The notes beneath the pieces are model-generated. The model saw only the letters and a program-made list of their open reading frames with translations, did not search any database and was not told where the DNA came from. Position numbers and translations under genes: made by a program. A stretch of 64,000 bases of DNA from Epiperipatus broadwayi (taxonomy: Eukaryota > Animalia > Onychophora): contig JAQFVV010000006.1 in the NCBI GenBank assembly GCA_028023455.1, positions 15,562,001 to 15,626,000 of the forward strand. The letters are read 5' to 3'. Shown one piece after another: positions 1 through 64,000 of this stretch (its first letter is position 1; each line of letters starts with the position of its first letter).

Positions 1-443
1 ATAAAATAATAATTTTTTCAGATCTGACCAATGATGATGATGATGATATGATAAAAATGCCTACAGAGATTCACAACCCTGCAAAATGCCAGAAATGAAT
101 AAAGGCTATTGTGTCCCTAGAAGTAAGCATATATAATGGAAAAAGTTGTCACTCTGAAGGATGAAAATGATGAGCAATGATTTCTTATTTTCTGATTTTT
201 TCTTTATTGAAGTTAATTTACAATTTTCATCTGCCATGAGTAGATTTTGTGATGATCGCTATATATTTATTACATATGCACACACATACCCAATTTAATA
301 GCATAATGGCGAGAAAAGTAAAAGAAGTAGTAAAATCTAACTATAACTAAAAATTTAATATGAAGTTAATAAATGTAGATGCATACTAAGAGCCAGTTTG
401 AATTTAATTCTTTACCTATTTGATCTGCATATAAAATCATATA

Positions 444-678
444 TCTCATGATTACCTACATAAAGATAACAGAGCCAAAACTCTCCATGCAGTAATGCCA
501 CTCACGCCAGACTAATCGATGGATACAAAAAGATTTGTGCATAAAATTTTTACCTAGTGTCTCATGATTACCTACATAAAGATAACAGAGCCAAAACTCT
601 CCATGCAGTAATGCCACTCACGCCAGACTAATCGATGGATACAAAAAGATTTGTGCATAAAATTTTTACCTAGTGTCT
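444..678. repeat. Exact tandem duplication, period 116 bp, overlapping a family A copy
   Basis: tctcatgattacc...tttttacctagtg at 444-559 repeated at 560-675. Confidence 0.9.
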
Positions 679-730
679 GCTCATCCAATTCCGTCAGACT
701 AGTTTATAGCTTGCAGCTTTGATCAATGAC
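462..730 (-). mobile_element. Family A HHR-retrozyme-like element, partial, decayed ribozyme
   Basis: Matches family A (aaaactctccat...cagactagttt); core on minus strand mutated to TTGATCA...TAAAC. Confidence 0.8.
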
Positions 731-759
731 TTTACAAGCAAATGAACATGGATTGAATA

Positions 760-1020
760 CATTATAGTTAACTAAAAATGTAAAAGATGGCTCTGGAGAA
801 TTGCATTATATCCTAAGATCTAGATGCAGTGCTCTCAGATCCAAAACTCCTCACTGACAAAAACCACAAACTAGAAACTAGTCTGGGGATATTGGATGAG
901 TAGGCACTAAATAGGGATTTTATGCACAAACCTTCTTGCATCTATTGATTACTCTGGTCTGCACTGGGTGGCCTTATTGTATGGAGAGTTAAGGTAAGAA
1001 ATGATGATCATGTGATGTTT
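760..1020 (+). mobile_element. Family A element, inverted partner of 462-730
   Basis: tcctca CTGACAA aaac cacaa acta GAAAC TA GTC tgggga at ~848-890; core G8 lost, consistent with CpG decay of CTGACGA. Confidence 0.85.
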
Positions 1021-2864
1021 TGCGGTTTAATACATAAAGATATGCACATTACTGTATCAGCACATAACAGACTTCCACTAGCTTCACCAATATGTGACTC
1101 TACTACCAAAAAAATAAATTAATCATTAAAGTATTTCTTTTGTTGTATCTCAATCCCTGAGTGTTAATTGAAAATGCTCTACTAATACAAATATTTATAT
1201 ATTCGTCATCCATTCCTGGCGACAAAAAACTACAATAATGTAACTAACAGATAAAAATAAATATTAAAATTTATACAAATGCAAATATTGTCTAAGAGAC
1301 AAAAAATAATGATATAAAATATTTATATGTTAATTTATTGATGTTAATTACAAGAAAAACAATATTTTATTGTTCGTTCCAAAAAATTTATTCGCTCTGA
1401 AGATAAAGCACTAAACTTATCATGCGGAAATAAGTAGCGATGAGACGTAGAAGCAGTCCTTTTGGTACTAGTTATGCGCATTGATAAAAAGCAAACAAAT
1501 CTTGGCCAAACTTGTTTCTAGCACTGACATAATTAGCAGCGTCTTTAAAAAAGAACTCCAGGCATTGCTTAAATTAATTTTAAAAAAAACAAACAGTTGA
1601 ATTAGTTATATTTACATAATTAGGCAAAATATTGACTGATTGTTGTACTATCGATATTTTCAAGCACAAATTTATGATTGATTTTTTTTTTCTGGGAGTG
1701 CAGTCAGCACTGCTTATGGTCCAGTTGCCACTGTCCAAATGCATTTCCTTCATGGAGTAAAACCACAGAAATTCAGTCTCCTATATTTTCTTTACATTTT
1801 TTTTGTTTGGTTCCAAGTGTTCCAAGTGCCTTGGGGATTTAGTGCATGGCGGAATCTGGAAGTCTGTCAATTTCTCTGTTTCAAAAATTGAAACATAGAA
1901 ATTGACAAATTCCTAGCAACAAATACTCATCTCTAATGATTGTAAAAATGTCACTCATTATTAGATCTTTGCTGAGTACCGCTTTCCATGTCAGAAATTT
2001 TAACAAGATTTTACATATAAATAAATACCCATTATAAGGCAGTTGTGTGTTTTTTTTAATTACTGCATTGGTAAAGTATTAGGCTTTAGAGGTCAAAGTC
2101 CACGAATCGTGACGCGATTTTCACATTTCCCTGCTGAAATTTTTTGTAAACTCCGAGCCATAAATAGTAAGATTATTTATTTATTTAATATTTCTTATAT
2201 TTGTATTGCAATGCGTCTTTACATTTTATTAATTAGCTTTGGAAACTTAAAGTCTTTCTTGTACATAACTTTATTTATAACAATTTCTTTAATAGTTTAT
2301 AAAATATTCATCACCACATTAAAAAGATTTCTATTATTAACTCGATATTCCACTCAACAGTCACAAATGAAAGTGTTGAAACCTTACCCCCTTTTTCTTT
2401 TACTCTTTTCAGTATGAGATAAATAAATGTATATAAAAAAATCATTTTTTCATCTTTAATGGTATTTATTTAATAAAAACGTTGAACTCAAAAAATAAGT
2501 GAGATGAGAAGAATACAAATTGATAAAAATTGCAATGAAATATTTAACATAGACATGTTCAAATAAACGAATAGATAAACGGCTTTATTGCTCCGGAGTT
2601 TATAAATAATTCAAGAGCACTGGGTGTGAACCGACTTTAAATCCCAGAATACCAAAATTAATAAATACTATCTACAAAAAAAAAAAAGATACATAATGTT
2701 TTATAAAAAAACAAGACGATAACAGAATAAAACTGATTATATTCTATGCACCAAAGGAACTGAGCAGGGAAATTTTCAATGTTCATTTAATATGTTGGCA
2801 TTGCAGATGTTATTACTACATAATTTTTCATATATAAATTAATACACTATACAGGCTTAAATCT

Positions 2865-3305
2865 GCGTATATATATATAATGTGGGATTCGAACTCAAGA
2901 CTTTCATACGACCCTCAACTCTCCACGCCATCTCATATTGCTGACGCACCTGATCACACACATATTGAAAAGATAAACAATCACCAATATAAGTATTTGG
3001 TGCTAAACCAGCACTCATCAGTTGGTCCAGATCACCATCTCCACACATATATACAATCAGTGCTCAGCTTTATATTAAGATAGCCAATCTTCATACTTTA
3101 ATGGAAAGGCTTCAAACTACTCCAATCCACAACTCTTCAGCCATCCATTTAATTGAAAATCTGATGATGGATGTTCAAAGCCCATGTTAGTGCCAAGGTT
3201 GAGAGTTGTGGGTCGGAGTAGTTTGAAGCCTATCCGTTAAAGTATGAAGATTGGCTATCTTAATATAAAGCTGAGCACTGATTGTATATATGTGTGGAGA
3301 TGGAA
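2865..3305. mobile_element. Family B HHR element foldback (minus copy 2865-3150, plus arm ~3190-3305)
   Basis: Similarity to 9495-9960 and 16700-17530; 3030-3140 is inverted at 3200-3305. Confidence 0.8.
2980..3032 (-). ncRNA. Type I hammerhead ribozyme, family B, G12C mutant
   Basis: Minus: ATCT GGA CCAA CTGATGA GTGC TGGTTTA GCAC CAAAT ACTT ATA TTGG TGAT; perfect stem II but GAAA reads CAAA. Confidence 0.6.
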
Positions 3306-3639
3306 AACGAACATGGATGGACTGCTAACCAAATTGTACCAGCCAGCAAGATGAATGTATGAGCTTTTTATGTCTGAACTAAACACCAAGAAACGTCATG
3401 GTCTTTTTTTTAAGTTGCTTTATCATTCTTAAATGAAATATTAGTTGAGATTTTTTAAAGGCAAGATAAATGTATGTGTGAATGACTTTTTTTAGACGTT
3501 TATAATCACAAATAAAAAATAAATTATGAACTCTATTTCTAGCAGGCTGCAGAGTTGGAAGTCAAAGTTAGAGGATAAGAATCACATGATTGCCTGCAGA
3601 TCCAGGTTTCTATTTGATGATGACCTTTAATTCATCTTC

Positions 3640-3960
3640 TTATGATTGCAGATCACTTCCAAGTGAAGAAGGATCACATGACTTGGAAAAAAGAACTATC
3701 CAATAAGAAATGTGACATTGCTGTTCTTTGCGAAGTTAGAAGAAATGAAGAGATGCTTGATTTAAAAATTGGATAAATGAAAAACAGCATTGTGAGAATT
3801 TATGGACATGTCAAAATTAGGTATTTAACTTAAACAGGAATTACCCAATTTCATATCCTCTTTTAAGTTGAAGAAGTTGAGGAATTTTATATGATACAAA
3901 ATGCTTTTCATCAGATCTGACACCATTTCAATTTTCGTGAGAGACTTCAACACTAGCTAT
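3640..3960 (+). mobile_element. RTE-type LINE APE endonuclease remnant
   Basis: Manual translation ELSNKKCDIAVLCEVRRNEE ... EEVEEFY ... IFVRDFNT (cf. DIxxLxExRR and GDFNA motifs), with frameshifts. Confidence 0.65.
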
Positions 3961-3977
3961 TACTAAATGATTGAAAG

Positions 3978-4110
3978 ATGAAAGTGCTTTAGGTATATTT
4001 GATTATGGCAATAAAAATAATGAAAGTGCTTTAGGTATATTTGATTATGGCAATAAAAATAATGAAAGTGCTTTAGGTATATTTGATTATGGCAATAAAA
4101 ATAATGAAAG
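3978..4110. repeat. Minisatellite, 42-bp unit x3.2
   Basis: atgaaagtgctttaggtatatttgattatggcaataaaaata repeated exactly; explains ORF 3971-4177. Confidence 0.95.
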
Positions 4111-4611
4111 GCACAGCCTTATGAAGTTAAAAAAAATTATGAATTTCTTCTCTGAAAAAAATGCTAATCAGAAATAAACATGAAAATATTCAAATAAGTA
4201 CATAACAATCGAATTACATTTTGGTTAAACGGAAATATGTATTTTAACGTTGATGTTCTTAATAAATTTAATAAAGAAAGAATTGGTTATTCAATTAAAT
4301 ATTGGAAACATATATTTTGGAATACTTAAATAGCCATTAATGTCAATAAAACAAGTAAAATAAAAAAGCAATAAAATGATTATAAGAATATGCGCAAAAA
4401 GTCAAAATTAAAAATGCAACTTTTACGATTGATGGAAAGAATTTGTAAAAATGAGACTCTGTCCAAAAATGTAAACACCAAATATATATTATCAAGGACA
4501 TTGGACTCGTTTAGATAATAGTAATTAATAGTAAGAATTTTTAGACTGTTTGTATTAAATATAACTGAGTTTATTGTAATTAAATGAATAATTAAATACA
4601 TATATTTCATA

Positions 4612-4710
4612 TGTCATAGCATCGGCCGGAAGGCGAACTCGCAACCATCTGCAAGCAACTACTTGCTTGCAAGGCAGCTGCGATGACCTCTCGGCTAACA
4701 ACGCTTGACA
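4612..4710 (-). mobile_element. Family C short tRNA-like SINE
   Basis: gtcaagcgtt...A-box-like TAGCCGAGAGG...GAGTTCGCC...gatgctatgaca on minus strand. Confidence 0.7.
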
Positions 4711-5039
4711 ATGAATAATTATATTGTATGCAACATTATGCGTAATATTCAAAAGATAAAATTTATTTTGAAACTAAGCGAAGTAGTTTTTGTTTATAAA
4801 ATTAACCAACATAATTAAAAATAAACAAGAAATAATTAAATCGAAACAATAGATTAAAAATTTTAAGTATGTTTTGAAAAAAAAAAACATGTTGCATAGA
4901 TAATCAGATTACTATCTGAAATCAATAATAAATTGAGAGGTTTCAATTCTCTCCCATGCGCCTACTGTTGCTTTTCAGACATAATTCCTGTCTGGTCACA
5001 GTAAAGTTTGCTTCAATGTTCTAATTCATAGCAAAAGAA

Positions 5040-5122
5040 TGTCAAGCGTTGTTAGCTGAGAGGTTAGTGCAGTTGGTTGCAGATAGTTGTTGCAAGTTCG
5101 CCTCCTGGCCGATGCTATGACA
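5040..5122 (+). mobile_element. Family C short tRNA-like SINE
   Basis: Same termini gtcaagcgtt/gatgctatgaca followed by catatggaaa A-rich tail. Confidence 0.7.
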
Positions 5123-5169
5123 TATGGAAAGAAAAAGAATATTTTTAAAAGTTTTATTCTTTTGATTCT

Positions 5170-5950
5170 TGATGTGATGCTCTGTGGCTTCTTCTTTATC
5201 TAAGTTCAAGAATCTCTCAACAACTATGCCCAGACAAACCTGTTAGACCCTTTACCCTTTCAATTCACCACCCTACATTTTCCCCATATTCTTCTTTATC
5301 CTGCTCTACTCCATTTCCACAATATTATCTTTGTCCACTCTATGGATTTTATATCTAGATCCTCCTTATCTTTTTCCAAACCCAGCATAAAAGCGATGAA
5401 CACATTTTCTATATAATCACTTTGCTTACATTTATTCTCCCAAAGCTTCATTATTTGTACCCTTTCTGCTTATAAGCACTTACATTCAATTAGTAGATGG
5501 CTAATATTTTTCATGTCTTCTTTACATAAGTTGCAGACTAAATCATCTTCATTTCTCCTTTCATGTGTATATTCCCTTGTTGATTATGACCTGTTAAAGT
5601 CTTAAGCAATAAACTACTATTCTTTCTATTATTATAAATTAGCTCACATCCAATATTCTGTGTAGTTCTATATATATTTAAACTCTTTTTACTCTTCATA
5701 GTAGTTTTCCATCTCATGCATCTATTCTTCTATCTCATTCTTTGCTGCTATAATACTCAACAATACTGCTAAAACAATCACCCTACTTTTTGAACAAGTA
5801 TATAGACATAAAGCCTTTATCCAAATCTTCTGCCTACTGTACTAACTTTCTCACCCAAGTTGTTGCCTGTCCTTATACTCATAACCCAATTAAATAGTAC
5901 TTTGGCTATTCTCTTACTATGATTCTGACACACTAGGCTGATTGGCATTT
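5170..5950 (-). mobile_element. Non-LTR retrotransposon 3' end with CCHC zinc knuckle (clade uncertain)
   Basis: Minus 5535-5482 translates CNLCKEDMKNISHLLIEC (C-x2-C-x8-H-x4-C); second copy at 13070-13800. Confidence 0.6.
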
Positions 5951-6741
5951 TGCTTACTCCAACACAATTACATATTAATGTTACTTCATACAATCATCTG
6001 CTTAACAGTTTACTTTTTTTTAAAAAATAAATTTTAGTTTTTGTACTTAGATGCTAGATATAATCAGTGAAGTAACAAAAAATTTCTCTATTGGCATAAT
6101 GGAGACTTTTTATATTATACTCATCAAGAAAAAAAGATAAGATTCCATTTAATGTGGAAGTTTATATTTACATTTAAAATATATTTTCATTTAATTTTTA
6201 TATGTGCTATTGTTTGTTAAGAAATAAAATAAACCCATATATGAGGAGTGTAAATTAGAGATTGCAACATGAGTTTTTTCCTCAATATAAATTAAAGGCT
6301 TAATAAATTATTTCTTTTAAAAATATATATGTACTAATCTTTACATTTATTTTCATAGTCAAACTTTGTTTGAAATTTCTAGCAATTAAAATTGCATTTT
6401 TTTTCCTGATGAAAATTTTGCAAAACATTTTTTTTACAGTTTTAAAATTCATGCATATTTATTTTCTAATGTTTAATTACAAAAAAAAAATCAAAAGATA
6501 GGGAGGGAACTAAATAATCAGTATTACAAAGGAACTGAAATGAAATCATAGTTTGATGAGTAGATATTGTTTATTCAGCAATCTCAAACTTTGCAGAGTA
6601 TATTTTGTGGAAATCTTATGATCATTGAGAAAATATTATAATAGTTCTAAAAGCTTAATTTTTTGGAAAGTTTATGATTATATATGTATCATAATTGTGA
6701 AATAATTAATAAAATCAAAAATAAATATTATTACATATTTA

Positions 6742-7205
6742 TTTTTTACAGAAATGTTTTATTTTTATATATAAAAGAACATTTTCTTCTGAATATTGTT
6801 ATTATAGAGATTAGGATCACAGGAAAACAGCTTTCTAGAAATGAGGTCACTCACCAGATTGTTATAATATTCAGCAATATTGTAAAAATTTCAGAAAAAT
6901 TCTAAACTTTTAAAGCATAAATTGATAGATGTAGTAGTTATTAATTAAAAATTCATTCAAATTTTTAACTCATGTTTTTTACAGAAATGTTTTATTTTTA
7001 TATATAAAAGAACATTTTCTTCTGAATATTGTTATTATAGAGATTAGGATCACAGGAAAACAGCTTTCTAGAAATGAGGTCACTCACCAGATTGTTATAA
7101 TATTCAGCAATATTGTAAAAATTTCAGAAAAATTCTAAACTTTTAAAGCATAAATTGATAGATGTAGTAGTTATTAATTAAAAATTCATTCAAATTTTTA
7201 ACTCA
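6742..7205. repeat. Near-exact tandem duplication, period ~233 bp
   Basis: acagaaatgttttatt...aaatttttaactca starts at 6748 and again at ~6981. Confidence 0.9.
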
Positions 7206-8444
7206 AACATGAAACAAATAAGATTTCATTAATTTTGAACACTGAATGGGCTCCATCTAAAATTTAATGACATGACATTTTGTTTTGACTAAAATATAAT
7301 TGTTAAAATAATTTTAGAAATCAAATGTGATTTTTTAAAATTTATTTAATTCTAAACAAAAATATCTATCAAATGAAGTCAAATTTATTATATTCTGATA
7401 AATAATAATGGTTTAATATCAAACTGAAAGTTGAAAACTTTAATTTAGTGAGAAGAATAAAATCTTTCAGAATGCTAGCAGAAAAATGAAAAGCTTAATT
7501 TTTAAACTGTTAAGTATTATGGAAAATAATTTAATGTTCTTACAAATCAAATTCAAATTGAAAGTTATGTATATACAAAATTAAGAGTAACATTTCAAGC
7601 CTTAATTACATTTTTTCTGTGTCAAAATCACTGCCGATAAAAGCACTATGATAATATAGTATACTAATGAAGAAACTGTTAAAATAAGATGCTGGGAATA
7701 TGATTTGATGTTTATAGATTGGAAGTTGGTAATGAGGGAGGGAATATTGGTTTTCAATAAGATAGAGTGAACTCAGAGTGTCTCTGGGCATTTGACCTAT
7801 ATAAAGGAACTTCTGATTGTAGCTAAAGAACTGTTTTAAATTACATTATATGAATATCTTAAATATAATAACAACAATAACAACTAAACCAATAATAACA
7901 TCAATAACAACAACAATAATAATACCAATAATAATGACAATTAGAATAACCATAATAATAGTAAAAACAATGATTAATAGTCTATTATTTACATAGCACT
8001 GACTATACATGTAATATAAGAAAGGGAACAAATCTCTGGTTATATGCTTTTACGAATTTACATCCACTCACCTGTGAGCATCAATTTGTAAAGCATAAAC
8101 AATAATAATAAATAACAGCAACAATAACTACAGCATTAATAATAATAGTAGCTATAACAATATTAATAATAATAATAGTCGTTCATAAATGAATACATCT
8201 ATTCTAACTCCAAAGAGAAAAAGAAAAGAGAGAGAAAAACTGTTCTAGAAATGAGTTTTGTGATGACTATACAAAACCAATGTGTGACCCCATATACATT
8301 GACATATAGAATAAGCTGGTCTATTTTTCTGTTAACTTGATATTTTGCAATATTGATCTTTAATTTCCTCAGTAAAAAAAAAATCCTTTTAAATACTTCA
8401 ATACCATGTGTTATTATAGCTCACCAATGTATTATATTAACAAC

Positions 8445-8695
8445 AGTAGCAAACTCTATACAGTAGCGCCACCAAGTGCAAGGCTTACTAATCAATGGAT
8501 GCAAGAAAGCTTGTGTATCCCTATTTAATGCCTATTCATTCAATATCCCCAGACTAGTTTCTGTAGCTTTCATCAATGAGGAGACGTGAATTTGATAGCA
8601 CTGCACTCAGATCGTAGGTATGTAATGCAAATCCGCCAGTGTCATCTTTTACCTATTTAGTTAACTATACAGATAGAAACCTAAAATGACATGAT
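8445..8695 (-). mobile_element. Family A element, internally deleted
   Basis: Core TTGATGA AAGCTACA GAAAC TA GTC with stem II deletion. Confidence 0.8.
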
Positions 8696-8974
8696 GGTTT
8701 TTATGTATTATATTCTCTGCAACATCTTCTCAATGAAAATCAATTTATTGCACTTTCTTTAAAATGTCTTTAAGATAATCCATATCATGTAAAAGGGTCT
8801 AACTCACCTCTAAAAAACTATGCTCAAATTCATCATAAAATATCCTTTTAGAAAGTCTTGCATTGTTTATTTATTTTATATGACCAATCCAATTAAGATG
8901 TGATTTTACAATAGTGAATTCTATAATATCACATCAAGTAACTTGAAGAACACATAGATCGGTTTTATGATCTT

Positions 8975-9370
8975 AAAACAGGCAAAACTCTCCATATAGT
9001 AATACCACTCAGTTCAAGCCAGAGTAATCAATGGATGCAAGAAGGCTTGTGCATAAAATCCCCATCTAGTGCCTACTCATACAATATCCCCAGACTAGTT
9101 TCTGGCTTATGGCCTTCGTCAGTGAGGATTTGATCTGAGAGCACTGCACCTAGATCTTAGGATCTAATGCAACCCTCCAGCAGCCATCTTTTATCTCTAC
9201 TTAAGTACTATGTGTCTTAAACTGAAAACATAATAATATTTTCAATCCAAGCTCATTAGCTTATATAATCATAAAGGTCTAAACTTAGTTCAGTACCTAT
9301 ACATTTTGGTGTCTTTGGTTCTTTTATAACCATAGCCACTACACCACTATCCTATTGGGCAGGATTGGTT
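8975..9370 (-). mobile_element. Family A element, near full monomer
   Basis: Colinear with 19418-19873. Confidence 0.85.
9087..9128 (-). ncRNA. Type I hammerhead ribozyme, family A, intact core
   Basis: Minus: TCCTCA CTGACGA AGGC CATAA GCCA GAAAC TA GTC/TGGGGA; stem I TCCTCA:TGGGGA, stem II GGC:GCC, stem III palindrome ACTAGT; predicted cut between 9093 and 9092. Confidence 0.8.
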
Positions 9371-9494
9371 TTTATCCAATAAACATGATCTTGTCATTAT
9401 ATTTTTAAAAGTTTGTGAAGCATACTTAAAGGAAACTTTTCTAATGCCTTTATATCTGCTGATAAGATGTCCAAGTTTCACACCTATACAATAA

Positions 9495-10345
9495 ATTAGG
9501 TTCCATAGTTTATTATAAGGGACTTGAACCCAGACTTTCAAACTCCTCACAGCTATGGAATTTATCTTATATAATTGATACACATGACCACATACATGTG
9601 GAAAAGATAAATAATCTCCAATATATATATATATATTTATATTTTATGCTAAACCCGTGCTCATCAGTTGGTCCAGATAACCATCTCCAAAACATATATA
9701 CATATAACTGCTCAGTTTATATTAAGATAGCAAATCTTCAAACTTTAATGGACAAGCTTCAATCTTTTCTAATCTCTAACTTTTAAGCCATCCATATCAC
9801 TGAAATCTGAGGATGAAATGCTCAAAGCCCTTGATGATGTCAATATTATTGTCATACACATGTTGACTTAATTCAATCTTACACCTCTCACACAGGACCT
9901 TAATATGCCCATTTAATTATACAGAATGCCGATGAGCAGAATACAGGCTGAAAATGTAATATTTAAATTAAGGTACTATGTGTGAGGGGTCAGATTGACG
10001 TAAGATTAATATGGGTTGGACAATAATATTGACATCATCAAGGGCTTTGAGCATTTCATCGTTGCCTTTTCAATAATATGGATGGCTTAAGAAATGGAGA
10101 GTGGAGAAGATTGAAGCCTGTCCATTAAAGTTTGAACATTTGCTATCTTAATATAAATCGAACAGTCATTGTATATGTGTGTTGGATATGGTTATCTGGA
10201 CCAACTGATGAGTGTTGGTTCAGCATGAGATACATGATCATGTGTATCAGTTGTATAAGATGGATAGCTGTGGGGAGTTCAAAGTTGAGTTCAAGTCTCT
10301 TATAATTACATTAATTTAGTATAGACAATATACATGTATTTAAAT
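9495..10345. mobile_element. Family B foldback (minus copy 9495-9960, plus copy 9960-10345)
   Basis: Long imperfect inverted repeat; HHR cores at 9614-9678 (-, decayed) and 10194-10235 (+, GAGAT for GAAAT). Confidence 0.85.
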
Positions 10346-10604
10346 AAACATAATTAGTTGTAGTAGTTATTTCACTCATAAAATACTCGATGTTTTAACT
10401 TGTTAAGGGCAACTGCAGTATGTTGGAATCTGTATTGTACCTCAACCACCTAAATCCATCATTCAACTTATAACACCACCAAAGTATTCGAACTGATTTA
10501 ATCCTCAAATTGGTAATCATCTAAGTGAAAAGGTTCTGAGGATTTTTCTTTCATTCACTTGCTGATAAAGAATTGCGAGCTTTTTGAACATTAATGTCTT
10601 TATA

Positions 10605-11045
10605 TGATACACAGAGGCAAACTCTCCATACAGTAGCGCCACTCAGTGCAAGCCAAAGTAATCAATGGATGCAGAAAGGTTTGTGAATAAAATCCACCCT
10701 CATCCAATATCCCCAGACCAGTTTCTAGCTTGTGGCTTTCCTCAGTGAAGAGCCTTGGATCTGAGAGCATTGCACCTAGACCTTAGGATCTAATACAACT
10801 CTCCAGAAAGTCATCTTTCACTTTTTAGTTAACTATACAGCTTTGAGTCCATAAGGTTTTCAATTCAAACTCGCATGTATAGTCATATAGATTTGAACTC
10901 AATTCAGGATCTATACATTTCTGTGTCTTTGGTTCTTTAGTAAACAGTTACCATAATCCTATTGTATGGAAGGTTTTGCCTCTGTGTTATCAGCTTGTGT
11001 AAGCATTAATAATGGTGATGTTATGTGGTCTTTATATGTTGCAGT
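10605..11045 (-). mobile_element. Family A element, full monomer
   Basis: Colinear with family A; interrupts the RTE between 10600 and 11045. Confidence 0.85.
10703..10759 (-). ncRNA. Type I hammerhead ribozyme, family A, intact core
   Basis: Minus: TCCAA GGC TCTTCA CTGAGGA AAGC CACAA GCTA GAAAC TG GTC/TGGGGA TA TTGGA; two-part stem I with internal loop. Confidence 0.8.
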
Positions 11046-11339
11046 CAAAACATTAATTACATTCTGTCAATTGTCTTTTGAAGTGGCAAAAATAATGCAA
11101 TCATCATCATATAAGTCCAGAATCCAAGAAAAAGTTCTTTTTCCATTTTTAATAGGTTCAAATTAAAAATTACCCTATAAAACATGTATTGTATATTTAT
11201 ATCTGTTTCATTAAGCTGTCTATAAAGATTTCCAAAGACAGCTGTCATAAAAATTGAAAACGTTGGGGGAAGTCTTCATCCTTGTTTAATACTAGTTTTC
11301 ATTTTGTATGCCTCAGATTATCCATGTGTAATAATAACA

Positions 11340-11635
11340 TTTACTTTTAAACCACTACACATCACATGATCACCATTTCTTATGCTTGCTTGTAACTGTT
11401 ATTAAACAGGCAAAATCTCTCCATACAATAGTGTCACTCAGTGCAAGCCAGAGTAATCAATGGATGCCAGAAGGCTTGTGCATAAAATCCCTAGCTAGTG
11501 CCTACTCATCTAGTTTGGGGATATTGAATTAGTAGGCACTAGGTAAGGATTTTATGCACAAGCCTTCTGGCATCCATTGATTATTCTTGCTTGCATTGAG
11601 TGGCACTACATTAAGAAGAGTTTTGTCTGCTTTAA
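11340..11635. mobile_element. Family A foldback fragment
   Basis: 11405-11510 inverted at 11525-11630. Confidence 0.85.
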
Positions 11636-11669
11636 CTACAAATACCTTAGTCATATATTACTACAAATA

Positions 11670-12230
11670 GAAACATAATGGAGAAAATTAATCATAGAAT
11701 TAAATTTGGTTGGAGTGCTTTTGGTATAAATAACTTAATATTAAAAGGAAATATGCCTATGTGTTTGAAAAGGAAAGTTTTTAATAAACGTGTTTTACCA
11801 GTTCTTACTTATGGATCTGAGACTTGGACAGTTAATATAAGAGCAATACCGAGACTTCAGACCACTCAAAAAAGTATGAAGACATGCATGTTATGAGTAA
11901 CAAGAAGAGCTCGAAAACACAAAACAAGGAGGGGGTAAGAGAACAAACAAGTGTTACTTATATTGTTGAAAGAATTAAAAGACTGAAGTGGAGTTGGGCT
12001 TGACATATTGCTAAGAGAGATGGTAATAGATGAGACAATTAAAATCTTAAACCAGATTCCAAGAGATTGTAAAAGACCCAGAAAAAGACCACATATGAGA
12101 TGGATGGATGAAATAACAAAGTGCGCAGGTGAGATGTGGAGAAGAGAGGCTAGAGATTGGAGAAGATGGATTGAACTTGGGGAGATAACTTCATCTTGCA
12201 GTGGATTCATAATGTTTGATGATGAAAATA
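11670..12230 (+). mobile_element. RTE-clade LINE 3' end (5'-truncated ORF remnant)
   Basis: ORFs 11678-11896 and 12008-12256: RIKFGWSAFG...KRKVFNKRVLPVLTYGSETW...KWSWA*HIA...RPRKRPHMRWMDEI; short GAT tail. Confidence 0.9.
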
Positions 12231-13069
12231 AATATAATGTGAACGAGATTGTTTAACCGCTTTCTATTATCTTATTAATTAACTAAAATATAACATATAA
12301 TAGCCCAATTATAGAACTATTTTAGGAAAAATTTTAAATGAAACTCAATTATTAAATAAGACTATTTTTTTCAAATTTTTTTTTGTTCCGATAGCCAATC
12401 TCTTGGCCGGATAAGGTCCATAAAATAGAACAGAAAGAGAACTCTAAACAAAAAAATGTTCAATAACTCGAATGTTTTCAATCTCTCTCTTTTTTTTTTT
12501 TTTTTTACAAAATACCTCAAGCGGTCTTAATAATTAAAAAACTTTTTTTTAAAAAAAATCCATTTTTAATTAAGAAAAAGCCCACAGGCACCATCAAATA
12601 TAAATCTTTTTTTCCCTGATGTTTAATAGCTTTTTAAACCATAGAAATTCACAAATTTATTTTCTGGCACCGCCTATGCATTTTTTAGTCCGAAAAATAA
12701 ATCAAATTTAATTAAAATAATAAAGCAAAATAATTCTAACAATTCGAGCTATTTAATATCTTGCTGATATTAAATAATAAAAAACGATTTTGCCAAACTT
12801 GGCAGAAACTAGAATCAAAAAACAAATCTTCCTTCAATTAAAGACGCTTTAACCCTTTATTGATAGAACCTTGCAGAAACAAACTATAATTAATTGAATA
12901 CATTTAACTTATTTTTGCTTGCAAAATAATCACGTGAACTGTATCTTTATTAATTTAATAAAAAACACATTTATTTAAGTACTAATATGTATAAAAGAGG
13001 GAATATTTATGACTGTTTTGACATATATAATATATGAAATAACTACAACTTCATGTACAAATACCAAGC

Positions 13070-13800
13070 TTCTTGTGTTGTGATACGATGTGATGCGCTA
13101 TCGCGTCTCCTTTATTAAAGTCAGGAATCTCTCAGTCAACATGCCTAGAGAAATCTGTTAGCCATTTTACCTTCCCTTTACATTCCCCACCCTAAGTTTT
13201 TCCCATATACTTCTTTATTCTGAACCATTCCATTTCCACATCATCATCTTTGTCCACTCTATAGCTTTTATATCTAGACCCCCCCCCTTATTTTTTCCAA
13301 AACCAGAATAAAAACCAACCCACTTTCTGTATAATTACTTTATTTATATTTATTTTCATACAACTTTATTATTTGTATTCTTTCTGCATGTAAGCACTCA
13401 TATTGAATTAGCAGGTGCCGAGTATTTTCCATGCTTTCCTTACAATAACTTGCAGACTAAATCACCCACAGTTCTCCATTTATGTGTATATTCTCTTGAT
13501 GCTAATGATCCTGTTCAAACCTTAGACAATAACCTACTTTCCTTGCTATTAAACTCTTTTTACTCTCCATACTAGTTCTCCATCTCTCCGACTCCCTATT
13601 TTTTTATTAATACATCTATTCATCTACCCTATTCCTTGCCACTATAGCACTCAACAATCCTTCTAACACAATCATCCTTTATCCAAATCTGTATACTATA
13701 CTACCTTTCTTACCTATCTTTTTGCCTGTTCTTTACTCGTAACCCAATTAAACACTATTTTGGCTATTCTTACTCAGACATGTCTAAGCAACTATATTTA
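13070..13800 (-). mobile_element. Second copy of CCHC-type LINE 3' end
   Basis: Colinear with 5170-5950 (tttgtccactctat, ttgcagactaaatca, aacccaattaaa anchors). Confidence 0.65.
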
Positions 13801-14229
13801 TGATTACTACAAATTTACTATGCTGGCAATTATTATATCACTCGAGGCCCAGATATAAAATTTAAAAATTATTTAAAGATTAATATATTTATTATTATTA
13901 AATGCAATGACATGGCATCAATAATCCAATTCCTCTTTTTGCTTCATGTGTAATATCATAGATATACTTAAAATTTCTGTTTTACCACACTCATTTAAAA
14001 CATATGAATGATGACATTTGGAAAGGGTGAATGATAATCTCTAGTTAAATAAATAATTAGTAATAGTCATTAATATAAGGCACCATGCAACACATAAGTA
14101 GAAAAAACTTGGCGGCATTTGTGAATTAAATTTAATATATACAGAATACAGGTGATGAAGAGATGTGAGATATGGTGACTTGGGTCACCTGATGAGTGTT
14201 TACTCAATCTAAAATGCCTCTTAGAGTCA

Positions 14230-14450
14230 TTTATCTTTGCCACATCTCTCCAACAAACCATTAATCATATCGATCCATCTCACACATGGTTTTTTTCTAA
14301 GTCTTTTGCAATTTGCTATGCAGCTTAATCAATTATTCTTCTGTTGTCATCACTTCTAGTGACATTTTGCAGTCTAACTTCATGTAAGTTTCTTAATTCT
14401 AATAATATCCACGAGACCATTGGATGGTCTAAGTTTTATTGTGATTCGTT
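14230..14450 (-). mobile_element. RTE LINE 3' remnant
   Basis: Reverse-complement similarity to 12000-12200 (atccatctcac, ttttctaagtcttttgcaat). Confidence 0.55.
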
Positions 14451-14544
14451 AAAGGTATAATTAAGAAAGATTCTAATTAATTGTTTTGTTTGAAATATAA
14501 TTTTATTCAGAGTAGAGAATGTCACACATATGCATTCTTGGTGT

Positions 14545-14800
14545 TTTCCTGAAGGGTTATGATGATGGTTTTCTAGTTGTATTTTATATTGGACTATTTC
14601 CATCATCTAATTTGAATATTGAATGTCTTTAAAAAAATTTAACTTTATTTAAATACTCCAAATATATTCAACTGATAGTAATAACACATTAAACAGGATA
14701 GTATAAAAATGTTTTGAGAGATATTATTCTTTCCTCTTCTTCAGTTGTTGATGGCCTGACCACTGATAGTACTAGCAGGGGATTCAAACCTGGGCCCTTA
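14545..14800 (-). mobile_element. Family F tRNA-derived SINE
   Basis: B-box GGTTTGAATCC on minus strand at ~14790-14780; colinear copy at 59000-59240. Confidence 0.55.
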
Positions 14801-15069
14801 ACAATTGATAATGTATTTGGAATATTTAAATAAAGTTAAATTTTTCTAAAAGCATTCAATACTCATATTAGATGCTGAAAATAGTCCACTATAAAAATAC
14901 AAATATACACTCTTCTATTTATGTTCAGGTGAGACCCAAAGAAATGATTTCTTCTATTTGAAATTTTGGCAGGCAAAAATTAGCGTTTATTTCAAAAGAA
15001 TTAATTCAATCTGATACAGATCTACTTAGTAATTTTAAAAAAGTTAACATTAAACTATTTACTATCATC

Positions 15070-15285
15070 ATCATCGGTTTCAAATATTAATAATTAATTG
15101 CAGAAGGAAAATTCCAAGTTTAATCCAGTTTTCCAATTCGTAGCATTTTTTTTTTACACTATGCCTATAAACTTCCTTATCTCATCCGTACATCTCACAC
15201 GTGGTTTCTTTCTAGGTCTTTTACAATTTCCTAAAATGAGGTTAAAACTTCAATTAGATGCATATTATCATTTTGATAACTTTAT
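15070..15285 (-). mobile_element. RTE LINE 3' remnant
   Basis: catctcacacgtggtttctttctaggtcttttacaat matches RTE RPxxRW region; (atc)n tail. Confidence 0.55.
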
Positions 15286-15639
15286 TTGTCTTTAATTCTT
15301 TTACTGTACGGAAGTATTTGTGGATACATTCGTAATTACTGTATTTCCTTTCTTTTCGATTAGCTTAAATATTAATTTCTTTTTTTTTTTACTTTTCCCC
15401 CTTGCGGTGAAAGATTGAAACATTAGATGAAAAAGCAATAAAATTTATAAGTAGATATTATAAATGTAAAAATCACTTTAATTGCTTAATCTATATATAT
15501 GTAGTATGTGCGTGTCTGCTTACATGTGTTAACACTTGCCTGATGTCTAATTTATTAATTGTCTCATCTGATTTAATACTCTGACAACTCATATAAATTG
15601 TAAATTACTACAAATTACATTCTCAAATTAACTTTATAT

Positions 15640-16260
15640 TGTATGAGTCATACGCACGGCGTGAATGAAAAAAGAATAAAAAAGAATCCATTGCATCATG
15701 GGTAAAGTCAAAACCTCCAGTAATTGAATAAAATAGCCTGGTCGAATATTGTGAATTCACTCCAACAGTTTAATCTGAGGGGACACTTGATGTAAAATTG
15801 ATCAATTTGTGCACCATGAATTGATCTATTTGGATTAATTTTATTTACTCACTCTATAAAGTGAACTATTACTAAAAACTCAACAAACAAAAGATGTCGT
15901 AGGTACCGACGCTCAATTTTCACTCATTTAGACAAATGTTTCCTTTTCAATAGGAAAGAAAATCCATTATAAGCGATTAATTTAGGAGGGAAATTGAAAA
16001 TATTTCAAAGTCATATCACGCTGTATATTTAAATAAAGTTAATCATCGTGCACATATATATGTTTTAAACTTAGTAATTAAATATCTATTTTGTTTACAT
16101 TTTTTTCCATTAAAGTAAATCATCACCAGGCATTCAAGGGTTTTGATTGGTTCTGATAATGCTGTTTCACGTTAATCCGTTACCGATGATCTTTCGCCTT
16201 CTTGAATTCAGAGTAAGTAATCTCTAAGGCGATTCTATAAATATGCATCACGTAAAAATG
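15640..16260 (+). promoter_or_regulatory. Possible CpG-retaining promoter and first non-coding exon
   Basis: Many intact CpGs in a CpG-poor window; ATTGG (reverse CCAAT) at ~16146; donor-like CAGA|GTAAGT at 16213. Confidence 0.3.
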
Positions 16261-16399
16261 TCTCGGGTTTTCTTTTCGCTCCATCCGGAATACTCCCCCC
16301 CCACACACACACACAAAAAAAAAAACCCTACTATAACGCAAATTGTGTCCAGTCTTCTTCTTTTGACACCCATCACGTCTAAAACATCTCATGAACACC

Positions 16400-16590
16400 G
16401 GATGGTTGCATTAGATCCAAAGATCTCAGATCCAGGGTTCCTCACTGGTGAGGGCCATGGGTTAGAAACTGGCTGGGAATATTCAATGAGTATGCACTGG
16501 ATATGGATTTTGATGCGCAAACCTTTTTAGCATTCATTGCTATCTATGGCTTGTACTGTGCACTATCGTATGGAGAGAGTTGCAAACGTT
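16400..16590 (+). mobile_element. Family A element, diverged
   Basis: tcctca CTGGTGA gggc catgg gtta GAAAC tg gc tgggaa; core mutated. Confidence 0.7.
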
Positions 16591-16807
16591 TTTATCTATC
16601 ATATCTGTTGTGTTTATATTGTAGCATGACCAAGAGTAATATTCCTGGTCATTTAAGAATACACATAACTTTGTAAATAAATATCCTATACAATATACAT
16701 ACATATTTATAAGGAACTTAAATTGAGACTTTTAAACTCTCCACAGCTATCCAATCCATTTTATACAACTGATACACGTGACCACATGCATGTGAAAAAG
16801 ATGGAGG

Positions 16808-16860
16808 ATCTCCAATATTCATATTTCATGCTAAACCAACATTCATCAGTTGGTCTAGAT
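16808..16860 (-). ncRNA. Type I hammerhead ribozyme, family B, intact core
   Basis: Minus: ATCT AGA CCAA CTGATGA ATGT TGGTTTA GCAT GAAAT ATGA ATA/TTGG AGAT; stem I CCAA:TTGG plus ATCT:AGAT; AUA triplet; predicted cut between 16816 and 16815. Confidence 0.75.
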
Positions 16861-17280
16861 AACCATCTTCCATATATATATAATCAGTGCTGAGTTTATA
16901 TGAAGATAGCAAATCTTTAAACTTTAATGGATAAGCTTCAATCTTCTTCACTCTCAAACTTTTCAGCCATCCATATCAATGAAATTCAAAGGATAGAATG
17001 CTCAAAGTCCTTGTTGATGCTAATATTATTGTCATACCCATATTAACCTTAGGATCATTCTGACCCCTTCCCACCCATAGGACCTTAATATGTACATTTA
17101 ATTATACAGAATAGAGATGGCCGAATACAGGCTGAATATGTAATATTTAAATACATGTATATTGTCTATACTCAGTGTAATCATAAGGAACTTGAACTCA
17201 GCCTTTCAAACTCCCTACAGGTATCCAAACCATCTTATACAACTGATAAACATGACCACCTACATGTGAAAAAGATCAAT

Positions 17281-17334
17281 GATTTCCTATATACACATTT
17301 CATGCTGAACCAGCACTCATCAGTTGGTCTAGAT
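17281..17334 (-). ncRNA. Type I hammerhead ribozyme, family B, weakened stem I
   Basis: Minus: CCAA CTGATGA GTGC TGGTTCA GCAT GAAAT GTGT ATA TAGG. Confidence 0.55.
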
Positions 17335-18529
17335 AACCATCTCCCACACATATATGCAATTGTTGCTCAGTTTATATTAAGATAGCAAATCTTCAAACTT
17401 TAGTGGACAAGTCTCAATCTTCTCCATTCTCCAACTCTTCAGCCATCCATATCAATGAAAATCTGAGAAAGAAATGCCTTTTCACACATAGGACCTTAGT
17501 ATGTCCATTTATAATACAGAAGAGGGATTGATAGAATACAGGCTAAATATTTAGCTTGGAAAGAAATGTGACTTCTCTTAAAAACTCTAACACTTCCAGA
17601 GAACTAGTGGTTTGCATCATATGCAGCCACAAAAATGATTGCAACTAGCAGCTTCCGGCTCCAGAATAGAGCACAATACTGTAAACAAGCTGACATTGTC
17701 TGAACATGTGGAAAATTGATGTCCGATTTCTCTCTCAAATGGATCTCAATTTATAGTGAGATCTCTGTTCTTACTAAAAACAATTGGATTCACTGACTTC
17801 ACTCTCCAATTGACCTATTGTCAATTCATTGGTCAGTTTTATTGTAAGTTGAATCCGTTCTTGATAATGTTGTAGTAAGGACAAGTCCATTAATTGAGGG
17901 TAAGCTTAGATGAATCCCCAAAAATGAGATCAAATTTTTATAAGCAATGTCTTGTAAAATTTATGCATTTGGTTTTTTTTTTTATCTATCCTATTATATC
18001 AATTCCGACTTCTTATAATGCCACATTTAAAGTCCAAGTTTATGATCCATACAGTGCAATTAGTCAAACATAGAAAATAATAAAATATATCATACATTAA
18101 TAAGCTACATTTGTGTGATGGGCCTTCTAATGTAATAATACGTGTATCTTCATGCTTAAATATGAGTAATATAAAATTTGGACCCCCCTCCATTTTTAAT
18201 TAGATTTAGAGTTGTTTTTTTTTTTTTTGTAGTTAACTTAGTTATCTAATTTTGATTGGAAATGGGTATCCATTCCTATCTGTTATATATTAGAGAATAG
18301 AACAAGTCTTAAAAAAACCTGTTCAAATCCTGGTCACTTGAAAATTGGAAAGCTTTGAATTAATGGTTACTCTTTGCTGTCTCTTAATGGGATACATAGG
18401 GATAAAGAATTCTTTGGTCTACAATGGTTTATTTAAAAGAAAAGAAATGATTCACCATGTTTCACATATGTGCAAAATTGAATAAGTGCAAAATTCATTT
18501 CTCAATGTAATGACCAAATGATAATCATT

Positions 18530-18785
18530 ATTTCACAGAAGCAAAACTCTTCATACAGCAGTACCACTCAGTGCAAGCCAGAGTCGTCAATGGATGCAGG
18601 AAGGTTGCTGCATAAGATTCCTATGTAGTGCCCACTTTGAGTCTGAAAGGAATTTTTTATGTGTTAACCTTTCTGCATCCATTATTCAGGCTTGCACTGA
18701 GTGGCAAGTACTGTATGGAGAGTTTTGTCTCTGTGAAAAACAGTTTGTGTAAGCATAAAGAATGATGATCGTGTGATGTTTGATG
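18530..18785. mobile_element. Family A foldback fragment (no HHR core retained)
   Basis: 18531-18630 inverted at 18650-18740. Confidence 0.85.
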
Positions 18786-19369
18786 ATAATCATTATTAAT
18801 ATTATTTAACCATTGCTTGATTACTTACTATATATGTGGCCCTATGTAGTTTAGTATCTGAGCAACAGAATGAAGAGTAAATAATCCCTAAATTGCAGCT
18901 TAGTTTTACCATTTTCTGCGGAATGAGGAACCATTAGATTACTTACAATTGATCTGCTTGAGCAGACTAAGATTAATCTTCAAAGTTATATTATAAACCT
19001 TAATAAGCCTTTTTACTTCATTAAGTTGTAAAGTATTCAGTATCCTGCTTTCATTACTATAGTGACGGAGTGACAAATTCAAGAGCGGATGCTTCACAGA
19101 GAGAAATTACATTTTGTCACCTCAGTGCTTGAATGTCATATGACTTCCCTAGCATCAGACCATTTGATGTTATAGCAATTAGAAAATAAAAGTAATTGAA
19201 ACAATAAGTATCACTTTAAATTTGGGATTATTTTGAGGCATACAGATAGGTAGGTGCAACTATTCCATAATATTTTACAACCAAGGGTAAGCATATGATT
19301 ATTGCATATAAACTCTATTTTAATCTTGATTTAAATGAAAATATTAAATGTTTTAGTTTAATCATGCAT

Positions 19370-20110
19370 TACACGATCATCATTCTTTCTATTTAAACAA
19401 TCTCTTTACATAGATGCAAAACTCTCCATACAGTAGTGCCACTCAGTGCTAGCCAGAGTAATCAGTGAATGCAGAAAGGTTTGTGCATAAAATCCATATC
19501 TAGTGTCTACTCATTCAATATCCCCAGACTAGTTTCTAGCTTGTTGCTTTCATCAGTGAGGAGCTTGGGATCTGAGAGCACTACATCTAGATCTTAGGAT
19601 CTAATGCAACCCCCTCCCCCTAGCAGCCATCTTTTATTTCTACTTAACTACAAAACTATGAGTCTGAGAATGAAAGAATAATATTTTCAATCCAAGCTCA
19701 CTATCCTATATAGTCATTTAGGTCTGAACTCAGTTCAGTAACCATACATTTTGGTGTCTTTGGTTCTTTAATGACCATAGCCACTACTATCCTATTAGGC
19801 AGGATTGGTATTAAGCCACTAAACATTCACATGATCACCAATTTTTATGCTTGCTCAAGCTGTTAAAACAGGTAAAACTCTTCATACATTAATAAATGCA
19901 GAAAGGTTTATGCATAAAATTCCTATCTAATGTCTAATCATCCAATATACCCAGACTAGTTTCTAGTTTGTGGCTTTTATCAGTGAAGAGCGTTGGATCT
20001 AAGGGCACTATACTTAGATCTTAGGATCTAATGCAGCTCTCCAGCAGACACTTTTTACTTTTTTTAGCTAACTATAAAGCTTTGAGTCCAAAATAGAAAC
20101 ACAATGATAT
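19370..20110 (-). mobile_element. Family A head-to-tail tandem, period 456 bp
   Basis: aaaactct at 19418 and 19874; second HHR (19941-19996) has CTGATAA. Confidence 0.9.
19521..19562 (-). ncRNA. Type I hammerhead ribozyme, family A, intact core
   Basis: Minus: TCCTCA CTGATGA AAGC AACAA GCTA GAAAC TA GTC/TGGGGA. Confidence 0.8.
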
Positions 20111-20134
20111 ATATGATTATACAAACTAATGACC

Positions 20135-20410
20135 TTTTCATTACTGTGTTTTCATTTTGAACTCAAAGCTTTATAGTTAGCTAATAAGGTAAAAGAGGGC
20201 TGGAAGGTTGCATTAAAATCCTAAGATCTAGGTGCAGTGCTCTCAAATACAAAGCCCCTTGCTGATGAAAGCCACAAGCTAAAAACTAGTCTGGGGATAT
20301 TGGATAAGTAGGCACTAGATAGGGATTTTATGCACAAACCTTTCTGCATCCATTGATTAATCTGGCTTGCACTGAGTGGCACTACTATATGGAGAGTTTT
20401 GCTTTTGTAC
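20135..20410 (+). mobile_element. Family A inverted arm following the tandem
   Basis: CTGATGA at 20262-20268, AAAAC in place of GAAAC; reverse complement of the adjacent tandem's second unit. Confidence 0.85.
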
Positions 20411-21539
20411 ATGATTAATTGATTAAACATCAAGTGCACCTTCAGATTAAAACTTCTGGATCAAATTTATAGATCTTTATCCAGTGCAAATTAATCAATT
20501 ACTAGAGGTCTTACATTTATGTACTGAAAAAAATTAAATGACTGTGGCTTGGAAGGATGTGGGCTAATTGAGCTTTGATCCCAGTAATGTTAGTTTAAAA
20601 AAATCACCACACTTCTATTTACTAAACTATCCAGGGTATATTACCCATAATACAATTCTTAGTTTAAGTCATTGGTTACCCATAATGCTTAGTTTGAGCA
20701 ATCCTTTACCCATGATTCAGAGTTTAAGCAATTGCGTACTGATAATGTAATAATTACTTTAAGTATTTCTTTAGCCATGACACCATATTTAATTCAAACA
20801 ATTCTTTAACAATGATACTGAACTTAGTTTTGAGAAATTTGTCTATTGTGAAATGCTTAGTTTAAACATTTCTTCATATAATATGTATTATTTACTTTAA
20901 GAAATTATGAAATGAGCTGAATTTTAGCATAATGACTTCTTTGTCCATGTAACAAAATTTAGTTCAAGCAATTCTTTATTCATGATGCAGTACTACCTGA
21001 TCTCTGATCTCATTTGTAAAAGTATAGTTACCTGATGCTAGCACTCTTTTAGCATTAATTCATTATGTTTTGAGATGACGTATACTGATATCTGGGGAAT
21101 CTGCTTTTATATATCCATAACAAGCCAATGACATTTCATTAATAATGGGAAAAATTGAGACTATTTTCATAAATCAGGCAAATCTTTCATTATTGTGGCA
21201 ATTTCATCATATTTCTAAAATCCAGGTAAAAAATTTTTGACCATGGTCTTTGGCAACAGAATGTTCTTCATTGGCAATGTGGTATATATTTTTATTGTTT
21301 GGCATTTGAATTTACCATTAACAATTTTTACTTAGATTCAAATAGAATAAAACCTCTAATATGCACAAAAAGAATACCTATAGGCTCATCACCCACAGAA
21401 AGAGAATACCTACTCCACCAGAGGTGAAGAGCACATTATATTACACCATATTTTTTGTTTCTACGCTCATCACATTGACACTCATCTTTCCAATCTAAAT
21501 TAATTTGATATCTTTATTTTTTAATACATAAGTACCCAT

Positions 21540-21875
21540 TTACTGATCAATATGAAATGGGTTAACTTTAAAAAGAAAAATCCTAAAATTGTCACATCTT
21601 TATTTTTTTTAATGCATAAATAAGGATATTTACTGATCATTATCGAAAGAGTTAACTATATAATAAAAATCCTTAACTTGCCAATTAATTTGACATCATT
21701 AATATATAAATACCTATTAATTGATCATTATCGAAGGGGTTATCTATACAGCAAAAATTCTAGACTTGCTTGTAATTTGAAAAAAGTTCCTCCAGCTAGG
21801 ATTTGAACCTCACTCTATGAGCATGACTGATAAAAACTTCAAGTGCTATAGACAAGGAAGGCCATTGTAGTCCAA
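21540..21875 (-). mobile_element. tRNA-derived SINE head with three degenerate ~95-bp repeats
   Basis: GGTTCAAATCC B-box on minus strand at ~21810-21800; repeats t(t)tactgatcattatcgaa at ~21540, 21630, 21720. Confidence 0.4.
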
Positions 21876-22479
21876 ATAAGTGTATTATTATTTACATTTC
21901 ATCTGGTAATTTTTTAATATTAATTTTTGATTTAAGTAAGTATATAATCACAATCTTCTCATCATTATCAGTTGAAATACAATTTTATTAATGGTTCAAT
22001 TAAAAACATTGGCACTCATTCATATTAGAATATCGAACAATTCCGATCCCGTTTATATTCTTGTTTGAGAAAGACTGCTATTTGTCAATGCGATTATTTT
22101 AACAAAAAGTCAAACTTATTTTCTTTTAGTTTATTATTAACAATTCATGTTATTACGACTAAAAATCATCCTAAAAATTATTCCATAAAAAAAATATAAA
22201 ATATAGATAATAATTGCATCTAATATTTGTTTTTGTTTACAGCATCTCATGATATGAAGAAGAGAGTAAGGGTTCAGTCTAAATATTGATATTACTGTAC
22301 TTATAAGTGTAATTGTATGTTTTGATAATGCTACCTATGTTTTGTATACTGTATGTCCTATGCAGTTTACGGCAGTAGTAGAGAGTCAAAAATTAAGTGA
22401 CATGGTCCCATGACTTTTCATAAGCTTATTCCTATGCTTCCAAGAATGATTCTTTCTATTCACCATAATCTGGAAATAT

Positions 22480-22650
22480 CTACAGAAAGCTTAAGTAATC
22501 GATGGATCCTAGATTGTATATGGACATACAACATCCTAATCCTTACACCGGTTTTGGAATTTTGCGTTCATCAGTGAAAATTAGGATTCAGAGTTAGAAC
22601 CTTAATTATCTAACAGCCACCTTTTATTTATACTTTTCAAGCCAATAGCC
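22480..22650 (-). mobile_element. Old family A-like subfamily copy
   Basis: Minus: cctaattttca CTGATGA acgcaaaattc CAAAAC CG GTG taaggattagg; downstream cagccaccttttat as in family A. Confidence 0.5.
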
Positions 22651-22739
22651 TGAAACTTTTTAAAAAAACTTTCATATGATTTGAATAAAAATTAACTTAT
22701 CTAAAAAGTAATGTATCTCTGATATGAGTCAGTTCCTAT

Positions 22740-23100
22740 GCTCCAAATAATCTTATATTAATTAACAACGCCAAAGAGAAACTGCCATTGGTTGGCAAAT
22801 CACATATAGTATAAAACTCCAACACAGTAGCACTCCTGAGCAGCTATATATTATGGGGAATCAAGGGCAAACATTGCTACAAGAGTGGCCCAACACAAAT
22901 ATTTATATACATGAATAAAAAATAATCCTGAATATAAATCCATTTTCTGGGAACATGCACAACAATTTGCTCACAATCTAGTTTGCATGGAACAAGAAAA
23001 CTGGAAGAGAGAAGTTAAAGAGTGTGGCTTATCATCAACTACAGTCATACCATTAATAATAATGAACACAGTATTCAACTTTGAACCAAATGGAATATGC
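22740..23100 (+). mobile_element. Penelope-like element GIY-YIG endonuclease remnant
   Basis: INNAKEKL...IYYGESRANIATRVAQHKYLY...SIFWEH...EQENWKREVKE; homologous to 51600-51900. Confidence 0.7.
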
Positions 23101-25129
23101 AAAATCAAATTGAATAATTACAACAACTATTCCTCAATAAATAGGATAGCATACTTAGCCAATCAGTGAGAGCTATGATTTTGGTCAGCTGTTACTAAAT
23201 GAAAAAAGACAGGGACTGATTCATATAAAGAAAATAATAAACTTTTTTTGGTTGCAGATATTATAAATATTTTACTAACTGTAGGTTTCTTTTGTTTAGG
23301 GTATTAATCTACATAGGCACAACAAGCTAAATGTTTAGGCCTATAGTTGGAATAACACTGGGATGAATAAAATATATAAAAATTGATTTAGTGTCAGATC
23401 TATATAATTATACAAGTGAATTACATTGAGTTCAAAACCCTAGGGTTTTTTTAATTTCAGCTATTAGCTTAAGTAGGATAAAGAAGTAAAAGATTGCTGC
23501 TGGATGATTAAGTAATTAGTTTCCACTTTGAATTATAATTAATAACAGATGCAGGCATTTAAAAACTGGTCTGGCAATACTAAGATTATAACAGTATACT
23601 ATATGGTATCTATTAATTACAAAAACTTACAGTAGATGGTGCTAAAATAAGCTCATGGTAGCTGATTGGTTACATTTTTAGCCAATAACCATCATTTTTA
23701 TCCACAATTTTTTTTAATTATTTCTCAGTAATATAAGTTTAAAAATGAATATTATTTTTAAAAATATTTCAACTTTGCAAGTATAAAAAAAGTAATAAAC
23801 TGAAATATGTAATTAGAAGAAAGAAGGTTGTTCTTTTGCTATTAAAATATTTAATAAATGAAATCAGATTTGTTTTTGCTCTTTTTTGAAAGTCTGAATG
23901 TTCAGATTCTGCAAAGAAGTTTTAAATGCCAACTCCCCTCCCAAAAAAAAAAAAACAATGGCCACAGTCAATATGAATATGTTTTTTAATCAGCCAATCA
24001 CAACTTTCTATTTTACCATTATAACATTCTTTTGTTTTGTCTTCTTTAAAACAAATATCCTAAAATAAAATTTAATTCTAGTCATAAATATTTTTGTTAA
24101 AAAATAAATATTGCACAAATATTTTGTAAAAGTAATTATAAAAATATAAATAAACTATAAAAAATATATGTTCACATTTACAAAATCTAAACAAAAACAC
24201 GAGTACTCTCAAAAATTCTTACGAGCACTTCCAGGTCTTAGAATAATGACACTATCAAACAGTTACACTGTTTATTCATTTGTATAAGTTTCTGAATACA
24301 ATTCTGGCATTTTGAGATTGCTTTCAAAAGTTAATAATTCAATATTATTTTAAATCGAAATTTTGCCATCAAATGAACACACAACTAGAAAATGAAAAAA
24401 ATTGAAAACAAAATGGTCAAATCAACACCGTTACATATGAAAAGTATATACTTTTAGTTAGCTACTAATTACATTAAGATTCTTTTAGATATTATTGTAA
24501 TTGCTAATGGTTTAATTCTAATATAATTATAAGATGAAAAAAAATAATGAAACTAATCATTTAATAGATATGGGTACGATATTTTCCATATTTCAATATA
24601 ACTGACATATATAGATTTGCATGTTTATAGATTATATAAGGTGTTGAGGGAATAAGTCAAATAAGATTTTTCTGAACCTAAGGTTTTTTTTATCTGAGCT
24701 TTATGATTTATTGTTTATTTTTTGAAGAATTAGCAACTACAATAATGTGTAAAAAAATCCTAGTTTAAATACTATGTTAAAAGTATACTAATGCTTTAAA
24801 TCATTTATATGAGTAGGTAAAAGGTATGCACAGTACTGGAAGTCATTGTATAACCTATTAAATCAATTCCCAGTGCTGATTCAATATTTTATGAGGCCAC
24901 AGATTGCAATTTAGGAACACTGAAAATTTATTTGATTAGTTATATATGTAGAATTTATCCCAAACAAAATATTGACTGCAAAAAATGCCTTTATCAGTTA
25001 TAATAAAATAGTCCTTCATTATATTAGAGATTATCCACTTAATGAATAATATTTCTGTAGTGTAATTTTCACTAAGCAAATCTCATACAAGGTAGAGACT
25101 GTTTCTTTCTGCTTTTAACATCTTGTGGA

Positions 25130-25290
25130 AGGATGCGATCATAAATATGCAACGAGAGATATGTGAAAAAATGTATAAGCCCCAAAATGCATATTTCATG
25201 CTTACCTAGGACTCATCAGTTGATCCAAATCAGAACCTCTTACACCTATCTTCAACATTGTTCAGTATATATAGATAACCAATTACTACA
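25130..25290 (-). mobile_element. Diverged family B fragment with HHR core
   Basis: Minus 25230-25181: ATCAA CTGATGA GTCC TAGGTAA GCAT GAAAT ATGC ATT TTGG. Confidence 0.55.
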
Positions 25291-28200
25291 GTTTAATTGA
25301 TGTATAAAACTTATTACTCTCACAAGTATGACATATACCACTCAATAAAAGTATAGAAATCAGATCCTAACTTGCATGAATGTGATGTAGTGAAAATTAT
25401 ACTACAGAAATATTATTCATTAAATGTTCATTGTAAAATATGCATATGGTTGCGATAGCAAAGTATTATGATTCACGATTCTAACATCTCACTATTTAGA
25501 ATTACATTATTAATGGTAACAAGTTGTGCACGTCATTACAATGAACCCATTTTATTAATTAATTACAGCATTTTCAAACTGTTATTATAATTTATTTATT
25601 TATTTTTCAAGTTTTGAAATTAATAATCTCAATTATCTTTATTGTCATAAAACCATCTTTATCTTTTACTATAAATATTTAGAAATTCTTTAATGCCTTC
25701 CCTTTAGCATTAATGTTTTGAATATAGTTGTATTTTAGTGGGGGAATAAATCATTTACAGCATGAAAAAAAAAACATGTATTTTAGCTAAATGGTATAAA
25801 ATTATATTAAATTAAAAATAACTATAATAATTGTAAAGCAGTCAATCCTAGCTTAAGATTGAGCTTCATAGTTTCATCTACTAACCTGTGTTTAAACCCT
25901 ATATCCCATCCCATTCTTTTTGTCATGTATATATATTTTATGTATACATTTGAGATGCGCACCTAAATTATAAAATTTTAATTTTTAAATTAGCATTTTC
26001 ATTATTATTAACTTTATGATTATTAATTATTTTTATTAAAATACATAGGTATGGCTCAAATATATGTATATAGGAGCAAAATACTAACAAAATATTGATT
26101 TTTGTAAATATTTTATAAGTCATTTTTAAACTTTTAAACTTTTTTTTTTTAAAGTACTTTTTTTTATTAAATGTATGTTTTATAAAAACCAAGATGGAAG
26201 ATGCTACAGTTAATTGTCTAAACATAATTAAAGGGTTGGAAGCATTATTGTTTTAATCTGGGGAAGGTATTTTAATTAACGTTTTTTACTTAAAATGGGA
26301 TTAAGATTCAAGATACTTTTGTTATAAACATTTAGTCAAACCTATTTCTAATCTGGAAATAGATTTGAATTTATTTTTGGACATTATCTTACAGTTGCAT
26401 CTTCAAAAACAATTGATAAAGAAAAAGTTTAAAATGGCTGTATTTTGAATCACTGGACAGATTAGATTAGCTACTATAGTGAGAACTAATTGTTAACATC
26501 TCTGTGAAAGTAAAAATGATGTAGTAATAAATCTACCACCTTTTTTGGCCCTGTTGGGTCATCATCTTCTGTGGCTGTACCATTCTGCTGCCCAAGAGTG
26601 AAGTAAAAGTCCAACCTAAGAACTTTAGTATGCTAATAGAAACTTGCTGTCACAGGAGAACTTGCATTTCAATTGCCGTGCATGTGCACTACTAAATTGG
26701 ACCCTTAAAATTGCAAGGTAGCTTTTCTAGCCATCACCTCAAACTAAATCTAGCCTAACTCATGTATCAAGATTTCTTCTAATGTATTACTTAACTGTGT
26801 TTTGTTTTAATATGTAATTTGCTCTTAAGTAATTTTTATAAATTTAATTCTCTCACTTATGCTCTTAACTTTCCTTAACTTTGGTGAGATCATTTATTTA
26901 TATGTGTTTATTATTTAATTTATATATCTGCTTGCTTATTATTAATATGCCAATTTCCAGAAACCTGGCAAACGTAATTTTTAAAATCCTTTTTTTGTCT
27001 TTCAATTAAATTTCCATTAATTAAGGTTTTAACGTTCCCTTAAAACATAATGCATTATTAAACAATGCGCTCATCAGATTGTTTTATGAGTCAACATTTT
27101 ATTCATATCGTAGTATAAAAAATTTTTTTTTTAATTCTGGATTTTCTACCCAGGGTGAATCCAGAACTTAAGCTAATTAACGCTTTGAAATCTTTTAAAA
27201 TGTTTTGTTTTTATTAAATTCTGAAAGAGTGACCCTTTAATTATTTTCTATAACTGCCAGTCTTCTTTTATTTTCCATACTCTTAAAATATCAAATACAG
27301 TACTTACATATTCCAATTACTATAAAAACCATGAAGGTGGGATTGAATTATTTTAAATATCAGAAAAGGAAAAGGGGGTAAATTTTAATATTTTACTATT
27401 TTAGTTATTAAGTAAATCTTAATGTTTGTTTTACTAGATAAAATCTTAACATATATTTTATTTAGGGAAATCTTTCTCTCTATATATAACTGCATAGCAT
27501 ATTATTTGTCTAAATTATGATATTCAAACAAGGGTCATTTATTTTTAAAGCAGTAAATCATATTTCATGTCATTATGGACATTCATTTGTACTGCATTAC
27601 TGACATTCGGCCTAATCTTCATGTTTATATATATTACATGATTTTAGTCTTTTAATCTGGAGGTTGTGACAAGTTCGAACCCATATATTTTCTTCTCAAG
27701 TCTTACCCTGAGGATAGTTAAAACTACCCAGGATGTTGTATAAAAGGGCCTCTGGAAGTGATCCCTAAGTCTGGCACACACTATGCCTACCCACATTTAT
27801 TTCATATAAAATGCCTCTGGTGGTGATCCCGTAAGTTTTGCACATGCTATGCATATTCACTTCTTCATATCAAAGACCTGCATGTCAGCGATGCCCACAG
27901 CATGCCTATCCACTTCCTTCTCATCCAGAAGCCCAACCTTTTCCTCTTAGTTATTTTTGGCTATTATGTCAATACTGCCCAAACTTCATATTATTATTAT
28001 TATTATTATTTCTTTTGCTTATTACCTAGTTTTAGTGCTGTAATAATACTGAAATTGTGCTCTGTTTAAATATATATATATATAAATGCCAACTACTATT
28101 AGTTTTAATAATTAAATTTATTTCAGTTTTATACAATCCCACTATCGTAACATTTCTGTATTTAAGAGTATCTTTATGCCTTGGGGAAAATAAGCGTTCT

Positions 28201-30148
28201 TTTTACCAGAGTTAATTAATGGAATTTGCCATGTTTTCAAATGTATTTTATGTATTTTCACAACTGTAATGGCATGAAAATGGTTTATATTATATCTGTA
28301 ATGAATCTCAGAATGCTCCTGAAGTAATAATGTTAGTCACCATGTTTTGGAACCATAAGTCGAAGCGTTAATAGCAATATTATGTAATTCTTTCTAATAG
28401 TTGATTGGCATCTTAATATTGGACCCACCAAAGGTGTGTGGTTATGTATAGTATATATTATTTAATTAATAAAAGAGCATATGAGAAATAATTGTGTGAA
28501 TGACAATATATAATTATCTATCATTTGGTAGACCGCTTGCTCATTCATGCACATACTAATGTATATAATTAAGTCATAATGCATGATAATTTGTCATTAT
28601 ATTAAACTAATTTTTATTATCTAACTTATTTGAGTAGTTTGAATTCCTCTTTTCTCCACTTCCAAATGTACTGTCATGTTGATATATATTTTAGTTTGGT
28701 CATAGTTAAAAGATGTCTCATTGTTTTGCTCAGCTTTGCTAGTTGGCCGGATTAAAATTAATCCTCATGTGCCATCACTATTATGTTATTCATTAGGTGT
28801 TTGATCTGGGGCTTAGAGAGTGCATTCGAATTCAGGCTGGTCCCTGACCTAAATCTTGGGCTTGACTGGGTTTGAAGTACATTTTGTGAGTTCCAGCTCA
28901 TGTTAGATGGATAAACATATTTTAACCGGTACAATAGATAGATAATTTCCATATGCTGTTTTAATGTTCAAGAATGATCACTTGAATGTTTGTGGTGATG
29001 GTATTTTAGATATGATAATTATTACTAATTTCAATAGCATATAAATAACTTACTACTACTTGAATATGTAATGTTTAAGGTTATTTATTATCATATTACA
29101 GAACACTCTCATTTCAAATACATTACTCAGAATTATTTATAAGCAGACTCGTAATGAATCATTTTAATAAACTTGCAAATACAATTTTTACTGTTCATTT
29201 ATTAATGCTCGTGCATTCAGTCTGACAAAATAATTAATTCCTTTTGTATCCATCCTTCAATTGTATATATAGTAAATAATTCACCACTGACACCTGAAAA
29301 GGCTAAAACTTATTATTAGCGGCAATATTACGAAAATTAATCAAGCCAGCATAAAGATTCATATATTATTTTAAATTACATATTACTAATTTCAACAGCA
29401 CATAAATAATTTACAACTGCTCGAATATATAATGTTTAATTTCTGAACTATGATCACCGCTAATATATTAATTTATTTACAATATACACAATTGGAGGTC
29501 AGATAAAGGAATTCTTTTGTCAGACCGAATGACTGAGTATTGATAAATGAAAAGTAAAAATTGTATTTCCAAGTTTAGTGAAGTGACTCATTATGGGTCT
29601 ACCAGCAAAATAATTCCAAATAACATATTTAGAACGTGAGTACTTTGTGATATGATTAGATGTGGTAATATATTGGACTATTTCCACCAGCCATTATTAA
29701 AGTTTCAAACTTTAAAAAGAGAATGGAAATAATCCAACATATTATGACATTTAAGAAAGATCAGTTTCTTTCTTTGAAAGCTAAAAGTATTTTATTGATT
29801 TTTTTCCTCTTTCAATGTTTCAGCCGGCAAATAGTCTTCTTCAGAACTCAAAACATTGTTTGTTTTTACAACACATATTGCGTAAAATAAAACAAACATA
29901 TACAATTGATTATTTTTAAATACTATAATGGAACTTTCACATTTAAAAAAAGCAGATAAAAATATGCTTAGTATAAACAGTATTTAAGCTTATTTTGACT
30001 TGTGGTTAATGGTGTTTATGACTTGGTATGATTGATCAAAGAGATTTTTCTGTGCTGTAAGCCTTGTATTATCACTGTTATTCAAAAATTAGCTATTATA
30101 TACTATCCTATATTTTATTTTACAATAAGCTAATGAAAGGCATTTAAA

Positions 30149-30223
30149 TGCAAGCATTGGTAGGTGGGAGGTGTTGCTTGCAGACAGTTGTTGCGGGTTT
30201 GCTTCCTGGCCGATGCTTTGACA
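30149..30223 (+). mobile_element. Family C tRNA-like SINE, deleted
   Basis: ...gggtttgcttcctggccgatgctttgacaaatgg followed by A-tail. Confidence 0.6.
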
Positions 30224-30759
30224 AATGGAAAAAAAAATGCTGACATTCAGAATATTCTAAAATATGGATTTAAATGTATTTAATTACATGATCTTAACAC
30301 ATGAAGTGAGTAGAGCAAAGTAAAATAATAATAATTAATTACAGAAAATGCTAAACCACTTTAATTAATTCTTAAATACCTTTATATATGGCCAAGAGCT
30401 TTGGTTCTGATTATGAAGATTATGTTAATTAGTTTCCTCTCATGTACACCAATTTTTTCCCCTCAAAATAAAGATTATTTTTCTAGAATCAAACAGCCAT
30501 ATTTCATCCAAAAATGTTTAATTGTCCATTATTAGAATATCTTTTTAAGGTTGTATATAGACTGGCTATTTAAAAAAAATCCAAAATTACTTAACAATCT
30601 GTAACATTTCCAGCATTGGTCTTGATTTAAACCCATATTACAGGCCTGGACCCTAATATACCATAAAATTCTTCTATTATGTACTACTTGAATATATAAA
30701 ATTTGCTTGCCAATAAAGATAAAATAAAATAAAATAAATATTTTAATTTGATTTATATT

Positions 30760-30915
30760 ACACAGAGGCTAAAGTTTCCATAAGTAGCACCACCATTGCA
30801 AGCCAGAGTAATCAATGGATTCAAGAAGGTTACTCTAGCTTGCAATGATGGCGCCACTGTATGGAGAGTTTAGCCTCTGTATAAACATTTTGTGTAAGCA
30901 TAAGTAATGGTAATG
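30760..30915. mobile_element. Family A short foldback
   Basis: 30760-30815 inverted at 30830-30882. Confidence 0.8.
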
Positions 30916-31109
30916 GTGTTGATCTATATTATTAATATTTATAATAATTGTATTATAAATAAGAATAGTAGATCTAAGAATAATAAAAAATGGATAAAAC
31001 TTTCATACTTCCCTAAAATTTATCATGCATTGCTAAAAAATAATATATACATAGATGAATGTATTAACATAGGAATGGTCAAACAGTAAAAATCTTGATA
31101 AATTTATAA

Positions 31110-31400
31110 ATAATTATAAAATAAGAGATATGAAATATAAAAAAGAAATTGTATATAAAATTATTTGTGGAGATTGTGATATGGTTTATTATGGATAAAC
31201 AGGTAAACAATTAGTTGAAAAAGAAAAAAATACTATTAATAAAAAAGATGATGGATTTGCCTTACATATTCATTATTTAAAATATGAACATAATCAAAAA
31301 TATAAGATCTTTAAATTATATTGATAACTAAATATAAAGAAGGTATATGAAACCAATTACATTAAATATAACAAAAATAAGTGTATTGAAGCGATCGGTG
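31110..31400 (+). mobile_element. Penelope-like element GIY-YIG remnant
   Basis: From 31145: EIVYKIICGDCDMVYYG*TGKQL. Confidence 0.65.
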
Positions 31401-33989
31401 TGTATATACACAGAGCTTCATGATAGTTGTTTAAAAATAAATATATATCTAGATTTGATAGATCAAATAGCTATTTTTTCATGTTTTATTAGAAAATAAT
31501 ATACAGATGCATGGGTGTGGGTTATTGAATGAGAAGGCATATATATATTGTTTTGTTGAAATACATTTTTTTAGTTATATATTTGGAAAAAATATATATA
31601 TTTCCTTTGTCTCTATGTTTTTCCTAAATAAAAAAAAGAAAAGTGGAAAATATAAGTTGACTCATTCTTTCTTTGCAAATAACATTTTTATGAGTCTGTT
31701 TTTTTTAAACATTCATATAGTTGCATGGAAATGCTAATTATTTCTCATCTTTAAAGGCAGTGAAAATTTTCATACCTTAATTTAATCATGATAGGATTTT
31801 GCTAACTAGTTTAAATTAAAATTCAGTCAACCAGTCTATTTTCATTTCTAACAAAGGTTGAATCTGAAGGCAGTTATGATATGTGTGTTAAAAAGAAAAT
31901 TAAGAGTAAACAATGAGACAGGATTTTTGGTTTTGCTGAGTAGTTTTTTTTAAGTTACAGGCTTATAAATACTGGGCTATTTATCTAGTCAAGGCAGTAA
32001 AAAGTCAAAGAAAATAAAAAGAAAAAAAGTCAAAGCAGAGAAAGTGAAAGTAAAAGGCAAACTCAAGCTCTCTCTAATAGACCCTTTGAATATAAGCTGA
32101 TGTCAAATAATCATCATGACTTCTGAGTAGATGTTTATTCTTCCCCTCAGGGAAATCTCCAGAAAAATTGCATCTATGGAGAGAAAAAATCTATTGATTC
32201 CATGTTGCTGCTGCTGAGAAAATGGAGAACCAAATTTGAATCCAGCCTGTCCTATGTCCAGTAAAGCCAAAAGTCAGTCCTGAAATAAGTGTGAACCAGT
32301 AAGAAGACAGTTGCCTCATCAAAGTGACATCAAACAGCAAGTATGAACTTTTAATCCTTCAAGATAAAATAATTAAAATGCCTTCTATAAATAAAAAAAA
32401 CTCTAGAATATCTAAATTTAAAATTCTCAGATTTATAACTGCTCAGTACAAGACTATATCTTAAAAAAGGATGTGTTTCAAAAAGATAGTGATATATATG
32501 AGTGTATTAACTTTTTTATTTTAGCAAGTCAATCTAGGTCGTGACTTATTTTTCTAATTATTAATGTACAAAATGTTCATTTCTGAGTTATTAATGGAAC
32601 AAAGTGCTATAAAGTTTATAAATGCAGTTTTTATTATTTATTTTGAAATATGCCAGTATGATTTCTTTAATTATAAAAATATACTCTTTATTGATTAATT
32701 TTATCTATGCCAAACTCAGCCAGTATTGGACAGATTATATTTTACTATTAAATCAATTTATGCCTAAATTTGTTTATCTCAAATCTTAAATGGGAGAATG
32801 GTAATTATTTTATAATTGTAAAGTGACAAACAGTCAAACTTGAATTTCTTAAATCATTTGTCCAATTCTTGCTAGTTAAAAATGTCATTTATTTTTTTTA
32901 AAAAGAGAGAAAAAATCAAATATCTGAATTAAAATTTACCATCTACTCATATATACCTTGTTAATAGAAATTAAGAATATAAAAGAGTGTTAAAATCATT
33001 ATCTATTTAATTTAGATTTGATTAAGATTCTTTATGACAGTTAAAAGAAATAATATATATATATGCGTTTATTTATGTGTTAACAAAAGATAATAATGAT
33101 CATGCTCTTTTTCTTAAATGTTAAACGAGCAGTATTACTTGTTATAAAAGTATGAGTTCATCTCACTATATATATATATTTAGTGATGCATACATTTAAG
33201 GGAAAGTATTATCTCAGCAGTTGTATTTCTTTTACCTCTTTAGCAATTTGCGTTGATAATTTTGTAGTTAAGTTTTATATTTAAGCTTATAGGCATTTTA
33301 TAACCTATTACTTGTTATTAAATTTTAAATACAGGCTTAGGAAAATATCTATACAGATATGAGTTAATGCTTTTTTTAGGCTAATATATCAGTGTAACTT
33401 GGTAGAATGTCCTGTATCTATGCGGTTTTTAATAATGAATATGTCGAGTAATGCTATGCGAGCTGCTTGACAGATATTTTTACCGATCCTGGAGATAGCC
33501 ATTTTTTTGAGCCTTAAAATGGGTACTTTATGATGATAGGGATTCATAGCCCACATTCCATTTCCTACACATGCCACACTGACTGTGAATGTTATCTATA
33601 TATTTTACTGCTCAATATGGAGATTGGCTATCTCGACAATGCCAATAATAACATAGCTGGGACCGGATTCAAACCCAGATGCCACTGTCTTCCGTGATTA
33701 GATTTCTTGATCATGCCTGTTAGTAATGCTGTGTGGGACAGATAAACCATATTTATCATATAACTGTTAATAATAAAGGATGCTAGAATTATGCTTTGGT
33801 CCATAACTCCTGCTGGGAAAACTAAAAGTAAATATAATAATAAAAAATATACTTAGCTTCCCCTATGTATGTGAACACACACATAATATTGTTATGTATA
33901 TATTTCTGGCCTCTAACTTAATATAACCAGGTATTGTGTTTACTCTTGACAATTGGCATATTGGAAATTATGGTGGCATATTTCTTGAT

Positions 33990-34450
33990 CAAATGTTAGC
34001 ATTATCAGCATATATTTGTTTATGCCCATACCCCTATAACACTGATATTTACTATTTGTTGTAATTATTGTTTCTGGTTAATTTGTAATACCCTTACAGT
34101 ATCATACTGATTCATAATTGTTGTCATCATCATTGACAGTATGACTTCATTGTAATGCTCACACACATCTAATACTGATGTTTAAATACTATGGTAATTA
34201 TTATTTCTGGTTCATAACTTCTGTTGTCATTATTAACATGTGATTTCATTGTAATGTTTACACAATTACCATAGTGATACACAAGTGTTATTGCCATTAT
34301 TAACTGACAGTTCTTTTCTAATACTCACACACATCTAATACTGATGTTTAATTACTGTTGTAATTATTTCTGGTTCATAACTGTTGTTGTCATTATTGGT
34401 GTATGATTTCTTTGTAATAATCATACAGTTATCCAACTGATACACTGTAA
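33990..34450. repeat. Degenerate minisatellite
   Basis: aat(g/a)ctcacacacatctaatactgatgttta...tttctggttcataact at ~34155 and 34321, plus weaker units. Confidence 0.6.
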
Positions 34451-34590
34451 TAAATGTTTGTATGTTAATTACTGGCAGTGGCTTATTTTATTCTTTTTTA
34501 TATATACTCTTAGATTATATTATTAAATCTCTGCCATTCCACTGAGCTAGTGACATGGGCTAACGACCGGAACCAAAATATTTAAAAAAA
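34445..34590 (-). mobile_element. Family D short interspersed repeat
   Basis: Reverse complement of 62815-62965; contains A-box-like TAGCTCAGTGG. Confidence 0.6.
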
Positions 34591-36844
34591 AGAAAAAAAA
34601 AATTTTTTTTTTTTGACTTACGTATCTGCCTACTTTATAAATTTTTCTAGGTTCAAATACCTAGATGGCGCCCTGTAGTGCAGTTTATGTAAGTCACCTT
34701 CTCTGGATTGTTACAACACAAATACTGTTACTATAATCTATAGATAATTCTTTGGTAATGCGTACACATGTATAATAACCATATTTCAATATTGTTGTAA
34801 TTATTATTTTTGGTTCATATGTAATGCCCATACACGGATCATAATAAGATCCAAACATTGTTATTATTATTTCTATCTTCTACTGAATTTGTGTTAATAA
34901 ATCATGTATGTCTATACATTTGTCATGTCATTCCCTGGTTTATCACATCTATCCAATTATATCCACACTTAATTCAATAATCTATGTGTATATTCAAAAC
35001 CTATGAAATATTTAAAATAATATTCTGAGCGGTATCAACATATTAGGTTCTGATGGTGCTGGTGAGTATCTTAGATTAGTTTAATAATTCTAGTGCATGA
35101 CAGGCTGAGTTTGAATCAATAGAGTCCTTGTTTCACCCTGACCACCAGGACGAAAAAAAACGATTACCATTAGTAGCATCAGGAGCGTTGGTCAGATAGT
35201 GGTTTTGGAGCACTAGCAAATAGGTTAAAGTTTAGTAATGTTCTGCGAATACTATATCCCGGACATGCTGGGTTTAAAGTACTTTTGCTAGGTCTCTGAA
35301 TCTTGTTGGCTGATCACACGATTCTGACTGTTACTGTATGTACATATATAAAACATCAATTATTTGATTAATAATTGGCTAATGATAAATAAATGGAAGG
35401 TTATGTAATATATATTTATACAGGGTTTTTATACCTTTAAAATATTTTATGGTTTTAATAGGTTATAGTTAATTTTATAAAAAAAGATAGATGTCGCTAT
35501 GTATGCAAGGTAGATTATAATTGTAAATTAATTGAAGCACATTAAAATGGGAAAAAAATTAATATTTGCCGAAGAGCTTTTTGTGTGTATGTATATGATT
35601 ATTATTACATATACTATTTCTATTATATATTTTATATTGTATTATATCATTGATTTATTTTAATTACATGGTGTTATTATGGCAAATATATATAATAATC
35701 ATTTAATATACATACTGAATAGTAGCTAATTATTACATCTTTTGATATAGTGTTTTGTACCTTTACCTATCGTGGCTCAAAAACAATCACAACTTTTTCA
35801 GCTTCTATATAAGCTTATGATCTTTTTTGCCAGAAGTCAAATCCTAACTAAATTTGAGTTGGTGGTTTATTTTTTAAACCTTCAACAGATTAACATTACC
35901 TCTGCTCTCCCTAGTGGTAATTTTTGTAAATATTCAATATTTTATTTTAATCTTTAAACCTTTACTCTATATTAGAGTTCAATAAATTGTGTTTGATTTG
36001 TTAGAAATATGGTTATAAGTGAAAAATATTCTAAAAAATCATATTTGATATTTGAATTTTGCAAATTTAAAAAAATTGTAAAATGAAATACGTAATGAAA
36101 ACATTTATCTTTTTCTTATTGGCTAATTAGTTTAATGCTATTAAAAAATAAATTAAAATCTTTGTTAATTAAATTTCATTTGCTAAATGTATGAAAGCCT
36201 GTTCTAAAATTTAAAATTGCATTTACAATTATAAAAATATCACAAATATTTTAACTGACAGCATTTTTTAAATCTTTACTTGCCAGTTACTTCCTGTAAC
36301 TGGGTTATTAATTTGAGGATTTTTTTTTCCTTTCGGTTATTTTTGACAGAATATAATGAGCATATTTTTTTTTTTATCATTACTTTGAATTTATTAACTT
36401 GTACTTATTAAAAATAAATAATTTTTTTAAAGAAAAAAAATTATATAGAATTATGAAAACATTAAAAAAAAAAAAATTACTATGCACATATTTTTAAAAA
36501 ATAACGATAAAATATTTAAATAAATGGCAGAAATTTTTTTTTGCTTGTCACTAACAATAAAAGCAAAGTTTACAAGAGTTGTCCTGCAATTGTTCTCTCA
36601 AAGAATTTACCAATCAGTGTTTTAGCATAAAGCTTTGGCTTCTTTGAAAAATTTTTTGATATGTGGAATCTACTCTTCCTATTTTTTAAATTAATAAATC
36701 AATATTATTTTTAAGTCCATTTTTTACCATCAAATGAATACAAAACAATAAAATAGTGCTACAGGTAGTTGTAGGAGTATTGGAAAGCTGAAGAACCAGA
36801 AACATTCTCCAAATAAAGTACTTTGTATGTAGCAATTAGTTAAA

Positions 36845-37200
36845 CCATCAAACATCACACAATCACCATTCTTTATGCACACACAAGCTATTTGCACAAA
36901 GTCAAAACTTTCCATGCAGTAGTGCTACTCAGTGCAAGTCAGAGTAATCAATGGATGCAGGAAGGATTGTGCATAAAATCCTTATCTAGTGCCTACTCAC
37001 CCAATATCCCCAGACTAGTTTTTAGTTTGTGGATCTTAGATCTAAGGCTCCTCACTAATGAAAATCCACAACTAGAAACTAGTCCAGGGATACTGAATGA
37101 GTAGGCATTAGGTAGGGATTTTATGCACAAACCTTCCTGTATCCATTGATTACTCTGGCTTGCACTGAGTGGCACTACTGTATGGAGAGTTTTGCCTGTG
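36845..37200. mobile_element. Family A foldback with inversion centre inside the HHR
   Basis: 36900-37030 inverted at 37065-37200; centre tggatcttagatctaagg; plus core CTAATGA. Confidence 0.9.
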
Positions 37201-38334
37201 TAGTAATTAGTTAAGTCCTTTTATCAGAATCAAAAGAGAAGCTATCATCTGTTACATAACAAAGGCCAAGCTAATTACAATAAATCACCCACCCACCCAA
37301 CTTATGTGAAATATGACAGAGCAAGAACAGCTACATACTTTAGTGTCATCTATTGGAAGCTTAAGTAGTCAGTAATTAATTTATATTAGTGTATTATTAA
37401 TTAAAACTAAAATAGGAAGTTGCTCTTATCATCTAAACCAAACTATAAAATATCTTTTTTTTTTATCTTAATAAGTTTTGAGACTCGACTATATTTTAAA
37501 AAGACAGAAAGAGAGAGGATATATATATACTGCTTTTCTGATTTCCGTTTTCACGATTCTATCAAAGACATAACTAAGCAGTGCATTGTATTATTTTTAA
37601 AAAATTAATTTTGTACTATAATCTACAACTTTTTCCAATTCAGAAGTCTTTAATAGTAAGTACTTTTTTTTTCAGTGAGCCTTTAACTGAAACTACAGCA
37701 CAGTATTATATTACTGAAGCAATAAACACCTCAAGACCCATAAAATTTATTTCCAGTTATTGTAAGACTGTGAGTCTGGTATTTTATCTACAACAATTCA
37801 AGCAAATATATCGTTTGGCACTAAAAACATTTATTTTTTATTCTTTCCCTGTTCTAGTTTACGTTTTAAGTTATTTTAACCAATCAGCATGAATTATTAA
37901 ATTTAATCTACACTAATTAATTAAAATATTTCGATTCCCATTCATTTTGGACATGAAATATGGAATCTACGATAAATTATTTGCCAAAATTATTTAATAA
38001 TTTTCGCTTAATTGCACTTGTTAACGCTAACGATTATAGGGGCACCCTTGATGAGACATTGAAAGATGAAATATACTTTACATGAAAGTTTATTTACACA
38101 AGTATATTACTGAAATTAAATTGAAAAATTACAATCAAAACATTAAAAACAGAGAGAGATTCTAAATCGTCATATATTATGTAGGTCATTCAATATTGCA
38201 GTAGCAACTTTCCATACAGTAATGACACCCAGTACCAGCCATTGTAATTAATGGATTTTAGGAGGAAGAAGGTATTTGGGTATTTAACCAATTTAGGTAA
38301 AATGATAATGGAAAATACCCAAATTTTCACTACC

Positions 38335-38595
38335 CAGTGGAAAAACTCTCCATACAATATCACCATTCAGTGCAAGCCAGAGTAATTAATAGATGCAGGA
38401 AGGTTTGTGCATAAAATCTCTTTTAGTGCCTACTCGTCCAATATCCCCAGACTAGTTTCTAACTTGTGGCTTTCATCAATAGGAACCATCCTGCATCCTG
38501 GCTTGCATTGAATAGCACTACTGTATGGAGAGTTTTGCTTCTGTGTAAACAGCTTGCGTAACATAAAGAATGGTGATCATATGATGTTTAGTGAT
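38335..38595. mobile_element. Family A foldback
   Basis: Minus HHR 38437-38485 TTGATGA...GAAAC TA GTC, then inverted arm. Confidence 0.8.
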
Positions 38596-38779
38596 TCTCA
38601 ACACAGCAATAAGCAGACTTTTTGAGTACTACGTCTCTCTTTTATTCTTTCTCTATGAGCAGTTTTGTTCTAAAGTGAGTCATATAAAAGTTATTTTATC
38701 TTAAAACAAAAATTATATAAAAAGCTAACCATAACATAAATATTATAGCTAATTGAAGATGGATTAATTAATATAGTAT

Positions 38780-39160
38780 CTCTATGTCTAATGCCTATTC
38801 ATTCAATATTCCAAGAGTTTATAGGTTGTGGTTTTCACCAATGAGGATACTTGGATTTAATGGTTGGGACTTCAAAATGTAGAGATGCTGAACTGGGTTC
38901 AGATCTATATGACTATACAAGCTAATGAGCTTGAATTGAAAACATTACTCTTTCTGTTTTGGATTCCTAGTTTTATAGTTAACCAAATAAGTAAAAGGTG
39001 GCTGCTGGAGGGTTGTATTGGAGTTTAAGATCTAGGTGCAGTGCTCTCAAATCCAACACTCTTCACTGATGAAAGCCACAAGCTAGAAACTATTCTGGGG
39101 ATATTGTATGATTAGGCACTAGATAGGGATTTTCACTGCTATGTGGAAAGTTTTGCCTCT
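38780..39160. mobile_element. Family A minus fragment plus plus-strand copy
   Basis: Plus HHR 39052-39108: TCCAA CAC TCTTCA CTGATGA AAGC CACAA GCTA GAAAC TA TTC TGGGGA (stem III G>T). Confidence 0.8.
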
Positions 39161-39394
39161 ATATCCACATATACTGTATATTATCATTTTATTCACTGCT
39201 TTATAAAGCAGAACTCATTAGTTATTAATACCTATTGTATGTTTTTATATACATATATGGAATGGAACTGTTTTACAAAAAAATAATTTTAAATATAAAA
39301 ATTTTAAATCAATAATTTAGATTTAATAATTTTAAAAACTTTAAAATCAATTTTAAATCTATTCATCCTATTAACAATGTTATTTGTCTTAATA

Positions 39395-40160
39395 ACAATA
39401 CCAAACTCTTCATACAGCAGTGCCATGAAGTGCAAGCCTTCATAATCAATGGATGCAGGAAGATGTTTGCATAAAATCCCTATCTAATGCCTACTCATCC
39501 AACATCTCCAGACTAGTTTCTAGCTTATAGCTTTCATCAATGAGAAAGTCTTGAATTTGAGAGGACTGCACCTAGATCTTAAGATCTAATGCAACTCTCC
39601 AGCAGACACCTTTTACCTATTTGGTTAACTGTAAAGCTAGGAGCCGAAGATGAAAACAGCATAATGTTTGAAAACCAAGATCATTTGTTTTTACAATCAT
39701 ATAGATCTGAACTCAGTTCATTATCTATATATTTTGATGTCTTTGGTTTTTCAAAAACCACAGTCACCCTTAATCTATGGGCAAGATAGGTATAAAACCA
39801 TTAAAGCATCACATGATAACCATTTCATATGCTTACACTTGTTGTTAATAAAATTATAAAACTCTCTTTACAATAATGCCAACAATTGCAATCATTCATA
39901 ATCAATGGATGCAGGAAGATTTGTGAATAAAATCCCTATTTAGTCCCTACATGTTCACCCTTAGCAGACTAGTTTCTAGCTTGTGGCTTTCATCAGTGAG
40001 GAGCCTTGGATTTGAGAGTACTGCACCTAGATCTTAAAAGGTGGTGCAATTACCCAGATGCCACTTTTTATATATTTGGTTAACTATAAAGCTAGGAACC
40101 CAAGATGAAAACACCATAATGTTTGCAATCCAAGATCATGTTTTTATAGATATATATCTA
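39395..40160 (-). mobile_element. Family A head-to-tail tandem, period 456 bp
   Basis: aaactct at 39403 and 39859; HHRs at 39498-39546 (TTGATGA) and 39961-40010 (intact core, broken 3' stem I). Confidence 0.85.
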
Positions 40161-40358
40161 TATATTGAAACAGTAAAAATTTGCTTTGCAAGTTTTAGTT
40201 TCATCTTTCTTCATTTCTTACCTACCCTCACACCCTAGTTTAAACCCTAGTACTATTGTAATGTGTGTGTTGTGTTTTGATTGGCCAAGATATATGCACA
40301 TGTGAAGCATTTATATATATGATTATTATAAATATGTGAATTAGTAATCTAAAGGAAT

Positions 40359-40508
40359 GATAAATTAATTAATTTAATTTATAATTTGAAAGTATGTTTG
40401 CATGTGGGTATATGTATAAAAACATAAATCAGATAAATTAATTAATTTAATTTATAATTTGAAAGTATGTTTGCATGTGGGTATATGTATAAAAACATAA
40501 ATCAGATA
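40359..40508. repeat. Exact tandem duplication, period 73 bp
   Basis: gataaattaattaattt...cataaatca at 40359 and 40432. Confidence 0.9.
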
Positions 40509-43269
40509 TGCCCAGACTGCATATAAATTCCAATAGTATCTTTAAAACCTATATTTAATATTATTTTGCGTTCTAATTTTAAATATCACATCACGAATTT
40601 TGTTTATTAGAAAGTTAAATGAGGGTTGGGAAGCTGAACAATAGTACTTCACTAATGCAACCCCATAGGGATACTTTAATGGTCTAAGTAATTAGGCAGT
40701 AAAAATAATAACAATTTTGGCAAGTTGGAGATGTTATCAATAGGGGAAAAGACTGTCTTGAAGTATTCACTTTATAACACTTTTTAATCTTAGTTGGTAA
40801 AAAATTATAATAAAAGAATTACTGCAGTCAGGATATCTGGAAATAATGTAACAAAAACAAATGTACTTGCAGCATCCTGCTGCAACTTTTAGATAGCAAA
40901 ATAGATAATAAATGCATCAGGTGTAGTGGTAGAAAATATGCTAATGGATTATTTCACTGCAAGGTAAGCCAGTAGGGGAGATTAATTTTATACTTGGCTA
41001 GTATAGATAGAGCAGGAATTTGGGGGATATATAATAATAATAATAATATAGTTAAGATCTTGTAAATCAGACTCTATGAGTGTGAAACCAAAATGGCAGA
41101 GTAGAGGTAGGTAGGGTGCTATTTTCTTATCTGGAGAATGATCATCATGCAGCTCGATACTATCTGCATACCTCCAGCTATAAGGTGCCCCTGACCTGTC
41201 ACTGCCACCAGTGACACCAGAAATGCAGTTGCTAATGCCAGAGAGAGTGCTATTGACACTGGAGTCAACAGAATGATGCAATTATAAATTAAAGATAGTT
41301 ATCCAGCGACATGAACTCCCATGAACATTTCATAACCATGATCAAAACCTTTAGGTGCACGAACCTTTCAATTGATTGACTATGGTAACTTTCCATTCTA
41401 AGAGCTCTTAAATGTTTCTCTGTAATTTCCCTAAGCTATAGCTAAATCTGTAACCAACTTCATCTGTATAACTTAAATTGTAATATATTCCTATAATTTT
41501 ATCTAAATTATATATATAATCTCAACCTATATAACTTGGCTAATCTATTCTTTAAACTATACTTTCAGGTCAGGGTAAATGCTCTTGAATTTTATTATTT
41601 CCTTTATATTTTGTTATGATAATATGCCTGTATAACCTTAACCTTCGACTGAGCGAGTGAATTTCATTCTCCTTATAACAAACATGCTGTTACATTTCCA
41701 GACAGGTTAATCATATAAATGGCAATTATTTCATGTCAAATCCGTTTTCTACTTGCTAGCTCAGATATTATTTTTCAAAATATATATATATATTTGTGGA
41801 TTCGGTGAATCTTTTGCGTTTATATAATAATAAATCCACCCATAATGATCTACCTATGTTATCTCATATATTTTTCATTAATTTTAAGTTAAAGTATAAT
41901 ATGTGGGATTATGTGTGAAATTATAACTATGGATATATTTTAAGCATGCATGACTAAACAGGTTTCTAAAAGCCTCTCATCATGCATTCATAACCATTTA
42001 GTTATTATTATTACAATGTTAAATGTGGTTACTGCCTTTAAATTATGTAATCCACCTTAATCTTTAAGCTAGTGAATATGTAGATTTGAAATCTTTTAGG
42101 ACTTAGGAATGTATTAAGTGTAACAGCATATAATGTGCTAAACTTTAAGAGCAAACTATTATTAATTATTATTATTATTATGCTTTATGCTTGTTGCAGA
42201 TATATAAATTTATTATGCTTTGCCAATCTTCTCAGACCATCCCCAAATCAGTAATGTTCCCATATCAGAGTGGACATGGAAGTCTCATCACATTCATGGA
42301 GTTACTGGGGTGAGATGCCAATCTAGTGACCATGCTTATTTGTGACAAACCCTTCACAGACAGATGGTAGTCCATCAGTCTAAATTTATATGTAGACAAA
42401 GCCTCATGGTTCCAATGCACCACCTTCCTATAAATGTTTGCATACATATTCTTCATCAGCACTATGGATTACTCATTAAGCTCTATATTTATCTATAACA
42501 TTTAGCTATCATATTACTTAATCCCTTATGACTTACGTATAGTTATGAATAATGAGTCTACTAATATTATTATGATTTTAAATTCATGTATACTATGTGA
42601 TTAGCTTAACAAATCTCATTAATAACATATATTACTTATAAATACATATAATTATGTCTATGGTTATAATGTTTGAATATCTCCCATCATTCACACTCAC
42701 ATCTATTAATCTGATTGAGTGACATTTCAATAAGACATATTTATCTATGATTTTATCCTCTATTTACCCACAAAAGTATAGAGCCTCAAATAATACAATA
42801 TTTCACCATAGTGAAATGGGGTGTATTATCTTTCGTATATATTTTTTCTAACCTTAAGCACTACGGTATTATATGTGTAATTGTATAATTAGCAAAGCCA
42901 ACCAATTAATGCATATATATTTATTTGACAATTATTAAATTTTGTATCAACTTATACCTATTGTTATTGTTACCTGTCTGCATGATCCATATCATACTCC
43001 ATCACCTTATTCAGGCAGTTTTAGAATTTATTAAAGGTCATGGTAGCAAACCTAGGGCAAGGCTCATTATTATTATGGATCTTTTCTTTTTCCCTGACCC
43101 CTAGAACTGGAAGGAAATTGTACTATTAGTAGCAGAAGGAGTGTTACTCATATAATGGAGATTATGGGAGCATGGGCAAATAGGTTAAGACTTAGTATTT
43201 TTTGGGGTGGCTTCCCCAGTCCAGGTATGCTAAGCTTATTGTATTCTGCTTGCACTCTCCATCTTGTTA

Positions 43270-43580
43270 ACAGAACATATGAACTGGACCATTACAATAT
43301 TTTGATGTCTTTGGTTTGTCAAAAACCACAGTCACATTATCCTATGGGTAGGATAGGTATAAACTATCAAAATACTACAGTGCTCTCAAATCCAAGGATC
43401 TCAGATGAAAACCACAAGCTAGAAACTACTCTGGGGATGTTAGCTGAGTAGGCACTAGATAGGGATATAATGCACAAGCCTTCCTGCATCCACTGATTAC
43501 AGAGGCTTGCATTTGGTGACACTATTATTTAGAATTTGGTACTATCATTAACAGCATTCATATGAAATAGTGACCATATG
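43270..43580. mobile_element. Family A rearranged pair (minus fragment, then plus copy)
   Basis: Plus HHR remnant ~43392-43440: ctCAGATGA aaac cacaa gcta GAAAC TA CTC tgggga. Confidence 0.75.
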
Positions 43581-43999
43581 ATGTTTTGAAAGTTTTTCAT
43601 CTTCTATATTATTTTGTAAATAATTATTGCTATATGAGATACCTGTTTTTTCTCTCTTATTTACATAATAACAATTTTGGAAAATTTTTACTATCTTTAT
43701 ATTATTTTTATTGTGCCTTCTATTGGATACAATTATATTTTACAGATTTGAAAAAGATTGTTAGATACTCAAAACTATCAGATAATTTATTAAAAAGCAT
43801 TGCAAAACTGTATATAAGTGAACTTTAAAGAGATTTGCCAAAATAATGAAACATTATTAAGCATTTTGATTTTAAATGATTTTTTTCTTTAAAAATTAGA
43901 ATTTTGGAGATATAAAAGATAATATGTCCAGAAACTCTGTTAATCAAGATGAATATTCTCTTCTTATATTATCATAAGCTATCTTTCAATTCATTACTT

Positions 44000-44520
44000 C
44001 TCTTCAATCAACTATTACCAAATTGTTACCATTTCTTTTTCTATCTACTATAGTATTCTCAGCTATATCACATATGGACTTCAAAAGTTTTTAATGATTT
44101 AAGATTAACATCACCATTTTTACCCATTATCAATTCTCCCCAAACATCTTTTCAAATTAAATCCATATTCTCTCAATCCATATCTTTTTTTCCATACCAC
44201 CCTGGAAAGCTTTCCTTCTTATATCATCCAGCCATCTCACACAAAGATTTTTTTAAAAGTCTTATACAATCTTTTGAAATCTGGTTTAACTTCACTTGTT
44301 CATATATTGTCATCTTTTCTTGTGACATTTGTTATAGTTTCATTCAACCTCTGAATTCTTTCAATGGTGTTAGTAATATCTTTTTATTCTTCTACCTGTG
44401 TTTGATTCCATTTCTTAGATATTAAATCCAGAAAATACTCATTGGATTCTTCACTAGTGGTCTAAAAATTTTGTAATGCTCTACTATTTAATGTCTGACT
44501 ATAATAATACTCATAAAAAG
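44000..44520 (-). mobile_element. RTE LINE 3' remnant
   Basis: Reverse-complement similarity to 11800-12220 (ccagccatctcac, ttctttcaat, tagtggtct). Confidence 0.55.
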
Positions 44521-44589
44521 CACTGATAAAATATATTTATTATAAATCTTAATCATTCAAGACAAATCATAGTAAACCAATAAACATTC

Positions 44590-45443
<854 letters not shown>

Positions 45444-45831
45444 GTATCGAATGTTTGGTGTGAGATATAAAGATTATGTATTTCTCATTAGTTGTCTAAG
45501 TCTAACGTCCATAAGTAAGCACTGGAAAACACATTTATTTATACATCTTCTTCAAGCATTATGATTTGTCCTGTGTGATCAGAAAATGATAAAGTAGTAT
45601 ATTAAAGAGCTAAACTGGATCAATTACTGGCCAAATAAAGATCAAAATTTTTCCAGTTGTATCAAGTGAATGGGATTTTGCATCTTACCAATCATATGGA
45701 TGCTCTAACATAAGGTTATTGGATTTTTTTTAATGAGTGGTTCTGCAATGAAAGTTTCATTAAATTACTTTAATATATATATAAAAAACAAAAACAAGTT
45801 AATCACGTAACCTGCTATCACTTGTTATTTA

Positions 45832-46135
45832 TGTTCAAAAGATGGCGCTTCACCAAAACCACCAAACAAGTGTAAGATTTGTTTTACATAAATGAAAAAA
45901 GAGTCAGAAATTCACGCTTGCAATCTGATAAAAACGTTTTGCATAAACACTTGAGAGTCAGTGTTTAGATCTAGTTTCTATACTCTATCCCCCACTGAGG
46001 AGAGCAAACCAGCTTGAAATCAGCTGATCTGGGAGTGAGCAAATGAAAGAGGTAGTTAATTTCTGACTCTTTTTTCGTTTATGTAAAACAAATCTTACAC
46101 TTGTTCGGTGGTTTTGGTGAAGCGCCATCTTTTGA

Positions 46136-46138
<3 letters not shown>
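45832..46138. mobile_element. 307-bp foldback element with 81-bp inverted arms and a central HHR
   Basis: 45832-45912 is the reverse complement of 46058-46138 with few mismatches. Confidence 0.85.
45981..46040 (+). ncRNA. Type I hammerhead ribozyme, third family
   Basis: CCCA CTGAGGA GAGC AAACCA GCTT GAAAT CAGCTG ATC/TGGG; palindromic stem III ATCAGCTGAT; predicted cut after 46029. Confidence 0.75.
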
Positions 46139-46173
<35 letters not shown>

Positions 46174-46429
46174 TATATCAGTGATCTGTGTAACATTTCA
46201 GATTCTTAGCACTTGAGGTAATAGATTGTGACCCAGTTCTGGTACTTCTAGTGCTCAAGATTCTTACAAACCTCATGCAATGGATATCTTTATTTGTTTT
46301 TCTTTGTGTGATTTTGGGCAGTGGGTAAAATGGAAGATTTTGGAGTTCAAATTTAATGGATTAGGGCCAATTCTCTCTTCTATTGATCAATTTTGAGCAC
46401 AAACCATTTCTTGCATCATTTTGGGTAAT

Positions 46430-47170
46430 GGTAGAATGACAGAATTTGAAACTTATCTTTTATGAATCAGGATCAATTCTATCACTCTTGATCAACTTAA
46501 AGGCTGACTTTGTCCAAATTTCTGCAGCTTTGGAACTCTAATGCTCAACTTAATGGCCAATATTGAAGTCCAAATTTCTGTAGACTTTGTAATTCAACTT
46601 TTATGGATAAAGATCAAACCTGTCATCTTTAGTGCTTGACTTAATGGCCAATATTGAAACTCAAATTTTTACAGATTGTGTAACTCACCTTTTATAAACC
46701 AGGCTCAATCCTGTCATTTGTAATGATCAATTTAATGACCAACATTAAAATTAAAATTTCTGTTGACTTTGAACTAATCTTTCATAAACTGGAATTAATC
46801 CTGTCATTTCTAAAGCTTGACTTAATGGCCAATATTGAAGTCCAAATTTCTGCAGACTTTGGAACTCAACTTTTATGAATAAGGGTCAAACCTGTCATCT
46901 CATGGCCAACATTGAAGTCAAAATTTCTGCACACTATAAACCAGGATCAAACAAGTTGTTTTTAATGCTCACTTAATGACCAACATTAAAGTCAAAATCT
47001 CTGAAGACTTTGAAACTCACCTTTTATAAATAAGATCTATCCTATCATTTCTAAGTGGTCATCTTAATGACCAACATTGAAGTCCAATTTTCTATAGACT
47101 TTGGAATTCAACCTTTTTTGAATAAGGATTAAACCTATCATTTTTACTGCTCGATTTAATGCCTGCATAC
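46430..47170. repeat. Degenerate ~90-bp minisatellite, ~8 units
   Basis: ttaatg(g/a)ccaa(t/c)att at 46550, 46641, 46732, 46822, 46973, 47063. Confidence 0.85.
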
Positions 47171-48129
47171 ATTTCTTGGATCAGGCTCAATTCTGATCCT
47201 TCAAGTCCTCAACTTTCCATGAACTCCTGAGTAATAAGCCACTCGGTTGCTTATTTTGTCTTCCATGATTTTAGGCAGTGGCAGATTTTATAGTTCACAT
47301 TCTACAGATAAGGACCAGTTGTGTCACTTCTAGCTGCTCGACATCTTATAAACTCCCAGCAATAAACTCGTTTGGTTTTTATTATTACATAAGTAAATCA
47401 TAACGTGAAATATATATGCGCGCCTTTGATTTTTTATTACTATTTTAATATTGCGATCATTAATTCTGTTAATAATAAATAATTTAAATTTTATTTTCCA
47501 AACACCGTGTCTAATAAGTAAATAAATTTTAGCTCATTTTTCTTAATTATTGTCATTTGAATATTTGTCAGCTTTTAATATTTCCATTAGCTTCTACACT
47601 GTATCAGCTAATGAGACACCGAGGATTAATTTAGATCGTAATAGTATTTAATTTTAATAGTAATTAGTGAAAAGAATTGAAAATGATGTTCTGAAAAATA
47701 AAATATATGATATTACTATTTTTTTTTTTTAAATTTTTAATTTTTTAAAATTAAAATTAACATCATTTGGGAATTGTAAAAAAAGTAACTACCCCGACCC
47801 CTTCCCCCCTCCTTTTTTTAAATATCTATTATTGGCTGGTAAATAAAATTAATTTTAATTAATTAATTCTAAATGAAGTTTTTTTTAAAAAAACTCTCTT
47901 TGGCTGTTTGAGAGGAAGAAAATATTAACCTAAGCTGAAAGTTTTTGGTGCTAAAACATCAGTTTTTGATGCTAAAACATCACTTGATCTTTTTTGCTAT
48001 GGATTTCACAATCCTTTATTTATATTTTTAATTATAATCATCGATCATCAGCAGCAACCATTCGTGAATAAGTATGGCTATTTCAACTTCAAGAAGGAAA
48101 CATAAAGACAAAAATTATAAATAATAATA

Positions 48130-48378
48130 AGTGGAGCTAGATTGGGTATATTGTCAGAAAAGATGATAATAAATGGACAGTTGAAATCTTAAACTGCATT
48201 CCAAGAGATTGTAGAAGACCGAGCAAGACACCACATATGAGATGGATTGAGAAAATAAAAAAGTTTTCTGGTATGTTGTGAAGAAAAAAGGCTAAAGAAC
48301 AGAGAAACTAGATTAACCTTGGAGCAACCTTCATCCTAAAGTGGATCAATAATGCCTTGAAAATAATGATGATGACAC
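48130..48378 (+). mobile_element. RTE LINE 3' end
   Basis: KWS*IGYIVRKDDNKWTVEILNCIPRDCRRPSKTPHMRWIEKI; (gat)n tail; same family as 11670-12230. Confidence 0.8.
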
Positions 48379-48379
48379 T

Positions 48380-49270
48380 AAAAATGAATTTTATAATGAT
48401 TATACAAACCAGTCCATGGATTACAAAAATGTCATCAGTTAGAACATTCTGTTTATTTGATATTTTGCAATGCTATCTATTAATTTCTGCAGCAAAGTTT
48501 TCTTTCTGAAATACTTCAATATCATATCTAACTGTAGCTCTCCAAATAATTCCACTCTCAGTCACATCTTCCCAATAGGACATAATCAATATTATACTTC
48601 TTTACAGTGTCTTTGAGATTATAATATAAACAAATAAAACTTCTATAAAAATCCAACAAAGATCTGACTTTACAATAATGGACTCTATAGTATCATATCC
48701 AATAAGATAAAGAACATATTGATCGACCTTATGGTCTTTTTATCATATTTTTAAATTTTTATATAGCATTCTTTAAATAAAAATTTTCTGATGCCTTTAT
48801 TTTATGCCAGTAGGTGACCATATCTCATGTCCATACAATAAATTAAATAAAACAACAATTCTATATAAGTTAATTTAATTGCAGTAGTTATTTTACAGTG
48901 ATGAAATACCCTATTCTTTAACTTGTTAAAGAGCAGTAGCATATTAGAGTCTGTGATGTGCCTCAACATCCAAGCCCAACAGCTAAACTAATCCACATTC
49001 TCAAGTTGATAACAATCCAAGCTAAAAATTGCTAATGATTTTTCTTCTATCACTAGCTGATAAAAGAATTTAGTTTTTTGAACATTAATTATGAAACCAA
49101 AGTCTTCACATATTGTATGTAAAACACTAAGTATATTCTGTAGATCATATTTTGAAATGTCAAGAATTGCTAATCATCAGTATACTATAAATCCAAGATC
49201 CAGGAAAAAGATGAAGTTCTTGTTTTTGATTTTAGTCATTTCAAATTAAAAATTTCACCATCAAACCTCT
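48380..49270 (-). mobile_element. Decayed RTE copy homologous to the fragmented 8240-11330 element
   Basis: Colinear anchors ttgatattttgcaat, aaatacttcaata, ttaacttgttaa, gctgataaa(a)gaatt, ttcaaattaaaaatt without the A/B insertions. Confidence 0.6.
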
Positions 49271-49425
49271 AATTAAACTATAAATAAATATATATAAATC
49301 ATATAGCATAATCTTTGTTATATTATAAATAAAGCAGATAACTATTTTTCTTAAATATTGTATACTGGACTTATATGTATAATAAAGAATACAAATGATG
49401 AGATTATATCCATGTAAACAGATAA

Positions 49426-50021
49426 CTGTTTTAAGCTATTATAGGTTAATGAGAAAACTTGTTTAGCCTCAGGATTGTCAATTAGTAGTAATTGATAGTT
49501 TCTTAGCAACATCAAGAGCTAAAAGTTATCTTTGTTTGCATGGATATAATCTCATTTCTATTCTTTATTATAATAACAATCCATGACAATATTTAATTCA
49601 ACATATATATATATATGTAATAATAAATAATTATAACTCATATTACATATAATTGAAATGCAATTAACTGCACCTTCTAATGAGTTATATAATGCAAACA
49701 AACTACTAAAACATTCCATAACTTTATCTGTTTTAAGCTATTATAGGTTAATGAGAAAACTAGTTTAGCCTCAGGATTGTCAATTAGTAGTAATTGATAG
49801 TTTCTTAGCAACATCAAAAGCTAAAAGTTATCTGTTTGCATGGATATAATCTCATTTCTATTCTTTATTATAATAACAATCCATGAAAATATTTAATTCA
49901 ACATATATATATCTGTAATAATAAATAATTATAACTCATATTACATATAATTGAAATGCATTTAACTGCACCTTTGAATGAGTTATGTAATGCAAACAAA
50001 CTACTAAAACATTCCATAACT
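49426..50021. repeat. Tandem duplication, period ~302 bp
   Basis: ctgttttaagctattatagg at 49426 and 49728. Confidence 0.9.
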
Positions 50022-50867
50022 CATTGAAAGTTGCATTTACTTTCATTTCAGTAACACAAATGTATTTATATATAAAAATTACATGGTAATAGCCCAAGCT
50101 TAGCAACACCAAGAATCTTCAATTGGTTGTCAAGGCAACATCTATGAATATATGTATATAAAATTGACTTTTCATTTCTAAGATTCATTTTAATTAAAAT
50201 CAGGAGATGTATCAAAAAAAATGGGAAATGCAATAGCTTTTTACATAATAAGTGTGTGGTAAATAAATATATTCTTTTCAAGTCCATTGTCTTATATTAA
50301 GTGTAGACAACTAAATTCTCCTGATTCAGATGATTGTAAGCATTTGAAAGGCTGTCCTGAATCACTTTAAAAATTATTTTATATACACAAATGTGCATAA
50401 TTACAAAAAAAATCTATTCAAATTTATTTAAAATATTCAAGTCCAAGTAAAACATATTTTGAAGTCAGAAGTTGTGTATAGTAAAGTGGACAGTAAATAA
50501 ATGGCAAACTGGATAATCAAAGTTTATTTATTGATTATCAACTGGTTAAAGTAAAAAAAACCTCAATTTGGTTCATTAAATGGTACTGTTGTTCTTAATG
50601 TTCCATATGGATTACTTTCCAAGTACAGTTTATTGACCAAAAAAATAGTACACAAGAAATTTTATATTTAGGGGCTTTCTTTATTGCTTACATATGACAT
50701 TTAAGTTTTTGTTGTTTTACATTGTTTTAAAAGATTATTAATAATAGCAAGTCTTTTAATCTTTCAAATTCACACAATATGTGATTAAAAACAAGTCCCT
50801 ATTTAGTGCCATCTACAGGCATTTTGAATAATCACTGTCTACCAAATATTAATGCTTTAAATTTCCA

Positions 50868-50910
50868 GCCTAATTGATGAAGGCAAAAGTCTGAAACTAG
50901 TCTATGTAGG
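50868..50910 (+). ncRNA. Hammerhead-like motif, fourth family, C3U
   Basis: CCTAA TTGATGA AGGC AAAA GTCT GAAAC TA GTC TATGTAGG; stem II AGGC:GTCT, ACTAGT palindrome. Confidence 0.55.
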
Positions 50911-51074
50911 AGAAATTAAATGCTCTAACATCATGTAATCACAGATTACTTAGGATTCCTATAGATGGCAATATGATTAGAAGTCAATTTTGCTTTAACA
51001 TTAATACATTATTATCAAAAACAAATTTTATTATGCATTTCTATAGTTGAGATTTTACTTCATTAGCTCTTAAA

Positions 51075-52135
51075 ATAAATTAATCTATATATGTGCTCTG
51101 CGCACAGATAATGAAGCTATTAATTGTCTATGAAATTATTAAAATTTACTGCCAAGTGCTTTCGGGACAGTTTATAGCCCCATATTCATGGCAACTTGTA
51201 TTCAATTGATAACTATAATATTAATACAAATTTTATGCAAATTTATATGTAGATGTTACATGGACCATTTTTGAGATAGGGAACTTCTGTTGATTGCTGA
51301 TGGGTCACTTGCAATGTAGTAAGCTTCCCTAACTTTACATTTGGTGTCGTTTGTTTCAGATCAAATGATAATGGCTGTGGTGGGTAGAAAAGCATGTCTA
51401 GGACACACTTATTCATCCATCAACAGAAAAGTCAACAAATTTTTCTATAAAATAAACCACAACCACTAGAAAGAAAACAAACTGAGAATCCTAATCCCAT
51501 ACATTCACTCAACAGTCAAAAGCCTCATTAATAAATTACCAAGTGACTTTGAAGTCGCTCTCCATTCACCTCTCAACACCAATAGACTGATAAATAACAC
51601 CAAAGACAGGATCAAATCTGAACTCATGCCTCAAGTTGTGTACAAAATCACCTGCCCCCAAAGAAATTGTATGCAACATATTATGGAGCGACCAAAACTA
51701 ACATTGCCACCAGAGTAGCTTAACATAAATACCTTTATAACAGAACCAAAACAAAGCTTGAAGGTAATTCGGTTTTTGTTGAGCATGAAAGAGCAACTGG
51801 ACGTGCTTTTCTACCCACCACAGCCAGTGTAATTTGCTCTGAAACAAACGACACCAAATGTAAAGTTAGGGAAGCTTACTACATCACAAGTGACCCATCA
51901 GTAATCAACAGAAGAGAGGCCTGCTTTTTCCTATTTCAAAAATGATCCATATAACATCTGCATATAAATTTGCATTGATATTATAGTTATTAATTGAATA
52001 CAAGTTGCCATGAATATGGGACTATAAACTGTCCTGAAAGTGTTTGGCGGTAAATTTTAATAATTTCATAGACAATTAATAGCTTCATTATCTGTGTGCA
52101 GAGCATATATGTATATATATATATATATATTAATT
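51075..52135 (+). mobile_element. 5'-truncated Penelope-like element with inverted 3'-end arm
   Basis: Plus 51480-51946: RILIPYIHSTVKSL...KDRIKSELMPQVVYKITCPQRNC(fs)ATYYGATKTNIATRVA*HK...SVFVEHERATG...VICSETNDTKCKVREAYYI...INRRE; 51075-51400 is the reverse complement of 51800-52135. Confidence 0.9.
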
Positions 52136-52319
52136 TATGCATTTCTATGTATGGATTCAACAAAAATTAACTCAAACATAGATATTTTGACTATCCCTCT
52201 TATGTAATAATGGAAAAAAATCAATAAGACCATACCTGTTGAATGGGTACAATTTCTGTATGCTCCTAGTAATGTAAATATACCTCGAAAGACAACATTT
52301 TATTACACAGAAGCAAAGC

Positions 52320-52780
52320 TCTAGCAGCCAATTTTTACCTTATTAGCTAACTATAATGCTTTGAGTACAAAATGAAGACAAAATAATGTTTTCAATTTGA
52401 GCTCATTAGCTTGGATAGTCATATAGGTCTGATCTCAGTTCAGTATCCATACTTTTTGGTGTTTTTGGTTCTTGAATAATCACAGTCACCATAATCATTT
52501 TGGGAAGAATTGGTATTAAAGCACTAAACATCACATGATCCCCATTTTTTATGCTTACACAAGCTGTCTACACAGAGGCAAAACTTTCCATACAGTAGGC
52601 CATTTTGTGCAAGCCAGAGTAATCAATGGATTTAGAAAAGTTTGTGTATAAAATTCCTGTCTAATGCCTACTCATCCAATATTCCCAGATTAGTTTCCAG
52701 CTGTTGGCTTTCATAAATGAGAAGCGTTGGATCTGAGAGCACTACATCTAGATCTTAGGATTCAATGCAATTCTCCAGCC
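52320..52780 (-). mobile_element. Family A monomer, circularly permuted
   Basis: Begins at agcagcc(a)tttt, passes the aaaact(c/t)tcc junction at ~52580 and ends at gcaattctccagc. Confidence 0.85.
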
Positions 52781-52929
52781 CAGTGAACAAGAACTCTACA
52801 ATGTTGCTATCAGCAAGAGAGAATACCAACATATAATAATTTATAATAATTCAAATCTATTTTAGGATTGAATGAAATCACTTGAATAACTTAATAGTTA
52901 TTAATTAGAAACTAACAATAAAATGAAAG

Positions 52930-53024
52930 GTCTTGCATGGGTGGTCGAGAGATCAGCGCAACTGCCTTGCACTTGCAGGCAGTTGCCTGGGTTGTGGGTT
53001 CATGTCCTGGCTGATGTTATGACA
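52930..53024 (+). mobile_element. Family C tRNA-like SINE
   Basis: GTGGTCGAGAG...GGGTTCATGTCC...gatgttatgaca. Confidence 0.6.
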
Positions 53025-53717
53025 CTTAAAAAAACAATAAAATGAAATGTCTGTAGAGTACACTATAAATATAAATACATCATTCTGATTTGGATTAAAA
53101 TAATACAAGAAAATGTGCTATTACATTGTAATTTAAATACATCTCAATAGGTTTACATAAAACACACCTTTATATAAGCACTCAGATGTGGTGTATAATA
53201 ATTTAAAATTGACATCTTTGAATTATCATAAACTAATAATAAAAATTCAATTTTTTAATACATTAATATTTAAACATATATGTAGTTGATGGGTAATTTT
53301 AATATATATAGATCTACATGTTATGTATTCAAATGTGTGTGCATACTGGTATTTCATTAGTTAAAAATAAACTTATTAAATGATATTATATTTTCACAGG
53401 ACATAATTCGATGTTGAAAAATAGACATAAAATTCACATGTATATGCATATTATTATTATTTGTTTACAAATCAAAGTAATTAATTAATTCATTATTTTT
53501 AATGATAAGTAAAAAAAAAATAATAATTTTTTTTTAAAAAAAATGTTACTTTTTTGTTAGTTCTTCATAAATTTTTTTTTCTTTCAGATTACTATTAATT
53601 GTAACCATCTTTAAAAATTTGCTAGCAATTTCTTTGGTTTTCTAATATAGGAAGATTTTTGGAGTTTTCCTTTTTTAATAAAATAAAACTGAAATGTATC
53701 TTAATTTTTTTTTCAAG

Positions 53718-53936
53718 TGTCAAAGCATCAGCAGGGAAGGGAACCCACGAACCTGGGACAACTGCTTGTAAGGCAGCCATGCTGACCACTCAGCAACCAA
53801 TGCTTGACAAATGTATCTTAATTTTAGTTGAATAATTTAGACAAAAGTTATTTACTTTTAAATCTTGTAACAGATGGCTGCTTTACAAGCAGTTGTCCTG
53901 GGTTAATGGGTTCGTTTCCCGACTGATGCTATGACA
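53718..53936. mobile_element. Divergent pair of family C SINEs (53718-53809 minus, 53875-53936 plus)
   Basis: Shared ggctgc(c/t)ttacaagcagttgtcc core and gatgct(t/a)tgaca ends. Confidence 0.7.
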
Positions 53937-55065
53937 CATAGGGAAAAAAAGATGTTAACTGAAAAGTATTTAAAATAATCCTCATTCTCAGTATATAAGA
54001 CATTCTACTCACACTTTATATACATTTGACCAGTAGTAATTATACATTGTGCTTCTCCGCATATAGATTAATCAGCATGTGTATAAAATCATAGCAAGGT
54101 AATCCTTTAGCAAGTTGATTTATACTGAAATCTTTTAGTAAGCCGGTCTATTATAATCATGTCCATAGTATAGTATAATATCCCATTGACATTTTTAGGA
54201 AAGGTATATATTGCAATGGTCATATTTGCACATTCACACAACAAAATCCAGAATTCTGGAAAATTATCCCAAAGCTGATCTAGATAAGGGGTTGAGACCT
54301 CAAATCAGATCACACCTCAGTTCCTTTACCAATGCTCAATGATTTACTATCCTATGGATGGCATATTTCCTGGCAGTAGAACAGGGTGGAATATGAGACT
54401 CAGGGAATAATCAATAAATTAACAATTAACTAATAAACACACATATATGGCTTATTGAGATAATGCATATATTAATAATTAATATGAATATGAAATAGAT
54501 TGGGATAAGATTTGGGATGAAATATGAATAACACACTAAACATTATTACAAATTTAATATCTTTAATTATTAAATTATAAGTTAATTAATACAAAACAGA
54601 AGCGTATTGAGATTTTGCACTCGCAGGTGTTTTACAATAATGAGCTGAGTTGGATTTAGGGATCTCATCTTTTATGACGCACTTCAATCATTTAACTTTA
54701 AGTTTATTACAATTAATATCTGCATTTATAATCAAGCCTGAATAGGGTATGACATCTAGTCTAGGTTTGCTATAGATGTTAAATCTTATAAGAATGATAA
54801 CTGGCAAACTATAATTTATTCTGACTAACTTATGCGTAACGAGCAATAATATCCTCTCTATGCAGATTATTACATAAACTAGATCTGGTGTTCAGATCAA
54901 TGCTGAACTAAATAATAATATGAAGGGACAAACTGGTGGTTATAGTGGAGCTTCAGACACTATGGCACTAAATTTACTAAATAATAGTTGCGAGACAAAT
55001 GTGTATATAGTCATGGGATTCAGTATCAACTACTCAGTTCCATTGGATCATCAGACTTGCTATCC

Positions 55066-55379
55066 CAAAGTGAACTTTAAGTAATAATTTACTAAGGCTG
55101 TAACCTTAGAAATAAGCGTCTGAAAAATACGAAGGTAGGGACCTCTATAGGTTTTAAAACACAAGCTTACGCTATGAAGAAAAGAGAGAATCCCAGAGAA
55201 TCCATATACAAAGGTAGGGACCTCTTTTCTTCATAGCGTAAGCTTGTGTTTTAAGACCTATAGAGGTCCCTACCTTCGTATTTTTCAGACGCTTATTTCT
55301 AAGGTTACAGCCTTAGTAAATTATTACTTAATATAATAATGGGCGTTTAATAAAATTTATAATTACAAAGTGAACTTTA
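55066..55379. mobile_element. 300-bp young insertion: 110-bp near-perfect inverted repeat flanked by 14-bp direct repeat
   Basis: caaagtgaacttta at 55066-55079 and 55366-55379; arms 55077-55186 and 55222-55331 with one mismatch. Confidence 0.85.
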
Positions 55380-56882
55380 GTTTGGGGATTGGAGCAGCTT
55401 TACAATTGGTTTTTGGACCCTCATAATTCAAGTCCTAAGGAGGCTGTCCAAACTAATAATAGAACAGCATATAAACTATGATCCCATCTACAAAAAAACA
55501 TAGCAAAGTGTATTGCATGTGTGTGTTTTATAAGAATACATTCATAATGCTTAGTAAAATAATATTAATATTATAATTAAACCAATGCACAAAATACTTT
55601 AGTTTCATTCTGTGAAATTACCTTGTTCCAGTTCATGAATTAGCATACTTAAAATATGCTAAGAAGGATTTCATTAAAGCAATCTAGTTTAAAGATTAAA
55701 TATGGATAGTTTACATAATAAACTAAAGAGGAGAAAAGCATATTTGGGATTTAATTAATTATTTATAAAATGCTTTTATAACATCATTCTTGTGATTATT
55801 TAACTATTTATAATTCATTAATATGCAAACCTTGATGATAAGCTAAGACCTAGTAGCTTAATTAAATATACGTATATAAAAATAGGCTTCAAAACAGAAA
55901 TTTATGTTTGCTGAAAACAGCATAAATCAATTACAGGGGAGCTTCTAATCATCTCTTTAAAATTACTAATATTATTAATCTCTGTTCTGAATTATGGCAA
56001 ATCATAAATAGCAACGAAATAAAGAAAATAATAATAAAAGAGATTAGGCATGACTGCAGATTAGAAAAGTATAGACATAATAGCTGGACACAGTTATTTT
56101 GTTTAAAAGAATTATTAAGTTATAATTATTCATTAAGTATACAAGATTATTACAATTATTATTTAATTTAAAGTTACATTATTTTTATATTACAGAATTT
56201 AGTTATTTAAGAATTAGGATAAGTTTGCAGATTACGAACATTCAATTATATAGCTAGCTTGAGAAGTTTTAAGAGTAATTTGATTTTAGATTTATTTTTA
56301 AGAGCTCTGCAGGAAGAAATGTTACCAATCTTCTTCTGGCTGAGTTGTCTGGCAGTTAAAATATCTTTAAAAATAAAAACATAAAACAGTTTTTAACATT
56401 ACAACATAAAATATTTCATGTGTTCCTTCACATAAGTTTAGAACACTTCAAAATTCATGATATGCTTATAAAAATTAAATATACTTTTAAAAATCTACAT
56501 ATTAACATCACATATTTAAAACTATTTACAATGCCAAAATCAGCTGAAATTTGCATTGCAATCATTTTTTCTTCTGATTACAGCTGCCATCTAAAATCAA
56601 TAACTAAAGCTAAAATAGAAGACAGTCCCATTCTTTGTATTTGAGTAGTTTCAAAAAAATATGAAGATTAAATCAGGGAGTCAAACTTTCATATGAACAA
56701 TGCTGATAATTTTCAATTGATACCATAGCAAAATAATGAGGCAGTATTTTTGGTACTTAAGTATTATTCTGTCTCCCAAGTTTGGCAGCCATTTTTTAAA
56801 GTTATACAGTTTCAGGGCACAATAAATATTAAAAATAAAATGGATGAGAGGAACCAGTCTTATTTAATATTTTCAGGTTTTT

Positions 56883-56917
<35 letters not shown>

Positions 56918-56933
56918 TATTATTATTATTATT
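56883..56933. repeat. (ATC)n(ATT)n compound microsatellite
   Basis: Direct reading; source of the poly-His/Tyr in ORF 56750-56935. Confidence 0.9.
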
Positions 56934-57242
56934 AAAAAAGAAAAATTTCTGCAAATATTAATTTTAATATTTTCACATTATTTATTTTTTTATATGAAAT
57001 CAACTTATTAATATAAAAATAAAAAATACAAAGTGTTACAATATGCCCATTAAAGCAGATTTTTTGATGAGGGCAGGATCTTGTATCTTTATAAATTTTT
57101 CATTGCATGCTGTTCTGTCAAAGAAAGATCCCAAACCTTCATCATTTTTCTGAAATGGTAGTGATCCAAAATAAAAACACAACATAAATAAACTATGACA
57201 ATGTTTAGATCATGTTGGTGTTTACATGTTTTTTCCCCCATA

Positions 57243-57333
57243 TGTCATAGCATCAAACCCGCAACAACTGTCTGCAATCAACTGCTAGCTTGCAAGGCAG
57301 CTACACTGACCTCGCGGCTAACAATGCTTGACA
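57243..57333 (-). mobile_element. Family C tRNA-like SINE
   Basis: Similar to 4612-4710. Confidence 0.7.
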
Positions 57334-57608
57334 GGTGTTTACATGTTGGAATATAAATATATAAAAAAGGAAATAAACATTCTGAATGGAATTTATAATC
57401 GATATATTCATTTTTTAAACTTAACAACTAAAACCTATTCAGTAAAAATTAAATTAGGTAAAAAACATAAATTTGTACAACAGTTTAATTTAAAAAACCT
57501 AGATGTCAAGCTTGGGAGACAAGATAAGTAAGTAGGGATATTTTTTTAAGGTATGGAAGTTAAATGTACTTCAGTTAACTTAACCAATACAAAAACATTA
57601 ACATTGTA

Positions 57609-57693
57609 GTCAAGCGTTGGTGGCCTAGCAGTTAGCGTAGCATAACTTCCTAAGCAGCTGGCCTGGGTTCGCTTCCCGGTCAACGCTTTGACA
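57609..57693 (+). mobile_element. Family C-type tRNA-like element, best cloverleaf remnant
   Basis: Acceptor GCGTTGG:TCAACGC, A-box TGGCCTAGCAG, T-arm CTGGG TTCGCTT CCCGG; no regular anticodon arm, so not called a tRNA. Confidence 0.65.
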
Positions 57694-58999
57694 TATAAAA
57701 AGAACAACCTTAACATTGTACCATTTTGTATACATATACTGTATATTTAAATAAAAAACAATAAACAAAAAAAAATTCAAGTTTTATACAAAAAAATAAC
57801 AAAAACAAGTTATCAATTAACAAATACAGTTATCATTTAACTCTTCCCCCAACCAGTTTTTTAACTTTTTTTAAAAAACATAAATACAATTTTGCCTTTT
57901 TTATCCCTTCAGTTATTTAAAACCACTTACTCTTAGTATTCTATAACAGCATTTTATTTTTCTTTTCTTTCCAATTATTGTTTTTTTTTTTTTTTTTTTT
58001 TAAAAAAACTACTTTTAAATTTTTTAGCAATGGATCTCTTTTTAAATTTATTTCCAAATGAATATTTGGCAGTAAATGTTTTTTAGAGTTTTCAATTTGA
58101 CAAGTTAAAAATAGTCTTTTTTTACAACAAAAAAAAAAATCATTGTATAGAAGTTACAGATTAATATTTTATTTTTTAATGCTTTGAAATGAGCTAGAAG
58201 TTTGTCACGTGACCGATATTTACAATTTGTTTTACTTGTTAACTTGCGATAAAAAAAAAAATTAAACATTGTTAAAAAAAAATTAAAACCACTTTTAAAT
58301 TTTTTTAGCAAACGAAAGATGTTTTTTTTTTTTTAAAATTATATTTCCATTATTTTTTTTTACATTTGCTGGTTTTGTTTTAAAAATTTAAATGTAGTGC
58401 TTTTCGATGATTATAGACTACTTAATGGCAACCACCCCATGTGGTATTGCATGTGACATTTAAAAAGCGTTCTTGACTTTTCAGTGAGTGAATATATCTT
58501 TTTTTTAAGCTAATGTGAATTTGTTTCTTTATAAGTTTCTTGTCTTCAAATCTGGACTAGTCCAGATTCCATCTTATCTTGATCGGATTAAGCATTCATC
58601 GGCATTGACCAATGTATGTACAATTAGATAACATTTGTCCAATGGCAAGGGTAGGCTAATAGACAATGATACACACTGAATCTGATTGTCTTCATTATAG
58701 ATGGGGATCTGGCTATAAATAGTCAATCAAAAGGTAACACAACTGGGTGTCCATTATATAGTTAACACAGTGAGACAAGTTCTCATTCAGGATTGAAATC
58801 TGCTAGAATCTCAATCATATATGAGGGATGCTGTCACAGTACAGCTGGTAGTGGTAAATAGACTGATAAGGGTTCCAGAAATCCCTTCCAGTTATAGTTG
58901 CACAACAACTAATTCTATAACAGGCAATAGCAGATGGAAATATAACAGTGTATATATAATAAATACACACTATATATTAATAAATAAATATTTTCCTGA

Positions 59000-59240
59000 A
59001 GATTTGTGATGATAATGTTTTAGTTGTATTTATATATTGGACTATTTCCATCATCTGTGTATTGAAGAATGTCTTTAGAAAAATTTAACTTTCCAAATAG
59101 ATTCAACTGTTATTATTAGCACATCAAACAGGTTATATGTGCACAATGTTTCAAGCAGTATAATTCTCCCCTCTTCTTCAGGTGTTGCTGGCCTGTCAGT
59201 GACAGTACTAGCATGATATTCGAACCTGGACTCTTAGATT
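59000..59240 (-). mobile_element. Family F tRNA-derived SINE
   Basis: GGTTCGAATATC B-box on minus strand; colinear with 14545-14800. Confidence 0.55.
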
Positions 59241-59349
59241 CTTGAGTATCGAATTTTAAGGTAACACTCTAAACAAGTGAGTCATCCTGCCAAAAGTATC
59301 AGTCAGTAAATATTTTATATACTTATCTATGAGGTTCCTCTTGATTCCT

Positions 59350-59800
59350 CTACTTTTTTATAAGAACAAAGTTCATTAGTGGTTTTCATACATTATGTAT
59401 AGTCTAGGTTGACTTATGGGATTGTTTGCCATTTTCATGAGAGCAGCTTTAAATTCTCTCCTTTGTACCTTTTCTTTTCTATCCAATATTTTTGTATTTT
59501 CCCAATTGAACATATGTTCATTAACACATACGTGGTCTGCTACCTTAAACACATCTGTTTTCTCTCTTATAATCATCAGTTTGTGTTCTTCCAAGTGCTT
59601 TTCAATGAGATGACTAGTCTCATCAATATATGTTCTTCCACATAAATGTATTTATATGAGTTTGTGTTGTATTGTAATTATACTGTAAACACACTTCCTA
59701 TCAATAAAGTTTGCATTTCATGAAGCAAATAAAGGTTTTATGATGATTTGCAACTGATCGATTGTGAAGATATCCTCTGTAGTTTAGTGCAATGAATACA
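59350..59800 (-). mobile_element. Penelope-like element GIY-YIG remnant
   Basis: ORF 59376-59594 EEHKLMIIREKTDVFKVADHVCVNEHMFNWENTKILDRKEKVQRREFKAALM; upstream VYSI...YVEE remnants. Confidence 0.75.
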
Positions 59801-59899
59801 GTGTCAGGCTGGCATGTAAAATCCTGGTATAAATTTCAGTGTTATCACTTCCAATCAAATTCCTTATGAACTTCCAAGCAATCAAGATATTCAATTATT

Positions 59900-60900
59900 A
59901 TTATTTGTGAAGGTGTAAAACAATGCATAATAAAATTGAAAAGAATGAATATTCCTTATATATAATGTTACACATTAGAATACAGCCATTCAACAATCAG
60001 TATAAAACAGGAATAATGAGAAAAATTAGGCAAAGAAATGCTTCATATGTGTCAGTTATGAAGTTCTGTTGATAGCCACTACAGTGCTGACTACATATAG
60101 ATATAAAGAAGAGCTAATGTGAATTTTACACGTTAATTTTTCTCCCCAATATGAAGAATGATGATAAGACATAATATGTGATCATCATGACTACCAGTTT
60201 GCCAATTAATTGCCATGACATTCCACAAAGTAGTCAATTTAAAAGACTTATGTTATCTTTGAAGAGACACAGCTATTTTACATTTTCAACTATACTAGAA
60301 TGAGTTATTGATAAAATCAAAGCAAGATTTTCATCAGCATTTTTATATATGGCAGAATGTTAGGTATGAATAAATGTTACATATGTACAAATGCTAAAAC
60401 ACAAAGGAAGATTATAAAGAAAGGAATGTTGGCTGTGAGAAAGATGTACTAATTGATTGCAATGGAATTCAACCAATGCAATTCAGAGAATATAAATACT
60501 CTATAGTAGAGTAAATGAACACTCTGCTAAAGTCTGCTAGAAGTTTGCAGAGAGAAAACATAAGAGTCTATTGAGCAGGCAAACTCAGAGAATTCAAAAA
60601 TGAGACACATGATGGTATATAGAAAGTAACAAATGACATGTCAGACAGGATTGAAGCTTCAGAGGTATAATATAGCTTGACTATCAGAGCATAAGAGGAC
60701 AGCTTAGAAGTAAAGAGGAGCAAAGTTCATCTCAACACTGAAGAGCCTTAAAGTAACACATAACATTAAGTCTTTATATTGCATGACCTTAAGAGTAGGT
60801 GATAGAAAGGCAATCTTAAACAAGACTGGGCAAAAGTTGAGTACAGAAGAGTATAAAAAGTATTCAAGAACCAGGATTACCTATGGCAGAATTCACTATA
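59900..60900 (+). mobile_element. Possible highly decayed RTE-like LINE
   Basis: Purine-rich coding-like texture; RIEASEV resembles RTE RIEAFEM; many stops. Confidence 0.3.
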
Positions 60901-62814
60901 AGTAAAGTAATAAAAACACCTTACCAAACAATCCAAGCTAGACAGATACAATAAGCTGACAATAATCTGTTGTGTGTTTAACCTGATAAGCAACAATGGG
61001 GACAACTATTTAGCATATTATTGTATTAATGTATATGTGATTAATAAACATGTTAAAGTATGACTGCAGAGATTATTTCACACAAACCCAACAAACACAA
61101 AGTCTGGGGAAAATGTGTCCATGTAAATATAGAGATTATAACCCTAATCAATAGACTTTTATTGTAGCATCAGGCCAATTTGTGAAATTATTAATACATC
61201 AGTGATCCAATATAAATATAACTAAATAAATCAACATTGCAGTTTTTCTCATTCTTTATTTCATTTTTTAATACATTACTTTCAACTATTGAAGATAGTA
61301 AATTCCAGACATCTGAAATTACACTGATTATTCTAATTTGCAAGTGGCAGCTGATGAAAAACAGTGATGAATAAAACACGTGCAGTTGTTTTGTGGCATA
61401 ATTTGTAAGTACTAAAATGGTAATATCTAGATCTAAATAATTATTTCACTTAGAGATTGGTATAACAATTATGGTTTTTCATTTGAATTTTTGGTTAAAA
61501 TAGTAATAATATAATTTTTTTATTTGTGAAATTAGTTTCTTGACATTCGAAGTAGCATTTCTGATTGTAAATAAGAAGAAGAGTTATACTACTGTTTTTT
61601 AGAATGTTTCTTATTATTTCAATGACTCAAGCAATCTATTTAAATACCTTTTGATATATATAATGATAGACAAAGATGAAGATATCCAAATCTGGGAAAG
61701 ATTGGTTCATCTTCATGAAGTGAAAATAATTTGCATAGTAATAGATTAGCTTCAGCTAATAAAAATAATTTGCATAATAGTAACTACTTTTGTACTTATT
61801 TATAATTTGATCAAACTAATACTATCTTAGTGTTGGGTGTTAAATTAATGTTCAAATTTGGCAGATTAAAAAATTACGTTAGAAACGAAGACACTGTCAA
61901 TTACCAATAAGCATTGCCTATTTACCACTATCATGCTGTTTTATATATCATGTTATTGATTTATTAAATATTATTTCTGATATAAAGAGTCTCCTCTGTT
62001 ATATTTCCATTTTCTTTTCCACATTTTCTCTCTACATTTTACTGAATTCAATCCCTTATGTAATTTGGAGCCCACTTAACCATAATGCTTCATACTATGT
62101 TTATTCTTCTGCGTTAACTATGACAATGGAATTATTCTGTATGCAAACACATTTTCATCCTTTAATTGCATCTATAATTCTGTCAAACTCATTAAGCATC
62201 ACATGATCACAGGGTGACAATACTGTATGGAGAGTTTTGCTTTGTTTATCAACTCATTAAGCTAAGAATACTGACTTCAATCCTAGGTTAGAGTAATTGG
62301 TCTTAGTATGAAAGAACTTTAATATAGTTTATTTTATTCTTATTGGTTTATTTAAGCTATTTTATGTCAGCTGACAATCTACAGATTAAATTGAATATAG
62401 AAATTTATAGAAGTTACCATTTTAGAAAAAAAAAGTTGTCAAAATAATAGGAATGCTTTTATTTAGTGTGCACTAAAACCCCCCAAAATAATTGTTTCTT
62501 CAACTACAATAGGGTTTTTTAGATTTAACTTAAAATAAAACCATGGAGAGTCCTGAAATTATTAACTCCATTCCCATGTTGACCCCTTCCCTCCATACTT
62601 TTATTTCAAGTTCAATCCTAAAACTGCAGTTGTAGTTAAAGATACAATTATTTTTTTGGTTTTAGTGCACGAAAGTATTTACTATTGTAATGATCCGGAA
62701 AAAGAAAGACTTAACATAATCTGCACTACAGAGTGCCATCTAGGCATTTGAACCTAGAAAATTTATAAAGTAGGCAGATACATAAGTCAAATAAAATTTT
62801 TTTTTTTATTTATA

Positions 62815-62965
62815 TTGGTTGATTCCGGTTGTTAGCCCATTGTCACTAGCTCAGTGGAATAGCAGAGATTTATATTTTATAAATTCTTATCTAAGAATAT
62901 TTTTTTAAAAAAAGAATAAAATAAGCCACTGCCAGTAATTATACACACAAACATTTATTTACGCA
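62815..62965 (+). mobile_element. Family D short interspersed repeat
   Basis: Reverse complement of 34445-34590. Confidence 0.6.
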
Positions 62966-64000
62966 CATATATATAAAATTTCACATTATTATTTTAGCAT
63001 GTTTACTTTAACATTTAACATTATTTTTAACTTTTATTTTTAGATTTTAATTTACATTTTAATTTTTATACTATTATAAGTTCGCACAGATGGATTTATA
63101 AAAGTTTGTTTTAAAATGTTGAGTATAGATCGGTTACATAGATTCCACGGTTAAAAAGATTTCAAAATAAACATAAATGATCAAAATACAAAGTCATTGA
63201 TACCGCCAATTGCATAGGGAATACAAGAAACCCACTGGAATTCATCAAAAGATACCGCAGTGACACCAATAACTAAAAAGACATCCGAATAAATACATTT
63301 TAGATATTCACTGTAAGGTATCATTATTTACTGAATGTCTATGTATTTTGATCAAATATGAAAACCAAAAATGTAATTAACCGATAACGAATCCATGCAA
63401 CTTCCATACCCAACTTAAATTTAATGCATTTTTATTTTGAGTGTCGAGTATGAATAGACTACATAGATTTGCATTTGAAAAAAAATATTCTATCCTTATT
63501 TAACCTTAGGCCAAAAGTTCACAGCTAAACCGGAATCAATCCATCTGATATATCGATGTGTTCAATGTAATATGAAATACGACAGCACAATTAGGTTAAA
63601 AGAAGAAATTGCTTCTCGTCAGATAGGAATACTACATCTATCTGATGATAAGAGCAATAAAAAAAAACTCCATAGGAAGGAACTGCAGTCTCCATCTTAT
63701 AATTCCTCCCATAGGCAAAACGAGTGTGTGTGGCATATAAAGCGATTCTGCCCGTAGCGAACCTCATACTACATCTACTAATTACACCAATATATCCAAT
63801 CCAATTCAACTATGAAACAAATAACCTAAGATTACCCTACCCTAATATAACTTTACAAATCTATATGGCCATTCATGCCCGACTTAAGTTTAACATTTAT
63901 ATAATTTAATTTACCGCAAAACAAAAATCATAAATAAAACTTAAAGAACAAAAAAAAAAAAAACTAAATGGAAATGATTTTACAAAAAAGAAATACATCA

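Follow-up and report, generated by a model that had tools for sequence, protein, structure and literature searches.

The 64,000-nucleotide stretch of Epiperipatus broadwayi DNA analysed here (the window) is low in GC (29%) and contains no coding sequence. Positions 19367-20402 hold a single insertion of a non-coding mobile repeat, Family A, whose unit measures 455/456 bp. The insertion consists of two inverted arms: one of 1.75 units (19367-19873 and 19874-20136) and a shorter partner, joined head-to-head at about 20110-20136, where both alignments overlap. Its features are as follows.

19367..19417, minus strand: "tail", the 3'-terminal extension of the left arm (reference ~1-52, long-class 3' end), located by taking a trimer of the reference as BLAST query; the arm ends at sense position 52
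19418..19873, minus strand: complete 456-bp Family A unit (BLAST), the sense (hammerhead) strand being the minus strand of the window
19507..19570, minus strand: type I hammerhead with an intact core at 19556-19527 and a predicted cut after the C at 19527
19874..20136, minus strand: upstream 5'-truncated unit of the left arm (reference ~169-455, with an internal deletion of ~30 nt)
19954..19983, minus strand: second hammerhead core of the left arm, inactivated (CTGATAA, G8>A)
20110..20402, plus strand: partner arm in inverted orientation, 5'-truncated (reference ~156-455 plus 2 nt); its 3' end, at 20402, is of the short class
20262..20291, plus strand: hammerhead core of the inverted arm, inactivated (AAAAC, G12>A), the 5' strand of helix I being mutated as well

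Reference positions are those of a majority sequence built from 67 copies, in which the predicted ribozyme cut lies at 346/347. We infer the sense polarity, that of the hammerhead strand, from the fixed 3' ends and variable 5' ends of the arms.

The Family A unit and its copies

Used as a BLAST query, the unit at 19418-19873 gives 34 HSPs in the window, corresponding to about 17-19 insertions with 29 arms; Family A totals 6,721 bp, or 10.5% of the window. The original prediction of some 20 copies is confirmed, but most of its "copies" are arms of head-to-head inverted pairs and not independent units. BLAST confirms the two head-to-tail dimers it described, at 19418/19874 and 39403/39859, and the circular permutation at 52320-52780 is borne out by an arm that spans the unit junction. 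Tandem Repeats Finder, run on the window, does not report the 456-bp dimers, whose second units are truncated or carry indels. The other copies in the window are listed below, with the strand where one applies; "ends" are reference positions of the outer 3' termini, and TSD stands for target-site duplication.

467..1033: head-to-head insertion, short end at 10 and long end at 68, 12-bp TSD TACATAAAGATA; a perfect 116-bp duplication lies within its left arm
8403..9405, minus strand: Family A copies, with a core-intact hammerhead at 9122-9093 that carries the GGC:GCC variant of helix II
10615..11034: head-to-head insertion, ends at 4 and 56, 10-bp TSD; the core of its hammerhead (10745-10716) is intact, while helix III reads ACUGGU and is therefore no palindrome
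11347..11635: head-to-head insertion, ends at 65 and 11
16400..16583, plus strand: single diverged arm, 74% identity
18532..18781: head-to-head insertion, ends at 11 and 55, 15-bp TSD
30756..30937: short head-to-head insertion, ends at 13 and 67
36840..37199: head-to-head insertion, ends at 65 and 6, 10-bp TSD
38166..38596: head-to-head pair at 38339-38596 (ends at 3 and 62) and a fragment at 38166-38265
38868..40156: arm at 38868-39133 (plus strand), its hammerhead core at 39066-39095 intact; on the minus strand, an arm of 1.66 units (39403-40156), the second head-to-tail dimer
43299..43586: diverged arms
44570..45012, minus strand: nearly unit-length arm with the TGGT:GCCA variant of helix II and a mutated core
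52313..52779, minus strand: 1.03-unit arm crossing the unit junction
62208..62248, plus strand: 41-bp 3'-terminal fragment

The 5' end of the arm at 44570-45012 adjoins an (ATA)148 microsatellite.

A first-look count of the 5.6-Gb genome gives at least 10,742 Family A candidates. The unit at 19418-19873 shares 86-89% identity with 40 further copies of nearly full length in the genome, and a single period is common to 40 full units. No ORF was found in a trimer of the majority sequence, where the longest stop-free stretch is 73 aa, in line with the earlier reading; the unit is closed on itself. Copies are diverged by about 7% from the majority sequence, and the conservation profile of the genomic copies is flat along the unit, with no signal of selection on these copies. 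Nothing in this divergence or in the flat profile shows present-day activity. The monomer RNA has a folding z-score of -5.7 in the sense and -2.8 in the antisense orientation.

A type I hammerhead on the sense strand

The predicted complete type I hammerhead with a two-part stem I is present on the minus strand at 19570-19507. It reads TCCCA-AGC-TCCTCA CTGATGA [A AGC AACAA GCT A] GAAAC TAGTC TGGGGA-TA-TTGAA, with two mismatches in distal helix I. In the majority sequence of the 67 copies the type I core is complete, CUGAUGA...GAAAC UAGU C, with all core nucleotides in place. In helix I a GGC/UA internal loop separates 6 bp from 5 bp; helix II consists of three Watson-Crick pairs over an A.A mismatch at 10.1/11.1, and helix III of 2 bp within the palindrome ACUAGU.

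Standard pairs fill 90.9% of the pair cells across the 67 copies, as opposed to 30-46% when the partners are slid. The core is intact in 31 of the 67 copies and in four of the 14 hammerheads of the window (9122, 10745, 19556 and 39066). A generic descriptor of hammerheads, which asks for the core boxes, three or more pairs in helix II, at least five of six pairs in helix I, U16.1 and H17, retrieves five motifs from the window and none from each of 20 shuffles. The Rfam hammerhead models, Hammerhead_1 among them, had been put forward as a check; none matches the whole window, a 101-nt piece or a perfect copy (L012:1786-1871), either at the gathering score or at E<=10. RNAalifold recovers neither the hammerhead fold nor any other consensus fold from the 67 decayed copies, and a literature look-up with the motif sequence gave no match.

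Covariation in stem II had also been claimed. The three variants cited for it, AGC:GCT (19521), GGC:GCC (9087) and TGGT:GCCA (44734), all occur, but covariation is real for one pair only: 10.2-11.2, which across the 67 copies is AU in 50, GC in 11 and GU in three. It probably records a single subfamily event. The remaining helix pairs show decay only, pair-count measures over the 67 copies do not exceed those of shuffles, and TGGT:GCCA belongs to one decayed copy with a mutated C3.

Because helix II combines the A.A mismatch with only three Watson-Crick pairs and helix III is unable to form intramolecularly, activity of the monomer is predicted to be poor. When two motifs are cofolded with ViennaRNA, the dimer is favoured by ~6 kcal/mol; the double-hammerhead pairing is not predicted, and an ACUGGU control behaves alike.

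Insertion anatomy and the template RNA

We compared 36 head-to-head pairs, from 30 genomic loci and the window. In all of them the inverted arms are joined head-to-head, with 5' starts scattered across the whole unit, and the inner breakpoints differ between the two arms in nearly every pair. The 3' ends fall into two classes, short (reference 3-14) and long (46-68); counted from the ribozyme cut, the short ones lie ~112-123 nt and the long ones ~155-177 nt downstream. In 34 of the 36 pairs one arm has a short and the other a long end, leaving a tail of ~50 nt on one side only; by our own arithmetic, independent choice at p=0.5 would give this result with a probability of ~1e-8. TSDs of 9-15 bp with 87% A+T accompany 20 of the 36 pairs (the control median match is 5), and all 20 of these TSD-verified pairs are short/long. 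Fourteen public runs were found to contain Family A, all as contigs of uncertain type and none recorded as RNA; the contigs of four of them, each from a different study, end at the same two zones beside AT-rich flanks.

A large number of copies have the appearance of long palindromes whose outer ends are fixed (for example 11347-11635, 18532-18781 and 36840-37199), and one such palindrome is a sub-threshold match to a plant miRNA hairpin in Rfam. Such copies could be read as a fold-back or MITE-type DNA transposon, a cut-and-paste element with the arms as terminal inverted repeats and the hammerhead as an incidental passenger; a TIR-bounded DNA element had been named as a reading to check. The inverted look is real, but it is due to paired retro-insertions with unequal arms and termini. 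Unequal inner breakpoints, outer termini about 50 nt apart, a TSD length that is not fixed and arms that extend beyond one tandem unit all speak against a DNA transposon, as does an identical anatomy in a reverse-transcriptase-encoding Penelope-like element (PLE) of the same genome. This explanation is largely refuted, and we regard it as extremely improbable.

The arms longer than one unit bear on a second alternative, that the copies are solo pseudo-LTRs (pLTRs) or 3' fragments of a longer coding PLE with an internal region outside our sample. In its favour, the hammerhead of PLEs sits in the pLTR and 5' truncation yields mostly 3' fragments (PMC4209133, PMC8557442). However, every arm of this kind (14 of 55 unbiased arms, and 30 seed copies) runs past the tail into the same 455-bp unit and never into coding sequence. 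The common period of the 40 full units also argues against it, and so do BLAST and nhmmer searches of 38 PLE loci, chosen as top-scoring for GIY-YIG, which find no Family A homology inside the elements or at their ends; the only matches at these loci are ordinary neighbouring insertions, and other non-coding families are present there too. We therefore hold a fragment origin, which had been listed as grounds for doubt, to be unlikely.

Arms reach up to 1.75 units. The same 14 of 55 arms read through the cleavage site, and the 5' ends of arms are not enriched at 346/347. Together with 3' ends lying 112-177 nt past the cut, this means that the template was an uncleaved multimeric or a religated circular RNA. 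The original prediction had Family A amplified through self-cleaved monomeric or circular RNA, and for linear monomers the DNA does not support it. A role of hammerhead-cleaved linear monomers as templates of reverse transcription would agree with the presence of the hammerhead on the template strand and with the retrozyme RNAs of other animals, which accumulate as monomers, both linear and circular (PMC7229834). It predicts, nevertheless, cDNAs that start at 346 and run off at 347, where we see 3' ends at 3-14 and 46-68, no peak of 5' ends at 347 and a quarter of the arms spanning the cut site. Already contradicted by the DNA ends, it has very little probability left.

A separate model, that of a trailing reverse transcriptase on one RNA, predicts that the long-end arm does not exceed the short-end arm by more than ~55 nt; it fails in eight of 34 pairs and was rejected.

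Whether the ribozyme serves propagation at all is a further matter. Family A could be a short PLE-dependent element that arises from read-through or pLTR-promoted linear transcripts, with a hammerhead that is an inherited passenger or works only together with a helper protein. In vitro, PAc insertion is unaffected by hammerhead mutants, cleavage is protein-dependent and no RNA-seq reads end at the cut (PMC11167929); in Family A itself the DNA copies bear no trace of cleavage, helix II is weak and helix III is not stable. On the other hand, the core and helices of the majority sequence are flawless despite the decay of individual copies, and helix II has undergone a compensatory change between subfamilies, which together imply selection on the source copies. 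In addition, arms of more than one unit keep an exact 455-bp period, for which the template has to be multimeric or circular, and every animal retrozyme tested so far has yielded circular RNAs (PMC7229834). A propagation that does without the ribozyme is possible but rather doubtful.

A probable Penelope-like route of integration

The insertion anatomy described above is the published Penelope-like signature, which agrees with the original assignment of the repeat to non-coding, hammerhead-bearing elements of retrozyme-like or Penelope-related type. PLE insertions are 5'-truncated, form partial tandems, have beside them an inverted copy that is 5'-truncated as well, and carry a tail of 30-40 bp on one side only (PMC8557442). 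In vitro, reverse transcription starts at two positions inside the RNA, both of them beyond the hammerhead; the two DNA strands are each cut, and cleavage favours AT-rich DNA (PMC11167929). Family A resembles PLEs (PMC4209133, PMC8557442, PMC11167929) in its 5' truncation, partial tandems, inverted 5'-truncated partner, one-sided tail, AT-rich targets and two internal start zones of reverse transcription ~100 nt past the hammerhead. It differs from them by a tail of ~50 nt instead of 30-40, by a hammerhead of the canonical metazoan type (CUGAUGA, with a tertiary-loop helix I) and not of the minimal PLE type, and by the absence of an ORF for reverse transcriptase (RT) and GIY-YIG endonuclease. 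Since it has no ORF and RT/GIY-YIG ORFs occur elsewhere in the genome, Family A can be no more than a non-autonomous dependant.

At least 10,241 GIY-YIG candidates were counted in the genome, and an RT/GIY-YIG ORF at L061 (4300-7002) has RVT_1 and GIY-YIG domain pieces above the Pfam cut-offs. Whole PLE ORFs gave no Pfam match, probably owing to composition bias. In an intact RT/GIY-YIG PLE family of this genome, 3' ends lie +85..95 or +132..171 nt past the family's own hammerhead cut, and five of five complete pairs combine the two classes. The sampled PLEs have a different, minimal hammerhead with a UUGAAAA core (U3:A8 variant), and an Rfam scan of seven PLE loci detected no hammerhead family. 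A hammerhead-like segment upstream of the PLE ORF at L065 was rejected, as it proved to be an insertion of a further non-coding repeat, for which at least 1,556 candidates were counted.

Family A and the resident PLE thus have a layout in common: hammerhead, ~90-120 nt, first start zone, ~50-60 nt, second start zone. In both, nearly every insertion also combines one short with one long 3' end (34 of 36 for Family A, five of five for the PLE). Between Family A and the intact resident PLEs there is no detectable common sequence, and the hammerheads are of different types (canonical CUGAUGA versus U3:A8 minimal). We tentatively raise the possibility, in itself somewhat doubtful, that PLEs mobilise RNAs in trans according to their geometry rather than their sequence. 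If so, the target-primed reactions on the two DNA strands would be mechanistically coupled and asymmetric; one possibility would be an RNP dimer with two start sites, one per strand. Such coupling is not seen in the published in vitro PLE system.

Among known elements, Family A belongs to the animal retrozymes and is not a new kind. Our comparison set was the metazoan non-LTR retrozymes (coral, mussel and axolotl repeats and newt satellite 2; Cervera & de la Pena 2020, PMC7229834). With these it has in common a non-coding unit several hundred bp long that occurs both dispersed and in tandem, the lack of LTRs, TSDs longer than 4 bp and a very large number of copies. The hammerhead is likewise of type I, with 6 bp in helix I, and its helix III is a short palindrome that requires two motifs to act together. 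Axolotl HHR_Amex2, too, has a mismatch at the base of helix II. In contrast to this set, for which RNAs of 170-400 nt are reported, Family A has a unit of 455 bp, at or above that range; its copies are mostly head-to-head pairs of 0.1-1.7 units instead of long tandem arrays, and the motif is missed by the Rfam models. Linear and circular RNAs, described for metazoan retrozymes, are putative in Family A.

The proposal that a retrozyme is a non-autonomous PLE derivative has also been made for non-LTR retrozymes of Xenopus and other vertebrates, where abundant PLEs co-occur (bioRxiv 10.64898/2026.07.22.740005). There the link to PLEs is sequence homology to the pLTR; for Family A, where no homology was found, it is the integration scar and the geometry of the module. 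Plant LTR retrozymes (PMC4918200) are likewise non-autonomous and hammerhead-bearing, with a proposed spread via circular RNA. However, their type III hammerheads in LTRs of ~350 bp, PBS/PPT, 4-bp TSDs and Ty3-gypsy helpers have no evident counterpart in Family A. Schistosoma Sm-alpha, also a short and abundant retroelement, is non-coding and has a type I hammerhead, but it is tRNA-derived and SINE-like, whereas Family A has PLE-type ends and neither a tRNA-like head nor an A-tail.

From the insertion anatomy and a resident PLE with the same two-end geometry, we conclude that Family A is very probably a non-autonomous, non-coding animal "non-LTR retrozyme", a retroelement copied by PLE reverse transcriptase and GIY-YIG endonuclease. 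The DNA copies show that target-primed reverse transcription takes place at a staggered cut in AT-rich DNA, on either strand, and produces the 9-15-bp TSDs. Each cDNA starts inside the RNA, at reference 3-14 or 46-68, with one zone used per side in nearly every insertion, which gives two inverted arms and a ~50-nt tail at a single end. Templates exceed one unit and are uncut at the ribozyme site; both cDNAs end at variable points, giving the 5' truncations, and the arms are joined head-to-head. For the RNA stage we propose that the hammerhead would cleave transcripts of tandem copies as a dimer, by way of the ACUAGU palindrome of helix III, and that the monomers would be ligated into circles of ~455 nt. 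The multimeric or circular RNA would then serve as template for the helper PLE.

For annotation, this means that palindromic Family A insertions should be masked as PLE-dependent retrozymes and not as MITEs, miRNA hairpins or satellites. The class of Family A is an ordinary one, yet its copies make up a clean and abundant natural data set on a poorly understood integration mechanism. The near-perfect pairing of short with long ends is a quantitative constraint on models of PLE priming on both DNA strands. Altogether, a non-coding RNA of 455 nt would appear to hold all that the PLE machinery needs in cis: a hammerhead, a spacer and two start zones.

Family A and its hammerhead motif

The stretch at 19367-20402 is a single compound insertion of Family A, a repeat with a 455/456-bp unit. 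When the unit was searched against the window by BLAST, 34 HSPs resulted; mapped with a trimer of the majority-rule reference, they resolve into 29 arms, which belong to about 17-19 insertions and make up 10.5% of the window (29% GC). No credible coding sequence was found in these 64 kb. Across the 5.6-Gb genome, in which the window lies at C6:15,562,001-15,626,000, a first-look search returned at least 10,742 candidates, and near-full units were present in all 40 scored loci at 86-89% identity. The median identity of 40 full copies to the majority sequence is 92.8% and the conservation profile is flat along the unit, as expected for neutral decay from a moderately old burst. Family A words occur at a share of 0.5-0.66 in runs X1-X14, labelled as about ten organisms from five studies; the family thus occurs in several related taxa or samples and is not private to this assembly.

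The original prediction placed a hammerhead on the minus strand, and it is indeed there:

19556-19527, minus strand: hammerhead core CTGATGA...GAAAC TAGTC, flanked by proximal helix I TCCTCA/TGGGGA

Distal helix I reads TCC(C)A/TTGAA, with a GGC/TA internal loop between the two parts; within 19367-20402, the other two motifs have been inactivated, one by G8>A and one by G12>A. In an alignment of 67 copies (A2), the majority sequence, CUGAUGA-A-AGC-CACAA-GCU-A-GAAAC-UAGU-C, has every invariant core position in place. Helix I comprises 6 bp and 5 bp on either side of an internal loop; helix II, an A.A at 10.1/11.1 plus three Watson-Crick pairs; helix III, only A-U and C-G around UA. Canonical metazoan type I hammerheads have 6 bp in helix I, 4 bp in helix II and 1-2 bp in helix III, which is capped by a small palindromic loop, and work as dimers (PMC4209133; Cervera and de la Pena). 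Judged by sequence, the putative Family A ribozyme is of this architecture: its ACUAGU palindrome is impossible to close within one molecule, while pairing between two motifs can occur. The basal mismatch of helix II is shared with axolotl HHR_Amex2, a ribozyme that cleaves weakly in monomeric form and better when dimeric (PMC7229834).

When the structure is imposed on the 67 copies, 90.9% of cells hold standard pairs, against 30-46% with slid partners, and a generic hammerhead descriptor, which hit none of 20 shuffles, found five motifs in the window. Of the covariation proposed for the stem, one helix II pair stood (AU:50, GC:11, GU:3) and the other pairs show decay only, so that covariation lends the predicted fold thin support. 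The core is intact in 31 of 67 copies, 20 of which carry at most one stem mismatch; among window hammerheads, 4 of 14 keep it. None of Rfam's hammerhead models gives a score for the motif, perfect copy included, and RNAalifold on the 67 copies did not recover the fold. The identification is therefore based on the descriptor rather than a curated model, and any catalysis is predicted. The sense RNA of a consensus-like copy (453 nt) folds with z = -5.7 relative to shuffles (antisense, z = -2.8), extending hammerhead helix I into a long helix. A literature look-up of the motif sequence gave no match.

Four perfectly identical tandem duplications, at 444-678 (116x2, within a Family A arm), 3978-4110 (42x3.2), 6742-7205 (233x2) and 40359-40508 (73x2), reflect either very recent duplication or assembly artefact. 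An (ATA)148 microsatellite at 45001-45443 adjoins the 5' end of the arm at 44570-45012; Naiad/Chlamys-clade Penelope-like elements (PLEs) reportedly prefer microsatellites.

Other hammerhead-like and hairpin elements

A hammerhead-like segment next to a PLE at genomic locus L065 proved to be part of a separate repeat family:

L065 8513-8800: non-coding repeat with hammerhead-like segment, helix III palindrome ACCAAUUGGU

It has at least 1,556 genomic candidates, shows a spacing of ~410 bp and forms head-to-head arrays, such as C10:15,371,383-15,373,014. In helix I, the strands are similar to those of Family A; positions 10.1-11.1 are G-C instead of A.A.

At 45995-46029 (plus strand), the window has a different hammerhead motif within a palindromic element: its core is CTGAGGA, helix II has 4 bp, and helix III is a 10-nt palindrome, AUCAGCUGAU. 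A decayed hammerhead-like motif at 22574-22544 (minus strand) has AAAAC for GAAAC, with ACCGGU; together with 22609-22739 and 23369-23509, which match Family A positions ~125-265 at only 66-68% similarity, it probably represents a related older family. A long near-perfect MITE-like hairpin at 55122-55288 matches several plant miRNA precursor models below threshold; the likeness is one of hairpin shape and no evidence of miRNA.

Paired arms and the template RNA

Nearly all Family A insertions consist of two inverted arms joined head-to-head. On the hammerhead strand, numbered so that the cut follows position 346, arm 5' starts are scattered across the whole unit and lengths fall off from <100 to about 800 nt: this is classic 5' truncation. 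With target-site duplication (TSD) bases assigned to the flank, the 3' ends fall into two zones: one at positions 3-14, about 112-123 nt downstream of the cut, and another at positions 46-68, about 155-177 nt downstream of it. Of the 36 pairs, 34 have one arm ending in each zone (P of about 1e-8 under independent choice with p=0.5, by our arithmetic) and hence carry a ~50-nt tail at only one insertion end. TSDs of 9-15 bp, 87% A+T, occur in 20 of the 36 pairs (control median match, 5), all 20 of the short/long type. Contigs with very high Family A word depth from four public runs (four studies) have loose ends in the same two zones, adjoined by AT-rich sequence. With arms and termini that are unequal and TSDs that vary, a fold-back DNA transposon is ruled out.

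These features are those listed for PLEs: heavy 5' truncation, partial tandems making pseudo-LTRs, an inverted 5'-truncated copy adjoining the 5' end, and a tail of 30-40 bp (~50 nt in Family A), often at one end only (PMC8557442). The purified protein of the Anolis element PAc cuts and extends both strands, prefers AT-rich DNA and begins reverse transcription internally, at two adjacent sites that lie about 85-92 nt downstream of the hammerhead cut, the sequence between them forming the tail (PMC11167929). Paired target-primed reverse transcription from PLE-type start zones, with the hammerhead strand as template, placed Family A at AT-rich sites.

Cleaved linear monomers as templates, one alternative in the original proposal, are contradicted by the arm ends, which show no 5' peak at the cut site. 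Among 55 unbiased arms, 14 exceed one unit and read uninterrupted through the cleavage site: the template RNA was longer than a unit and uncut at the ribozyme. Every such arm runs on into the unit again, which makes it unlikely that the copies are fragments of a coding PLE; Family A is a closed, non-coding 455-bp unit. For PAc, unprocessed RNA is the main template and hammerhead mutants insert too (PMC11167929). That the ribozyme is irrelevant to Family A mobility seems to us possible, if rather doubtful. We favour a route in which multimeric transcripts would be cleaved by the dimeric hammerhead, the products may be ligated to circles, and multimeric or circular RNA would serve as template.

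Resident autonomous Penelope-like elements

A GIY-YIG search of the genome gave at least 10,241 candidates, including an intact element:

L061, C12394:20,940,001-20,950,000: PLE, 3,135-bp tandem plus inverted 5'-truncated arm, with intact 901-aa ORFs
L061 7302-7339: PLE minimal hammerhead; 19 more copies in L044, L050, L051, L055-L057, L060-L063, L065, L067 and L068

Its RT (RVT_1, 44.9 bits) and C-terminal (GIY-YIG, 39.5 bits) pieces score over the Pfam cut-offs; whole PLE ORFs gave no Pfam match, probably owing to composition bias. The minimal hammerhead of this family follows the GIY-YIG stop codon at a distance of about 300 nt. In its core, UUGAAAA, U3:A8 replaces C3:G8; helix II has 6 bp with the usual unpaired 5' nucleotide, helix III is ACGU, and helix I shows a compensatory change between two subfamilies (GGC:GCU vs UCC:GGA). 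Cores of A3:U8 type (ATGAATA, ATGATTA) occur at L068 3686-3648 and 9333-9301.

PLE-family insertions end +85..95 or +132..171 nt after their own hammerhead cut, with one end of each class in all five complete head-to-head pairs (L055, L056, L060, L062, L068). Short/long pairing is thus common to Family A and the resident PLEs, as is the layout: hammerhead, ~90-120 nt, first start zone, ~50-60 nt, second start zone. Between Family A and the sampled PLE loci, we detected no sequence in common. Both this relation of geometry without homology and the near-obligatory short/long pairing of Family A bear on the mechanism of PLE integration.
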